A stretch of 64,000 bases of DNA from Mobula hypostoma (lineage: Eukaryota), in assembly GCF_963921235.1 (NCBI RefSeq), contig NC_086097.1, positions 53,942,001 through 54,006,000 of the forward strand, in the 5' to 3' direction. A model generated the notes under the pieces. The model did no database searches. It had not been told where the DNA came from and saw nothing but the letters and a program-made list of their open reading frames with translations. This document shows positions 1-64,000 of this stretch, piece after piece (within the stretch, counting starts at the first letter, position 1; each line of letters opens with the position of its first letter). Made by a program: the position numbers and the translations under genes.

Positions 1-1327
1 TCTTTCTATTTCTGGTAGACTCTCATAATTTAAAAATAATTTTAATTCCCACTTTGGAGAGCTGGTATGATTACTCTTTTCATCAGCTGTTTATCACTTG
101 GCTGAGTCCAGTCTCCAACAATGTAGGAAATAGTTGAATTCTGGTGTAAAGATTTATGGAGTCTTCTTCAACCACTGTGTAATTATTTTATCCTACCTTC
201 CTTTCACTACTCGACTATGTTTGAGCTTGTAATCTTGTCATGTTGATAACTTGAAGGGTTTGTGCTCTATATTGAATATATGAGCTCTAATGAAGTATAT
301 TATTCTGTAATTCACATGCATTCATAATCAAATGCAACCCACCAGAGGTTAAATTTCATCCCCACTGTCTTCTTCACATTGTTAGTACATTTGCATTTCT
401 GACCCCACGTATTGTTAAGATTTTAATTATGCAGAATACATAAGATTTCACAAGTAAGCTCATGATTGCGCTGTTTCCCAAGGAATTGATCCCTTGAATC
501 CCAAGATGGAGTGACATTATGAAGGGCCCACATCAAATAATCTTGTTTTGTTGAAACCTACAATGTAAATTCATACAGTGGAGCATCTGTTTAACAATTC
601 ACTACAGCAGTCCAGAGTTTGCTTAAGAGTGGACACAGCTAAAGCAGACAGAATTCATGACTGAAACTACAGCAATAAAAGCAGAGTGCAGCAGCCAAAG
701 CAGAAATCACTCCGATAAACATGGAGTGAATAAAAGCAGAGCAATTCCTTCAGCAACAAATTATGGATATAAAATCAATTCCAGTCACTTTCAATCTGAT
801 TTACAGATTTGATTGACAGAGCAAATGGGTGAATAAATTGTAGAATTAAAGCCTCTTAATTGTGGGATGTCAGAAGATCAAGAGCCCTATCAAAAAGTTG
901 TGGTATTAAATAGAATCCTGACTTTTGCCAGCTTCCTCCCACTCCCAGCTGGATATATTAAGAATCTGTATATATTTCTAAGCTGCCCTTTACAACTGGA
1001 ACATTCAATTGGCTTCAATTGGTACATTTAATGTCAGAGAAATGTATACAATATACATCCTGACATTCTTTTTCTTCGCAAACATCTACAAAAACAGAGG
1101 AGTGCCCCAAAGAATGAATGACAGTTAAATGATAGAAACCCCAAAGCCCCCCAGCTCCCCCCTCCCATGCACAAGCAGCAGCAAGGCAATAACCCCCCCC
1201 TTCCCCCACCAGCAAAAAAAACATCGGTGCCCCCCACCGAGCCCTCAAGCATGCAGCAAAGCATCAATGAAGACACAGACTTGAAGTACCCCAAAGACTA
1301 TTCATTCACCCGGTATTCAACATACCA

Positions 1328-1331
<4 letters not shown>

Positions 1332-1395
<64 letters not shown>
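1332..1395. repeat. (CT)n microsatellite, about 32 units
   Basis: Direct perfect dinucleotide run. Confidence 0.98.
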
Positions 1396-1396
<1 letters not shown>

Positions 1397-2129
1397 ATAA
1401 GGGAAAAAGAGGTTTCCCCATTTCACAGCGAAAGGGGAGACATAACAAAACAACTCGCTGACTTATGGTGTTAAAAGCCTGTTGCATTGCTTTTTCCGAA
1501 CTCTGTGCCCAAAGAACTCAGGTCTTTGGGCACACAGCCAGCAGCCAGCCTGCTGCTTCCGATCTTCCGTGTTCTCCCGCGATGCATCAGTTGGCGGCAC
1601 CAGCCTTGAATCAGCCTGCCTCCACAGTCACGAAAATCTGGCACCCTGAAGGCACACGAGTCTTCCAGGCCTCGTCCTACAAATATCAAAAAGCGGCCGG
1701 TCGTGAGGCCCTGTGCCATTGCTCAGAATTTACTATATTCAGAAATTTTAGTCAATAAAGATCAGCAGAGTTGGGATTGGACATTGATCTGGATATAAAT
1801 GAAACTCCTAGAGAACATGGCTTCACAGCCAAGCTGCGCTTCTAGCCGGCAACTTGAAGAATGACGTCACTGCTCTCATCTACAAGCAAAAGGGGGAAAA
1901 GATCAGAAATTGACGGTCCATCTGACTGTTTCATCACTTTGTCCATGCTCATCACTAAATGATTTAACTCTGCTCTGTGTCACATAATTCATGCACATCA
2001 GATTGTGCCATATCTGGCAGGAAGATATCTCACAGCCTTGCAGTATTGAGGAATGTGATCATCCGCATACAGAACGGTAAGCTGGACGCCTCAAAGTTCA
2101 ACTTACTTTGTTATCAAAGTGCATATATG

Positions 2130-3150
2130 GTCACCATAAACAACTCTGAGATTCATTTTCTTGCAGGCATACTCAATAAATCCATAATAGAATCACTGAA
2201 AGGCCTCAGCAACTTTGGCATTCAATCAGTGTGCAAAAGAAAACAATCTGCAAATACAAAAAGAAAGTAATAAAAATAATAAATAAAAGAGCAATAGATA
2301 TCGGAAGCATGAGATGAAGAGCCCTGAAAATGAGTCCATAAGTTGTGGGAACATTTCAGTGGTGGGCCAAGTGAAGTTGAGTGAAGTTATCCTCTTTGGT
2401 TCAAGAGCCTGATGGTTGAGTTATAACTGTTCCTAAACCTGTACCTGATGCTCCTGTACCTTCCTTGTAAAGGCAGCAGTGAGAAGTGAACATGACCTGG
2501 GTGGTGGGATCCTTGATAATGGATGCAGCTTTCCCGTGACAACACTCTGTGTAGATGAGCTCAAGGGTGGGGAGGGCTTAAGCCATGATGGACAGGGCCA
2601 TATCCACTATTTTTTGTAGGATTTTCCATTCAAGGGCTCTGGTGTTTCCAATGGGCAGTGTTGTGTCCAACGGACACACAAGTGCACACAACTGACACTA
2701 GTTGGAAACTGTTCGGTGACTGTGGCAGTTACACAAGGTGGTATCAAGGCCTAGGTCTTGAGTCATTTATTAATTTTTAAGGAACGATAGTGTAAACTGC
2801 TGAGCTATAGTCAATGAAGAGCATCCTGATGCATGCATCTTAACTGTCCAGATGTTCTAGGGTAGAGCAAGGAACCAGTGAAATGGCATCTGTGTTGACC
2901 TGTTGTAATGGTAGGCACATTGAAGAAAGTCCAAGTCACTCCATAGGCAAGAGTTGATCTGTTTCATGACCAAACTCTCAAAGCACATCATCACAATGGA
3001 TGTACAGTAAGTACTACTGGATGATAGTCATTGAACCACATTCTTCTTGGGCACCAATATAATTGAAGCCTGTTTGAAGCTTCAGACTGTGTCCCTCAGA
3101 CTGCTGAAGTGAGAGATTAAAGACATCAGTAAACACTCCAACCAGGTGAA
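2130..3150 (-). mobile_element. Degenerate Rex1/Babar-type LINE fragments
   Basis: Minus strand near 2790-2835 reads [18 protein letters not shown] RT motif. The 3' portion resembles other Rex1 copies in the window. Confidence 0.7.
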
Positions 3151-3199
3151 GTGTTTAACTTCAACTGGTTGAATTTAAACCAGTTTAACTCCTGACAAG

Positions 3200-4310
3200 A
3201 CCTTCAGTACACAGCGAGGTACACTGTCTGCTTAAGATAAATTTGCAGTCAATATCAACAAAGTGTGATTTACAAGAACTACTGGTTTGTAGAAGCACAA
3301 TAACAATGGTGAGTGGTTGAAGTGTCATTGTGTACTGAGCTTCTACATGTCCCCAGCACTGTAAAGAAAGCATGTGAGCACACTGCTTTACTGTGTACCA
3401 TTCAAACGGACCTTGGCTCTCTCCTATCTTTTGTCGAGCTTTCTGCAGAGAGGAACTCTTGACCACAAGTTCATCAAGAATGTCCTGTCAGCACAGAATG
3501 TCCTGGATGCCCTGCGGGAGAACGAGATAGCGGAACCCATGGGATGGTTTCTCAAATAGACTGCCAAAGTTATTTGGCAGAATGCCTCTTCAGCAGAGCT
3601 CACCATAAGCATCCAAACCTCCCCTTGATCCTTCCTGCACAGCTGGAGCCTCAGTCATAGTCATAGTCATACTTTATTGATCCCGAGGGAAATTGGGTTT
3701 CGTGTCAGTTGCACCAACCAAGAATAGAGTATAGATATAGCAATATAAAACCATAAATAATTAAATAATAATATGTAAATTATGCCAGGAAATAAGTCCA
3801 GGACCAGCCTATTGGCTCAGGGTATCTGACCCTCCAAGGGAGGAGTTGTAAAGTTTGATGGCCGCAGGAAGGAATGACTTCCTATGACGCTCAGTGTTGC
3901 ATCTCGGTGGAATGAGTCTCTGTTTGCTCTCATTGCTTGCTGCCTTCAGTGTAGATGAAATGTTCATTCACCTATCAAGGACCATACATTTGTCAAGGAA
4001 GTCTGGAAAAGAATGCAGTGGTCTATGTTGAGGTTTGCCCAAGCAGCTGCTTAACACAAGGTTTCTGTAATCTACTGGCTGTTCCCAGGGATTAAGACCG
4101 AGATAAACTGCTACTGGAAAATCATCAGCTTCAGTCTGCCTAAAATTTATTGGTCTTCCAGTGAAGAGACGTATTCTAACTGGCACACAGCAGTAAGCAC
4201 TGAAGCTCTGAACAGCTACTGCAAAGGCTTTGTGTGGAAGGACTACAGTCAAGGGTCTAGCTGCCATTGGAATGAAGGGCTAGACCCTGTGTACAGCCTC
4301 CCTAACCCTC
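3200..4310 (+). mobile_element. Decayed Tx1/L1-type LINE ORF2 C-terminal fragment
   Basis: Peptide remnants VIWQNASSAEL, FVKEVWKRMQWS and EINCYWKII resemble Tx1 ORF2 C-termini. Interrupted by an insert at 3652-3921. Confidence 0.5.
3652..3921 (-). mobile_element. 5'-truncated LINE 3' end with (GACTAT)n tail
   Basis: Reverse complement of the 3' end of the element at 60830-61356. A shorter copy lies at about 46369-46421. Confidence 0.8.
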
Positions 4311-5086
4311 CTGGTGCCTTGTTTAAGACCATAAGACATAGGAGCAGAATTAGGCCATTTTGCCCATCAAGTCAGCTCCACCATTTCATCACGGCCGATC
4401 CATTTTCCCTCTCTTTTCCCAGTCTTCCCAATCTCCTGCCTTCTGCCATACGCATGCATGTCTGATAAGTTAAGAATCTAGTAACGTCTTCCTTAAATAT
4501 ATCCAATGACTTGGCCTCCACAGCCACCGGGGCAGTAAATTCTACAGATTCACCACATTCTGGCTAAAGAAATTCCTCCTTATCTCCATTCTAAAAGGAT
4601 GCTCCTCTGTTCTAAGGCTGTGTCCTCTGGCCTTAGACTCTCCCACCATAGGAAACATTCTCTCCACATCCATTCTGTTGAGGCCTTTCAACAAATGATT
4701 GGCTTCAATGAGGTCATCCCTCATCCTTCTGAATTCCAGTGAGTAAAGGCCCAGAACCATCAAACGCTCCTCATATGACAAGCCTTTCAATCCTGGTATC
4801 ATTTTTGTGAAACTCCTTTGAACTGTCTCCTATCCTTTCTTAGATCAGGGGCCCAAAACTGCTCACAATACTCCAAGTGAGGCCTCACCAGTGCTTTATA
4901 AATTCTCCACATTACATCCTTGCTTTTATATTCTAGTCCTCTTGAAATGAATCGCATTTACCTTCCTCACCACCAACTCAGCCTGCAACTTAAAATTTGT
5001 ACCTCACATTTTTGTATTTTCTTTTCATTTGGAAAATAGTTAACCCTTTTATTTATTTTACCAGAGTGGATGACCATACACTTCCC

Positions 5087-5817
5087 CAGACATCCCACCC
5101 TGCAAAAACTGATTTCAGGGAAGTAGCACCACCGATTTGTGAGAGACTGCCAGGAGAGGTGGGATGTCTGCAATAGAGTAGCTCCTTAGCAGCCAGCCAG
5201 CTAGTTTAAATAACGTTAGCTATGTTGATGAACGAATGACACCTGTTAAACTCACCTCAACATGTCTTTTACAGTCTTAACCCACCATGGGCAATAGAAA
5301 AGTCACTGTTGCAAACAGTGCAGCGAGCAACACTGTCATTATTTTTGACCCTTATTAGGCAGGGGTACACTTTAGTGTAGTCTGGGGTGTTGTACGTTTT
5401 ATATTTTCTTTTTTTTTGGAACACTCTGCCATGGCGTGTGCTCACGCTCTTGCTTGCTTTCTCTCTCGCGCTCTCTCTCTCTTTCTCTCGCACGCACGCT
5501 CTCGCTTGCTTTCTCTCTCACACTCTCGCTTGCTTTCTCTCTTGCTCTCTCTCTCGCTTCCTCTCTCACGCTCTCGCTTGCTTCCTCTCTTGCTCTCTCT
5601 CTCGCACTCGCACTCTCTCGCTTGCTTTCCCTCTCGCTTGCTTGCTCTCTCGCTCTCTCTCTCTCTCTCTCACGCTCACTCTCTCGCTTGCTTTCTCTCG
5701 CTCGCTCGCTCTCAAAAAAATTGATTTCCGTGATATTGTATATAATTTGCAGGCATCAGGGAGCCGCTATTCATATGCGGGAGACTCCCGGAACTTCTGG
5801 GAGAGGTGGGATGTCTG
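5087..5817 (-). mobile_element. Non-autonomous TIR DNA transposon (hAT-like) with BED-finger remnant
   Basis: 13-bp TIR CAGACATCCCACC (5087-5099) / GGTGGGATGTCTG (5805-5817). 6-bp TSD CTTCCC (5081-5086, 5818-5823). Minus ORF ARCTVCNSDFSIAHGG continues after a frameshift as DCKRH. Confidence 0.8.
5440..5712. repeat. Compound (CT)n / CTCGCTTGCTTT low-complexity array inside the transposon
   Basis: Repeated ctcgcttgctttctctct units seen directly. Confidence 0.9.
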
Positions 5818-7644
5818 CTTCCCGACACCGTATTCCATCTGCCACTTCTTCGTCCATTTTCCTAATCTGTCTAAGTCCTTCTGTAGCCTCTCTACTTCCT
5901 CAAAACTGCCTGCTGCTCCACCTCTTTTTGAATCATCCACAAACTTGGCCACAAAGCCATCAATTCCATCATCTAAGTCACTGACATATAATGTAAAAAG
6001 AAGCAGTCCCAACACAGACCCCTGTGGAACACTACTTGTCAGCCTTCCTTGTGTCATCCTGCTTTTAGAATACTTCTCCCTCTTTAGGATGTATATATCC
6101 TGCTCCTTGCAAATTGGTCCTAGAAATACCAGCCATTGCTGCTCTGCAGTCATCCCTGCCAATGTTTCCCCCCCACCAGTCAATTTTGGTCCTATCTCAT
6201 GTTTCTATAATTTCCTTTACCCTACTGTAGCTTCTCCTTCTCAGACTTCAGGGTGCATTCTATCATATTATGATCACTGACTCCTAAGGGTTCCTTTACC
6301 TTAAACTCTCTTATCAATTCTGGTTCATTACACAACATTTAAGAAGGAAACATGAGTAGCATTGATTCCTTGCAAGAGAATGTATTGAATTTTTGGATGA
6401 TTTAATATTGACAAAGGTATGCACCTGCTGTTTTTACTCAACATGTTATGAATAAGGTATATTTTTGAAGTTAAAAATATAAATTCTTCATAAAATGCAG
6501 TCTCACCAGGTCAGAAAGCTATAAAGTTGATAGATATCTAATCGCTTCCTGTCAAATAGATAATACATAACTTCCAATCTTCCCTAAATGTGAATTTGGA
6601 TTCCCAGATTATTTACAAAATGGATTTGTAAATTGGAATTCTGCTACAGTATAATTGTATATACAGGTTTCTGGAATTACTGTGTATTTCAGGAATAGGA
6701 TGGCAACAAATTAATTCAAAATATTCAAAATGGTATCATGCTCCACATCTCCCATTCTACACATAAATCACTTTAACCTCAAGGGGACCCTACTTTGACT
6801 TTTTTCCCTTAAATCTGAAGACAGAGACATCCTAAATTCTTAAACACATATCAATTATTTTCACAGTTGCTCTTCAACCAAAGAGAAGCATGTTTTGAGA
6901 CAATGGTTTAAAAATACTATTGGCCCCCTGTGCAAAATAAGATGTGGAAGGGAGAAGGAGGCTAACGTCGGGAAATGCTCTACACCAATATCTATAAGTA
7001 TACTTAGAAAATATCCTTGGACCAAACAAATTCTATGGTTCTCTGCTGACTACTGGTACACTACCCTAAGGATATAGATGTGTAAATGTGATCCGTATGT
7101 GACCATAAATCAGTGGTCAAACTTTTATTGTTGGTTTCATTGAACATAATAGGTAATTAGAAGTAAACTGGTTTATAAATCAAAGAACTGCAGATGCTAG
7201 AAATCTGGAATGAAATCTGAATTTTCTGGAAGCTGACAGCAGACCAGGCAGCATCTGTCAAAAGAGTAACAGATGCAATAGTTCAGGTCAGATTCCCTTC
7301 ATCACAAGCTACTTGACCCCTGAGGGTTAAAGATCACCCTAATGTTATTTTCATCCAATGTTCACGCATATCAGCAAGTGAATGACTGCTTAATGATCAA
7401 AAGCAAGTATAATATAAGTCAACTGTTTTCCTTCCCCAGAATTGAGTGTTAATGCCAGTCAACTTTATATTAACCAAAAAAATTGTGTTTAATTCCGAAA
7501 AAAAACTCAGCTCCAGGACTATGTTTTCAATTTTCTGATGTGATTGGATAAATTGATACTGAGCAGAGGAAACTGCCGATTTTTAATGAGATCTGCTCTT
7601 TCAGATTTATAACCAAGGCTCTTTTTCCCCACCCCCCCACCCCC

Positions 7645-7905
7645 CTTAGATGCACATAAAAAGTTGCATGGTACTATTTCAAAGAAGAACGAGGGTCCTG
7701 CGATACTGGCCAATAGTTATCACTCAATTTCTATTACAAAATCAGATCTTCTAGGCATTACCACATAGATGTCTGTGGGAGTTGCTAGGTACAGATTGGC
7801 GACAGCACTTCCTCATTACTCCAGTCACATCAGCAGTTATTTGTTTAATGTTCAGAGATCCTGAAAGGGATAATGAACGGTGTTACATAATTGGAACCCT
7901 TCTTC
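7645..7905 (+). mobile_element. Ancient Deu-SINE (AmnSINE1/SacSINE1-like) fragment
   Basis: catggtactatttcaaagaaga...ctggccaatagttat...gtgggagttgct resembles the Deu-domain consensus as recalled. Confidence 0.6.
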
Positions 7906-9025
7906 TCCTTTCATTTCCAGACTGGTATTGTAGCAGGCAAAATGGGACATGGGGTTGACATGAAAGGAAAAGGTGTCTGGATGTCCTTTATTACCAAATG
8001 CTTTCAAATATAATTGTTCAGCTATGGGGAATTGTGAAATAAATATGAATTTTCTAGAGGTAATTTGGAACTTTCTTAGACTGCCTCAATAAAAGCAGTA
8101 AAAATTAGATTTTTTTTCAAATGTGCAAATTACATATCACAGTTATAAATTCTTGAGGCCTCAAGCATAATTTTTGGCAAAAGGCAGTGGGGACCTGTGA
8201 GAAAACAAATTTCATAAACTGATTTCAGAAAACCATAGAATAGGTGAGATAATGGAGGAACTTTCCCCAAGGACTCAATAGGAATGTACTTCACATACAT
8301 ATACTATCTAGTAGGTAGGATATAGTGAATTTCTGTGGGTCTAAAAATAGTAGTTGTATGGAAAGAGCACGCAAAAATGACAGGCACAGGTTGCGTTCAG
8401 AACTTTACTTCAAAAGCATCGGATTGAACCAAGCTATCCAACAATTTTTTTTCTATATACAGTCTTTGACTTCACCAACATGGTTACCTCCAAAACCATA
8501 GTAGTCCACTGTGTGAAAAGCACATCAGCACATTGAAATTCACTTGTCATTAACTCCACAAACATTGCACCAAGGAAAGATGAAAAAACTTTAGAGATGA
8601 TGTTAATAAATTGATTCCAGAGATGAGAAAATGAATGGTACTGGTTTCCATTAGAAATTCCTATTCAATCTCGATAAGATCTGTCCCACTGAGATGGAAG
8701 GGTTGCCCATTTGGCTTTTTATAGCAATGTAACACTTTCAATTATATGAAACGCCTCAGAGATGTTAATGTAATCTGAAATATTTGACACCCTTTTTCTT
8801 TTTGTTCTACGCATGCCCCATTGGAAATCTTAAGTCTAACTCAAGTTCCAAATTAATGATTATGACAAATAAGGCATACCTGCTAAAATAGCAGAAGTGT
8901 CTTAAAACTTCATTTACAAGTTAATACTGAAATGATAGGCTTTAGTTTGTGAACAACCTACAAAAAAGTTTCACAATGATCAGCCGTTCATTAACCAAAG
9001 CTAAGATATAGTTTCATGCGAGACA

Positions 9026-9200
9026 AAGAAGAGAAAATCTGCAGATGCTGGAAATCCAAGCAACACACACAAAATGCTGGAGGAACTCAGGAGGCCAGGC
9101 AGCATCTGGGAGAAGAGTACTGTCGACGTTTCAGGCCGAGACCCTTCGGCAGGACCTAGAAGCTGCCTGGCCTGCTGAGACCCTTCAGCATTTTGTGTGT
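9026..9200. mobile_element. Short PLE-tail fold-back element with hammerhead-like motif
   Basis: TSD gtttcatgcgagaca (9011-9025) / gtttcataagagaca (9201-9215). Minus strand reads cctgccgaagggtctcggcctgaaacgtcgac, followed by an inverted partial arm. Confidence 0.8.
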
Positions 9201-9349
9201 GTTTCATAAGAGACAGATGAGACTACAGTTCAGGTTTAAGATAGTGCTGGTAAAACCCAACGACTACTTATCGGTGGCAAGCAAAACAAAGAAAATAACT
9301 AAATACCTTATTACAAACATTTTCTCTGGTAAAATTCTTGGTAAACAAT

Positions 9350-9952
9350 CACAAACAATGGAGAGGTAAGCGGAGGCGAGGCAAATTTTGAGACAGAGTC
9401 GAGGCAGAGCCCGGGCCGTCCCCGGAGTGAAGAAAGACCCAAGGTCTGATTGGCTTAAGTGCCAGGCCGAATTGGAAAGGTCGGGCATGAGCCAAATCGT
9501 GGAGGCAGAGTCCAGGCCTCAGAGTTTATCGAAGAAACAGGGCCCAGGTGCAAGGACAAGGAACCACCCAATATTTGAACAATTTAAGTGCCAGGCCACA
9601 TTGAAAATGTCAGTGTGTTGGGACCAGAGGTGAGGGATGGGCCAGTTCCTCACTGCTCTGTGACATTTACTCGGCACTCCACTGAACTGAGGCTGGGGCC
9701 TGCTCCCACTGCAGTGACGTCTGGCTTCACATCTGTGGGCTCACTTCTGTAAATCTTCAGTTCTGAATGCTATTTACTTACTTTTATTGTTTCCATGATT
9801 TGTTTTTTTCTCTCTGCACGTTGGGTGTTTGACGGTCTTCTTTTTAATGCGTCCTTTTGGGTTTCTTTGTTTTGTTGCTGCCTGTAAAGAGAAAATTCTC
9901 AAGCTTGTATAATGTACACATACTTTGATAATAAATGTACCTCGAACTTTGA
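9350..9952 (+). repeat. Interspersed repeat ending in a LINE-type tail (tactttgataataaa...gaactttgaa)
   Basis: The same 3' tail recurs at about 17240-17305, 23170-23253, 46020-46090 and 50320-50450. Confidence 0.55.
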
Positions 9953-10362
9953 AGATACTGGAATTTAGAAACTGCTGGAGGCACTCAATAGGTCAGGAAA
10001 AATCTGTGGAGGGAAATGGATAGTCAAAATTTTGGGTCAAAATACTCTATGTTCATTATATTTATATAACATGAATATTATTCTTGAGATATCAACCATG
10101 TCCATAATCCAGCATATCAGCCCATTTTACGTTGTCCTCACATTGTCAGGGTTCCTCTCACTGGAGAATATGAAGCATAGTATTCATTAAGGACCTCTCT
10201 TCCTCCTCTGACCAGGCATGTTTCCAGTTTTATCCCTGATCAGTCCTACCCTCACTCTAGTTATCCTGTTTTTTATGTATGTGTAGAAGACCTTAGGGTT
10301 TTCCTTCATCGATTCATCAGGGTCTTCTCATGTCCTCTTCTAGCTCACCCAAGTCCATTCTT

Positions 10363-10580
10363 GGGGGTAGAGAAGAGAGAAACATAAGGTGATAGGTGAA
10401 ACCCCTCCCCCTCCTTTTAAATCTACTCCTCATCTTTTTTTTCTCCAGACCTGCCGAAGGGTCTTAGCCCAAAAAGTCGACTGGACTTTTTTCCATAGAT
10501 GCTGCCTGGCCTGCTGTGTTCTTCCAGCATTTTGTGTGTGCTGCTTGGATTTCCATTATCTGCAGATTTTCTCTTGTTTG
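10363..10580 (+). mobile_element. PLE 3' tail with degenerate hammerhead motif
   Basis: cagacctgccgaagggtcttagcccaaaaagtcgactg followed by the shared gatgctgcctggcctgctg...ctgcagattttctc tail. Confidence 0.75.
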
Positions 10581-10654
10581 TGACACCTGACTAGGTTCAT
10601 TCCATTGCATCAGGTTCAACATGACCTCTCCTCTAGTCAGACTGGGTACTGAAG

Positions 10655-11995
10655 ACAAGTGCTGACCAGCTGGCTGGTGTGTTCATGGATATCTTCAACC
10701 TCTCGCTCCAGCAGTGTGTGTGGTACCCTCCTGCTTCAAGCCAGCTTCAATCATACTGCTACCTAAAAAGAGTGCGGTAACCCGAATAAATGACTATCAC
10801 CCAGTGGCACTTACATCCACAGTGATGAAGTGTTTTGAGAGGTTGATGCTGAAACAGATCAGCTCTTGTCTAAGTGGTGATTTGGATCTGCTGCAATTTG
10901 CCTACCAGAACAGGTCCACAGCAGATGCCAATTCATTGGCTCTTCACATAACCGTGAAACATTTGGGCAGCAAAGATGCATACATCAGGATGCTCTTTAT
11001 CAATTACAGCTCAGCATTTAATACCATCATCCCCTCAAAATTAATCAGTAAACTCCAAGTCCTGGGCCTCAATACTTCCTTGTGCAATTGGATCCGGGAT
11101 TTCCTTACTTGCAGAGCCCAGTCAGCTCTGATTGGCAAAAACATCTCCTCCATGATCTCCATCAGTGCAGGAGCACTACAGGGATGTGTGCTTAACCCCC
11201 TGCTCGACTGTGTGGCTAAGTACAACTCCAACACCATATACAAGTTTGCTGATGACACCACTGTTGTGGGTCATATCAAAGGTGGTGATAGTCAGCATAC
11301 AGGAGGGAGATCGAAAATTTGGCTGAGTGCTGTAGTAACAGCAGCCTCTCATTCAATGTCAATAAAACCAAGAAACTGGTTGTAGACTTCAGCAGGGGGA
11401 AACCAGAGGTCCGTGAGCCAGTAATTATTGGAGAATCAGAGATGGAGAGGGCGAGTAACTTTAAATTCCTGGGTGTCACTAACTCAGAGGACCATGGTCC
11501 TGGAGGATCGTTGTTTCGCTTTTACTGTGTACTGTACCAGCAGTTATGGTTGAAATGACAATAAAAGCGACATGACTTGACTTGACTGTCCTGGACCCAT
11601 CATATAAATATAATTGCAGAGAAAGCACAACAGCACTTCTGCTTCCTTAGGAGTTTGTGGAGATTTGGCATGTCATCAAAAATCTTGGCAAGCTGCCATA
11701 GATGTGTGGTGGAAATTGTGCTGACTGGCTGCATTATGGTCTGGTATGGGAACACCAATGCCTTTGAGCAGAAAATCCTACAAAAGGTAGTGCATTCGGC
11801 CCAGTACATCATGGGTAAAACCCTCCCAACGACTGAGCAAATCTACATGAAACATTGCCGTAGAAAATCAGCATCATTCAGCACAGATCCTCACCACCCA
11901 GTCCATGCTCTTTTCTCATGGTCGCCATCAGGTAGAAGGTACAGGTGCCTTAGGACTCACACCACGAGGTTCAAGAGTAATTACTACCCCTCAAC
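10655..11995 (+). mobile_element. Rex1/Babar LINE RT remnant with a small nested LINE tail at about 11490-11585
   Basis: ORF 10714-11385: [47 protein letters not shown] 11655-12137 carries the C-terminus. Frameshifted. Confidence 0.9.
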
Positions 11996-12144
11996 TTCAA
12001 GGGAGAACTACACCTATTCTATTTCTGGCATTCCCACAAACGCTGGTCTCACTTTAGGATCAAAATCAGGTTTATTATCACCAGCATGTGTCGTGAAATT
12101 TGTTAACTCAGCAGCAGTAATTCAATGCAAGACATGATAATGTA

Positions 12145-13932
12145 GAGGGAACGGGCAGGGACCCTATAAAGGAGGTGGGGGGAGGGTGGGAAGGAGAAGG
12201 CTGGTAGGTTCCAGGTGAAAAACCAGTAAGGGGAAAGATAAAGGGGTGGGGGAGCGGAAGGAGGGAGGTGATAGGCAGGAAAGGTGAAGAAGGAATAGGG
12301 GAAAACACAAGGGGTAGTAGAAGGAGGTGGAACCACAAGGGAGGTGATAGGCAGCTGGGGAAGGGGCAGAGTGACATAGGGATAGAGGAAGGGAGGGGGA
12401 GGGAATTACCGGAAGTTGGAGAATTCTATGTTCATACTAAGGGGCTGGAGACTACCTAGACGGTATATGAGGTGTTGCTCCTCCAACCTGAGTTTAGCCT
12501 CATCATGGCAGTAGAGGAGGCCATGTATGGACATATGTGAATGGGAGTGGGAAGCAGAGTTGAAGTGGGTGGCTACTGGGAGATCCTGTCTGTTTTGGCA
12601 AACGGAGCGGAGGTGCTCGACGAAGCGGTCCCCCAATCTGCGTCGGGTTTCACCGATGTAGAGGAGGCCGCACCGGGAGCACCGGATGCAATAGATGACC
12701 CCAACAGACTCACAAGGGAATGGCAACTCATCCTTGGAGCAACTATACCTCTTCCCACCCCGCCACATGTAAAAATGCCATTCCCTATTCCCAGTTCCTC
12801 CGTCTCTGCCGCATCTGCTCCGAGGATGAGGTTTTCCGTTCCAGGACATCTCAAATGTCCTCTTTCTTTAAGGATCATGTTTTCCCTTCTGCTGTCATCA
12901 ATGATGCCCTCACCCGCATCTCCTCCATTTCCTGCACTTCGGCTCTCACCCCATCCTCCCGCCACCACAACAGGGACAGAGTTCCCCTTGTCCTCACCTA
13001 CCACCCCACCAGCCTCCGGATCCAGCACATTATCCTCTGCAACTTCCGCCACCTTCAACGGACCCCACCACTAAGCATATCTTTCCCTCTCCACCCCTCT
13101 CCGCTTTCCACAGGGATCGGTCCCTCCGCGACTCCCTAGTCCACAAGTCCCTCCCCACGGATCTCCCACCTGGGACTTATCCCTGTAAGCGCAAGTGCTA
13201 CAACTGTCCCTACACCTCCTCTCTTGCCACCATTCAGGGCCCCAAATAGTTCTTCCAAGTGAGGCAACACTTCACTTGTGAGTCTGTTGGGGTCATCTAT
13301 TGCATCCGGTGCTCCCGGTGCGGGCTCCTCTACATCGGTGAAACCCGACGCAGATTGGGGGACCGCTTCGTTGAGCACCTCCGCTCCGTCTGCTACAGCA
13401 GACAGGATCTCCCAGTAGCCACCCACTTCAACTCTGCTTCCCACTCCCATTCAGATATGTCCATACATGGCCTCCTCTACTGCCATGATGAGGCTAAACT
13501 CAGGTTGGAGGAGCAACACCTCATATACCGTCTAGGTAGTCTCCAGCCCCATGATATGAACATAGAATTCTTCAACTTCCGGTAACTCCCTCCCCCTCCC
13601 TTCCCCTATCCCTATGTCACTCTGCCCCTCCCCCAGCTGCCTATCACCTCCCTCATGGTTCCGCCTCCTTCTACTACCGATTGTGTTTTCCCCTATTCCA
13701 TCTTCACCTTTCCTGCCTATCACCTCCCTGCTTCCCCTCCCCCACCCCTTTATCTTTCCTCTTACTGGTTTTTCGCCTGGAACCTACCAGCCTTCTCCTT
13801 CTCACCCTCCCCCCACCTTCTTTATAGGGCCTCTGCCCCTTTCCTCTTCAGTCCTGACAAAGGATTCTGGCCCGAAACGTCGAGCGATCTTTTCCACGGA
13901 TGCTGCCCGGCCTGCTGAGTTCCTCCAGTGTA
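12145..13932 (+). mobile_element. Penelope-like element with RT C-terminus, GIY-YIG endonuclease and an inverted pseudo-LTR
   Basis: YTSSHPATCKNAIPYSQFLRLCRICS (12720-13139) and GVIYCIRCSRCGLLYIGETRRRLGDRFVEHLRSV...VATHF (13259-13585). 12145-12716 is an inverted copy of 13275-13846. Degenerate hammerhead at 13849-13886. Confidence 0.92.
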
Positions 13933-13934
13933 TT

Positions 13935-14920
13935 GTGAGTGTTTATATGTACATTGAATAGATTTTAAATAGTAATAGTATTAAAAAGAAAGTGAGGTAG
14001 TCTTCATGGATTCAATGTCCATTTAGGAATCACATAGAAGCTGTTCTTGAGTTGCTGAGTGTGCCTTCAGGTTTCTGTACTTCCATCTATAGAAGTTTTT
14101 GAGTGTTTTAGTTGACCAACCAAATCTCTATAAACTCCAAATGAAATATAGCCTTGCCTTTTTGTTAGCTACATTGATATGTTCAGACCAGGTTAGATCC
14201 TCAGAGATACTGACACCCAGGAACTTGCAAATTGCTCACACCGAGCCCTGTATGAGGATTATTGCAACTTACCCTTCCTGAAGTCCACAATCAGCTCTTT
14301 TGTCTTACTGACGTTGAATGCACGGTTGTTGCTGTGACACCACTGAACTGATGTATCTCGCTCCTGTACGTCCTCTCATCTCCATCTGAGATTCTACCAA
14401 CAATGGCTGTATCAGCAGCAAGTTTATAGATGGTATTTGAGCTCTGCCTAGCCACACAGTCATGAGTGTCGAGGGAGTAGAGCAGTGGGCTAAGCACACA
14501 CCCCTGAGGTACGTCAGTGTTGATCATCAGCAAAGAGGAGATATTATCTCCAATCCACGCAGATTGTGGTCTTCCATTTAGAAAGTTGAGGATCCAATTG
14601 CAGAGGGGGGTACAGAGACCCAGGTTCTATATCTTATCGATCAGGTCTGTGGGAATGATGGTGTTAAACGGTGAGCTATAGTCAACGAACAGCATTCTGA
14701 CATAGGTGCTTCTATTGTCCAGGTGATTTAAGGTTGTGTGAAGAGCCATTGAGATTGCATCTGCTGTTGACCTATTGTGGTGATAGGCAAATCGCAATGG
14801 GTCCAGGTCCTTGCCGAGGCAGGAGTTCAGTCTAGTCATGACCAACCTCTCAAAGCATTTCATCACCATTGCTGTGAGTACTACTGGGCGATAGTCATTA
14901 AGGCAGCTCACACTACTCTT
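13935..14920 (-). mobile_element. Rex1/Babar LINE remnant (3' end at about 12060-12145; continues at about 16537-17090)
   Basis: ORFs 14627-14911 and 14291-14533 ([16 protein letters not shown]). ORF 16335-16631 (EVPTCFKNSIIIPMPKK) continues the frame across the CR1 insertion. Confidence 0.85.
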
Positions 14921-16536
14921 CAGAGCAGCAATGGCTTGAGGAAGGTGCTGTTTAGATGTATTCCAAAAACAAAGGAATACTCAAATGGCAAAATATAGTA
15001 CAACTGTGGCTGATAAGGAAGAAGGTGCTCAAAAAGCTAGAAGACCTAAAGGTACGTAAGTCACCCAGACCAGATGAACTGCACCCTAGGGTTCTGAAAA
15101 AGGTAGCAGTAGAAATTGTGGAGACATTAGTAAGGATCTTTCAAGACTCATTGGACTCTGGTATGGTTCCAGAGGACTAGAAAATTTCAAATGTGTCTTC
15201 ACTCTTTAACAAAGGAGGGAGGCAGCAGAAAGGAAATTATAGAGCAGATAGCCTGACCTCAGTGGTTGGGAAGATGTTGAAGTCAATTGTTAAGGATGAG
15301 GCTATGGAGTACTTGGTGACACAGGCCAAGTTAGGACAAAGTCAGCATGGTTTCCTTAAGGGAAAATCTTGCCTGAAGTTTTGAGGAGATTACAAATAGG
15401 ATAGATAAAGGGGATGTGGTGGATGTTGTATATTTGGAGTTTCAGAAGGCCTTTGACAATGTGTCACACATGAGGCTGTTTCCCAAGTTAAGAGCCATGG
15501 TATTACAGGGAAGTTACTAACATGGTTAGAACACTGGCTGATTGGTAGGAGGCAGTGAGTGGGAATAAAAGGATCCTTTTCTATTGGCTGCCGGTGACCA
15601 GAGGTGTTCCGCAGGGGTCGATGTTGGGACCGCTCCTTTTTATGCTGTATATAAATTATTTTGATCATGGAATAGATGGTTTTGTTACCAAGTTTGCAGA
15701 TGATACAAAGATTGGTGGAGGGGCGGGTGGTGTTGAGGAAACAGGAAGGCTGCTGAAGGACTTAAACAGATTAGGAGAATGGGCAAGAGATTGGCAAATG
15801 AAATGCAATGTTGGAAAAAGCATGGTCATACACTTTGGTAGAAGAAATAAATGTGCAGACTATTTTGTAAAGGGATCTGGGAGTCCTTGTGTGTAATACC
15901 CTAAAGGTTAATTTGCAGGTTGAGTTGGTGGTGAGGGAGGCAAATGCGAAGTTAGCCATTTCAAGAGGCACTGGATGAGGCCTCACCTTCAGTGTTGTGT
16001 ACAGTTTTGGGCTCCTTATCTAAGAACAGATGTGATGGCATTGGAAAGGGTTCCGAGGAGGTTCACAAGGATGATTCTGGGAATGAAAGGGTTATCATAT
16101 GAGGAACATTTGATGGCTCTGGGCCTGTACCCGCTGGAATTTTGAAAGATGAGGAAATCAGTGAAACCTTTCAAATGTTGAAAGGCCTGGACAGAGTCGA
16201 TGTGGAACAGATGTTTCCCAAGGTGGGGGAGTTCAGGACAAGAGGGCACAGCCACAGGATAGAGGGGCATCCATTTAAAACAGAGATGCGGAGAAATTTC
16301 TTTTAGTCAGAGGGTGGTGAATTTGTGGAATTTGTTACCACAAGCAGTTGTGGAGGCCAGGTCGTTGGGTGTATTTAAGGCAGAGACTGATAGGTTCTTG
16401 ATTGGCATCAAAGGTTATGGGGAGGAGGCTGGGGAGTGGGGCGGAGGAAGGGACAAAAGGATCAGCCATGATTGAATGGTGGAGCAGACTCAATGGGCCA
16501 AATGGCCTAATTCTGCTCCTACGTCTTATGGTCTTC
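14921..16536 (+). mobile_element. 5'-truncated CR1-clade LINE inserted in Rex1
   Basis: KSPRPDELHPRVLK, KGNYR..SLTSVVGK, QHGFLKGKSCL, GVPQGSMLGPLLF, KFADDTKIGG. Tail gggccaaatggcctaattctgctcctacgtcttatggtctt. Confidence 0.9.
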
Positions 16537-18189
16537 TTAGGCATAGGTATAATTATTGAATTTTTGAAGCAGGTGGGAACTTCTGCCCGTAGCAGTGAGA
16601 GGTTGAAAATGTCCCACCAATTGGTTGGCACAAGTTCTCAGAGCCTTACCAGGTGCTCCACTGGGGCCTGCCGCCTTGCGAGGGTTCACTGGACTACATT
16701 GGCACTACACTCACCCACACAGATCTTAATGAAGGTGGTAACAACTGCGGCATACTCATCCTCATTCGAAGATGAATCCCTCAATATAGTCCAGTCTGCT
16801 GATTCAAAGCAGTCCTGTAGGCCCTCCTGTGCTTCTCGATCCCCTCTATTGCTGCTGCAGTCTTCAGTCTCCGCCTGTACTTGGGGAGCAGAAGTACAGC
16901 CAGGTGATCAGACTTCCCAAAGTGAGGGTGTGGAATAGCACGGCAGGCATTCTTGATGATGGTGTCGCAATGGTCCAGTGTGTTGTTTCCTCTGGCCCAA
17001 CAAGTGATTTGTTGATGATCATTTAGTGACTTTTTCAGGCTGGCCTGGTTAAAATTCCCCCAAAATGATAGTGAATGCGTCAGGGTGTGCTGTTCTGTGC
17101 ATGTTGATCACATCTGTCAGATCATCTGGAGCCTCTTTAAGTACTCTTTATCTTGTTATTTCATGCTCTCATTATTTATTGTTATTGATTTACATTTGTA
17201 TTTGGTACAATTCTGTAGATTTGCTAAGTATACTCAGAGGAAAAAGAACCTCAGGGTTGTATGTGGTGACATGTATGTACTCTGATAATAAATTTACTTT
17301 GAATTTTGTCTACATAGTGCGTCAGGAATCCTTCCTGGACACACCTAAGAAATTCCACCCCATCTAAATCTTGTGCAGTAGAAGTGCCAATCAATATTAG
17401 GGAAGTTGAAGTCACCCATTACAACAACCATATTATAGAAAACAGAAAATAGGAGCAGGAGTAGGCATGCTTGTACATTTTCAAACTCTACCTCCCGATC
17501 TGCTGCTTGGTGTTTTCTGTTGCTGTTAGGGCAGGGGGGAAGATGGTGGTCTATAGAACACTCCCTGTAGTATGATTTCCCATTTCATGTTTTTGACTTC
17601 AACCATACTGACTTAGTAGATGATCCTTCCACGATATCCTCCCTTTCTACAGCTGTGATACTATCCCTGATTAGCAATGTCACTTCCCACTTTTTACCTC
17701 CCTCCCTCCCTCTCCCTTTTCAAACATCTAAACCCCAGAACATACAGCAGCCATTCTTGCCCTTGTGACAGTCAATTCTCCACTATAGCCGTCACGCCGT
17801 AGTTCCATGCACTGAACCATGCTCTAAATTCATCATTCTTGTTCCTGATGATTCTTGCATTGAAGTCAAATCATTTCAACCCATCCAACTAACTGCATTT
17901 ATATCTATCCACTGCCTGCCATTCCTCACACTTTTCTAAACACTGCATCTACTTTGACAACAAGCACTTCATCCTCTGGCCTATCACACTGGTTCTCATC
18001 TCACTGCTAAGCTAGTTTAAACTCTCCCCAACAGTGCTAGCAATCCTGCCCTCCAGGATATTGCCCACCCCCAGAGTTCAGGTGTAATCCATTCATTCTC
18101 GACAGGTGATCAACTCCTCAGATGCCTATGATCCACAAATCTGAAACAGTGCCTCCTGCACAATTCTTCAGCCACACATTAGTCATTCC

Positions 18190-18975
18190 AGGTAAGGCAG
18201 CCCTCACCTGCGAATCTTTTGGGGTTACACACACAAAATGCTGGTGGAATGCAGCAGGTCGGGCAGCATATAAGGGCCGAGACCCTTTGTCAGGACTAAC
18301 TGAAAGTGTTTGAATCTTTTGGGGTTCTCTACCGCATCTGGTGTTCTCAATGTGGCCTCCTCAGTACTGGTGAGACCCAATGTAAATTGGGGGATTACTT
18401 TGTTGAGCACCTCCACTCCATCCGTTAAAAAGTGGAATTTCCCTTTGGCCCATCATTTTAATTCCTATCCCCATTTCTATTCCAACATATCAGTCCACGG
18501 CCTCCTCTTCTGCCATGATGAGGCCACTCCTGCACTCTCAGGGTGGAAGAGCAACATCTCATATTCCCTCTAGGTAGCCTCCAACCTGATGGCATGAACA
18601 TCAATTTCTCCTTCTAGTAAAATTCTTTTGTTACCCCCCCCCCCCCGGCTTGTTACCTCTCCTCCTCACCTGCCCATCACCTCCTCCTTCCCTTTCTCCC
18701 ATGGATATCTATCAGATTCCTTTGTTCTCCAGCCTTTGCCTTTCCTATTGATCACCTCCCAGCCTCTCATTTCATCCCACTGTCCCCCACCCACCTGGCT
18801 TCATCTATCACCTTTCAGCTTGTCCTCCTTCCCCTCCCCCCACCTTTTAATTCTTGCTTCTCCCCCTTCCTACCCAGACCTGATGAAGGGTCTCAGCCCA
18901 AAAAGTTGACTGTTTATTCATTTCCATAAATGCTGCCTGACCTGTTGAGTTCCTCCAGCATTTTGTGTGTGTTAC
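18190..18975 (+). mobile_element. Decayed PLE (GIY-YIG plus 3' tail with hammerhead remnant at 18875-18912)
   Basis: Homologous to 13260-13930; peptide LAHHFNS...VHGLLFCHDEAT. Confidence 0.85.
18227..18311 (-). mobile_element. 85-bp PLE-tail insertion nested in a PLE
   Basis: Perfect 15-bp TSD GAATCTTTTGGGGTT (18212-18226, 18312-18326). Confidence 0.85.
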
Positions 18976-20524
18976 ACATTCAAATGCCATATTGTCCTAT
19001 TCACTGACACAGGGCACAGGTAGAAATCCAGAGACTGGTCCTCTTGACTTCCTGTTTTTCAGCTTCCTATCTAGCTCCACATATTATCTCTACAGGACTT
19101 CATCTATTTTCCTACCTATATCATTAGTTTCAATATAAACTATGACTTCTGGCTGCTCACTCTTCCCTTTAAGTATGGTGTAGACCCGATCTGAGACATC
19201 CCAGGTCCTGGCATCTGGCAGGCAAAATATCATCCGGGAGTCTCTCTCATGTCCACAAACTCTCCTGTCTGCTCCCCTAACTATTGAATCCTCTGTCACC
19301 ACTGCACTCATCTTCTTCCCCCTTCTCTTCTGAGCCACAGAGCCACACTCAGTGCCCAAGAACAGTTAACCATGGCTTTCCTCTGGTAGGTTGCTCCCCG
19401 CCAACAGAATCCAAAGCCATCTGCATGTTCCCTTTCCCTCTCCTGACAATCAGCCGGCTACCTACCTCTTGCAACTTAGGGGTGACTACCTTTCCTGTAG
19501 CTCTTATCTATCTCTTATCTCTTATTCTCCCAAACGGGCTGAAAATGTCATCCATTTCCAGTTCTCTTATACAGTCTGTAATGAGCAGCATCCAGATGTA
19601 CTTCTTATCTATGTAGCAATCAGAGAGACCGGAGTTCTCCCAGATCTCCCACACTTTGCAAGAGGAGCACATCACTATCCTGGGATCCATTCTCCCTACT
19701 CTAGCTAGGCGCTAATAAAGAAAGCAGCCTCAACCAAGCTTCTGCCTCCTCTTCCCAAAGCCTCTTGAGCCCAAGCCCCAGATCCCCATTCCTCACTGGA
19801 AAAGGATGGGATTACAACCTGCACTCATTAGACACTGTTGAGCAAACAAAACCAAAGTAGAAGCACATTTTCCTTTCCTAAAAGTAATAGTTTTCCCAGA
19901 ACACAAACGTAAAAATCACAATCCTCTCGCATCTTCTGCTTCTCAATACTTCCTGACAAACAAGAGGAAAAAGGTTCGACTGCTGTGGAGAACATCTTTC
20001 ATTATAATTCATGTGGTGCATTGTGAAATTGTTTACAAGCTATGAAGTTATGGAATGGCAGCTTTTCAATCCAAATAGCTTGAATTTAATATACTTTAAA
20101 AAAAATTGTAGTCTACACCATCCCTCCCCCAACCAGTGCCACCTTTCATTATAAAGTTCTTTTTTAAAATGCAGATTTGGGTTTATTGTGCTAATAACAG
20201 TAGGAGAACGGGGAGAAATGCACTGTAACTTGCTATTGTTACAGTTAAAGCTTTTCCTGACCTGACTTTTACAGTTCACTGAAACCATTTAACTTGCACA
20301 TAAACAGACATTACCCAGTGATTACAAACTAATCGTACACATTTCCCTTGCACGGATCAAGGATCTCCTGGTAGACTTACATTAAAGCAAAAGAATGAAT
20401 CGGGGGTTGAAGAAAAGATCTTTTGTCCAATGATGTATACTATTATCTAAATTAAATATTAGAACAAATATTACAACAAATCTGCCTCAGTGTTACAAAA
20501 GTTTAGTTGAAGTACCTTTCCCCT

Positions 20525-20860
20525 CAATCCCACTCCAGAGACTCTTGGTCATAATCTGGGTTGAAGCCGCACTGCTATACTAAGTGAGTGCAGAGCAATT
20601 GTGCATGTCAGCTTTTGGTAGTGATGTCCAACTTGTCCGGTGGGGCATATTTCTAAGGAGAGCAGTGGGGTTCCTCCAAGTGCCTTAATCAACATTAATA
20701 AAACTGATTATCTGCTCATTACCATTTCATTCCTTAAAGGACGTTGTCACAAATAAATTAACTATCACTTTCCTATACTTCAAAAGCACTTAAATGGCTG
20801 GAAAGAACTTCTAATTGTCCTAAGGTTGTGAAAGTTTTTAAATGAAACTCTTTCTTTCAA
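20525..20860 (+). mobile_element. Ancient Deu-SINE (AmnSINE1/SacSINE1-like)
   Basis: cccactccagagact...gattatctgctcatta...acttcaaaagcactt...tggctggaaag...gtcctaaggttgtgaaag follows the recalled consensus order. Confidence 0.65.
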
Positions 20861-21039
20861 AATTGGCTTTGCATATTTGATTTATGACATATTGACATTA
20901 CACAAGATATTTCAAGATCACAGTTTCATCAACAATGGAGAAATGCGGAGATTCAAAAGATTTTAAGCAGATACCATGGTGGGGAAAGCAGAGGTCAAGA
21001 AACAAAAGTAAAAGAATTATTCAAATAAACTTTTTTCAC

Positions 21040-21575
21040 CTAACACACACAGAAAGCTGGAGGAACTCAGCAGGTCAGGCAGCATCTGTGGAGAGAAATA
21101 AAAAGTCAACGTTTTGGGCCAAGACTCCTCATCAGGACTGGAAAGGAAAGGGGGAGGAGGAAAGAAACCAGAATGGGAAGGTGGGTGAGGGGGAAGTCGT
21201 ACAAGGAGTGCGGGACAGTGAATGGGTGGGTGGATGAAGTGAGAAGCTGGGAGGTGAGAGGTGAAACCAGGTTTGGGGGACAGTGAGTGGGTGGGTAGAT
21301 GAAGCGAGAAGCTGGTAGGTGAAACCAGGTTTTGGGGACAGTGAGTGGGTGGGTGGATGAAGTGAGAAGCTGGGAGGTGAGAGGTGAAACCAGGTTTGGG
21401 GGACAGTGAGTGAGTGGGTGGATGAAGTGAGAAGCTGGGAGGTGAGAGGTGAAACCAGGTTTAGGGGACAGTGAGTGGGTGGGTGGATGAAGCGAGAAGC
21501 TGGTATGTGAAACCAGGTTTGGGGGACAGTGAGTGGGTGGGTGGATGAAGCAAGAAGCTGGGAGGTGAGAGGTGG
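21040..21575 (-). mobile_element. PLE 3' tail with hammerhead motif (21104-21140) and an internal tandem expansion
   Basis: Minus strand reads cagtcctgatgaggagtcttggcccaaaacgttgact plus the shared tail. Confidence 0.8.
21212..21575. repeat. Minisatellite, about 6 copies of a ~56-65 bp unit
   Basis: Unit gggacagtgagtgggtgggtggatgaagtgagaagctgg(gaggtgaga)ggtgaaaccaggttt repeated head to tail. Confidence 0.92.
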
Positions 21576-23494
21576 AAGTGGCTTGGTGGCAGCACTGCAG
21601 CCAAGGTGTCAGAAATGATAGAGAATAATTCTTTAAATGCAGAGGTCAGTGGGGTGAAAGGTGATAGGTGAAAGGTATCCCTTCCATCGTTCTGAAAGGC
21701 AGCAAAAGAGGCAGATGCAAAGGAACAGAAAATGAAACAGCACAGGACACCATAAGCAGGGCAAACATTCTGAGTTAAAAAAAAATTGCTTTCAAAAATG
21801 TATAATGTAAAGAAGAAAAGAAGCAAAGAAAATTGAAATGTTTCATGTTTATGCGCTTTGCCAGAACTGGAAATCATATTCTTGACTCATAATCCCCAAA
21901 AAGATTTATGAAAAGCAAAGGCAATAAAGAATAGTTATGTTTGTGGTTACATAACATCTCACCCCACATTTTAAATGAGCTGTTTTTGAAGTGTTAAAAG
22001 TGAAAACATGAACAGCTCAGAACCGTTTTTATACTTAGTGTGCTGTGTATGAAGTGCTATAGTAAACTAGATAGTTCAAAGCCCGCTGAAAGATACTACT
22101 GAATCCAACAAAGCAGAGGTACATCAACAGATATCCGACTGAATGATCTATAAACTCAACAGCAATCAGGTTGGTATCCAATTTCAACTTATAAGAGTAT
22201 TCTTTGATAAATATTAACCTATAACTAAGTACTTTTAATAAGTGTACTTCTAACTAAGTGGACTCAGTGTGCATGTACAATATGCAGGAAGTTTAATTTC
22301 TCCACTTTCACATCCACGACAGAACCAGAGAAAACACGTACCTCCCTTGCCAATGGCCATTTATTAATCACTTGAATTCTCTCACATTTAAGGAGACTTC
22401 CCAAGTGGTAGAATACACCTTCCGGTGCTACTTAGACACATCTTCAGTGATGAACCCAGGGTCATAGGGTGTTTCGGGCCTTTAATCATCAGACAACAAG
22501 TGTGTTTTAAGTCTTTTGATGGTGTGTGTGAATGGAACACTTTACAGCATTCAAGTGTAGTTCTGCAGAGCTCCATTAAAGTGAGCCCATTTTCACTCCA
22601 TTTTATAAACCTAGCTAATTAGCCCATTAGGTGACAAGTAATCAACAATTGATGTAGGACAAATACCACAATGTTACTGTACAATCTAAGCTGTAGTCAC
22701 AATTGGTTGTCTACTGTCCAGAGTTGTGTTCACGCCCATTTTTAAATTAACACCTCATTAAATGGTGTCAATTGTTTTCATATTGTTCTGATGTCACCGG
22801 CCGTTGACAGGTGGATCTCGTCCAGCCAGTGACAAACTATCACCAAACAGGTTGAATTGTTTAAGACTAGTAAATCTAATTTTAGATTTAGCCCTTGTGT
22901 TTGTTACCTCTCGTCCTTGACACTGACAGGATCCCCAGTAGCGACCAATCCAATGGACAGACGTAGACAGTCCCTACAATATCATGCTCTGAAACCAGAA
23001 TGGAGAACTTGGTTCACCGTGACAACGAACAGATTCTATGATCTACAACTCACTTTCAAGGACATTTGACAACTCATGTTCTCAGTATTATTTTTATTTA
23101 CAAGCCTGTCTTCTTGGTGTTTCTCAGTCACAGTTTTTCCAAAATTCCTATCACATTTCTTTTTTCCTTGTAAATGCCTGCAAAAAAACAAATCTCAAAG
23201 TAGTACATCATAACATACATATACTGTGATACTGAATATATTCGGAACTTTGAACAGTGATTCCCTGTAGTGGTTAATTGTTGCTGATTTCACATCGGAG
23301 TACCTCAAACGTGTAATAGTCAAACTTCCACAACCAGCTGCTTAATTTGCCAGATCCAGATTGTCTGTAGTTTTCAGATACAGATTATGGGCAAAATTAG
23401 TTGTAGTCTCTACAGATTAAATCTTCCAACATATAAGCAGCCTTGGGTCTTTATCGTGCTAATATATCTTTGGTGGAAACATCCATTTGATGTA

Positions 23495-23620
23495 AACATG
23501 AGAAAGTCTGAAGATGGTGGAAGTCCAGAACCACAGTTGGAGGAACACAGCAGGTCAGGCAGCATCTATGGAAATGAATAAACAGGTAATGTTTCGGGCC
23601 AAGACCCTTCCTCAGGACTT
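23495..23620 (-). mobile_element. Short PLE tail ending at the hammerhead motif
   Basis: gtttcgggccaagacccttcctcaggact at the boundary, preceded by the shared tail. Confidence 0.7.
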
Positions 23621-25057
23621 TATTTGTTGTATTTCTTTCTACATTGTAAAATTATAAATTGTAGTCTTACCTTCGATCAGTAGTTCTTGTTTACTCATTC
23701 AGCGTAGAGTATCTGCACCAACAGATATAATCATATTCTTTATCCACATTGTAGGGCAGTGCCCTAGAACCGAAGGTAAATGACTGCTAATGTAAAAGTC
23801 ACTGTTAACCAGTCTCTGCTGCACACAGTTAAGGATGCCACATGTATCTCTTCTCATGCAAAGAAGCTAGAATGCAAAAACGTTGGATGAGAAGAGCATC
23901 GGGCTCAGGTGTGAAGATCCTCACTATTAAAATACTTTACTCTGGGTCATTCACTGGGATTGTGCAATGTGAACTGCACCCACACAGCTTACTTTCAGGG
24001 GATCTGTTCAAAGTACGTTTAATTTCTGTTTTTTTGGGGGGGGTCAGTGAAGCAATAAAAAATAAACATTCTGCAAAATTTCTCATTAGTAAGCTGTGAA
24101 ATGTCGACCGACTGCATTTTAAATGAGCAAATTTAAGATGCCAAATGGATCAGTAGCAGTATGGGGACTGATCCAGCAAACTGAGAATTACTGGGTGAAT
24201 ACAGCTGACCATACTCACACTCCTATGCTTCAGCTATCATGAACTGAAGTGTTTCATTAGTGTAAATATATGTGTTCAATAAAATTATACAAAACGTACA
24301 TGTAGGTAGATAGTTTAAGGTTGAGAATAAACAATACTGGAAATTATTTTGCAGATCATTTACCAAAACTACTGTCAGAAGTAGCATACCACCCAGCAAC
24401 TAATTTGATTTAGAAAACACTCAAAATTTCACTTGTGTATCAAAAGTAAACAATTCATCACAATTTACGTCAGCCCTTGTTGTATTACTGTGGCAATCCA
24501 GTGTTGAAGACAAGAACAGCATTTAAATAAGCGACATTTGCAAAACTTTCCAATTTAATATTTAATTCTTTGAAAACCAAAATATAATGCAGCAGACTAC
24601 ACTAGCCTCAGGAGAGATCAGAAAATAGAAGCAAGTATATTTTCATACTGGAATGAAAATGGGGAACCCTAGTAATATACATCTACAATAATTCTCAGCA
24701 TAGGATTTGCAGATGCAGACTGGAGCTAATTTTTCTTGTGTTAATAGCTTATATATGAAATGTATATCATTGTGATGCTAACCAGAGCTAGTTGAATATG
24801 GAGAGAGTGGCACTGGAAAGAGATTATCAGAGACCTGGGTTGCTCTTTTATCCTGACATGCAGTTTGTACATTCTGTTCCGCAATGTATGAGACTCTTCT
24901 TTGTGCTGGATCTTGGTTTCACTACAACAACCCATGCAAAACTCAAAACTCTGTGTATTTAAAGTAACAACAGAAGAAAACCCATGTATATACAATGACA
25001 AATGGAAAGAGGCCCCTTGGTTCATCGAGCCTGTCCCACTCAATTATATACTTCAGA

Positions 25058-25356
25058 AGGCCGCGTGGCCAAGTGGTTAAGGCATCAGTCCAGTGATTTG
25101 AAGGTTGCTAGTTCGAGCCTCAGCAGCACGTTGTGACCTTGAGCAAGGCACTTAACCACACATTGCTCTGTGACGACACCGGTGCCAAGCTGTATCGGCC
25201 CTAGTGCCCTTCCCTTGGACAACATCAGTGGCGTCGAGAGGGGAGACTTGCAGCGTGGGCAACTGCCGGTCTTCCATACAACCTTGCCCAGGTCTGCACC
25301 CTGGGAAACCTTCCAAGGTGCAAATCCATGGTCTCATGAGACTAACGGATGCCTAT
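25058..25356 (+). mobile_element. tRNA-derived SINE with CORE-like body
   Basis: A box TGGCCAAGTGG, B box GTTCGAGCC, then gtgaccttgagcaaggcacttaacc. Second copy at 52479-52792. Confidence 0.85.
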
Positions 25357-26062
25357 TGACAAGGTGGTGCACACGAGGCTGCTTAACAAGATAAGTGCCC
25401 ATGGTATTACAGGAAAGAGGTTAGGAGATTGGCTGACTGGCAGGAAGCAAATAAAACAGGAATAAAGAAGGCCTTTTCCGGTTGGCTGCCTGTGACTAAT
25501 GGTGTCCTTCAGAGGTTGGTGTTAGGACTGCTTCTTTTCATGTTGTATGTCAGTGATTTGGATTAAGGAATTGAAGGCTTTGTGGCCAAGTTTGCAGATG
25601 ATATGAAGATAGGTACAGGAGCAAGTAGCGTTGAGGCAGTGGGGAGTCTGCAGAACGACTGAGACAGATAAGGAGATTGGACAAAGAAGTAAAAGATAGG
25701 AAGGTGCATGGCCATGAATTTTGGTAGAAGGAATAAAGGACATAAACTACTTTCTTAATGGGGAGGAAAATCAAAAATCAGAGGTACATAGGGACTTGGA
25801 AATCCTCGCGCAGGATTCCCATAAGGTTAACCTGCAGGTGGAGTTGGTGGTAAGAGAGGCAAATACAATGTTAGCATTCATTTTGAGAGGAATAGAACAT
25901 AAAAGCAAGGATGTAATGCTGAGGCTTTATAAGGCACCAGTCAGACTGCATTTGGAGTATTATGAGCAGTCAAAGGTTATGGGGAGAGGGCAAGAGAACG
26001 GGGTACTGATAGAATGAGGGAGCAGTCTCAATGGGCTGAATTCCCTAATTCTGCTCCTATGT
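25357..26062 (+). mobile_element. Decayed CR1 LINE fragment
   Basis: Homologous to 15450-16530 (AKFADD; SKDVMLRLYKAPVRLHLEY) with a CR1 tail. Confidence 0.8.
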
Positions 26063-26124
26063 TCTTATATTGTCCCTACCCAGGCTCAGGACTAATGATC
26101 TCCTGAGAGAGGCAGCAAAAACAA

Positions 26125-26800
26125 CAGTCAGGTGAAAACAGGTGTTTCTTTGTGAAATCAGCACGTGCAGATTGGAGGACTGCCTTGTCGAGCAACTTCT
26201 GTCACAACATGCAGAATTTCCCAGAGGCCACCCAATTTTAATTCCATCTCCCATTCAAATAGGTCAGCCCATGGCCTTCTCTACTGCCACAATGAGGCTA
26301 CTTTCAGGTTGGAGAAGCAACACCTCATATTACGTCTGAGTAGCCTCTAACCTGATGGCATGAACACCGGTTCCTCTAACTTCTGGTATTTTTTCTGCCT
26401 GACCCTTCCCTTTATTTCCATTTGCCATTCTAGCTCCCCTCTTACCACTTCTCTTCTCTGCACCTGCCCATCACCTCCTGCTGATGCCCCTCCTCCTTCC
26501 CCTTTTTCCATGGTCCACTCTCCTCTCCTATTAAATTCCTTCTTCTTCAGCCCTTTACCTTTTCCACCTATCAACTCCCACCTTCTCATTTCATCCCTCT
26601 TACCCCACGCACCCACCTCCCCCTCACCTGGTTTCACCTATCACCTACCAGCTTCCAGTTTCCTCTCTCTCTCCTTCTTATTCTGGCTCATTCCGCAGTC
26701 TTTTCCTGTCCTGATGAAAGGTCTTGGCCCAGAATGTTGACTGTTTATTTCCCTCCTCAGATACTGCCTAATGTGCTGAGTTCCTCCGGCATTTTGCATG
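26125..26800 (+). mobile_element. Decayed PLE 3' portion with hammerhead remnant (26706-26743)
   Basis: HGLLYCHNEATFRLEKQHLILRLSSL and ctgtcctgatgaaaggtcttggcccagaatgttgactg. Confidence 0.82.
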
Positions 26801-27554
26801 CAAAGTGTAAATTTAGAAATGGTGGATGACGAATGGCGAGTCACTTCAGCATACAAATGAAAACTGATAATGTCTTCAGAAGGAACAGGTAGGTGGGAAA
26901 GGCCAAGATGAAGGATGAATCCTTCTTTTAAAGTGCAGGCCCAGTAATGTTATTGATCCTCTCCGATTCTTTATAATAGCAAAAAAAAAGGTTCCACAAT
27001 AAATAGCAATCCTTAAGTAGTAGCCATAGATTTCTTCAGCTATTCTATGTATTTATCTCTATCCAGTTCTATTAAATGACTAAGGTTCATTATCTGATTA
27101 TTTATTGATAGTAGCTGAGATGATAAGGGGGACAGAGAGAAGTGACATTCAGAGCTCTCTTTACTGCTTTGGGAGTCAGTGCAAAGCTTGATATTGAGGT
27201 AAAATTGCAGATAGCTCTAAAGCTGACTTCTGGGACATAAAAGACGAGTTGGTCATTGTGATAGATAGAAGTTCAAATTCAAGTTTAAGCTTAATTGTCA
27301 TCAACTATACATGAACAGCCAAACAGAACTGCATTTCTCTCCGGCAAAGGGGTAAAAAAACGCTGTGCGGACAGTCATGCACAGCTCGAAGCACATATAG
27401 TACATATAGTTATGATGCAGTCACACAAAAATAAAATATACCCCAAGTTCTTGAGTATGATGTCCTGTAGATCGATGGTGCATGGACTGTTGTTGGCAAA
27501 GACAAGCTTCCAGCAGTCCAATCATCACACTCTGCTTCTAGTTCTTAGAAGGTA

Positions 27555-28070
27555 AGAACATAAGGATTATGAATAGGTGTAAGTCATAAGGTCCTTCAAA
27601 TCTGTCCTGCTATTCAACAAGATCATAGCTGATTTTCTACCTAAGCTACATTTCCCAACACTTATACAGACCTTTTCATTCCCATGATATACAGAAATCT
27701 GTTTTGTTCTTAACTTAAAACAGCTACACAGCCTTCTGGGGTAGAAAATTCCAAAGGTTCACCATATGAGTGAAGACATTGCTCCTCACTTTAGTCCTAA
27801 ATGTCCTACCCCTATTCTTAAACAGTTAGCTCTTTTTCCAAATTACTTATGCAGGAAAACACTGTCCTTGCATCTGCCCTTTCAAGGCTTTCAAGAATTG
27901 TGCAAGCTTCAATGAGGTAACCTCTCACTCTTCTAACTAGACAGAAGAACCAATCTATTCAACCTTTCTTCCTATGCAAAGCCTACTAACCTAGTCTAGT
28001 GAATCTTTGTCACAATCCCTCTGGAAATTATATCCTGTTAGGAATGAAAACCAAAACTATACATGATCTC
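27555..28070 (-). mobile_element. Old CR1 3' fragment
   Basis: Degenerate similarity to 4330-4900. Confidence 0.5.
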
Positions 28071-31000
28071 TAGCATCCTTGGCATTGGACAGTGAGGAGT
28101 CAATTGACATACCTTCTCCTGACTGCAATCCAGTAATATTTATTTCAAAGTATACATGCACAAAATCCTAATGGGGGAGGATCCAGCACAGCTCAGAAAA
28201 CCCTTGTTTTCAAGCAGGCAAAACAGCCACTTAGTGAATGACCAATGGCTGTATTCACTGCTTGATCTTAAACCCAGCATTATTCAGCAGCAATAAAAGA
28301 ACAACAGGAAAATGACAGGGTAGGGTTAATAAGCTCCAGTACTTCTTGTCCCTATAAGTGCTGTCAAACAAAGGATTAAAAATTCCATTAGAAACCTGAG
28401 GACTAAATCGTCTGCAAATAAAGACAAAAAAGAATAATGCAACAATAGAATAATTGTGTGATTTTCAATATCCCTAGAAATTCTTCCAGTTATGATCGTA
28501 CAACATCTGTATTAAAACTCAAGAGTGATGTAGAACATATCTACCAATCCATTTCAGTTGATTCATTGGGCAAATCTGCTTTTTGGCCACACTGCTAGAT
28601 GAGAGAATTTATTTTTATTATTTGAAGTTTTATTTGATTTTCAACAGAAAAGAAGATACTCCCGGCCTAAATACCTATCTGTTAAAATATGGAAGGTATG
28701 TGGAGAAGGCAAGCAAAATTAAAATTATGAATGGAAGGACTGGTTTCATCATTCATTCTGCAAAAGGAGAAATGATCATAGCCATGTCAGTTTCCATCAC
28801 TTCTGTCAGTTCTTCAAAACTGAACAATTTCCACTCAGATTATATTAAAGCAATTTATGTTCATGTAGACTATCACATAATTGATTATGAACTCCTCAAA
28901 TATATTTTTTATTTAAATAACCCCCTTTTATTTAGGCACAGAAGAATTTTCTTAATTTATGCTTGTATCAGGATGGAATAATACACCCCGAAGTAAACAG
29001 GCAAACTCACTCTTATCTGGAGAGGGGCAAGCAGCTGGCTATTGTGACATTATGATTTTTAGCCTGTGTGTGTTAATGCAAAAATATATCAATTTTAAAT
29101 CACTACTATTTGCAAAATGGTCAAATAATTTGATAGCATAGTTTGACAAATTACTTGGTAACATTTCTAAATGAAATAAATCTGCTCTAAGCCAGTCAAT
29201 GAAATTATTGATATTTTTTATTCTTGTCAATAAAGTTTAATATGGAAACCAAATTTAATTTTCTGTTTGAGAATAAGAGTCATTCATGCTTAGGTAAGGC
29301 CCCATGCGTACTGGCAGCCATCCAGTACCGTTCTCCATTTCCACTGGTGCTGTAGTCCAAAAATAAGCACATTATCAGATCTTAACCCAAGGAAAACGTA
29401 TTCTAATGTTAGAGGAAATAATCTGACCATTTTTGACAGTCTGATTCCCATGGCTGTAACTGATGATATTAACCGTCATCAATGTTGGCCAAAATGGACC
29501 AAATCAAATCAGGGCTTCCTAGCACCTCCTGAGCTGCCCAGTATCATATCATAGCTTACTGTGAAAAGGGAAACTTTTAAATTTATGTTTAATTAATTTT
29601 TGACAATTATTTTATCAACAAATACTCAAGCCAAATACAATTCAATTACCACAACAGTCTTCTCCTAAGTGTAATTCTTCAATTTTTAACTTAATACATC
29701 ATAGATATAAGGGGTATCTTTTGAGAATGTTACACTACATGTCCAACTATATAGTTTCTAAGGAGCAGTCAAGGATATCTTTCAAATTAATTTAACGAAT
29801 AATCTTTTGTGAATCTGAATATGCTTCATTGAAGGGCACATACAGCGGGTCATTAGCTACAACAAAAATTGTTTAACAAATCACACATCAATTTATACAG
29901 GTGAATATTTAATAAATATTTGTGAGTTTTTTAACATGAAGTGTCTGATGCGATTACTGTGATTGTTTACGTGCAAAAGGAAATTACAACATGCAGACTT
30001 TAATTTCTTGAACATTCTGCAGGTCACCACAATGGGAAATGGATCTCCCACACTGAATTTATTGCAAACCAAGCTGAATTTATATGGATGCCTATCTTCC
30101 AAAAAGAATATGCTCATGACAAATTATAACTACAAATTCTGCCGTCTCTATAACAAAACCGTATCTTTAAGTATTATACATGTTGAAACTCCTAACTTTA
30201 GAATAAAAGTTGTGATTATAGGCAGATGCATATCATTTCATGTACAATGCAGATAAACCACAGACCCAAATGCCACTCCATTTCAAGAACAAAATATAAC
30301 TATTGTTATTGCTGCAAATTAAACAAAAATTGTGATCTGATTGAACTATTTGAGCAAAAATAGTAGTGAAAGGTATCTAAATGAATTACTTGTTCCTCTG
30401 TAATTCATGAATTCTTACACAAATGAGATTGTTGCTGCTTACTGTATGTAAATTAAGTTATATTTGATAAAAAATATACGAAGTAAACCATAGTAGTCAA
30501 CTTCAATATGTACATACCAATTCTGTCCATCTAATATATGATAATACAAATATTTCGCGTAGAAGTCTAACGTCTGTTTGAAATGAGCCAAACTTTCTGC
30601 GTGTTGCAGCCTGTTGAATGGTATCGAATTGGAACAAAGAAACGATTTTGAAACTAAAATGATTTACAAACTGATGATAAGGTTTGGGCGTGCACACTTC
30701 CATAGAGACGACCAGAAGAAAATGAGACTAGTAAGAAGGCCAAAGCTCAAATACAGAAGTGTAATGTTACAATCAGTTAATAGCTTCAAACGTTTTCTTA
30801 TGGCGCTAAGATGTCTAGAGAGCTATGCACATATGTAGGAAGGCCCTAGCTTCATTTCCTGAAGCGTTTTAATGAATGTGTGCTTGCTTTCCATGTACCT
30901 CAGAGAATTGAGTGTTAGGGTAATGAGCTACCAGACAATTACCATTCCAGATTTTGTAATAGCAGGGCGATGTTATCTGAATGAAGCGTATCAGTTGAAA

Positions 31001-33329
31001 TGTGTGTAATTGCACTGTCAAACAGCTGAAAAGCACTCCCATCAGCTTATTGCCACTTCAAAATGAAATTCCTTCTTTGGCATGGTTATGCAGGCATCAA
31101 AGAGAAGGCAGCAAGTCCCAGCCTCGGGCCATTCAGCTTTGTAGATAGTAGGAAAGTTGGGCGGAAAGGAGATTTCGGGAGAATTGTTTATTTATATCGT
31201 TTTGGAAGCACAAACATTACAACCTAGTCACCTTAGTGCAAATAAGAAGGGGCCAGCTCCTTCTGCTCGGCACTTGGAAATGGTGGGCAACTTGGGTTTT
31301 GGTTGCGAGTAGCCCACTGTTCTGGAAATGGAGATTTAAAGGAACACTGCTGGCTTACAGCTGGAGCAGCTGTAACAGGGCGGGTGATCTCAAGAGGCGG
31401 CACCTTCTGGGCTATTCCTGTTTGTGTTGAAGATTAAGTACATTGTATACATTTGGAGTCGAGATAGGCAACAAGGATAAGGGACCATAGCCAAAGAGCA
31501 TCAGGTGAGGAAAACTACAAACCTTCCGAAAATTCCCTTGCCCGTGGAAAGCAACTAACCCACCTTCTCAATCTGTTCCAAATCCATTTTCATACTTTTC
31601 GCATCCTGAACAAGTGCCCGGGATTGCTCCTCTTTACAATGAGGCAATTCAGCAATAAGAAGTGGACCAACAAATGATCTGCACCATGTTTGGGGTTAAA
31701 TTCTAAATTTACAATCTGCCAATCAGAGAGGTTATCGTCCTTGCGAACAGACATAGCAGAGCCTTTCATCTACAAACAAAAATGATTAGCTTGTTTACTA
31801 GCTGTCATTAAATATTTATAATTTATATTTGAAAGCACATGCAGACCACACACAAACTTTGAAGGTAGAAACCAGAAACATTTAAACACAGCAAAGGCGT
31901 CTTCCCGCTTCCTGGTATTTTAATGCAACACCAACCCACACTGCAAGCGGACCTTTCACTAAACCAACTCGGTGTTTAAGTTTACATCTTCTGTATTTAT
32001 AACAAAGGCTCAGTTTAAACTTTTTATAATATTCCACAAATGTTAAAATTATGCCCTTTAAAATATCACGCTTGATTCAATATGACAAAATAGTATAACC
32101 ATTAACCTTGACTTAGAATTAAGTTGCTGCTGTTCATTAAAGAAAACAAAGCCACTTGCACAAGAAGACCCGGCAAAATCAGTTGAACTCATGTTTCGCT
32201 AACGGCTAAAATAATTCAAAATATTTCAGACATGAAAGTCGATTCCCTTCCCCTCCCATGGTGTACAGTTTAGGATATTATGTGGAACGAAAACAAATGT
32301 TTCCTGAGGGAATGCAATCATCAAATCCTTTTAAACGATTTATCCAAGTTGGCCACATTTGAAAACTAACAGGGTCGAGAGTAAATTGCGGAGCATGGAT
32401 GCCTTTGCCTGAGGGTCTGGTCTGATCTGCTCTCTCCACCTGCACACTCCAGGGAGCGCAGGCTTAGGCAATTCTTGCAGATTTCTTTTGAGTTTTAAAG
32501 CCTGCTGGATCCCTTTTGGGCCTAACCAGTCTTCATTTCAAATTCTCCCAAAAAAAAAGTCAAGCCTTCGTGCAGCCTTGATTAACATCTGCTAACCCTC
32601 TCGCTGCCTTCCTTCAGTTCGTTTGACAATGAATTGCTTGGAGGCAAAACTTCTTAGTCATAGTGATGGGGGAGGGAAAGAAGAGGACAGATGGAAGGGT
32701 AAACATCGTAATACAGTAAGCCCTGGTGACAAATGTACTGTTATTGAAAAGGGAATTCAACAAATATAAGTTTAATCACGGTTGAAATTCTGTTTAAAGA
32801 TTGTTTAAGTACAAGTGGATTGACTTTTAACAAGGATGCAACTTCTGGAAAACCCAAAGCAATTTTTGATCTCCTTCAATACTTTCCTGTCACAGGATCT
32901 GAGATGCCAATGCACTGAATGACAATCATGGATGAAAAGAGGAAAGCAGATCAGTCATTTGGATGTGTAATTTCTCAGCATTTCTTTTCAACGGGATTCT
33001 TCTCTTTCGGGATAGATATTCAAGCTCTCTTTTGGTGAACCAATTACCTATTTACACCAATTATTTCATCACTGGTCTTGTTCCATTTTTCATATACATC
33101 TGTTATCCTCCATTCACACCTTTTACAAATTAGCTTCTTTAACAAATGAATTGCACCACTTAAAGCACTTCCTTTAGAGAATAAAAGAAGCTATTAAGTG
33201 CTCTGCCTAGATTTCAAACTCTGCACATCGTAGTTAATCCCAAATGGGGAAATAATAAATAATTAACATTAATTATATTTTCCATACATTCTAATATAAT
33301 TTTACAAAAACGTTGTACAGAAATGTCTT

Positions 33330-33501
33330 ATGTTTAAAATATGACTCAATTTTATTTTCCTTTTATATGTAGTTATAAATATATTTTGTCAAAATATATG
33401 ATCATATGGTCAACATTTGCACATAGGTCATAAATAATGTAATGGCGAACGCCTGTTACAAATAGTGTCCAGACATTATAAAAAGTCAATTATTATTTTT
33501 T
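33330..33501 (-). terminator. BMP4 3'UTR with AATAAA polyadenylation signal (33356-33351)
   Basis: AU-rich sequence after the stop; the minus strand reads ggaaAATAAAattgagtcat. Resembles the mammalian BMP4 3' end from memory. Confidence 0.7.
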
Positions 33502-34340
33502 TCAGCGACACCCACATCCCTCTACAACCATCTCCTGATAGTTCTTCAGAACAACTTTATCGTATTCGTCCAAGTAGAGCATTGATATAGGGCTGAGTTC
33601 TGTAGGGACACAGCAAGCCTTGGGGATGTTGGAATTTACAGAATTTACAAGAGTTTGCACGATAGCGTGATTAGTAGAGTTCAGGTGATCTGCCAGTGGA
33701 AACGGGCAGTCCCCGTGACAGTAAAAAGCCTGGTAACCAGGCGGTGCCACTATCCAGTCATTCCAGCCCACGTCGCTGAAATCCACATACAGAGAGTGCC
33801 TCCTGCAGTGCGATCTGTTTTTCTTGCGTTTTTGGCCTTTGCTGCTACGTTTCACCCTCCGGACCAGAGCGTGTCCTTTGCCATCGTGACTGAAAGTTAC
33901 GAGCAAGGGTCTGAACTGGGACCAGTCGCCGTTCCGCTGGTGCAGCGACCTGCTAATCCTCACGTGCATACCTTGCCGGCTTTTCGTTTCGTTCAGGTTT
34001 ATTACCTCGACAGCCAGCCCGTGGTTGGGTTGTTTATGCAAAGTCCACCTCAGCACTGCCGGGCTCACGTCAAAGCTCTCCCATCGTGTCCTGTTCTGGT
34101 GGACTAGTCTGGTGTCTAGGAGTCTCGTGATGAGGTCGCCCTTCTCGCTGGGGGTTCTCATGATTTCATAAACATTGATGCGGTGGAAACCCTCGTTCCA
34201 GTTCAAAACGGTGTCGATTTGCTCTCGGTACAGCCTCAGTTCTGCCGACGACAGCACCTCATTCTCGGGCACCGCGCTGATATTAAACACAAAACGAAGT
34301 TGGGTGCCTTCTCTCTGTCCTGGCATCAGCTCCAAGTGTT
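33502..34340 (-). CDS. BMP4: BMP4 last coding exon (prodomain, furin sites RISR and RVKR, 114-aa mature TGF-beta domain at 33846-33505)
   Basis: Acceptor tctggaacag|AA restores GAA-CAC-TTG (EHL). Seven-cysteine knot [25 protein letters not shown]...VVEGCGCR followed by TGA. 352+839=1191 nt = 396 aa plus stop; intron is 606 bp. Confidence 0.97.
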
Positions 34341-34946
34341 CTGTTCCAGAACAGAAAGACAACCCTTAAAATCGAATTTACCCATGTAAGCGCGCACATC
34401 TCTGGACTAAACTAATGTATGAAAGCCGACCGACAGAAGCCAACAAAGAGCCGCCTTGCAAAAAGCTCGCGCTCGACAAAAGAAAAGCTGTGTACAAAAG
34501 CAATGACTGCAAACTACAAATCATTGCACGAGCAAAGGACTAACTGGGAAAGGCGGCTGGCTTCAGAAAATGTTTTTGTCACCTGCCAGGAACACCCTCC
34601 CCTAGCATTTAAATCGAAACATGAACTATAAACAGTACTAGTTGGATAATTCTAAAACGGCATACATATATATACGACTATCGACTGATGTCATAATGTT
34701 TTTAATTTAAGCAGCGCAATAGATATAATTTACATTTTAAAATTATACACATGGTTGAAAGGTGTCCCAAAGAATATTGGCAATCAACAACGTCCCCCGT
34801 GGCCAAAATGTTACACAGAAACTTGGTGCAAGAATTACCCGTGTGTACATTTCACATAAACTCCCGCCATGTTCTGCTATCACTGTAAATCAAACAAAAA
34901 TCAATAATCTTAAATGTTTCTTGTAGAGTGATTGCTGGTCCAGTAC

Positions 34947-35298
34947 CTTCATGGTGGAAGCTCCTCACGGTGTTGGCCCGACTGGTGGATCTCTCGGGAT
35001 ATTCGAAGCTGATGTCGTGGGTGACCTCGTCCCCAGACTGGAGTCTGTAGAGATCCAGCATGTACTGGGGAACCACGGCAGATTTACTGGGCTGCGGGCG
35101 CCGGTGGAGTCCGAACATATTGAGTAAAGTGGCCTCGAATTCCCGCAGCAGTTCATGGTTTTGCGGAGAGCGACGTCCACCCGCCTGGTTTTGTTCCGCA
35201 AACTTTTTCCTTCCTTCCTCTGGTATTAGACTAGCACTACCTCCCAGTAAGACTTGGCATAATAAAATTACCATCAGCATTCGGTTACCAGGAATCAT
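34947..35298 (-). CDS. BMP4: BMP4 first coding exon (signal peptide and N-terminal prodomain)
   Basis: Translates [20 protein letters not shown]...[11 protein letters not shown], the BMP4-type N-terminus. Acceptor ttccgcag|AGACACCATG (exon starts 35305). Donor GAAG|gtactg with GT at 34946-34945. 352 coding nt, phase 1. Confidence 0.97.
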
Positions 35299-35952
35299 GG
35301 TGTCTCTGCGGAACAAAACAAGCAACAACAGAAAAAAAAGAATGAGAATTAAGAGCGATCTTCAGCAATCCACGCCCCAGAAAGAGAGCGCACGACACAG
35401 AAACAGAGAGTGGGAGAAGAGGTGTAATTACTTGGTCTCTCTCGGTTACAGTTAAATAGCCCATAATCAGGCAGATAGCACCATCTTGTTACTCTTTGTG
35501 TTTTCACTATCTTAGTAATTATCTTGGGCTGGTTTCTTTAGGAGCGACACAGAAAGTCTGAAACGGGCATCTTACCAAGCGGCCCATAATTGTTGAGAAT
35601 GGTGGTGATGGTATGATGTGTGGGTGTGTGTGTGGTGGGGGGGGGGTAACATTCCTGAAGTGTTAAAATCGTTTTACTTTGATTGTGTACACTTTCACAT
35701 CGAACAAGTTGATTATCTCCAGTCTATCGGTACATTTCCTTAATTGCTTATTGACAACCAAGGCACAAGTGCAAAAGCCATACTCTCACCCAACAGAGAG
35801 CTACAATTAATCATGCAGGAAATGATCGCAAGTACATGCTACAAGAGAAATCAAATAAATGGTTAAACACACACATATTTTTAGTGTACAAACAAATATA
35901 AATAAAATCCCACCACAACCCATTAGGAAAAAGTATAAAAAGTTCTACTCAC

Positions 35953-36130
35953 TGACAGAAAACAAGGCAGATGAAAACAATCCATGATTCTTGACAGCCG
36001 ATCTTGGACAAGTTCTTGAAAAGCTCGGGGACTCTGGAGCTGGCCGCTCGGCTACGTATTATCGAATCCCTCCTGGAACAACATTTGAATATAATGAGCA
36101 GTCTCAGCTTCCTCTCCGCGACGTCAGCCG
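35953..36130 (-). other. BMP4: BMP4 upstream 5'UTR exon (5' end uncertain)
   Basis: Strong donor TTTTCTGTCA|gtgagt at 35952. Splicing to 35305 gives TTTTCTGTCAAGACACCATG, which matches the mammalian BMP4 5'UTR as I recall it. Intron 35306-35952 is 647 bp. Confidence 0.85.
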
Positions 36131-36420
36131 GACCCAGCCCTGTTGCCAAACCCACACACAGGCTCCGCCCTCCCACCAATCACACGCGCCCGTCCCGCCT
36201 CAGCTACCAATCATGAGCGCCGGCCTCTTCCCATTTCAATCTACATTGCCCGTCAGTCAGAGAGCATGCGAAAGCTCCGCCCCTCGCAGTGATTTCCGCG
36301 GTGGGCGTAACCAGGGGAGGAGCCTGCGCTAACTGTCAATCAAAGCCATGTACTGAGCGCCGAGTTCGTGAAGCCGCAGCCGCACGCTGTGGGATGCCGC
36401 TCAGCTGAACGGGAGTTGGA
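36000..36420 (-). promoter_or_regulatory. CpG-rich BMP4 promoter region
   Basis: Local CpG excess in a CpG-poor window. GC boxes CCGCCC at 36165 and 36277, CCAAT at 36176 and 36207, CRE-like TGACGTC on the minus strand at 36120-36126. Directly upstream of the UTR exon. Confidence 0.75.
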
Positions 36421-38023
36421 CCCTAAGGAACTGTACTTGCTTCGTAATAAGCACTGTTATTTCATCCTATGAATAATCGAAAATGGTTTAACATATATTT
36501 ACGGCTGATGGATGCCACAAGCTCAGATTTTATTCACTGCGTGCTCACATTTTTATCAAATAGTTTCACAATTTATAGTAAAAGGTTTAACATTTCCCAT
36601 AAGAACCCTCTGTCAAACAAGCTTTATTGCAAAAATCCAAACTATCCACAGCTTCATTAGAAAATGATTGGAAAGCTTCAAACTATCTGGGCTCGATGGG
36701 CCGAACAGCCTCCTATTGTACCAATCTAAGATTCTAATCGGCATATCAAGTGATACGAAGTACCACCGCTGCATCCTGTCCTGGGTTAGATCACACACAA
36801 GGTTATTTCTACCTTATTTCCGAAACGCCGACCAACACCCACCTTCATTAAAAGCTGGATGCAGCCCCACGAAAAACATTGCAAATTGCGTAAACGCTTC
36901 GCTGATACAAAGGTCTACAACACAATAAATGTCAGAGCACTTTTATTTCCCAGGTTGGATATGAAAGTGTTTTTCAAGTAAAACACGCAACTTCCTAATC
37001 AACACAACCTGGCATAACGTGTGTGAGCGTGGTCATGTTCTATTATGTAGTATTTTCTTGTTCACGCTAAAATCTGTTGAAACGTGATTTTAATACTGCA
37101 TTTCATAATAACATGCTGAAGCTGTGGTGAATATTTTATACAAGATTCTAAAAGCACAAGTTCAATTTTACTTCCAAAACATTAATCGTACTTAATTGAG
37201 CACAGCATCAGCAGTAACCTTTAACTGAACACAGACACTCCTCCTGGCACGAAGTTTTAAAATAAGTTAAACCAGATGGAACTCGATTAGAATATCAGTC
37301 AATCGATGTTCAAAACTTTAAACTTCGATAAATACACCCAGACCCCAATATGCGCTTTTGTAAATGCAAAGCTATCAGTATTCAACAGCGCCCTCGCATT
37401 TTGTTAAATGCAGCACGTGTGACTACAATAATAAAAAAATTCATACGCAGTCGAGATAACCAGTCATTATTCTGATTAATACGCAGAAATACAATACAGA
37501 ACGTTCAGAGTCTTACAACATATATGACCGATGTGTAAATCAATATTAAGTGTCACTCACCATAGATTTAACACATTTGCTCCAATATTTCCATATCTAA
37601 ATCATCTGCATGATTATCACTTGACATAAAGGCGACATAGTTAGTCCAACAAGTTCGATGCCTGCGAAAGGGACCGAAAACAACGCGCCGACGAAAGTCA
37701 CGGACTCATTACTCCCACATAAGTTCCATTTTAAGACACCGAGCTGCAACTAACAGTCCGACAAATAAAGTGGCCGCCTAGATCAGCAATTTGTTGCGAA
37801 GTCATGTACGTCACTGTGGTAGTTTAGCACAGAGTTCATAAAGCGTCACTTATCCGATCTCTGTAATATTTCACTTCCTTCCTGCCGAAATGGGTAATAA
37901 TTGCAGATCCAACAAGCCACCGAAGATTAGCGCACCTATACCGCATAAATAAACAGGGTGCATACATTCCTCTTATCGAGCTGGCTAAACCATTTTTTAA
38001 AGATCAGTTTTCTTATAAATTAC

Positions 38024-38200
38024 CTGTATTTTATTCAGAATTCACCCACGTGTGATTTGAATTCTTCCGGAGCGACAGAAATAGCCCGAGAGCGAAAGAA
38101 AGCCGACTGGAGGAAGCAGGCAGGCAGTCGGATAACTCAGACTACAAAGGCAATGAATGGCGATCGAAGGAGAAACGTAAAAACTATACGCTCAGTGGAC
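38024..38200 (-). other. Candidate distal non-coding first exon of BMP4
   Basis: Second CpG-enriched patch (about 37650-38250) containing donor-like AATACAG|gtaatt at 38023. Mammalian BMP4 has alternative upstream exons. No transcript evidence. Confidence 0.3.
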
Positions 38201-38889
38201 GAAGTGCATCGAATAGTTTTACTCGGTAACCAGAAGCGAAAAGATGTTGAATGAAACTGAAAGAAAGAGGTTTACGTGGGATGCAAGTCCTATGAGTTTG
38301 TTATGTCATTTAAAAATGTTTGGATCCTCAAAATAAAGTTGCGAAATGTGCACTTTCATTGAAAAAGAACTATAAAATCGCGAAGATCCCTTTTTATTCC
38401 GGGCACATGCAAAATGAATCCCGTCAGTAACACAAACGTTTTTTGATCATTTTTCTAAATATACAATCGATCTACCTGGTCAATTTGGTTTCAAGATAAA
38501 GGAGATAGCTATGAATATTTGATATTTAAGATTGTGTGGTTGCATGAAAAGGGAAACCAGGGCTGTAGCGCAGTACCTTCAACAAGAAATAAATCCTTTA
38601 GTAATAATATACTTTTTACATTTTGCCATAGTGATCTTTATCCCTTCCTATTTCTCTTTACCTCTGTATTTTGGAGCAGGGAACACTTGACATGGGCAGT
38701 GTTCATGAATATCAATTTGCAAGTCTAGAAGCAAGTGTTGATAGCTACTTTGGTATACAGTACCAGAAATATGGCCAGCATTCCTTATTTTTATTTGTAC
38801 TTGAGAAGGTGGTGGATGATTTGTCTGCACGAACTGCTGGCAAAATTCATATTATAGAGTCACAATTATTCCCACAGTGCTTGAAATAA

Positions 38890-39145
38890 ACAATCAAGTC
38901 ACTTTATATTTAATTTCGACCATAACTGCTGGTACAGTACCCGGTAAAAACGAAACGTTTTTCAGGACCATGGTGCTACATGAAACAATACAAAAACTAC
39001 ACAAAAACTATGTAAAACAACACAAAAATTTACACTAGACTACAGACCTACCCAGGACTGCATAAAGTGCACAAAACAGTGCAGGCATTACAATAAATAA
39101 TAAACAAGACAATAGGCACAGTAGAGGGCAGTAGGTTGGTGTCAG
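38890..39145 (-). mobile_element. LINE 3' end fragment
   Basis: 38890-38975 is the reverse complement of the nested insert at about 11490-11585. Confidence 0.6.
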
Positions 39146-39624
39146 AAAAGCCAATCTAGAACTGCAATTTTTTTTAAATGTTGGGAATACTCAGTCAGTC
39201 AGGCTGCTTCTGTAGAGAAAGAAATAGTTAATGTTTCATGTTAATGGTATGCTGAGGATTTCTAGCACTTTCTATATTAACTCCCACAGTACTGACGAAT
39301 AGGGAGTTCCAGGATGCGTGGGAGACCCAGCAATACATTTCCAAATCATGAAGATGAGCAGCTTGGATGGAACTTTCCCTTCTACCGACTGTCCTTATCC
39401 TTCTTGGTGACAGAGAGTATGGATTTGCAAGTCGGAGTAGCTGCAATCGACAGTGCATACTGTAGCAACGGCATGCTGGTTGTGGAGGTAATGAATGCTT
39501 TGTGATGGATTGGGTGATAGTTGCTGATAACTGAACTTACAGCAGAAAACTAGGACCTTTGGTCAACCAGTCCACGCTGACCATCAAATACCAATTTACA
39601 CCAACCTTACACGGATCCTGTTTT

Positions 39625-40639
39625 TGTTCCACGGGGGTGCTGGTAGGCGGACCCAAAAGCAAGACACAGACACTGAAGTTCTAGGAACAGGACTAGGTTT
39701 GTCAAGAAAGCAAGGTCAGTCAGGAAGAAACAACGCTGGACATTGACACAGGCCCTGGACGAGACTAGGATTCAGGGCCTGAGCTAGGACTCGGGCTAGA
39801 AGCACGGGACCCAGACGTGAACTAGGAACAAGGAGCCTGGACTAGGAACACGGAACTCCAGAACCAGAGTCTGGACAAGGACTCAGAAACCCGGGTCTAG
39901 GCTGGGTCTTGGGACTAGGATCTTGGCAAGGACAGGACAGGACAAGGAACCTCCAGGGCAGGATGTGGCTCTTGAACTAGGTTTGGCTCAGCTCTTGGAC
40001 TCGGCTTGGTTAGGCTTTTGGGTACAGAGCCAGGACTGCTCCTTGAAGTGCAGGGCCTGGACCCTTTCTAGGACAGGGCCAGGATGACTGCTGCGGTAAA
40101 CTGCCAAGGATTTGGATGGGGATGATCCAGCACAGGATGAGGAATCTCCAGCACCAGGCTGGGCGAGGACATGAAGCTCAGACTTGGACAGGGCTGGAAC
40201 ATGTTGCCTGGACTAGGTCTTGGAACACAGAAACACAGAGCCTTGGACTTGAGCATGGGAACAGGGAACACAGAGTCAGGACCCCTCTTTGGGAACAGGA
40301 CATAGGGCTGGGACTCGTACACAGAACACGGACACTAAACACGGGGACACAAAGAGACAGTTACAAACTCAATGATAGATAGTTCCTTCTCTTGGCGTGG
40401 CAAGGCTCCAGTCTCACTTTGGCAGTTGAACTGAGAAGGTTGCAGAAGGAAAGGGGAAGGGAACAGTCCAGCAGGGAATCCTTGGTTTGAGAGGTATTTA
40501 TGTGCCAGCCTAAAATGAGAATCAGGTGCCTCAATTAAGGCATCCAATAGAACAAGGCAAAAACAGGAAAACCCGGAATAAGGAATTGACAGACTGGATG
40601 GTGAACCAGAATGCGGACTTCACGGACCAGACCATGACA
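39625..40639 (-). mobile_element. Solo LTR (about 1015 bp)
   Basis: TG...CA termini (TGTTCCACGG ... CCATGACA) and a 5-bp TSD GTTTT (39620-39624, 40640-40644). TATA-like CATAAATA on the minus strand near 40500. Internal GGACTAGG/GGACAAGG sub-repeats. Strand is inferred. Confidence 0.8.
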
Positions 40640-41055
40640 GTTTTATTGCCCCAATACTGCCATCAATTCCTTCCAGGTTGTTTCACTCACTCTACACATA
40701 TTTGTGAGTTGAGAGTTAAAAACAACAGTTATCACTTCAATTTCCACCATTTGAGGCAGAAATAACTATCTTTTATGGTGCTAACGTCATTACAAGCACA
40801 ACAAGCATTGCAGAAATCCCAGCCTTGCTGAAGCAAATTTCACTCAGACTTACCCAGTCCAATTTCATGATGAACAGTATTATTGTCAAGTAATATTTGC
40901 TGCCTTGTTAAAATAAGTTTAAAATACCTTTGATTTTTCATTTCTGCATAAAACCAGTACAAATGTGTCCATTAACACACACAAAATGCTAGATGAACTC
41001 AGCAGGTCAGATAGGATTGATAAAGGTAAATCAACAGCTGATATTTTGGGCCCAG

Positions 41056-42868
41056 GTCCCTGCTGCACCTAGTGACCCTATGATCTCCGTCTCAGAGGCC
41101 GATGTTAGGCTGTCTTTAGAGCGAGTGAACCCTCGCAAGACGGAAGGTCCCGATGGAGTACCGGGTAAGGCTCTGAAAACCTTTGCCAACCAATTAGCGG
41201 GAGTACTCAAGGGCATTTTCGACTTCTCACTGTTGTGGGCGGAAGTTCCCACTTGCTTCAAAAAGGCAACAATTATACCAGTGCCTAAGAAGAATAATGT
41301 GGGCTGCCTTAATGACTATCGCCTGGTAGCAGTCACATTGACAGTGATGAAATACTTTGAGAGGCTGGTTATGACTAGACTGAACTCCTGCCTCAGCAAG
41401 GACCTGGATCCATTGCAATTTGGTTATCTCTATAATAGGTCAATGGCAGATGCAATCTCAATGGCTCTCCACATGGCCTTAGACCAAAAAGACAACACAA
41501 ACTTTCTTGCTTTCAAGAAAGAGATGGATAGAGCTCTTAAAGATAGTGGAATCAAAGGTTATGGGGATAAGGCAGGAACTGGATCCTGATTGTGGATGAT
41601 CAGCCATGATCACAGTGAATGGCGGTGCTGGCTCGAAGGGCCGAATGGCCTACTCCTGCATCTATTGTCTATTGTCAAACACCTACGTCAGGATACTATT
41701 CATCGACTATAGCTCAGCATTTAATACCATCATTCCCACAATCCTGATTGAAAAGTTGCAGAGCCGGGGTCTCTGTACCTCCCCCTGCAATTGGATCCTC
41801 AACTTTCTAATCGGAAGACCACAATCTGTGCGGATTGATGATAATATCTCCTCCTCGCTGACTATCACCTCAGTGGTGTGTGCTTAGCTCACTGCTCTAC
41901 TCTCTATATACACATGACTGTGTGGTTAGGCATAGCTCAAACACCATCTATAAATTTGCTGATGATACAACCATTGGTAGAATCTCAGATGGAGACAAGA
42001 GAGTGTACAGGAGTGAGATATACCAACTAGTGGAGTGGTGCCGCAGCAACAACCTGGCACTCAACGTCAGTAAGACGAAAGAGCTGATTGTGGACTTCAG
42101 GAAGGGTAAGACGAAGGAACACACACCAGTCCTCTTAGATGGATCAGAAGTGTAGAGAGTGAGCTGTTTCAAGTTCCTGGGTGTCAAGATCTCTGAGGAT
42201 CTAACCTGGTCCCAACATATCGATGTAGTTATAAAGAAGGCAAGACAGCCGCTGTACTTTATTAGGAGTTTGAAGACATTTGGCATGTCAAGAAATACAC
42301 TCAAAAGCTTCTATAGTTGTACCATGGAGAGCATTCTGACAGGCTACATCACTGTCTGGTATGGAGGGGCTACTGCACAGGACCGAAAGAAGCTGCAGAA
42401 GGTTGTAAATCTAGTCAGCTCCATCTTGGGTACTAGCCTACAAAGTACCCAAGACATCTTCAGGGAGCGGTGTCTCAGAAAGGCAGCTTCCATTATTAAG
42501 GACCTCCAGCACCCAGAGCATGCCCTTTTCTCATTGTTACCATCAAGTAAGAGGTACAGAAGCCTGAAGGCACATACTCAGTGATTCAGGAACAGCTTCT
42601 TCCCCTCTGCCATCCAATTCCTAAATGGACATTGAATCTTTGGACACTACTTCACTTTTTTTTTTAAAATACAGTGTATGCAGTATTTCTGTTTTTGCAC
42701 ATTTTAAAACCTATTTAATATATGTATACTGTAATTGATTTACTTATTTATTATTCTTTAATCTTTTTCTCTCTCTGCTAGATTATGTGTTGTATTGAAC
42801 TGCTGCTGCTTAGTTAACAAATCTCACGTCACATGCCAGTGATAATAAACCTGATTCTGATTCTGATG
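41056..42868 (+). mobile_element. 5'-truncated Rex1/Babar LINE with (GATTCT)n tail
   Basis: ORFs 40993-41589, 41606-41887, 41880-42155 and 42159-42584 carry Rex1 RT motifs. Ends gataataaacctgattctgattctga. Confidence 0.92.
41503..41675 (+). mobile_element. CR1 3' end nested in Rex1
   Basis: FKKEMDRAL...GIKGYG and tail gggccgaatggcctactcctgcatctattgtctattgt, flanked by a CAAAC duplication. Confidence 0.8.
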
Positions 42869-42869
42869 C

Positions 42870-43660
42870 TGATTAACCAAGACTGGAAAGGAAAAGGATA
42901 GAAGCCAGAAGTAAAATGTGGAGGGAGGGGGGAGGTGGGAAGGGGAGGAAAACAGGCTGACATGTGATATTAAAAACGCAAACATGAGGAATTCTGCAGA
43001 AGCTGGCATGTTGCTTGACATGTGATATGTGAGTCCAGGTGAGGGGGAAGATATCTAGTTGTGGGAAGGGAGGAGGATGAAAGGGAATGATGTGAGAAGC
43101 TACAAGGTGATAAGTAGAAGAGGCAAAGGGCTGAAGAAAGAATGCGATAGGAGAAGACAGTAGACCAGGGAATAAAGGGAAGGAGGTTGGTCCAGAAGAG
43201 AATGATGGGCAGGTAATGAGGATGTGGGACGGGAAGAGAAGGGATGAGAGGTGTGGGGCAGAAGAGAGTGGATATCAGAAGTTAGTGAAATCAATGTTCA
43301 TGCTGTCAGGTTGTAGACTACCAAGATGGAATATGAGGTGTTGCTCTTCTAACCTAACTTTAGCCTTATAAAGGTAGTAGAGGAGGCCAAGAAAGACAGG
43401 TTGATGTGGGAACAAGAAGTGACATTGAAATGGGTGGCCACCACGAGATCCTGGCTGTTGTGGAGGACAGAGAAAAGGTTCCTGATGAAGCAATCCCCCA
43501 ATCTGTATTGGGTCTCACCAATGTAGAGACAGTCACTCCGGGAGCACCAGATGCAATAAGTGACCCAACAAACTCACAGGAGAAGCATCACCACGACTTT
43601 GACGACTGTTTAGGGCCCTGAATGGTGGTGAGGGAAGAAGTGTAGGGGCACGGCTGGTAC
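42870..43660 (-). mobile_element. Decayed PLE (GIY-YIG and 3' region; terminal tail displaced to about 40972-41055)
   Basis: ORF 43275-43493 KAKVRLEEQHLIFHLGSLQPDSMNIDFTNF. Confidence 0.82.
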
Positions 43661-44126
43661 ATAGCACAGTTGCAGAGAATCATTGAGTGGTGGCTGAGGG
43701 AAAGAGAAATCTTCTACCTGTTAAGTTGGGTGGGTGGGGGGAGGTGGGCTGGATGAGATGACAGCAGACATGAGAAATTGAGAAGATACAGGTGAAGACG
43801 TACATTTTAATGTATATCTGATTTGCTCATTAAGTTTGTAACTCAAAAATTGGCCCGCCATTGATATATTCAAAGATATCAAAGATAGTGAGAAAGTTAT
43901 ACTAGATGTAGATATCTTCATCTGACAGTATTCTTTTGGGTTCATTCTTATTAACTTCCATTCCACATTTATCAGTGTGCTATTACAAAAGCATATAGAA
44001 TGGGAATTCTTGTTTGAAGTTGTTATGTGGGGAGGTTTAGTCACTCACAACAAGAGAGGTTAGAATATAAATTCTTAAAGTAAGGTTTGAATATGTAGAA
44101 GAAATTCTCAGTTGTTGAACATGATG

Positions 44127-44217
44127 CCCTGATGAAGGGTCTCGGCCTGAAACGTCGACTACTTATTCTTTTCCATAATTGCTGCCCGGCTGATTTCCTC
44201 CAGCACTTTGTGTGCGT
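44127..44217 (+). ncRNA. Minimal hammerhead ribozyme core (44129-44160) in a short PLE tail
   Basis: CTGATGA AGG gtctcgg CCT GAAA CGTC gact has an intact catalytic core, stem II and GUC triplet. The 5' strand of helix I is missing. Confidence 0.7.
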
Positions 44218-44402
44218 TTCTCATTTATTGAATGCCATTTAGGAAGAGTGAAAATGTCATGTGTTGGGTCCTGCTGCAGTATTTCTCATTGCTGACTTCT
44301 CCTTAATGATTTGATGTGTAGTGGTTTGATTGTTATCATGCTCAGTCTAGAGGCCAGAGCTGTGGTTTTTATTTTATAATTATTCTTGAGTGTAGTTAAA
44401 TA

Positions 44403-45219
44403 CAGTGGATGCTAGTCAACTGGGCCATCATTTAAGAGGTGCAGCTGCTTATTTGGGACAACTCTTAAAGAACAAAAACTAATCAGGAAAATAGCTAGGA
44501 TATCCTTCACTTATTTGGGACATTGTGCCACTAAATTGCTGAACAGTTTCTAACTGGCATCTGTCATGTGCACTTGCATGGCCATTAGACACTACACAAT
44601 GTTTAGAGTGAACAGTTTTTAAATAGTGTCAGTTACATGTGTTTGTGTTAAAAAAAATCAGTGACTTTTTTCACTGATAGTTGGCGAGAAATAAGCAATA
44701 AGATAATTCAGAACTGTTTTGCTCACTGCGGTTTCAAGCATTCAGGCTTGGAGAAACCAGAAACAGTCAGGAGTGAAAATGAAACAATTTCACTGCTTCA
44801 GCAAGTTAGGAACAACAAATAATTTGAAAGTATCTACAATCATCTTGAATGTTACAATGAAAATAAAGATTTGGAGGATGCAATCCTCTAAAGTATTGTG
44901 TGAAGGCAGCCTATTATCTACAGTAGGTGTTGGCACTGATTTTATTCACTTACAGTCAATCAAAAGAACATCACAGCGTTCTCTGGGTGAATTCCTCCCT
45001 CAATAACTATTAGGAACAAAAACACAATTTTATAGTACTGTATTAGTGGTTTTCTAATTTCTTTTAATTTTCTTTAAATATGAAATTTGTTACTCACAAA
45101 CAGTAGCTCTTTTTTATACCTTCTTAATTATTTTGATGAAACTTTGGCTAATTGGGGCAGCTGCTAAATTAGGCCAAAACGTACTCATCCCGTTTGTCCC
45201 AATTAACCGGAATCCACTG
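44403..45219. mobile_element. Tigger/pogo-like non-autonomous DNA transposon
   Basis: Imperfect TIRs TA|CAGTGGATGCTAGTCAACTGGG and CCCAATTAACCGGAATCCACTG. A related internal fragment lies inverted at about 2650-2720. Confidence 0.65.
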
Positions 45220-45654
45220 GAAAATATATAAATATCTGTGAATAGTTTGTTTGCCATTAAACTGAATGTTTAATCAATCAAAAACACAAGAGATTCTGCA
45301 AATGCTGGAAACCTGGAGGTAGATACACAAAATGCAGGAGAAACTCAAATCAGATAGTATCTAGGGTGGGAATAAGCAGTCGACATTTCCTTAATCATGT
45401 GTAACTAGAAGAATTTATTAACATTATTTTCAGCTGAGAGGATCACATTTTATAGAATTCAATGTGGAACCCATCAGACCACAGTTGTTGCCAAAATGTT
45501 GTTGTTGTCATGGCTGCCTGTGACTCTAATTGCCTGGATTAGACAATTGAAAGAGTTGCTTCAGTTTGGGAGGTTTGCTACATAAAGAATGCAAGCAAAG
45601 TACTTTGATATCCTGAATTACAAATTGTATATTACCTGATATTCTGAATTATAA

Positions 45655-46090
45655 ACAACATATCCTACGGAAGGTAGTGGATTTGGCCCAGTACATCACG
45701 AGTAAAACCTTTCCAACCATTGAGCACATCTAAATGAAACGTTGCTGTAGGAAAGCAGCATCCATTACCAGGCCATCTTTTTTCTCGCTACTACCATCAG
45801 GTAGAAGGTACAAGAGCCTCAGGACTCGCGCCACCAGGTTCAAGAACAGCTACTACCCCTCAACCGTCAGGCTCTTGAACAAAAGGGATAACTACACTCA
45901 TTTAAGGACTTTTTTATCTTGTTATTTATTGGTCCTTATATATATCTGCATTTGCATAGTTTGGTATCTATTGATCCTGTTTACAGTTACTGTTCTATAG
46001 ATTTGCTAAGTATCCCCACAGAAAAAGAATCTCAGAGTTGTATGTGGTGATATGTATGTACTCTGATAATCAATTTTACTTTGGCTTTGA
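45655..46090 (+). mobile_element. Rex1-type LINE 3' fragment
   Basis: FSLLPSGRRYKSLRTRATRFKNSYYPSTVRLLN plus tail. Confidence 0.85.
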
Positions 46091-49000
46091 GTAACATTTT
46101 ATACTATTTCAACTGCAGTACAGATAATTTACAAATGAATTCAAGAAGAAAGTGAGTAGAGAGTATGGAATTTACTTACAGGTTAGTGGTAGAGACAGGC
46201 TTCATGCCAAATTTGCATGATAGATTTAACTGGTAGATAAACTAGACTTGTGTACAGGGCAGTAGATAAATTATGACTATTCACTTGTAACTACACTACA
46301 TTACGTGAGTCAAAAATCTGTATTTGTAATTGAAAATCAGCTCAGGAAACCAATTTTGGACAGAACAAATAGTCATAGTCATAGTCATAGTCATACTTTA
46401 CTAATCCCGGGGGAAATTGGTTGACGGGAAATAGACAGGTTGCTGATACAATTAAATTACTAATAAAGTTTAAATGAATTTTCAGCATCATTCCCCTCTG
46501 AAATGTTGTCTATTGCAATGATACATACTTGGCTTTGAAGTAATGCTTGGTTCAAGTATTGCAGAAAGCATCCCAGAAGGGCCATTTATCTCTGTGGTGA
46601 GAACGTTTTCAAATATTGGTTGCTGTCTGATATCAGTTCTAAGATCCCTGGCACCCAAATATCATTAAGTCGGTTGTGCAAAACATCCACATTAAAAGGA
46701 AATGATGACTGATTAGAAAAGAAAAGCTACCATTCTATTTAACTTTTTAAATAGAGCTACTAAATGGCAATAAAAATTAATTATTTTAGCATAGAAGAAA
46801 AAAATAAAGTCATTATAAATCCACTATACTTTAAGCATTCCAGAGTTTAAAGGGAAGATAATTACCATGTAGGTAATAATTATGGCATTGTAAGCCAATA
46901 AGAAGAAATTTAAGAAGAAATATCATGTAATATTTTCAGGATTTTTTACAGTAAGACTGAACTGGACAATTCTGAAATTCTCATGATATTTATTTTATTC
47001 TCATTGATGCTGAAAAACGTGAAGGATACAAAGGAGGGCTGAATCTCAGAAAATAAGGTTGGAATTTCTTAGAGTTTCATCAAACTTAACTTAAATTTCA
47101 GAATTTATTTTTTGGAGGCAGTTATTGGGTTTTAACAATTCGCTCTCAAATGTACTGAGGTACAGTGAAAAACTCGTCTACATACCAACCATTCAGATGA
47201 ATTCATTACAACGAGCTAGTACAAGGTAAAAGAAAAGCAGAGTGGAGAATAAAGCTTTACACTGCAGAAAAGGTGCAGTGCAGGTAGACAGTAAGGTGCA
47301 AAGTCACCACAAAATAGATTGTGAGGTTGATAGCACATCTTATTGTACCAGGAAAACATTCCATACTCTTATAACAGTGGGATAGAAGATGTGACAGCAG
47401 GACAGAACTGCTATGGTGTTTTGAGGCCACCATGAAGAAGGCACAAAATAAGCTGTGATAACAAATGTAACGGGTATTCTCTACAAAAACATAATGTGTG
47501 GGGAGGATGCACCAAATGCAGTTTGGGCATTTCATTTCAAGGCACTCCTACATGTGGAGTGTGTTATTAAGAATCGTAAGCGTTAGAGCAAACTTCGTAA
47601 ATCGAATGTTCATAAATTAAGGAATTACTATATTTGGGTCGATGATTATATTCGATCAGATTGGTATGGAAAAGAACTGAAAACATTCAGGCATTAGTTG
47701 GGTTGGAATTAGCTGTGGTTGAGCTGTATTTTAATGTTATATTCAACTAGACCTCTAATACAAATGTCTCTACTAAAACATAATGTAACATAGTGATCCA
47801 ATTACTGTAAACTTATTTACACTCGTCTACTTCTATCATTTCATTGTTTTGCTCTTTAAATCTGACAAATGCTCTCCTATATCAGTATTAGATATCCTCT
47901 TTAAAAATGATATGGATTTCTATTTCATGTAGATGCTTTCTTTCAGCCATCAAACAAAGCAACATACACAAAAGTTCAAGGTCACAGACATACTTTGAAA
48001 GCTGCGAACAAGGTTTAAATTTGTGTCAATTCAAACATGATGCGCCCTATAAACAGAAGATGTGAAAAGCCTGAACTTATGAACTAGTTTAGTTTAAACA
48101 GAGGAAGTCCTACTCCTCCCACCAAGAACTCCTGATTTCCCCTGGGGACTAAATGTCTGAAGGGCACATTGTATCAGAGCCATCAAAGAGTGTGTGTATG
48201 ATGGACAAGCCCTTATCCAGCAGAACAAGTTTAGCCCCTAATTAGGAAGTTAATTGCAGGTTTTGATATTAGATACAACAGGAATTTAAATAACAAACAA
48301 AAGAGAACTACCTAAAAACAATTTTGAAAAAAAAGATAACATCCTTAAGCAAGTAAGCAAGTTGAATCTGTGTACCCAAACTCAAAACCAGATTTTCACT
48401 TTGTACTTCTTTGGGTTTTGTAACCAATTGTAAGCTAACCTTTCATAGATTAAATTTATACAGTTATGCACTGTACCGCTGCAGCAAAACACAAATTTCA
48501 CGACATATATCTGTGATAATAAATCTGGTTCTGATTTAAAGAATCATTTGAAGTAGAGGTATTTCCATGACTCCATTTCTCCAATGTTTCTGCATCAATG
48601 TATTGTGAGGTTCACAGATAATGTTTGCAAGAAGATAAGACTTCCTTCTGAACATTATAATAGCCGTTACAAAACTATTGTGTATTTCTTTCACTATTTT
48701 CTGAACAAAAATATCATCGTTCAATAAATGCTTCCTATAAATACATAAATATACAAATAAATATATTTGGTCACCATCACATACTTGTACCAAAATGGTC
48801 ATTACTAAATTACAATTAAAGGTCACTGATATGCATCTCATAATGTTAAAAGTACCTACTTAAGGTGCTCTAGGTGGAGGGCTCTCCTTTCGATTCCTGC
48901 TAGGGTAAGAATTACTACTGTCAGGTAATATACCTGTCTCCTGTTTTCTCTGCTAAAGGGATTTTTCTTCTTATTCCTGTTCTCTAATGTCAGGACTTAG

Positions 49001-49819
49001 TTGTTTGTCAAAAGAAGCATTCTGCAGGAGAAAGGAAATGTATTGGAAAAAATTTGGTGCTGACAGTGATGGTCCGAGTGCCGAGAATGGAGACCTGAAC
49101 AATATGATGGAAGCCCAGTGATGGAAGCAAATGTCAATAAGAGAAAGTTTCAAACTGAAGAATGCTTAAATAAAGATGGGAATATAGATTGTGTGCTTAA
49201 CCATGGCACTTAAGAAAGCTGGGTATACTAGGATACCATGGAATGATTGATTGGCTACGGCAGAATTGGCAGAAGAGACAATGAGAACGTTGTTGTAAAG
49301 TTGTGGATTGTGTTGCCAGTAATGATAATTGATTGGACTTTCCTCTTGATATGGTACATAATGATCCAATTGAGCACTATCTCACTATTATTTACTAGCA
49401 AAGGTGTTTCGAACAATAGGTGCAACAAAGAAGCATGATCATGATGGCAGAGTCACCATTACCTGTTGTGCAAGTGCTAAAGTTATTTATAAAGTATAAC
49501 TATTTATAATACTTGCAGAAAAGAATGAGTGAGTGACAGTCATTATAACGTGGCTGTGTTAAAAGTCAGTAATATGTAAACTGGAGCTCTATTTTCAAAC
49601 ACAGAAGATTAAAATTCTTTATTTTAGTAAAGAATATTTGATAAAATTTTATTTTAATATAATTTATTACGACAAAGAAGAAATTAATTCAGCTTGTGCT
49701 GGCTCCCTGTACAATCTCATTAGTCTACCTGCTCCTTTATTTTCCTGTATTCTTGCAATACATTTTCTCCCAAACGCTTATTATTTCTGTTTTGGCTCTT
49801 TTGCACCTAACTTTAAACT

Positions 49820-50450
49820 TCTATAGCTGCACAGTGGAGACTATCCTGCCTGGTGCAATGGCCAGGAACGGAAGACTACAGAAAGTGGTGGACCAGCCCA
49901 ATCCAGCCCAGCCAAAGCCCTCCCTCCCACTGAATGCAGTTACATGGAGTGTTGTCACAAGAAAACAACATCCATCGTCAAAGACCACCACCACCATCCA
50001 GACCATACCCTCTTCCTGCTACTACCAGAAGTATGGTAATCCAGAAGTGCCGAGGCCTTAGGTCCCACACCACCTGGTTCAGAAACAGTTATTACCCTAA
50101 ACCATCAGTCTCCCGAATTGGTGTGGATAATTTCATTCACTACTACTCTGAACTGATGCTACAATCGACAGACTTATTTTCAAGGATTCTTTACAACTCA
50201 TTTTATCAGTATTATTTTTATTTGCACAGTTTATTTTGCACACTGGCTGCTTGTCAGTTTTGTCTGTTTATATACAGTTTTTCATAAAACTATTGTATTT
50301 TTTCCCCCTGTAAACGCATGCAAGGAAAAGAATTTCAAAGTAGTATATGGTAACATTACAGGTGCTGCCGGGCCTGCTGAGTTCCTCCAGCATTTTGCAT
50401 GGTAACACATGCTAATTTTGATGATAAATTTACCTTGAACTTTGAACTTT
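49820..50450 (+). mobile_element. Old Rex1-type 3' fragment
   Basis: GLRSHTTWFRNSYYP and a gaactttgaacttt tail. Confidence 0.7.
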
Positions 50451-50464
50451 AAAATGCCTTTCTG

Positions 50465-51370
50465 TCAGATCACCAGCAGGTGGTGAGAGTGGGCTCCCTC
50501 ACCTCCACCCCTCTGACTCTCAATACAGGAGCCCCTCAGGGCTGTGTACTAAGTCCCCTCCTTTACTTCTTGTATACCCACGACTGTGTCGCCATCCACA
50601 GCTCTAATCTGCTAATTAAATTTGCCGACGACACTACATTGATTGGCCTAATCTCAAACAATAATGAGGTGGCCTACAGGGGAAGAAGTCATCTCTCTGA
50701 CACAGTGGTGTCAAGAAAACAACCTTCCTCAATGTTGCAAAAACAAAGGAACTGGTTGTGGATTACAGGAGGAATGGAAACGGGATTATCCCTATTGATA
50801 TCAATGGATCTGGGGTTGAGAGGGTGAACAGCTTCAAGTTTCTCTGCATCCACATCACCGAGGACCTCAGGTGGTCTGTACACACCAGCTGTGTGATGAA
50901 AAAGGCACAACAGCACCCTTTTCACCTCAGATGGTTGAGGAAGTTTGGTATGGGCCCCCAAATCCTCAGAACTTTCTATAGGGGCACAACTGAGAGCATC
51001 CTGACTAGCTGCATCACTGCCTGGTATGGGAACTGTACCTCCCTTAAATGCAGGGTTCTGCAGAGGGTGGTGTGGACAGCCCAGCACATCTGTAGTTGTG
51101 AACCCCAACCACAGTCTATTCCAGCTGCTACCATCTGGGAAGCGGTACTGCAGCATAAAAACCAGGACTAACAGGCTCTGGGACAGCTTCTTCCACCAGG
51201 CCATCAGAATGATTAACTCACGCTGATTTGAGTGCATTTCTATGTTACATTGACTGTTCTATATTATAAATTACTATGATTGCACATTGCACATTTAGAC
51301 AGAGACGTAAAATAAAGATTTTTACTCCTCATGTATGTGAGGGATGTAAGAAATAAATTCAATTCAATTC
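50465..51370 (+). mobile_element. Rex1/Babar LINE fragment with (AATTC)n tail
   Basis: [23 protein letters not shown]...KFADDTTLIG and FQLLPSGKRY. Confidence 0.9.
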
Positions 51371-52478
51371 ATTAAGCCAAGGCAAACAGAGCACTACAGG
51401 GACAATGTTAAACTCCACATATATGGTATCTGGGATCATGATTGAACCCACATCCTTTGAGCTATGAAGCAGCAGCACTAATTACTGCATTGCCCATATA
51501 ATAATCCAAAGTTCAATTAGAAAATGCAGGAAGTATCTATCTGATCAAGCGGCACCTATGGAGACAGTAACAGGTTAATGTTTCAAGTCAACGATTTTCC
51601 ACTATGAGAATATTTCTATAGTATTTTTCATGATTGGAGTGTTCATAGTATTTGTATAGCACACTATGTGTTCACAGTGCACATAGGAAACTGACCCTTC
51701 ATCCTTCTATTAAAAAATATCTCAGGATTTGGCCATCACTGCCAGGTCCAGCATTTATTACCCATTCCTTATTAGACAAGTACAGCTGTGATCGTCTCTG
51801 GTCCCGTGGCCTTCACTCACGACCACTGCAGAACCTACCCAGAAACTCTTTTCTCAGGGCTCAGGTAGCTCTGTCAGCAGTGATGCTACAAAGTCACTCT
51901 GAGTGACGGGCTTCAATGCCCTTCACCCTGTGTACATTTCATCGTCTTTAACACCCTTAGTGCTGGGGTGTACAAAATGCATGGGAGACCCTGGAAAGTA
52001 CAGAGCCACAGTTGTACCTTGGTATAAATATCCAAGAATATCTGACTGGAGCAGCTCAGATCTGAGATATCTGCCCTTATTATCCAGGGCACAGAATATA
52101 AGCGTTGGGAGGTTATGGTACAACTATGTACTGTGTTCCGTTTATGTAGATGCAGAAGAGATTCATCAAGATGTTGCTTGTGATTAAGCATTAAAACTTT
52201 GAGGATAAAACGGATAGACTTGGTTTGTTTTCTTTTGAGCAGAGAAGTCTGAATTGTGACCCGATAGAGTTTCTATGTACAAAATGGTGAGAGGCAAAAG
52301 TAGTAAGAATCTTTGCTTCTCAGCAAGTTTTAAGGTAAGAGGAAGAATGACTTCACCCTAAAGATAGTTTAAACAGAACTGCCATGAATTTTTTGTATGA
52401 TTTTGCAGCCACAAGACCTGTCTTTTGTAATGAAGAATAAGCTGAGTTTTCCCATTCAGTGCTTAGTCCTCCAACATT

Positions 52479-52792
52479 CTAAAAGGCATCCGTTAGTCTT
52501 GTGAGACCCTGGATCTGAGCCTGGAAAGTCTTCACTCTCCAGGGCGTAGGCCTGGGCAAGGTTGTATGGAAGACCGGCAGTTGCCCATGCTGCAAGTCTC
52601 CCCTCTTCATGACACCAATGTTGTCCAAGGGAAGGGCATTAGGACCCATACAGCTTGGCACCAGTGTCATCGCAGAGCAATGTGTGGTTAAGTGCCTTGC
52701 TCAAAGACACAACACGTTACCTTGGCTGGGCCTCGAACTCACAACCTTCAGATCGCTAGTTGAATGCCTTAACCACTTGGCCATGTGCCCAC
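52479..52792 (-). mobile_element. tRNA-derived SINE, full length
   Basis: Perfect 12-bp TSD TCCTCCAACATT (52467-52478, 52793-52804). Same family as 25058-25356. Confidence 0.9.
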
Positions 52793-52984
52793 TCCTCCAA
52801 CATTAATCATTGGGTATGTCCTGTCCCTTTGACAGGATAGACACACATAGAGTGAATGACCATGTGGCACTCAGGAGCGAGAGAGTAGCACCAGGCAAGG
52901 AAAGTTCCCTCTGCTTCCTGAGCTCCTTCCGCATTCTGTGTGTGTTGCACAGAGGTGGTGTTCATGGGTTCAATATCAATTTAG

Positions 52985-53650
52985 ACATCAGATGGTAGAG
53001 GGGAAGAAGCTGTTCCTGAATCACTGAGTGTGTGCCTTCAGACTTCTGTACCTCCTTCCTGATGGTAAGCTTGAAGAGGGCATGTCCTGGGGGGTGGAGG
53101 TTCTTAATTATGGACGCTGCCTTCTTAAAGCACCACTCATTGAAGATGTCTTGGATACCATGGAGTAATTAACCTACTCTTAAAAATATTGGTGATATTA
53201 AAAAGGATCAAAAGGGGAAGAATTATTTTCCACAATAGAAAGCTAATATTTAGTTTGGCAGAATCACAGTCAACGTCTCCTCTGACTCAAAACTAACTTT
53301 AGATTAGCCTGTCCTTCATTCAACAACTTTCTGCACTTTCCTTTGATCTTGTGCAGTAGCCACGCCCCGCCCGCCCCCCACACCATACCAGATGGTGATG
53401 TAGTCAGTGTGAATGTCTCCACGGTACATTTGTAGAAGTTTTCAAGTGTTTTCTTTGACAAACCAAATCTTCTCAAACTCCAAATGAAATATAGTCACTG
53501 TCTTGCCTTCTTTGAAGTTGCATCATTATGTTGTATCCAGGTTAGGCCCCTCAGAGATTTTGAAACCAGGAACCTGAAATTGTTCACTCTCTCCACTTCT
53601 GATCCCTCTGTGAGGATTGGTTTCGGTTCCCTACACTCAGCTTTTCTTGT
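52985..53650 (-). mobile_element. Rex1-type fragments
   Basis: RRFGLSKKTLENFYKCTVE and 3' similarity to other copies. Confidence 0.7.
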
Positions 53651-53964
53651 TCTACCCACCCAATCAAAGGGGCTCTGTGAGGCTCTGATTTAACTTTTCA
53701 GGCCCGTAAGTAATCACTTCCCATTTCACAGCCGCTAGGTTGCAACTACAGTAGATGCAACATCCATTTTCTATCTCCCTCCTTCCCACTATCCAAACCC
53801 TAAAGATTTTTTTGCTGAGTCAGTTATTTACTTGCATTCAATTTACTATAGTAAGCTAGAGGCAATCCTTACAGGATGTAGTCCCTTTACATTGGGAAGA
53901 CCAAACGCAGACTGGGTGATTTCATTGCAGAACACTTCTCTTATCTGACCCCAGTGACCTCTCT

Positions 53965-54289
53965 GATGACGATGGCTGGTTCTTCGCTTGCAAAGATCAG
54001 GAGGGAATACCTCCATCGCTGTAGGACTTTTCTCTCTGCCTAGGTTTAAGTGAGAATTGGTGCGCACAGACGGATTCCACTCTTCAGGCCAAGGGACGTT
54101 CCACAATGGCAAAGTGAGCTGCGACAACCGCTAGGCTAAAGGTTGAGAATTGGAGTTTTCCTTCTCCTAGACCGACTGCCTGGCAGGGCTAACGAGTCCC
54201 ACCTACCCAAGTTTGGAACCAGAGCTGTCCTTCTCCTAGGCCAGCCAAGGCTAATGAGCTCAGCCTGCCCCCCAAGTTATACCGCAGGA
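53965..54289 (-). mobile_element. 325-bp non-coding retroposon, probably RTE-derived, inserted in an old PLE fragment
   Basis: Perfect 13-bp TSD CAGTGACCTCTCT (53952-53964, 54290-54302). (CAT)-like tail. Duplicated CTAGGAGAAGGA motif. Confidence 0.75.
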
Positions 54290-54485
54290 CAGTGACCTCT
54301 CTATGCTCAGCTGTATACACAAACTCTTGGAACAGTATCTTATCTTTTAATTAAAGTGATTACTACTTTCTGGATTGAATAATAAGCTCAAAAGTTACAG
54401 ATCATTAGCATGTCCGACCATCTCACCACCTTCCTTTTCAGATAAATATTCTGAACCTTTTAAATCAGAATCAGGTTTTTTATCA

Positions 54486-54679
54486 ACAAACAAGAAAAAA
54501 TCTGCAGATGCTGGAAATCCAAGCAACACATACAAAATCCTGGAGGAACTCAGGAGGCCAGGCAGCATCTATGGAAAAGAGTACAGTCGACGTTTCGGGC
54601 TGAAACTCTTCCTCAGGGCTCATTTCCATAGATGCTGCCTGTCCTGCTGAGTTCCTCAAGCATTTCGTGTGTGTGTTGC
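54486..54679. mobile_element. PLE-tail fold-back element
   Basis: TSD tcaggttttttatca (54471-54485) / tcagatttattatca (54680-54694). Inversion junction directly after the hammerhead remnant (about 54617). Confidence 0.8.
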
Positions 54680-54717
54680 TCAGATTTATTATCACTACCT
54701 TATATGAAGTGAAACTT

Positions 54718-54881
54718 AAACACGAGGAATTCTGCAGATGCTGGAAATTCAAGCAACACACATCAAAGTTGCTGGTGAACGCAGCAGGCCAGGCAGCATC
54801 TCTAGGAAGAGGTACAGTCGACGTTTTGGGCCGAGACCCTTCGTCAAGACTAACTGAAGGAAGAGCTAGTAAGAGATTACT
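54718..54881 (-). mobile_element. PLE tail, second subfamily, with hammerhead-like motif (54815-54851)
   Basis: Perfect 11-bp TSD AAGTGAAACTT (54707-54717, 54882-54892). Confidence 0.85.
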
Positions 54882-54892
54882 AAGTGAAACTT

Positions 54893-56165
54893 GTTGCTTT
54901 GTGATAGCAGTACGTTACAAAGACATAAAATTACTGTAAATAATGTATTATTTCTTAATGCATGCATTACTAAATGACAATAAAAGAGGACTACGTGTCT
55001 TCATAATCTAATTACAAAATAAATTAATAGTGCAAAAAAAGGAATAACGAGGTAGCGTTCATGGACCATTCAGAAATCTCATGGTGGTAGAAGCTGTACC
55101 TGAATTATTGAGTGTAGGTTTTCAGACTTCTGTACATCCTCCCTGATGATAACAATGAGAAGAGGGAATGTCCTGGATGCTGAGGGTCCTTTGTGATTAA
55201 TGCCTTCTTCTTGGCACATTGCTCTTGCAGATGTCCTCGATGGAGGTAGGGTTGTGTCGGTCCACAACCCTCTGCATTCTCTAGCAACTCTGTACATTGG
55301 AGTCTCCCAAGAGAATCACCAAGTATTCCATTTTACAACTACTACAGCCAAAATCTGCAACCACAAGCAGCGTAGTAAGTAACATTGTTCACACACAACT
55401 CCATCCAAGCTTGTGTCAGAATGCCCTCCACCACACATCTATAGAAATTTGCAGGGGTATGTGCTGACATACCAAATCTCCTAAAGCTCTTAATGTAGTA
55501 TAGCTGCTGGTTTTCCTTCTTTGTGATAGCATCAATACATTGTGCCCTGGATAAATCGTCTGAGATGTTGATGTCCAGGAACTTGAAGCTGCTCATACTG
55601 CTGATCTCTTAATACGGACTGGTGTGTGTTCTCCTGACTTCCCCTTCCTGAAGTCCACACTCCATTCCTTGGTCTTGCTGACGTTGAATGCAAGGTTGTT
55701 GTGATACCACTCAACCAGCTAACCCATCTCATTCCTGTAAACATCCTCACTACTATCTAATATTCTACCAACAATTGTGGTGTCATCGATAAATTTATAA
55801 ATGGATCTGAGTGGAGAGCTGCATCTAGCCACACAGTCATGAGTATAGAGAGAATAGAGCAGTGGGCTAAGCACATATCCTTGAGGTGCGCCAGTGTTGG
55901 TTGTTAGCGAGAAGCAGATGTTGTTACCATTCCATACAGACGGTGGTGTCCCACTGACCAAGGGGAGGGTCTAGGTGCAGAGGGACATACAGAGGCCCAG
56001 GTTTAGAAGCTTGATGATCAATACTGAGGGAGGGCTGGTATTGACCACCAAGCTGTAAGTGATAAACAACAGCCTGATGTATACTTTACTGCTATCTAGG
56101 TGTTCCAAAGCTGAGTGGAGAGCTAGGGTCACTCCATCCACTGCAGCCTTGTTGTGGAAGTAAAC
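54893..56165 (-). mobile_element. Decayed Rex1/Babar LINE (3' end at about 54460)
   Basis: [47 protein letters not shown]. Confidence 0.85.
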
Positions 56166-56753
56166 ATCATTTTCCAACAGAATGTAATTTATGCTTTCAG
56201 CTAATGCTTACAATTGGTTCAATATTTGGCATGAGACTGGTATGATGGTTTCTTTGAAAATGTTTCAATTGGCTAAGTAAGCAAAAGCTACCAAACTGGA
56301 AAAGTTGAAGGAACAAGAGAAGAGAAACTACTAAATATGCACATTTAGTTTCATCTCAGTTAAAATTTTATTTTGTTATTAATTTTAATAATGACAAAGG
56401 ATTCTACAGATAGGATTAGATTTATTCATCCGGGATTCTTTGGTAGATTCAGCATTACACACCCTTTGCCTCGGAGATAATAGCTTTCTCTTTCTGCTTG
56501 ACAAAATAGAGAAGTATGCTCAATTGTAAAAATCTTGATGCCATCTAGTGGCTATAAAGTATTGCCAATTTTCAATATGCAAGATCTGTTACCATTAATT
56601 AATAACTTCTGAATATGGGCCATAGTAACACAATTCAGGTGTTTGTTATCCAGCATGGTTTCCTGTAAAAAAACATTCAACAAGTTTATTTCACTCAACT
56701 TGCAATCAGAAGACACTCTCTATAGACCCTAGTACCTCTTTGTACGCAAGTTA

Positions 56754-56976
56754 CACACATAAAAGTTGCTGGTGAACGCAGCAGGCCAGGCAGCATCTCT
56801 AGGAAGAGGTGCAGTCGACGTTTCAGGCCGAGACCCTTTATCAGGAAGCCTGATGAAGGGTCTCGGCCTGAAACGTCGACTGCACCTCTTCCTAGAGATG
56901 CTGCCTGGCCTGCTGCGTTCACCAGCAACTTTCATGTGTGTTGCTTGAATTTCCAGCATCTGCAGAATTCCTGTTG
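56754..56976. mobile_element. Near-perfect fold-back PLE-tail element with two opposed hammerhead motifs
   Basis: 92-bp arms 56754-56845 and 56849-56940 with a 3-nt loop. TSD tgtacgcaagtta (56741-56753) / tgtacgtaagtta (56977-56989). Confidence 0.92.
56850..56882 (+). ncRNA. Minimal hammerhead ribozyme core
   Basis: CTGATGA AGG gtctcgg CCT GAAA CGTC gactg. Confidence 0.7.
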
Positions 56977-57622
56977 TGTACGTAAGTTAGTTGTGTTCTG
57001 GATGGTTGGCAAAGAAAGCAGTGTTCTGGTTAGTGATATGTGGCAACCAGAACCACTTAACATATGTGTGACATCCATCAGCTAAGTGACTTCAATCTCC
57101 ATGATATAACAGCACACATTTGATAAACACAGAGATTATACTTGATCAGTATATTCTACATGGGACACAAGATAAGTTTCCTTTCAAATGTCACCAAAGT
57201 AGATTGTGCAGTTTGCAGTAGCTGAACACGTGCATACAGGTCAAGATAAACCACGTCACAATATACAAATATGTATATCGAGCGTGGAATGCTTCATAAG
57301 ACTGGAATGGTTAAGATCAACAGATTTCAGCATAAGGGCTGCTCGGTTTGCAATGCACAATGTGGCCAGGAGATGAAACTTTTGGATCATAAGAACTGCA
57401 GTTCTAGGTTGTGCCAAAGCCCTTGTAGAATCAGAGAACCAGTATCACAGGAGGCTGTGTCTATGCTGGTTCTCAAACCACAGCAACCTACTGTTTCCAA
57501 CCCCAGCCCTTCCTCTGTAGCCTTGCAAACTTTTCTTATCATATATTTACCCAATACCCTCTTGAAGATAATGATTTTAAAGATAAAGATAACTTTTATT
57601 TGTCACATATACATTGAAGCAT

Positions 57623-57799
57623 GGATCAGCTGGTGGCGTAGTGGCATTAGCACTGGACTCCAAGGCAGATGGTCCTGAGTTCAAAGCCAGCCGGGGCCCA
57701 ATCTGGACAGCAGCAGTACCTGCGTGGAAGAAAGGCCTACTTCCACATCTTGAAAACTCTATGGACCATGAGGTCACAGAGCGACTGAACAACAAAACT
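57623..57799 (+). mobile_element. tRNA-derived SINE with RTE-like tail
   Basis: A box TGGCGTAGTGG, B box GAGTTCAAAGCC, tail cgactgaacaacaa. 9-bp TSD TTGAAGCAT (57614-57622, 57800-57808). Confidence 0.75.
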
Positions 57800-59411
57800 T
57801 TGAAGCATACAGTGAAATGCATCGTTTGCATCAAATCAGATCAGTGAGGATAGTGTTGGGCAGCCCTCAAATGTTGCCACGCTTCCAGCACCAACCGCAA
57901 ATCTTTGGAACGTGGGAGGAAATTGGACACCAGCTTTATACTCAGCACCTGGTGCTGTGCCAACCTGCAATGAGCACCAATGATTTATACAGGGTACAGC
58001 TGAGCCCAGGTACAAGTTTTCAGCACCGTTTCCAAAACAAGAGCAGTTAAATCCATTTTTAAGCATATTTCTGGATGTATCTGTCAAACGTAAGCAAAAT
58101 GATGAAATCACGTGAGCTCATACCTGCTGCTGGGGTTTTTTTTGGATAGGAAGGGCTCCCTTCCTGACCCCTCAGAGAAGCTCGATCCCATGCTAATGGT
58201 TAACAAGTGTCGCATCACATCCTTAACCTACAGTTTGTTATGCCAGGAAAGCAGGAAATTTGCAATAACATATTCATCCCTAGCACAACATGATTGAGTT
58301 AAATTTCTGGTCAATGGTGCACCCCCATTATCCACCCACCACAAACCAGTTCAGAATGTTGATGATAGGATACTTGACACTGGTGGCTCTGTTAAAGATC
58401 AAATGAAAGTGGGTCTGCCTTTTTGTACCAAAAGGCTTATCGTGCACAGCCCAAGACAGAATATTCTCCAGGCTCTGCTATCTCTGTTTATTTTATGGAG
58501 GGTCATGAATTGAGCTGCACAGTGTAAAATCCAAGCACGATCTTGTGACAGAGGAAGGTCATTGATGAACCAGCCAAAAATAAGCCGAGCTTGCTTTTAG
58601 GAAGTTCAACAGTAATATCCTTACGCTGTGGTGATTGACTGCCCACTATCTTTTTTCAGTCCTCCACTTTATTTTATCGCAGTTGGTGGAATTTTGGTCT
58701 TTTTTTTGTCAAATTTAGAAACTTTTACTACTCATCTGGCTTTCAGGTTTTATTGGATATGTAAAACACAATAATTGTCCTGCTATTGTCAGTCCAGTGA
58801 GATACTGGTGTACCAGGGCCTAAAGCCAATAATATGTTAATGTGAAAAATAAAACAAACTGCTGGAGGAATTCTGTGGGCCAGGCAGTATTAGTGCAAGC
58901 AGAAGAATGGTTGATGTTTCAGGTCGGGTGTCTGCATCAGCACAGAGAGTATAGAGGGAAGATAACCGGTAAGAGGGAGGGATGAGATGGGGTCTGGCAG
59001 TAGGAGGAGGAGGAGGAGGAGGAGTTGATGGGGAACAGGTGGGGAAGTGGGAGGGATGGAATTTAGAGATAATGGCAGGTGGATGACAGAGGGCATTCAC
59101 TTCTCAATCAACCACAGGTTGCCTGGCGCATTGTGATGTTGGTGAAATTCATCCCTTTGCCAAGAGGTCACTCCCAGGCTATGGGAAGTGGTTTCCAGTG
59201 TCTTGCTAGGAATCTTTTTATTGGAGGGCAGTGTGTGCAATGCAGGTAGGTTGGCAGGGGACACTTGTCTTGCAATGTTAAGTATAAGGCATAGTAGTAC
59301 AGTATTGTCTACTTAAATTATGGACAATTTAAAAACTTGAGGGCTTGTTTGAATATGCACAAGGTGTGACGCTTGTAACAGATTTTTTTTTGAATAAAGA
59401 AAGAAAGGAGA

Positions 59412-59530
59412 AAACAAACAAGAGAAAATCTACAGATGCTGGAAATCTGAGCAACACACACAAAATGCTGGGTGATCCCAGCAGGTCAGGCAGCATCTAT
59501 GGAAAAAATATATAGTCGACATTTCGGGCC
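59412..59530 (-). mobile_element. Short PLE tail truncated within the hammerhead stem II
   Basis: Shared tail ending tagtcgacatttcgggcc. Confidence 0.75.
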
Positions 59531-59559
59531 AGAGAAAACAAGTTGACCACAACTTTTGT

Positions 59560-60490
59560 TACATGGATTGGCAATTGTTTTAATATTCTCACATGTATCA
59601 AAATACAGTGGAAAACATTGTTTTGCATGCCATCTGTATAGATTAGTCCACAACCTCAGTATATTAAGGTAGCACAAACAAACAGAAAGCAGAATATAGT
59701 TAGAGTGAAAGTTCAGTTCAGGTAGACAAATAAGGTGCAATGACCACAATGAAGCAAAGTGAGAGATCAGGAGTTCATGTTTATCATACAATAAGTTCAT
59801 TTCAGAGTTTTATAACAACTGTCCTTGGCCCTGGTGGTACTTGTTTTCAAGTTTTTGTATCCTCTGTCCAGTGGAAGGTGGGGAGGGGAGAAGGGAAGAA
59901 GAAATGAATGGGTTTTGATTTTGTTGGCTGCTCTCCTGAAGGCACTGGGAAGTGTAGATAAAGTCGGTGGAAGGGAGGCTGGTTTCCATGATGAACTGAC
60001 CGGTGTCCACAGCTCTCCGATTTCAATATAAAATTGCCACACCAAGCTGTGATACATCGAGGCAGGATGCTTTCTCTGATGCATCTAAAAATTGAAGATG
60101 GTCAATGAGAACATGCTAAATTTCCTCCACCTTCTGAGGAAGCAGAGCTATTGGCATGCTTTTTTTGGCCATTTCATCTGCATGGTTGAACCAGGACAAG
60201 TTGTTCATGATGCTTACATCCAAGCTCTCAACATCATTGATACACACAAGGGCCCAGCTTCTTGTAGTCAATGACCAGTTCTTTTGTTTTGATGACATTT
60301 GAGGGAAAGCTTGCTGTCTTGATTTTATATAATTAAGCTCTCTATCTCCTTCCTGTACTCTATCTTGTCCTTGTGGAAGATCTGGCCCATTATGTTGGTA
60401 TTATCTGTAAACTTGTAGATAGAGTTAAAGCAAAATCTTCCCACACAGTCATATAGAAGGTAAGGTAATGAACTGAGCATGAGTGGATTG
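59560..60490 (-). mobile_element. Old Rex1-type fragment
   Basis: NSIYKFTDNT and EYRKEIESL remnants. Confidence 0.6.
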
Positions 60491-60829
60491 ACGCAATCAT
60501 ATGGATAGTACCCCATGAATACCTTGACCCTATGGCCCCAGGGATAATATCTCGTCCCACTGAATCCATACTGGTTCTATGTCGAGCAATCCATTCAGTA
60601 CCAGATACCTTGGCTCCCCCCCCCCCCACCCTCAGTAGTCCTTTGAACATCTTTCCTTCAATATCCAATTCTCTATTGAAGACCATGATTGACAGCATCT
60701 ATCACTCTCACAGGCAAGACTTCCAACTTACAACAATGTCTGATTAAATTTGTGCCCTTGAACCATCTTCTAATGGAAGCAGCTTCTGTTTTTGCTCCCA
60801 GCATTACAAGCCAAGGTTCCCCAGTTTGA

Positions 60830-61356
60830 TGGAGGAGCTGAAACCCTTTAACATCTGCTGGACGATGTTGAGGATGTTCTACGAGTCTGTGGTGGCCAGT
60901 GCGATCATGTTTGCTGTTGTGTGCTGGGGCAGCAGGCTGAGGGTAGCAGACACCAACAGAATCAACAAACTCATTCGTAAGGCCAGTGATGTTGTGGGGA
61001 TGGAACTGGACTCTCTGACGGTGGTGTCTGAAAAGAGGATGCTGTCCAAGTTACATGCCATCTTGGACAATGTCTCCCATCCACTACATAATGTACTGGT
61101 TGGGCACAGGAGTACATTCAGCCAGAGATTCATTCTACCGAGATGCAGCACAGAGCATCATAGGGAGTCATTCCTGCCTGTGGCCATCAAACGTTACAAC
61201 TCCTCCCCTTGCAGGGTCGGACACCCTGAGCCAATAGGCTGGTCCTGGACTTATTTCCTGGCATAATTACATACTTAATTATTTATGGTTTTATTATTAT
61301 TTATGGTGCAACTGTAACGAAAACCAATTTCCCCCGGGATCAATAAAGTATGACTA
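60830..61356 (+). mobile_element. Rex1/Babar LINE 3' end (young subfamily)
   Basis: Open C-terminal frame MFYESVVASAIMFAVVCWG...HPLH...SFLPVAIK and tail gatcaataaagtatgactat. Confidence 0.85.
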
Positions 61357-63294
61357 TTATAGAGGAGACTGAAACCCTTTGTCTCTGGAGCCATTGTCAT
61401 TTACTGGACTTTCACACCTTTACTCAAGTGCAGTGACCAGTATTTGATGCAGTGATTTCATTTATGCCAAAGCACTGCTTATAAAGATTTAACAATCCTT
61501 TTTGCACTTCTGTGTTTTGCTCATGAAGTCCAGGATCCCATATCCCTTGCTAATCATTCTTTGTCACATCCTATTATTTCAAAAAATCTGTGTATATTTA
61601 TGCCCAGATGCCCCTCTTCCTGCACACTCTTAAAAATTTGCTATTAAGTATATGTTACTTATTCTTTCTACTACAATAATATTGTCCTATATCTTCCAGT
61701 GAAAATTTCCCAAAATGACACATTTCTCATGCAGTCTTCGCAATTATATCCTGCAGTTGCATTTAGGTAAGCATCAATCAGATCTAATTATTGCCTTCTA
61801 AGAAAATCTACATTTCCCAAATCAGATCCTAAAGAATTACAAGTGATTATCAGTATTCATTAAAGGAACTTTCAAAAACAAACTCTAAAACCAGATGTTA
61901 TAACCATACAAATTTACTTTTAAGCAAAAAAAATATAATGTATCCATGGTGATGCTATTGCAGATAATGGAATTTTGCTTCAAACACAAGTTCGGCAGAA
62001 AGCCATACAGAGTTGCATCATGTCCAATGAGAAAATGAATGATGTGGTCACACCACCAACATTAAAGGCGTGAACATACTCCATTTGAAGAACAAAGTTT
62101 CAATCGCTCTTTGACGTTCAATCAACCCTCCAGAGAGCAACACGCTTATATTTTTAAGTGATACAATGTGGAAAAAAGGATACTTCAGCTTTTTGCTCAT
62201 TACTTTCTAGCGGCATTATCCTCAGACTCCCTGAAGCTCCAAGAGGCAGGAAAATTATAAGTTAATTTGTCAGTGGAAGATATATTATCCAGATTGCCTA
62301 CAAAAAGACAGTTACAGACTGACTGAAATGTTTGCAACTGCACATGGCTGCTGTTACACAGTAGATGGCCAACATACCTCAATTCCCACCCACCCTGCTC
62401 TCTACCTTTTTTAAATGGATTTGCCATGATTTCTGTACTCAGATTAATATTGATTCTGAATTAAAACAATTATAAAATAATAAAAATTAAATTATTACTA
62501 AAGTAATGCATCCATTCTGAAAAAAGTAAAATCTAGAGAACATGTTCTAAAAGTGTGAAAATGAAACTATGCAACTTGACCCATGGGCTTCTCCAAAATT
62601 TTGCTTTCGTTTCCAATTTATAACAAAATGCTGCATTTCACTGCATGTGTAAATTGCTTATTCAGAGATCCCCTCCTTGAAGATATTCTGCTTCACCATG
62701 TTCTAATTACATTTGTGTTTATTACTTACCCCATTTTCTGGCCCTTTTAATGTTTGATCTTACACTTAAGACCCATTCTCACAACTATATCTCCTTTCTA
62801 GACTTGAGCTGGAATTTCTTTCACAGATTCCTGTTTAAGTTTCATCCTTCCTGCTTCATATCCACCCACCATCACCAATAATCTCTTTATTCTAAATATT
62901 CCTCAAATCTTTGCTCTCATTCTTTCAAGAATTTTATGTCCCTCCAACTAAAATTTTCTTCATTTCTTTTTTGTTCTGTATAGGTTGCTTCTGAACCTCT
63001 TTGTCAAACCACGTTGCTCTTCCTTTCTGTCCTTGGATGGAGAGAGAACCTCCTTAACTTTACTGTAAATTTTCTTATCTATGAGCCTCCTTTTTGATTC
63101 ATCCCTTCCCATCCCTGAGATAAATAGCTTGACATCTATTAAATATCTCAGACTTCTATATTTCTTTGGCCCGGTTCAGATCTTAGAGGCATTTTTGTAA
63201 AATTATCACCCGCCAATCAAATTTCCACTTTCTACCTCAACAAGGACTTCACTTCTCTATGGTTGCTAGATCAGAACTTTTTAAATAAGTTTTT

Positions 63295-63435
63295 CCCTTC
63301 CCCCCAACCTTTTTATTCTAGCATCTTCCCTCTTCCTTCTCAGTCCTGATGAAGGGTCTCTGCCCAAAACATGGACTATTTATTCATTTCCATAGGTGCT
63401 ATCTGACCTGCTGAGTTGCTCCAGCATTGTGTTTT
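63295..63435 (+). mobile_element. PLE tail with hammerhead remnant (63341-63378)
   Basis: cagtcCTGATGAagggtctctgcccaaaacatggact. Confidence 0.75.
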
Positions 63436-63537
63436 GTTTTTACAAGTAAATCCAATTTTCCCATTTTTCTGCTCTCATGCCTTCTCCCTTACACAAGAAA
63501 TGAGGTATTTCTTCTCTGCAAAGACAGCATTGCTAGG

Positions 63538-63730
63538 ATGAGGAATTCCGCAGATGCTGGAAATTCAAGCAACACACATCAAAGTTGCTGGTGAACGCAG
63601 CAGGCCAGGCAGCATCTCTAGGAAGAGGTACAGTCGACATTTTGGGCCCAGACCCTTCGTCCCTGACAACTGTACCTCTTCCTAAAGATGCCGCCTGGCC
63701 TGCTGCGTTCACCAGCAACCTTGATGTGTG
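63538..63730. mobile_element. PLE-tail fold-back element, second subfamily
   Basis: Perfect 13-bp TSD CAGCATTGCTAGG (63525-63537, 63731-63743); inverted arms. Confidence 0.88.
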
Positions 63731-64000
63731 CAGCATTGCTAGGCTTCATATTCAACAGGTCATCATCCCTCATTGTCAATGTAGAGTCACAGAGCCAGAG
63801 TTATACAGGCTGAAAATAGATCATTCAGCCAACTCATTCATGGCAACCAAGGTGCCAGCTGACCCATCCTATCTGCCTTTCTTTTGGCCCATATCCTTCT
63901 AAATCACTCCAATCCCTATACCTATCTAAACATCTTTTCAACTTTGTCATTGTTCCTGCCTCTACCATTACCTGCAGCAACTTGTTCCATACACCCAGTC

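Follow-up and report, generated by a model that had tools for sequence, protein, structure and literature searches.

The BMP4 locus analysed here lies on the minus strand of a 64,000-nucleotide (nt) stretch of the Mobula hypostoma genome (contig NC_086097.1, positions 53,942,001 to 54,006,000; the window). The coding exons encode a 396-residue BMP4 identical to the public devil-ray BMP4 (P0141). They are preceded by a leader exon that carries an upstream ATG (uATG), and by putative promoter-like motifs adjoining that exon (Table 1). N-terminal extensions in gene models from Narcine, Scyliorhinus and Callorhinchus match the ray leader exon from 36071-36074, and the human counterpart of the exon would measure 125 nt, as coordinates in two Table S1 entries (PMC10032668) suggest.

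Table 1 Elements of the BMP4 locus, in window coordinates
Feature	Position	Strand	Remarks
GC boxes; reverse CCAAT boxes (two); CRE-like motif	36282, 36170; 36212, 36181; 36126	-	motif names are presumed
Promoter-like motifs, adjoining the leader exon upstream	36120..36282	-	motif matches only, putative
Leader exon carrying the uATG	35953..36072	-	120 nt; acceptor TTCCAG/G
uATG with strong context	35982..35988 (ATG 35985-35983)	-	A at -3, G at +4
uoORF codons 1-11	35953..35985	-	33 nt to donor; human block also 33 nt
Tandem donor GTCAGT (candidate in the ray)	35951..35956	-	4 nt upstream of major donor; exon end GTCA/GTGAGT
Major donor GTGAGT	35947..35952	-	used by 21 main-frame read-through models
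Intron inside the uoORF	35306..35952	-	647 nt; acceptor AG ends 35306
BMP4 first coding exon	34947..35305	-	359 nt
uoORF codons 12-17 and TAA stop (35287-35285)	35285..35305	-	human block also 21 nt
BMP4 main ATG	35296..35298	-	A at -3, A at +4
In-frame Met7 and Met9, possible secondary starts	35272..35280	-	4 and 10 nt after the uoORF stop
BMP4 last coding exon, coding part	33502..34340	-	completes the 396-aa protein

A spliced upstream ORF that overlaps the BMP4 start

In the major splice form, the uATG lies 40 nt from the main ATG and out of frame with it, and its reading frame ends at a stop 14 nt beyond the A of that main start. An out-of-frame AUG in the leader, the lack of any stop before the coding sequence (CDS) and a stop inside the CDS place this 17-codon frame in the uoORF class. 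In unspliced RNA, the frame of the uATG stops inside the intron after 20 codons. Support for the major junction comes from 21 public proteins whose main-frame sequence runs across it, and from a human catalogue entry. The uoORF stop lies 338 nt before the next downstream junction, and with this spacing decay of the major splice form is possible. An out-of-frame overlapping ATG arose in 42.6% of 5,000 dinucleotide shuffles of the 120-nt exon, and a strong-context one in 4.2%. Because shuffles often yield such an ATG, its mere presence is weak evidence, and the case depends on conservation.

Two further open frames adjoin the uoORF. A second short ORF (36084-36052, minus strand; 10 codons, weak context) shares its frame, starts 12 nt upstream of the leader-exon acceptor and would be present only in transcripts from the adjacent promoter-like region. 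The main frame, spliced across the major junction, contains no stop in the 78 codons that precede the BMP4 ATG (36180-35298, minus strand), and many gene models take this stretch as an N-terminal extension of BMP4.

The human orthologue is already catalogued. In the GENCODE Ribo-seq ORF set (Table S1, PMC10032668), c14riboseqorf37 is a BMP4 uoORF of 17 residues in blocks of 33 and 21 nt; its peptide is identical to that of the ray at 14 of 17 residues, with differences only at residues 4-6, and its intron measures 1046 nt, as against 647 nt in the ray. The two thus agree in gene, length, block split and overlap class. The human orthologue is translated, as this Ribo-seq entry records, and the uoORF as such is not new. 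The row assigns it to the class 'conserved', with PhyloCSF values of +6.95 in primates and -16.30 in mammals and 0 mass spectrometry (MS) studies. This class holds 758 of the 7264 ORFs, and CDS-overlapping ORFs are called conserved more often for their overlap alone, at about 30-35% of uoORFs and intORFs (PMC10032668, main text in part). The row covers mammals and primates and gives no function; conservation in cartilaginous fishes and the in-frame donor described below are not in it. The preliminary description of this DNA had proposed the 17-codon spliced uORF together with a human BMP4 peptide that it marked for confirmation. On re-reading the sequence, we found all of its coordinates, context, donor, stop, 14-nt overlap and 17-residue translation correct; the human peptide that it gave was confirmed by the Table S1 row (PMC10032668), and the proposed conservation to human, with the same length and the same 33+21 split, extends across jawed vertebrates.

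Conservation of the uoORF in jawed vertebrates

We read conservation from gene models whose N-terminal extensions cross the leader exon, in whichever frame. The sample comprised 378 stored proteins, drawn from the best 120 of 202 matches of one search and from clusters with up to 15 listed members each; 324 of them have a BMP4-type N-terminus among the matches listed. Sixty-two proteins carry at least 13 residues before the BMP4 Met. With the Trp (W) column left unscored, 21 of these 62 match the ray leader exon in the main frame with scores of 28-55, the next best scoring 13. The remaining proteins include a divergent Arapaima BMP4-like protein (P0109), the 22nd with Trp at -13, and 40 that were set aside: one uORF-frame model and others that resemble intron read-through or other exons. 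The read-throughs come from chimaera, shark, skate, ray, coelacanth, frogs, turtle, marsupials and teleosts.

The start and its context are retained throughout this set. Trp at -13 in 21/21 read-throughs implies the TG of the start and the G after it at the unchanged spacing of 40 nt. The W in 22/22 main-frame read-throughs, Arapaima included, forces G at +4 of the uATG, and E or Q stands at -15 in all 22, forcing a purine at -3. There are no indels in the 22 read-throughs. Seventeen proteins whose models begin at this Met, together with the human row, prove the A of the uATG; the residue before W is S, T or P, whose codons are four-fold degenerate and compatible with this A in all read-throughs, and in teleosts, coelacanth and turtle the A is therefore only presumed. 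Strongly diverged as it is, the Arapaima protein retains Trp at -13 and Met9, and its residues 4-5, Gly-Lys, are compatible with the stop.

The uoORF stop is directly seen in the ray and in human. At residue 5, the 324 listed BMP4 proteins have N (299), S (24) or K (1), each of which permits TAA or TAG in the overlapping frame; 25 BMP2 N-termini have V, R or T there. Start, frame and stop thus appear to be kept, the stop being compatible in 324/324 listed proteins; the restriction of residue 5 to N, S or K is only suggestive of this, because the T of the stop falls on a wobble base and signal peptides carry constraints of their own.

The uoORF also evolves more slowly than its flank. On a 22-leaf parsimony tree, whose topology we assumed, changes were counted at positions 2 and 3 of the uORF codons, as read from the overlapping main-frame residues. 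By this count there were 19 changes in uORF codons 2-9 versus 44 in the 8 codons upstream (p = 0.002), although the upstream columns were ungapped and the upstream rate may be inflated. The invariance of TG and the following G has p of about 0.0003 against the upstream rate and about 0.06 against the rate of the uORF body. Third positions inside the uORF are likewise more conserved than those upstream, which pure start/stop constraint does not explain.

Other searches gave null results within their scope. No stand-alone uORF-frame peptide was found among candidates of 23-74 aa. A search of shorter proteins (47 matches among 48 candidates) contained neither the 12-residue form described below nor a read-through of the leader exon. 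A metagenome scan with a 19-base motif returned two matches, both bacterial chance matches: by eye, one contig (L001) seems to carry an enolase-family gene beside a dehydrogenase and the other (L002) is ATP synthase operon-like.

Several gene models follow other splice routes. In five placental BMP4 models (P0082, P0189, P0190, P0193 and P0195), the leader exon is read in the third frame and leaves by the same donor, and the junction falls inside the first coding exon, skipping Met1, Met7, Met9 and most of the signal peptide. In P0002, P0012, P0060 and P0159, another upstream exon is joined directly to the first coding exon and the uATG exon is skipped; if real, this skipping would offer a third way round the uoORF, and these models may also be prediction errors. 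A horn shark BMP2 isoform X1 (P0372) carries a 16-residue extension ending in CFQDT, like the end of the BMP4 main-frame read-throughs, which may come from a read-through intron or be the vestige of a leader junction common to BMP2 and BMP4.

A tandem donor that could bring the uATG into frame

Two GT dinucleotides lie 4 nt apart at the end of the leader exon (GTCAGT at 35956 and GTGAGT at 35952), forming a delta-4 tandem donor in which GTCAGT has one mismatch to the GTRAGT consensus (PMC1779574, excerpt). Splicing at 35956 would set the uATG 36 nt from the main ATG and in frame with it, adding 12 residues to BMP4. Five GT sites lie between the uATG and 35948; of these, 35956 alone gives an in-frame uATG, and the frame is then open through the exon. 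The resulting 12-residue form is present in 17 of the 324 BMP4 proteins among the matches listed: chimaera (two entries), five sharks, five frogs, two wall lizards, two bird entries and one possum. In Heptranchias, Scyliorhinus torazame, Chiloscyllium plagiosum and Trichosurus, X1 and X2 models stand side by side and together use both donors; such pairs in that annotation pipeline usually reflect read support for both junctions. The extension leaves the hydrophobic core of the signal peptide unchanged and shifts the charge ahead of it from +1 to -1, and the targeting of the longer form may differ.

The form is absent from batoids, with 0/15 members of the batoid cluster (including the protein identical to that of the window) and 0/2 Narcine entries, from the listed teleost, turtle and snake entries, and from the 15 listed of 486 placental-cluster members. 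The G of the upstream GT is invariant at chance level only (4 invariant third-position columns, 4.1 expected), and the teleost R at that column would imply a weaker upstream donor, with G at +4.

Other delta-4 donors share the pair of GTs 4 nt apart, with one GT supplying the +5/+6 GT of the other (PMC2423196 and PMC8055015, excerpts; yeast HEH1, PMC12830679, excerpt). Some 94% of the donors studied fall within coding regions, where the shift leads to a premature stop (PMC2423196, excerpt). In the BMP4 pair, by contrast, it is the minor form that would free the main ORF, with the major form repressed.

These observations raise the tentative alternative of a splice-controlled switch, in which regulated donor choice would decide whether the strong AUG diverts ribosomes (major form) or starts a 12-residue-longer BMP4 (minor form), the latter supplying a large and tunable share of the protein. 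Such a switch would add to a translational brake and would not exclude it. The unique frame of 35956 among the five GT sites, the exact extension in 17/324 listed proteins, the annotation of both forms in at least four species and the intact hydrophobic core argue for it. A small share of the minor form could also matter, since this form would be the unrepressed one: in a toy calculation assuming 10% leak and 5% use of the minor donor, it accounts for 34% of output (2-83% across the grid of assumptions). Against the switch, the 12-residue form comes wholly from automated annotation, and pipelines presumably show such forms only because the ORF gets longer. Tandem donors 4 nt apart are the commonest kind (PMC2423196, excerpt), and the minor site of a tandem pair is typically used less by a factor of ten or more and mostly reflects noise (PMC8055015, excerpt). 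The gaps in batoids and in the listed teleost, turtle, snake and placental entries, the chance-level invariance of the upstream G and the weaker teleost donor point the same way. In nine supplement files of PMC8055015 we found no BMP4; the catalogue there is a separate track hub, and our coordinate terms came from another assembly. We consider it unlikely that a switch as old as jawed vertebrates, in which a 4-nt donor shift turns a repressive uORF AUG into the most efficient start of BMP4, operates at this locus. If it did, donor choice would set morphogen output with the mature ligand unchanged, few transcripts would make much protein, and a regulated 4-nt donor would be a compact case of splicing reversing the sign of a uORF.

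A probable translational brake on BMP4 and its alternatives

Under the established rules of scanning, most subunits are captured by an upstream AUG in strong context, and ribosomes that terminate beyond the main AUG can no longer start there. At BMP4, ribosomes scanning the leader would reach such a strong-context AUG 40 nt ahead of the main one, read 17 codons and terminate inside the coding sequence, so that they could not start at the main AUG. BMP4 would then be supplied by ribosomes that leak past the upstream AUG, with putative further contributions from transcripts spliced 4 nt upstream, in which this AUG is in frame, and from Met7 or Met9. Under this reading, selection would preserve the start with its context and spacing, probably also the stop, and not the peptide. 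The earlier proposal that the main ORF depends on leaky scanning is incomplete, because the 35956 donor fuses the uATG in frame with BMP4 and Met7 and Met9 lie close behind the stop.

Met9 itself is a weak lead for reinitiation. Among the matches listed, Met9 is present in 324/324 BMP4 N-termini and Met7 in 313/324; the neighbours of Met9 are nearly as constant (L8 in 319/321 and V10 in 318/321), and Met9 also occurs in 20/25 BMP2 N-termini.

We favour, as the probable reading, that BMP4 has carried a uoORF since jawed vertebrates arose and that this uoORF reduces BMP4 synthesis in cis, independently of the peptide sequence. This reading draws on the anatomy, the translated and 'conserved' human entry, the retention of the start in 21/21 read-throughs and the slower change of codons 2-9 than of the flank. 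It is weakened because the A of the ATG and the T of the stop are invisible in protein data, because the invariance of TG and G is not significant against the uORF body, because CDS overlap alone inflates calls of conservation and because the constraint on third positions is left unexplained. The repression, its size and its effect on BMP4 dosage are what we infer; a literature search found no reporter or mutant data on the BMP4 uoORF.

The constraint on third positions would fit an improbable alternative, that the exon is conserved as a downstream promoter or enhancer element, for splicing signals or for an RNA-binding-protein site, together with the signal-peptide codons, and that the uoORF is a tolerated passenger. 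The promoter-like motifs lie directly upstream of the exon, the conservation reaches upstream of the uATG (8/8 residues identical between ray and marsupial), and promoters and splice sites account for many hyperconserved leaders (PMC9456764, excerpt). However, out-of-frame AUGs in strong context are not neutral, and that of human is translated; the number of changes drops at the uATG (19 versus 44), and the 22 read-throughs contain 0 indels. The leader exon also lacks unusual RNA structure (z = +1.1): its fold is not more stable than those of shuffled sequences, 178 of 200 of which fold as well.

The preliminary description had further suggested a conserved micropeptide, to be checked by codon-level selection. 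We ran this check on protein-derived changes. In uORF codons 2-13, the 23 changes divide into 10 second-position and 13 third-position changes (test for a second-position deficit, p = 0.34), or 7 and 10 without the Arapaima protein. There is thus no synonymous excess of the kind that marks CPuORFs and micropeptides, at the low power that 23 changes afford, in agreement with the mammalian PhyloCSF of -16.3; nor has the peptide been detected, with 0 MS studies in the human row. With positions 2 and 3 changing alike, the micropeptide is unsupported: the start, its context, the length and some nucleotides look to be kept and the peptide looks incidental, as far as so few protein-derived changes can tell. 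That the 17-residue peptide is functional, whether released or stalling the ribosome as a nascent chain, is very unlikely: the ray-human identity of 14/17, the invariant M, D, C, P, C and L in the first ten residues of 17 models and the primate PhyloCSF of +6.95 speak for it, but position 2, where changes are always non-synonymous, does not change less than position 3 (mild constraint would still be possible at 23 changes), the mammalian PhyloCSF is negative and the MS count 0, residues 4-6 vary freely, teleost residues would imply loss of Pro and the second Cys, and the last residues are held by the BMP4 frame. A main-frame extension of BMP4 from a non-AUG start was also rejected, since 23 first- and second-position changes in 12 codons indicate no protein constraint.

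The brake reading places the BMP4 uoORF beside known systems. Overlapping ORFs (oORFs or uoORFs) of dosage-sensitive genes likewise start at a leader AUG, end inside the CDS and show constraint on structure without a protein signal (PMC11057154 and PMC13275300, excerpts). An oORF is predicted in 15% of human 5'UTRs (PMC11057154, excerpt), and many uORFs and uoORFs show ORF-structure constraint without amino-acid constraint (PMC13275300, excerpt). The BMP4 uoORF differs from this class in being traceable across jawed vertebrates and in that a 4-nt donor shift converts it to the class of oORFs that extend the main frame. With CPuORFs (PMC7530721, excerpt), it shares a short upstream ORF and a similar peptide across distant animals; unlike them, it has no synonymous bias. 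The CPuORF pipeline discards uORFs that are often fused to the main ORF (PMC7530721, excerpt). In a search of the literature, mostly excluding subscription papers such as the 1990s papers on BMP4 gene structure, we found no study of the BMP4 uORF, its conservation in cartilaginous fishes or the donor shift, and the ORF did not appear in 12 of 14 supplement files of PMC11452709 or 11 of 14 of PMC11473369.

BMP4 is a morphogen whose dose matters: loss of one copy causes defects of the eye, limb and kidney, and its expression level shapes beaks and jaws. Jawed vertebrates diverged about 450 million years ago. Most likely, the element described here is a real and ancient regulatory uoORF of a known class on an important gene. 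If the brake reading is true, a brake kept for about 450 million years would form a layer of BMP4 control invisible to mRNA measurements. The analysis names exact bases at which variants in the 5'UTR or near the splice site could raise or lower BMP4, and the uoORF would be a possible handle for obtaining more BMP4 from one working allele.

Elsewhere in the window, broken frames at 10666-12137, 40993-42155 and 60748-61266 (all plus strand) look by eye like remnants of reverse transcriptases, which we take to be of the LINE type. Tracts of low-complexity or degenerate repeats at 39700-40200, 5376-6280 and 21106-21645 give long spurious ORFs.

Follow-up and report, generated by a model that had tools for sequence, protein, structure and literature searches.

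Minimal type I hammerhead ribozymes have been described from the Penelope-like elements (PLEs) of metazoans, including the Neptune, Poseidon and Xena elements of fishes, and thousands of solitary copies can occur in one genome (Cervera and De la Pena 2014, PMC4209133). Stem III of such a motif cannot close in a monomer, so that a dimer is needed (PMC4209133; PMC6765202, citing Lunse et al.). No cartilaginous fish is among the rows consulted in Table S1 and Fig. S3 of that survey (PMC4209133). Penelope is listed among the repeats of the whale shark, the available text of a manta preprint does not mention it, and searches of literature listings for PLE minimal hammerheads in rays found no such description.

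The vertebrate PLE clades reported are Neptune and Poseidon (bioRxiv 10.64898/2026.07.22.740005). A CX2-5CxxC linker marks the Neptune and Nematis clades, and PLE tails, 30-40 bp in length, are often present at one end only (Craig et al. 2021, PMC8557442). For the Poseidon element of the anole (PAc), the protein is reported to nick AT-rich DNA on both strands and to prime at two internal RNA sites that bound the tail; uncut RNA is the template, and the hammerhead cuts only when the protein is added (Frangieh et al. 2024, PMC11167929). In the Penelope element of rotifers the ends are inverted, the duplications measure 8-10 bp and the tail is 31 bp long (PMC3846280).

The motif described here recurs in a 64-kb stretch of ray DNA (hereafter the window). 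All 16 sites listed earlier fall on matches of a profile made from eight window copies, which gives 29 matches at E<=1 and 26 at E<=0.001 (the eight seeds being included by construction), as against one match (E 0.28) in the reversed window used as control. The recurrence reported in the earlier note is therefore real, and its figure of about 15 copies, or one per 4 kb, was an undercount: the 29 pieces occupy 2,687 bases, 4.2% of the window. The 10-mer CTGATGAAGG by itself is not enriched in the window (10 matches against 6.65 expected, with 16 of 100 shuffles as high), and its match at 43482 was rejected as a family copy because it sits within a GIY-YIG frame. Motif scans of viral contigs and of metagenome contigs found nothing.

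A majority sequence was derived from 18 aligned copies, omitting the 11 weakest or tail-only matches. It consists of a 5-bp helix I (CAGUC/GACUG), the core CUGA(U/C)GA, an extra A, a 3-bp stem II (GGG/CCC) that closes a loop of 6 nt, GAAA, then ACGU as the palindrome and, with C17, the GUC site. The extra base, between positions 9 and 10.1, is A in 16 of the 17 copies with a letter there, and the 10.1/11.1 pair is G-C in 9 of 16 copies and G-U in 6. Across copies 61.5% of helix I cells are paired, and 71.7% of the whole structure, compared with 25-43% in slid registers, the structure itself being derived from the same sequences. The majority fits the published PLE consensus, with which it shares CUGANGA followed by an extra base, G10.1-C11.1, GAAA, the palindromic 15.2/16.2, the 5-bp helix I and a U-rich upstream region (PMC4209133), in agreement with the original identification of a PLE-borne minimal type I hammerhead with a palindromic stem III. 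Stem II is shorter here (3 bp and a possible U-G) than the often larger helix II of that description. The features on which the identification had been staked, the core, the GAAA and helix I complementarity, are kept in the majority; the proposed covariation check found none of the eight pairs of helix I and stem II changed on both sides among the 18 neutrally decaying window copies, and RNAalifold predicted zero pairs on the same alignment. Support for the fold, as judged from sequence, is its fit to the published consensus, not compensatory change.

Rfam finds no hammerhead family in the window at E<=1, so that ribozyme annotation would miss the motif. To that extent the claim that annotation would not flag these repeats stands; a family so abundant is nevertheless unlikely to escape a de novo repeat library. 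Because solitary minimal hammerheads from truncated PLEs, in massive numbers and with opposite-strand pairs, are a pattern already published (PMC4209133) and found here too, the idea of an unflagged repeat family in its own right is not supported. A sub-threshold Rfam match to mir-3926 (52 bits, gathering 82; 56808-56886) was rejected as no more than the inverted pair 56845/56849 of family copies; inverted pairs of this kind could give rise to long double-stranded RNA or be miscalled as microRNAs.

The longest PLE piece in the window (12141..13945) consists of a plus-strand copy at 12720-13945 and an inverted partner at 12746-12141. The plus copy encodes, in order, a thumb-like region, a CX3CxxC linker and GIY-YIG (~13250-13585), followed by a 264-nt pyrimidine-rich spacer, a hammerhead with G8A and a short tail. 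The order of GIY-YIG, spacer and motif is repeated at 18205..18978 (+; G12A, short tail), at 26167..26800 (+; decayed hammerhead and tail) and, on the minus strand, at 40969..43650 (GIY-YIG at 43564-43278). In the last the hammerhead appears to be split by a later RT-bearing insertion of ~1.8 kb and to resume at 41061, a joining that we infer; an apparent 3' end at 42882 is due to a later insertion and was excluded from counts. Both the frame that precedes the motif at 18875 and the one before 26706 are interrupted by frameshifts and stop codons. The motif does lie downstream of GIY-YIG frames, as the earlier note held, at a distance of 264, 264 and ~320 nt after the end of the frame and not directly 3' of it.

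A GIY-YIG Pfam match at the cut-off was obtained in the window frame, and the frame at 12699-13590 contains both the linker and the thumb-like region, the linker being present in its protein relatives as well. Among 59 candidates, 22 longer relatives of the GIY-YIG frame were found, the best 89% identical; those named come from Hypanus sabinus, Mobula hypostoma and Leucoraja erinacea, and several hold RT motifs and GIY-YIG in one chain. The 64-kb window contains no PLE RT core and no full-length PLE copy. We place the motif at the 3' pseudo-LTR end of a PLE that has a GIY-YIG domain and a linker of the Neptune type. Since this linker marks Neptune and Nematis, and Neptune and Poseidon are the clades reported from vertebrates, the element is likely a Neptune, an assignment that draws on the linker and on the published clades. 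With the Neptune EN+ elements of Craig et al. (PMC8557442) it shares the C-terminal GIY-YIG, the linker, heavy 5' truncation, an inverted 5'-truncated partner and a 30-40 bp tail at one end; it differs from them in its 9-15 bp duplications and its insertion into AT-rich DNA that is not microsatellite, and Nematis has the same linker. Pieces of the GIY-YIG frame are also contained in ray gene models named as isoforms of DIPK1C, mucin-2, ABHD14A and ULK1 (P0001, P0004, P0021, P0022), where they represent exonisation or annotation error. A stretch of 58-65 nt of the spacer is present as four head-to-tail copies at 21201-21576, upstream of the copy at 21136.

The motif precedes a shared tail, as had been claimed, although the tail does not have the single length of ~90-110 nt then given to it: it ends either ~96 or 130 nt after position 2.1. 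We take the 34-nt difference to be the optional 30-40 bp tail known from PLEs. The focal copy (44128..44218, +; profile E 6e-24, one of the seeds) is a PLE end truncated at hammerhead position 2.1 and carrying the short-form tail. Its core, from C3 (44129) to C17 (44156), is intact by position scoring; within its hammerhead (44129..44161) stem II is closed by G-U at 10.1/11.1, and the 3' strand of helix I is present and the 5' strand lost. It is bounded by a 15-bp target-site duplication with 13 positions alike, at 44105..44119, followed by 8 nt of filler, and at 44218..44232.

Four short insertions are head-to-head pairs, and in all four one arm has the long end and the other the short end, with direct repeats of 10-15 bp as boundaries. 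The pair at 56745..56978 joins 56845 (minus, short tail) to 56849 (plus, long tail), with arms 96% complementary and a 13-bp duplication at 56741 and 56977; its core is intact only on the plus arm, and helix I is lost on both. At 9027..9208, 9153 (minus, long tail, A6C core) is paired with a short tail piece at 9157 (plus) within a 15-bp duplication. At 54489..54687, 54617 (minus, long tail) is paired with a short tail piece at 54620 (plus), with a duplication of 10-15 bp, and the minus arm has an intact core and mismatches in stem II and helix I. The fourth, at 63538..63739, joins 63661 (minus, long tail) to 63667 (plus, short tail) within an exact 13-bp duplication. The two motifs of such a pair lie on opposite strands, an arrangement that would give a long hairpin rather than a dimer. 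The inverted arm at 12141-12746 shares 93% identity with its partner; its terminus is just short of the hammerhead, not at a tail end.

Target-site duplications across copies measure 9-15 bp. Direct repeats score at least 9 at 7 of the 13 boundaries tried (null 13 of 996); at the other six no convincing duplication was found, 23616 being weak (score 7) and the others belonging for the most part to longer or older copies whose 5' ends are guesses. Further direct repeats are an exact 15-bp repeat at 18294, belonging to a short minus-strand copy (18226..18311) that lacks the 3' half of the core and is nested in the GIY-YIG frame of the PLE at 18205..18978, and a 9-bp repeat at 50358. Copies with duplications of their own also comprise the solo copies 54717..54878 (minus; 30 nt of upstream sequence, a 5-bp helix I, C3U and G12A, 11-bp duplication) and 23495..23619 (minus; starting 4 nt before C3, helix I broken on its 3' side, long tail, weak 10-bp duplication), as well as 59415..59531 (minus; truncated in loop II, long tail, 10-bp duplication). 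PLE ends at 12060-12140, 42820-42880 and 54470-54710 lie in or beside one other repeat, which starts with AATCAG runs; this could reflect a target preference, or just abundant AT-rich DNA.

The remaining copies include 10402..10580 (plus; ~50 nt upstream, A6C and G12A, long tail), 21035..21257 (minus; upstream spacer, G12A, short tail), 63293..63432 (plus; ~50 nt upstream, G12A, short tail), an old diverged copy found by the profile at 7186..7306 (minus) and further old pieces at 9944-10042, 39176-39238, 45284-45389, 50358-50401, 51521-51585, 52914-52953 and 58854-58941. There is no strong family match between 26800 and 39176, while the flanks carry one per ~2 kb, so that the region of a minus-strand TGF-beta family gene (33502-35361; Pfam TGF_beta and propeptide, two coding exons) is free of these insertions in a window otherwise rich in retroelement fragments around it. 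We take this gene to be BMP2/4-like.

Position-by-position scoring found a complete hammerhead in none of 17 copies; the core is kept in four, and at least 4 bp of helix I in three. The copies at 44129 and 56850, singled out earlier as intact, do have all their core letters; each retains a single contiguous base pair of helix I, because the copies start at position 2.1 and the bases upstream are foreign. The local fold at 44129 is not a hammerhead (z -0.89). C11.1-G12 is a CpG, changed by C>T in six copies and by G>A in seven, so that even the catalytic G is hit, and GAAA survives mostly where the C was changed instead. An intact-looking core in a dispersed copy should thus be read with caution as a chance outcome of CpG decay. 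As every scored copy is broken, the dispersed copies are likely the defunct remains of insertions by an element of known kind, passengers rather than working ribozymes. The A6C change is common to two separate copies (9153, minus, and 10450, plus), which suggests a source element with a non-canonical core that was still producing copies. Position 2.2 of helix I is A instead of U (CAGAC) in the plus-strand copies at 10450 and 18879, with CAG kept and one pair broken; this may be a subfamily trait.

The family extends beyond the window. Four public contig sets were aligned to the copy at 54700-54900 (201 nt) at 85% likeness: X1, a DNA run possibly from the window's own sample, with some differences uncounted; X11, from another organism; and X13 and X17, contigs of two runs only guessed to be RNA. 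The aligned contig records, which are not copy numbers, amount to 97,499 in X1, 21,763 in X11, and 8,790 and 5,880 in the two runs guessed to be RNA, in keeping with the prediction of a genome-wide family. At the two core mutations of the reference copy all four sets show the canonical base (C3 at 98-99.8% of depth, G12 at 68-90%), and no majority change was found at any other core or helix I position among the rows listed. At the N7/G8 CpG, tolerated changes outnumber harmful ones (16.3 against 6.8% in X1, 16.0 against 6.8% in X11); at C11.1/G12 the figures are 37.5 against 19.8% in X1 and reversed, 8.9 against 31.6%, in X11, for a reference that carries A12. Control CpGs at 15.2/16.2, at 17/1.1 and at one tail position are even in X1, and that of loop II is uneven. 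The excess weakly hints at selection on the source elements. G12A reaches 20% in X1 and 32% in X11, compared with 7-16% for most other motif CpG changes in X1 (C11.1U aside), and may reflect reference bias or source copies with a dead core. Loose contig ends pile up at 54717-8 in all four runs and at 54751-2 in three, among 24 of 810 rows listed; the two positions are 34 nt apart.

What is observed, namely a motif of this anatomy linked to GIY-YIG, duplications, 3' ends of two kinds, head-to-head pairs and broken copies, is best explained if the copies are 5'-truncated, decaying 3' pseudo-LTR insertions of a likely Neptune GIY-YIG PLE, whose source hammerhead is likely of the minimal type I, active only as a dimer and probably helped by protein; we consider this reading highly probable. 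The PLE protein would nick AT-rich DNA and prime reverse transcription within an RNA that has not been cleaved, using one of two sites that lie ~96 and 130 nt beyond the hammerhead. Synthesis would usually stop early, leaving the tail plus part or all of the hammerhead; where both target strands are primed, two copies would result head to head, one of them with the long end and the other with the short. Inserted copies would then decay neutrally, fastest at the CpGs of the motif.

Extending the anole Poseidon model to the PLE clade of the ray is our inference by analogy, and the window agrees with the model in its two 3' ends, its paired long and short arms and the near absence of pieces from the cut site: at most one of 29 (63667) starts there, as expected if uncleaved RNA is copied. 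Cleavage products as templates were rejected on this count, and no loose-end row lies at the cut site among the 24 of 810 listed. The PAc and ray families have in common two priming sites ~100-140 nt past the hammerhead that define the tail, and copies that retain an uncut motif (PMC11167929). PAc belongs to a different clade, its ORF starts in stem II and its priming takes place in an AC-rich stem loop, whereas the short end of the ray element lies in a GU-rich run, with a conserved tail frame not established.

A first alternative concerns activity and is compatible with the identification itself: the hammerhead could be vestigial even in source elements and kept as a part of the pseudo-LTR, which we regard as rather unlikely. 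Cleavage by the source motif is predicted from its fit to the consensus, and the ViennaRNA energies count against it. The monomer is predicted to fold as a rod that pairs the core with the cut-site strand (-12.7 against -9.1 kcal/mol), and the double-hammerhead dimer (-17.1 kcal/mol) is less stable than two collapsed monomers (-25.4) or the dimer minimum (-33.7); ViennaRNA ignores the tertiary energy of the core, and the result agrees with the low activity reported for such motifs. A second palindrome, GUCGAC (16.2 to 1.3), lies over the cut site and pairs intermolecularly at -10.3 kcal/mol compared with -1.7 for ACGU, and could give an inactive dimer. The A6C shared by two copies and the frequent G12A are in line with a vestigial motif, as are anole hammerhead mutants whose insertion in vitro was not impaired (PMC11167929) and Naiads that thrive without a hammerhead (PMC8557442). 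On the other side, the majority is a perfect match to the motif in two organisms, the tolerated CpG changes exceed the harmful ones at N7/G8 in X1 and X11 and at C11.1/G12 in X1 (a weak signal, reversed at the latter in X11), and the dependence of the anole motif on protein means that poor folding alone does not imply a dead ribozyme (PMC11167929).

The start points of the copies bear on a second alternative. Among 15 5' ends defined by a junction (short copies, placed by eye from the duplication or partner junction), seven fall within 8 nt, from -4 to +3 relative to C3, and the other eight are scattered from -30 to +48. A scan gives p 0.006, or 0.02 when seven less certain ends are added; counting the 56845/56849 pair once, the values become 0.03 and 0.09. 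Coming from the other side, the inverted arm at 12141 breaks off at this point too, and the highest-ranking rows of both X1 and X11 include a peak of loose contig ends at 54851 (-4), its loose parts being long and mixed and the peak confounded by other subfamilies whose spacer diverges there. Such a cluster would be expected if the short copies were a separate non-autonomous element, comparable to a SINE or a retrozyme, with a transcription start of its own at helix I and with the PLE protein as its means of moving. We find this improbable. Solo copies do bear their own duplications, and non-LTR retrozymes, which like these copies are non-coding and PLE-derived and carry a type I hammerhead, have been reported as PLE derivatives, with one chondrichthyan among the hosts (bioRxiv 10.64898/2026.07.22.740005). 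But in longer copies these tail types run on without a break from the upstream spacer and GIY-YIG, more than half of the 5' ends are scattered, and most copies that begin at the hotspot lack the 5' strand of helix I. Retrozymes moreover form head-to-tail arrays with complete hammerheads in consecutive units, whereas the copies in the window are solo or head-to-head, none is complete and the window repeat listings contain no head-to-tail array of the motif.

Finally, it is scarcely credible that individual dispersed copies, for instance the one at 44129, which lies upstream of the BMP-type gene, were domesticated to cut host transcripts. Although 44129 and 56850 retain all core letters and the family is abundant in the two runs guessed to be RNA, with G8A near 1%, helix I cannot form at either site, 56850 and its inverted partner would fold into a near-perfect hairpin that hides the motif, intact cores are expected by chance when CpG decay hits C11.1 and not G12, and the RNA label is a guess for data whose depth is dominated by a few contigs.

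With the copies read as truncated PLE ends, the simplest reading of the cluster may be run-off at the 5' end of the RNA. The site reads both as an initiator-like TCAGT and as a polypyrimidine-CAG acceptor. In the Penelope element of Drosophila virilis an intron extends up to the 5' end of helix I (PMC4209133), and transcription starts 46 bp before that intron (PMC2377424). It is possible, and we propose it tentatively, that the clustered ends mark the 5' end of the PLE's own RNA, either a start at TCAGT or a splice acceptor at the 5' strand of helix I. Two other accounts of the cluster were set aside: fold-back of the cDNA at helix I (the DNA hairpin is weak, -2.4 kcal/mol, and stalling at an RNA hairpin would leave ends 3' of it), and splicing of the template (no sequence is common to the fillers that precede the clustered ends, and no joint into the CAG occurs among 15 of 43 joints listed).

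Taken together, this is a real and abundant motif of a known kind, in a likely new host group. As identified here, it adds a ray to the hosts of PLE minimal hammerheads and shows these to be missed by Rfam. The copies of this vertebrate family are numerous, their duplications clear, their 3' ends of two kinds and some of them paired in inverted orientation, which allows the anole in vitro model to be checked in a second PLE clade. If the clustered ends do mark the RNA 5' end, the abundant short copies would be complete run-off cDNAs primed in the first pseudo-LTR, like retroviral strong-stop DNA; the start site would decide whether helix I, and hence the ribozyme, can form; and the ray genome would be a natural archive, of very large size, of where PLE reverse transcription starts and stops.

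Follow-up and report, generated by a model that had tools for sequence, protein, structure and literature searches.

A 223-bp palindromic insertion built from the hammerhead-bearing end module of a Penelope-like element

Described insertions of related elements

According to passages in three papers (PMC3846280, PMC8557442, PMC8969392), insertions of Penelope-like elements (PLEs) can show an inverted, 5'-truncated pLTR, a tail of 30–40 bp on one side only, a target-site duplication (TSD) and palindromes at the junctions. The palindrome described here lies in a window of 64 kb, by which is meant the whole stretch of DNA that was analysed. It contains the end module of a GIY-YIG element, a head-to-head inverted and 5'-truncated copy of that module, a one-sided tail within the 30–40-bp range and a TSD that encloses them. 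PLEs are known to insert with two element ends placed back to back, and among such insertions the palindrome represents the shortest complete form.

Pen2a_Av of Adineta vaga, as presented in passages of PMC3846280 and in a scheme in PMC8557442, is built in the same way, with a head-to-head inverted, 5'-truncated copy beside a direct pLTR, a one-ended tail (31 bp there, 36 here), a single TSD around the unit and a junction palindrome. The palindrome differs from it in having no ORF, in a TSD of 13 rather than 8–10 bp, in belonging to an extremely abundant family, and in a centre located at the upstream edge of a hammerhead. PAc, a Poseidon element of Anolis carolinensis (Frangieh et al. 2024, PMC11167929), also carries a hammerhead in its end module and has two reverse transcription (RT) start sites that bound the tail. 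It is, however, a member of a different clade, and miniature palindromes, inverted stubs and a 5' hotspot before the hammerhead do not figure in the passages of that paper at hand.

The minimal hammerhead ribozymes (min-HHRs) of metazoan PLEs are described in passages of Cervera and De la Pena (2014, PMC4209133) as consisting of core boxes, a short helix II and a palindromic ACGU that needs a second copy on the same strand. The motifs found here resemble them in their core boxes, in the unpaired nucleotide before helix II and in the ACGU that replaces helix III. In Schistosoma, pairs of min-HHRs occur on opposite strands 100–700 bp apart (same source). In the palindrome, by contrast, only 5 nt separate the two cores, helix I has been lost, a G8A change is found in one core, and each strand has a single motif, so that the second same-strand copy for a dimeric fold is absent.

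An inverted segment can also arise in other ways. In the twin priming of L1, which Ostertag and Kazazian are said to have described in 2001, both target nicks reportedly prime synthesis and an inverted 5' segment is left within one TSD. The L1 segments do not overlap, whereas the two arms of the fold-backs described here are usually copies of one and the same stretch, begun at two fixed sites inside the element. The non-LTR retrozymes of animals (bioRxiv 10.64898/2026.07.22.740005) are similarly non-coding, hammerhead-bearing and derived from PLEs, but in the passages of that preprint at hand they form head-to-tail tandem arrays, while the palindrome is a single head-to-head pair. The strings 'palindrom', 'target site' and 'tail' are absent from the text of the preprint, as far as its main part goes.

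Among the titles and starts of abstracts in the open-licence literature, we found no palindromic non-autonomous PLE family and no twin priming by PLEs. The same literature yielded nothing on palindromes of cartilaginous fish that lack an ORF and have a hammerhead at the centre, nor on a coupled use of the two start sites, although Repbase entries and supplements may show the form. What the present analysis adds to the published features is modest, namely the coupling of two start sites and a hotspot for 5' ends.

Anatomy, source and age of the palindrome

The insert occupies 56754–56976 (223 bp), exactly where an earlier note, made from the sequence alone, had placed it. Its parts are listed in Table 1, in which element positions are numbered from the first C of CCTGA (+1). 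The two arms, at 56754–56845 and 56849–56940, have 2 mismatches per 92 bp (56839/56855 and 56761/56933). The TSD reads TGTACG[C/T]AAGTTA and is identical at 12 of 13 positions, a score equalled by 0.8% of 1500 random position pairs in the same search space. The earlier description, of 92-bp arms with about two mismatches around an AAG loop and a 13-bp TSD with one mismatch, is therefore accurate, and the proposal that the whole went in as one unit holds as well, the TSD enclosing both arms and the tail. What was overlooked is that the element is asymmetric. The right arm is 36 nt longer than the left (56941–56976), with no mirror copy, and this extension is the known Penelope 'tail'. The 3' end of the left TSD, GCAAGTTA, resembles the continuation of the element, TCAAGCAA, at 5 of the last 7 bases.

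Table 1. Features of the palindrome and of related copies in the window
Feature	Position	Strand	Remarks
Left TSD, 13 bp	56741..56753	+	From the TSD search
Inverted arm, 92 nt, element +1 to +92, without tail	56754..56845	-	Outer end is the proximal start site
Centre AAG	56846..56848	.	Stands where the 5' strand of helix I would be
Sense arm, element +1 to +92 (end module / pLTR of the PLE)	56849..56940	+
Tail, 36 nt	56941..56976	+	Ends at the distal start site; on that arm only (tails: passages of PMC3846280, PMC8557442, PMC11167929)
Right TSD, 13 bp	56977..56989	+	1 mismatch
Minimal hammerhead motif	56850..56877	+	CTGATGA at 56850-56856, helix II, GAAAC at 56870-56874, GTC; nominal cut after 56877
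Minus-strand hammerhead core CTGATAA	56838..56844	-	G8 to A, private to the inverted arm
Sister fold-back, same young subfamily	63525..63743	-	Perfect 13-bp TSD; tailed arm from +4
Sister fold-back, older subfamily	54471..54694	-	TSD 13/15; tailed arm from CCTGA boundary; inverted arm ends near +38
Sister fold-back, older subfamily	9011..9215	-	TSD 13/15; tailed arm from CCTGA boundary; inverted arm ends near +45
Micro-insertion	42958..43028	-	Perfect 13-bp TSD; 7-nt inverted proximal-site stub (p = 0.004) and sense tail from about +105
Tail-less copy	18212..18326	-	Perfect 15-bp TSD; 6-nt inverted distal-site stub (p = 0.017)
Tail-less copy	44105..44232	+	Starts at CCTGA; TSD 13/15; possible 5-nt inverted distal stub, borderline (p = 0.058)
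Longer broken copy, related subfamily	12141..13943	+	C-terminal part of RT, CX3CxxC linker, GIY-YIG with CCHH, pyrimidine-rich 3' region, hammerhead end module

A transcript of the palindrome is predicted to fold as a single long hairpin (-209.3 kcal/mol, z = -29; none of 200 shuffles was as stable), which agrees with the dsRNA of about 92 bp that had been anticipated. The corresponding DNA hairpin has a predicted energy of -122.7 kcal/mol. On such models, a Dicer or ADAR substrate and a DNA cruciform are possible in principle.

The right arm matches about 20 places within the window. The clue to its source comes from the module at 13852–13922, which is 76–78% identical to the palindrome arm over 72–73 nt and adjoins a GIY-YIG remnant. 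This match supports the PLE origin that had been suggested: the unit of the palindrome is an end module with a hammerhead, and the GIY-YIG PLE from which it derives is very abundant. In the longer broken copy to which the module belongs, the RT part was read from the translation and gave no match in Pfam, and the linker reads CKRKCYNC. The Pfam GIY-YIG domain (PF01541) was matched on an inverted copy at 12141–12746 (E 1.3e-4). This inverted copy, of 607 bp, precedes the remnant and is 93% identical to 13246–13850. According to passages of PMC8557442, the Neptune and Nematis clades are distinguished by a CX2-5CxxC linker, which Penelope/Poseidon lack. This Neptune-clade linker and the CCHH motif of the endonuclease (EN) are present in the neighbouring related copy, a feature shared with Nematis. 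By the linker of that copy, the element appears to be of Neptune type; the window itself holds only broken copies of related subfamilies and no RT core.

The outer end of the 607-bp inverted arm falls on the AGT|CCTGA boundary, at which short copies start. Unless this is a chance match, the boundary may be a break in the RNA that is found both as a 3' and as a 5' end. Around this inverted-arm copy, no convincing TSD was seen by eye.

The earlier note had described two hammerheads lying back to back. This overstates what is there. The core boxes (CUGANGA and GAAA...UH) are complete on the plus strand (CTGATGA, GAAACGTC), the minus-strand core deviates (CTGATAA), and neither motif is predicted to fold. 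In intact sister copies, the xAGTC before CTGA pairs with GACTG past the cut to form helix I. This 5' strand is lost at the centre of the palindrome, which retains 1 contiguous pair on the plus and 2 on the minus strand, against 4–5 in the copies at 21.1, 54.8 and 63.3 kb. For helix II, the pair probability falls from 0.5 in a sister copy to about 0.2 in an isolated arm and to 0.0 on either strand of the full palindrome. The G8A change of the minus core falls on the essential G8 and would be expected to impair cleavage. With helix I lost, G8A on the minus strand and the arms locked in a predicted 92-bp hairpin, neither hammerhead should cleave. A G8C change abolishes hammerhead cleavage according to a passage in PMC11167929. 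Rfam at the gathering threshold gave 0 matches in the 64 kb, which is no evidence against the motif, because min-HHRs lack helix III. The hammerhead cut (+29/+30) was considered as the turning point of the palindrome and rejected, as both arms run through the cut site.

Each arm carries one private change relative to common family variants. The arms differ at 2 of 92 positions, and the arms and TSD together at 3 of 105 (2.9%, CI 0.6–8.1). A contig from a second organism (B) begins inside the tail at 56955 and continues into the flank, differing at 13 of 466 positions (2.8%); at least the right end of the insertion is thus shared by organism B. A contig of sequencing run X1 carries the tail–flank junction with 0 differences in 466. 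In a third organism (C, run X9), the flank shows 19 differences in 432 (4.4%) plus gaps, and one contig of 1106 nt aligns only from 56989, the 429 letters before that being unlike the window. The element is probably absent in organism C, judging from an alignment that begins at 56989 and leaves the TSD outside. The divergence of arms and TSD (2.9%) matches that of the flank from organism B (2.8%), as expected of neutral ageing, and the figures fit an insertion shortly before the A–B split. The palindrome is an inert relic, without sign of function.

The rest of the window contains a BMP2/4-type gene with two coding exons at 33502–35361 on the minus strand (Pfam TGF_beta and propeptide; best PDB match BMP-2, E 6e-68). 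The N-terminus of its product presumably resembles BMP4. By this gene the host is a vertebrate, probably a ray or other cartilaginous fish. The palindrome lies about 21 kb past the coding start of this gene. A long (TC)-type low-complexity tract at 5376–5700 adjoins a LINE reverse-transcriptase fragment, and more LINE fragments, read from ORF translations, are found at about 10.7–12.1, 41.0–42.6, 50.7–51.2 and 60.7–61.3 kb. An AT-rich 25-bp inverted repeat with a 6-nt spacer (6442–6497, 84%) is unrelated and probably due to chance.

Sister copies and the wider family

The window contains three further long fold-backs (9.1, 54.6 and 63.6 kb) and two or three stub-sized ones. Counting the palindrome, the four long fold-backs have TSDs of 13–15 bp each and represent two subfamilies, and their centres are all different. 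In all four, the outer end of the inverted arm lies in a TGTGTG tract (about +92 to +99) and the opposite arm is the tailed one. The earlier note had offered a fold-back family with a shared junction as one option. The four centres in the window do not support it, nor do the variable centres in contigs described below. A search across the window for TCAGG-N0-10-CCTGA gave 2 matches against 1.14 expected, and no second copy of the AAG centre.

The inverted arm of the 63.6-kb fold-back reaches +1 with about 21 nt missing internally (by eye). The gap, at 63662–63670, covers helix II and the GAAAC box and lies between two CG/TG dinucleotides; the 18.2-kb copy likewise lacks about 26 nt in the helix II/GAAAC region of the hammerhead. 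Either skipping of the hairpin by the RT or a later deletion would explain the 63.6-kb gap.

In the micro-insertion at 43.0 kb, the stub and the tail piece do not overlap, and the stub copies sequence that is absent from the sense piece. A palindrome is therefore not the unit. This 45-bp insertion interrupts an older Penelope copy (about 42900–43650) in its 3' region.

TSDs were sought for 19 copies, 10 of which scored 7 or more. The TSDs of the sister copies are 11–15 bp long. Scores of 7–9 are reached by 1–18% of random positions, depending on the gap allowed, and the TSD calls at 23.6 and 50.4 kb are weak for this reason. A clear arm or stub from the opposite start site is present in 6 of the 10 TSD-flanked copies; one is borderline (44.1 kb, where the stub matches the proximal reference equally well), and three have none (23.6, 50.4 and 54.8 kb). 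All 6 clear two-ended cases combine a proximal with a distal end, without a single pair of like ends (p = 0.016 at even odds; 0.008 if 7/7), the p-values for stubs and pairing being for single pre-named regions, uncorrected and from a small sample. The long arm starts between -3 and +4 in 6 of the 10 copies, and at the hammerhead cut (+30) in none.

To view the family more widely, contigs from sequencing runs were compared with the stretch 56820–57420, which runs from the centre through the right arm into the right flank; runs X10–X20, with shares under 0.2, were left out, and counts from run X1 are lower bounds. In X1 at least 59,863 contigs fall on this stretch. The summed depth peaks at 1.1e7 on the arm against 13.3 on the unique flank, a contrast that is not a copy number and shows only that the family is huge. 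Loose 3' ends cluster at 56946 (at least 154), 56972 (at least 403) and 56977 (at least 318), matching the proximal and distal sites. At least 798 loose ends occur before 56849, with a consensus ending in CAGT (agreement 0.39); these are a mixture of truncated copies and copies in which the native upstream sequence goes on. To the left of the centre, the depth in the bin is 7019, about 530 times that of the unique flank (13.3), and at least 130 records run past the ends of the stretch. Palindromes centred near CCTGA are therefore common.

The contigs also show indels at the centre, with +C in at least 5, -2 in at least 22, -3 in at least 16 and +T in at least 14. The +T variant has a T after 56848, and TCAGGA-AG-CCTGA is one base shorter. 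We infer that the centre AAG represents antisense ...TCAGGA joined to AG(T)CCTGA without its T. Opposite-strand joints connect 56849 with 56884 (runs X1, X5 and X9) and with 56935 (X1, X5 and X23). Among the 12 joints listed out of 100, for which the strand is unstated, 8 end at 56849 and have partners at 56880–56915; between the two sides stand AGT in 5, and AGA, GT and T in one each. One arm thus often extends all the way to AGT|CCTGA, and the other may end at any point.

In run X23, which is guessed to be RNA, the family occurs in 4938 records, with opposite-strand joints at 56849/56935 and 56870/56935. Contigs of this run gave no cover of the flank adjoining the insertion, and no RNA run was listed among those carrying the window's sequence; neither result bears on expression. 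If X23 is RNA without DNA carry-over, other fold-back copies may be present in transcripts. A metagenome scan with a 19-nt family motif gave 114 loci, of which 0 align to the element at E 1e-6, and these were set aside as chance matches.

How the palindrome was made, and what it means

On the basis of these observations, the explanation that we favour, and consider rather probable, is that the palindrome is a single insertion of a Neptune-type PLE built by priming from both target nicks. The GIY-YIG endonuclease would cut the two target strands about 13 nt apart, giving the TSD. Each 3'-OH would then prime reverse transcription within the end module, one at the distal site (+128), which gives the tail, and the other at the proximal site (+92). 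Both cDNAs would run to the 5' end of the RNA, at the AGT before CCTGA, where the A of AGUCCUGA is a candidate transcription start. Finally, the cDNA ends would be joined head to head, by a template jump or by end joining, and the second strands filled in. The palindrome would be nearly perfect because both arms ran to the end, while an arm that ended early would leave a lopsided fold-back or a stub of 6–7 nt. It would be rebuilt at each insertion and would not itself spread. Double priming in this family, an RNA that begins at AGT and the joining of the cDNA ends are inferences, and the template may have been one RNA or two. A junction made during reverse transcription was one of the options in the earlier note (as template switching), and it is supported here; the choice that was offered between a family and a one-off inversion does not include the reading that we prefer, that of a by-product arising anew at each insertion.

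Support in vitro comes from PAc, and thus applies by analogy, that element being a Poseidon and this one apparently Neptune-type. According to passages of PMC11167929, the PAc protein cleaves and extends both target strands and is modelled as a dimer; RT starts at two internal sites that bound the tail, with uncut RNA as template and without need of hammerhead cleavage; and the choice of start site is alike on both strands. Since that choice is indifferent to strand, it does not by itself predict the coupling of proximal with distal ends. Two observations in our data need to be set against double priming. In three of the 10 TSD-flanked copies no second arm can be seen, and the depth of about 530 times over the centre, which indicates many palindromes with nearly the same centre, is also expected if the palindromes form a family. 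A common arm haplotype was considered as proof of a single RNA and rejected, the variants being frequent in the family and the match not significant.

The initiator consensus is YYANWYY, and a stop at AGT fits it. Before CCTGA, at 13830–13853, 21136–21160 and 63325–63345, there is a pyrimidine tract ending CAG|T, which is like this initiator and also like a splice acceptor. In D. virilis, Penelope has an internal Inr/DPE promoter (passage in PMC2377424), and the end of its intron maps to helix I of the hammerhead (passage in PMC4209133).

The rival that survives best, although we think it unlikely, is self-priming by folding back. Here a target-primed cDNA would reach the 5' end of the RNA, fold by a short match and copy itself as far as the proximal site, and resolution by the endonuclease would leave the tail on one side; the palindrome would still be a by-product of each insertion. 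The anatomy expected is the same, the near-identical arms of one haplotype and the one-sided tail are accounted for, and the centres at 54.6 and 9.1 kb have overlaps of 1–2 nt (by eye) that could serve as the match. In passages of the literature, Arkhipova et al. (2013, PMC3846280) prefer self-priming in a general form, and a tail arising from EN resolution is proposed in PMC8557442. The 43.0-kb insertion is hard to make in this way, its stub having no counterpart in the sense piece to be copied from, and so is the 18.2-kb copy, in which a tail-less arm carries a stub of the tail end. In addition, the opposite-strand joints listed at 56849 share 0 letters, and AGT often stands wholly between the two sides.

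It is less probable still that the palindrome belongs to a non-autonomous palindromic family, transcribed and re-inserted whole or moving like a MITE. The depth over the centre, equivalent to some 530 single copies, and the overrunning contigs would suit such a family, as would the constant outer ends, but the latter are common to non-palindromic copies too. The four centres of the window fold-backs, spread over two subfamilies, and the indel variants at the contig centres are not what a family would give. The termini are moreover asymmetric, the 36-nt unpaired tail breaking up symmetric TIRs abutting the TSD, and a read-through RNA is predicted to be a single 92-bp hairpin.

We give very little weight to the idea that the copies were born perfect palindromes, or ordinary copies, and that cruciform deletion, local inverted duplication or gene conversion later shaped the centre. 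Long palindromes are unstable, the predicted DNA hairpin is strong, and the 63.6-kb inverted arm lacks its 21 nt near the centre, all of which would suit such shaping. On the other hand, the TSD encloses both arms, one side again and again keeps AGT|CCTGA intact while the other varies, stubs of 6–7 nt exist, and the arm divergence fits the age of the locus, with no sign of homogenisation. An assembly artefact (read fold-back or mis-join) is very improbable: none of the contig records listed spans the locus's own centre together with unique flank, but there are a TSD, one private mutation per arm, an asymmetric tail and five or six sister structures, 94–98% of sampled words occur in four runs of the likely source sample (which are not independent), and the tail–flank junction recurs in the X1 contig and in organism B.

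Returning to double priming, a stronger version can be put forward tentatively, and we would not yet bet on it. One Penelope RNP may obligately prime both strands at two fixed RNA sites, proximal and distal, perhaps by strand displacement on one RNA molecule; the template would start at the initiator-like AGU upstream of the hammerhead rather than at the cut, and thousands of such frozen intermediates would exist in ray-like genomes. If this is true, the length of a palindrome reads out how far each RT went before the cDNAs were joined, and one mechanism would account for both the one-sided tail and the inverted pLTR, in a form countable genome-wide.

Passages of the PLE literature still call the integration cycle undefined, and the value of the palindrome is as one data point on the integration of Penelope-like elements. 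The strict pairing of tailed with tail-less ends, which extends to stubs of 6–7 nt, and the pile-up at AGT|CCTGA are cheap genome-wide counts, which would discriminate double priming from self-priming and locate the 5' end of the RNA. Annotators should beware of taking such palindromes for MITEs, for genes of hairpin RNAs or for paired ribozymes.
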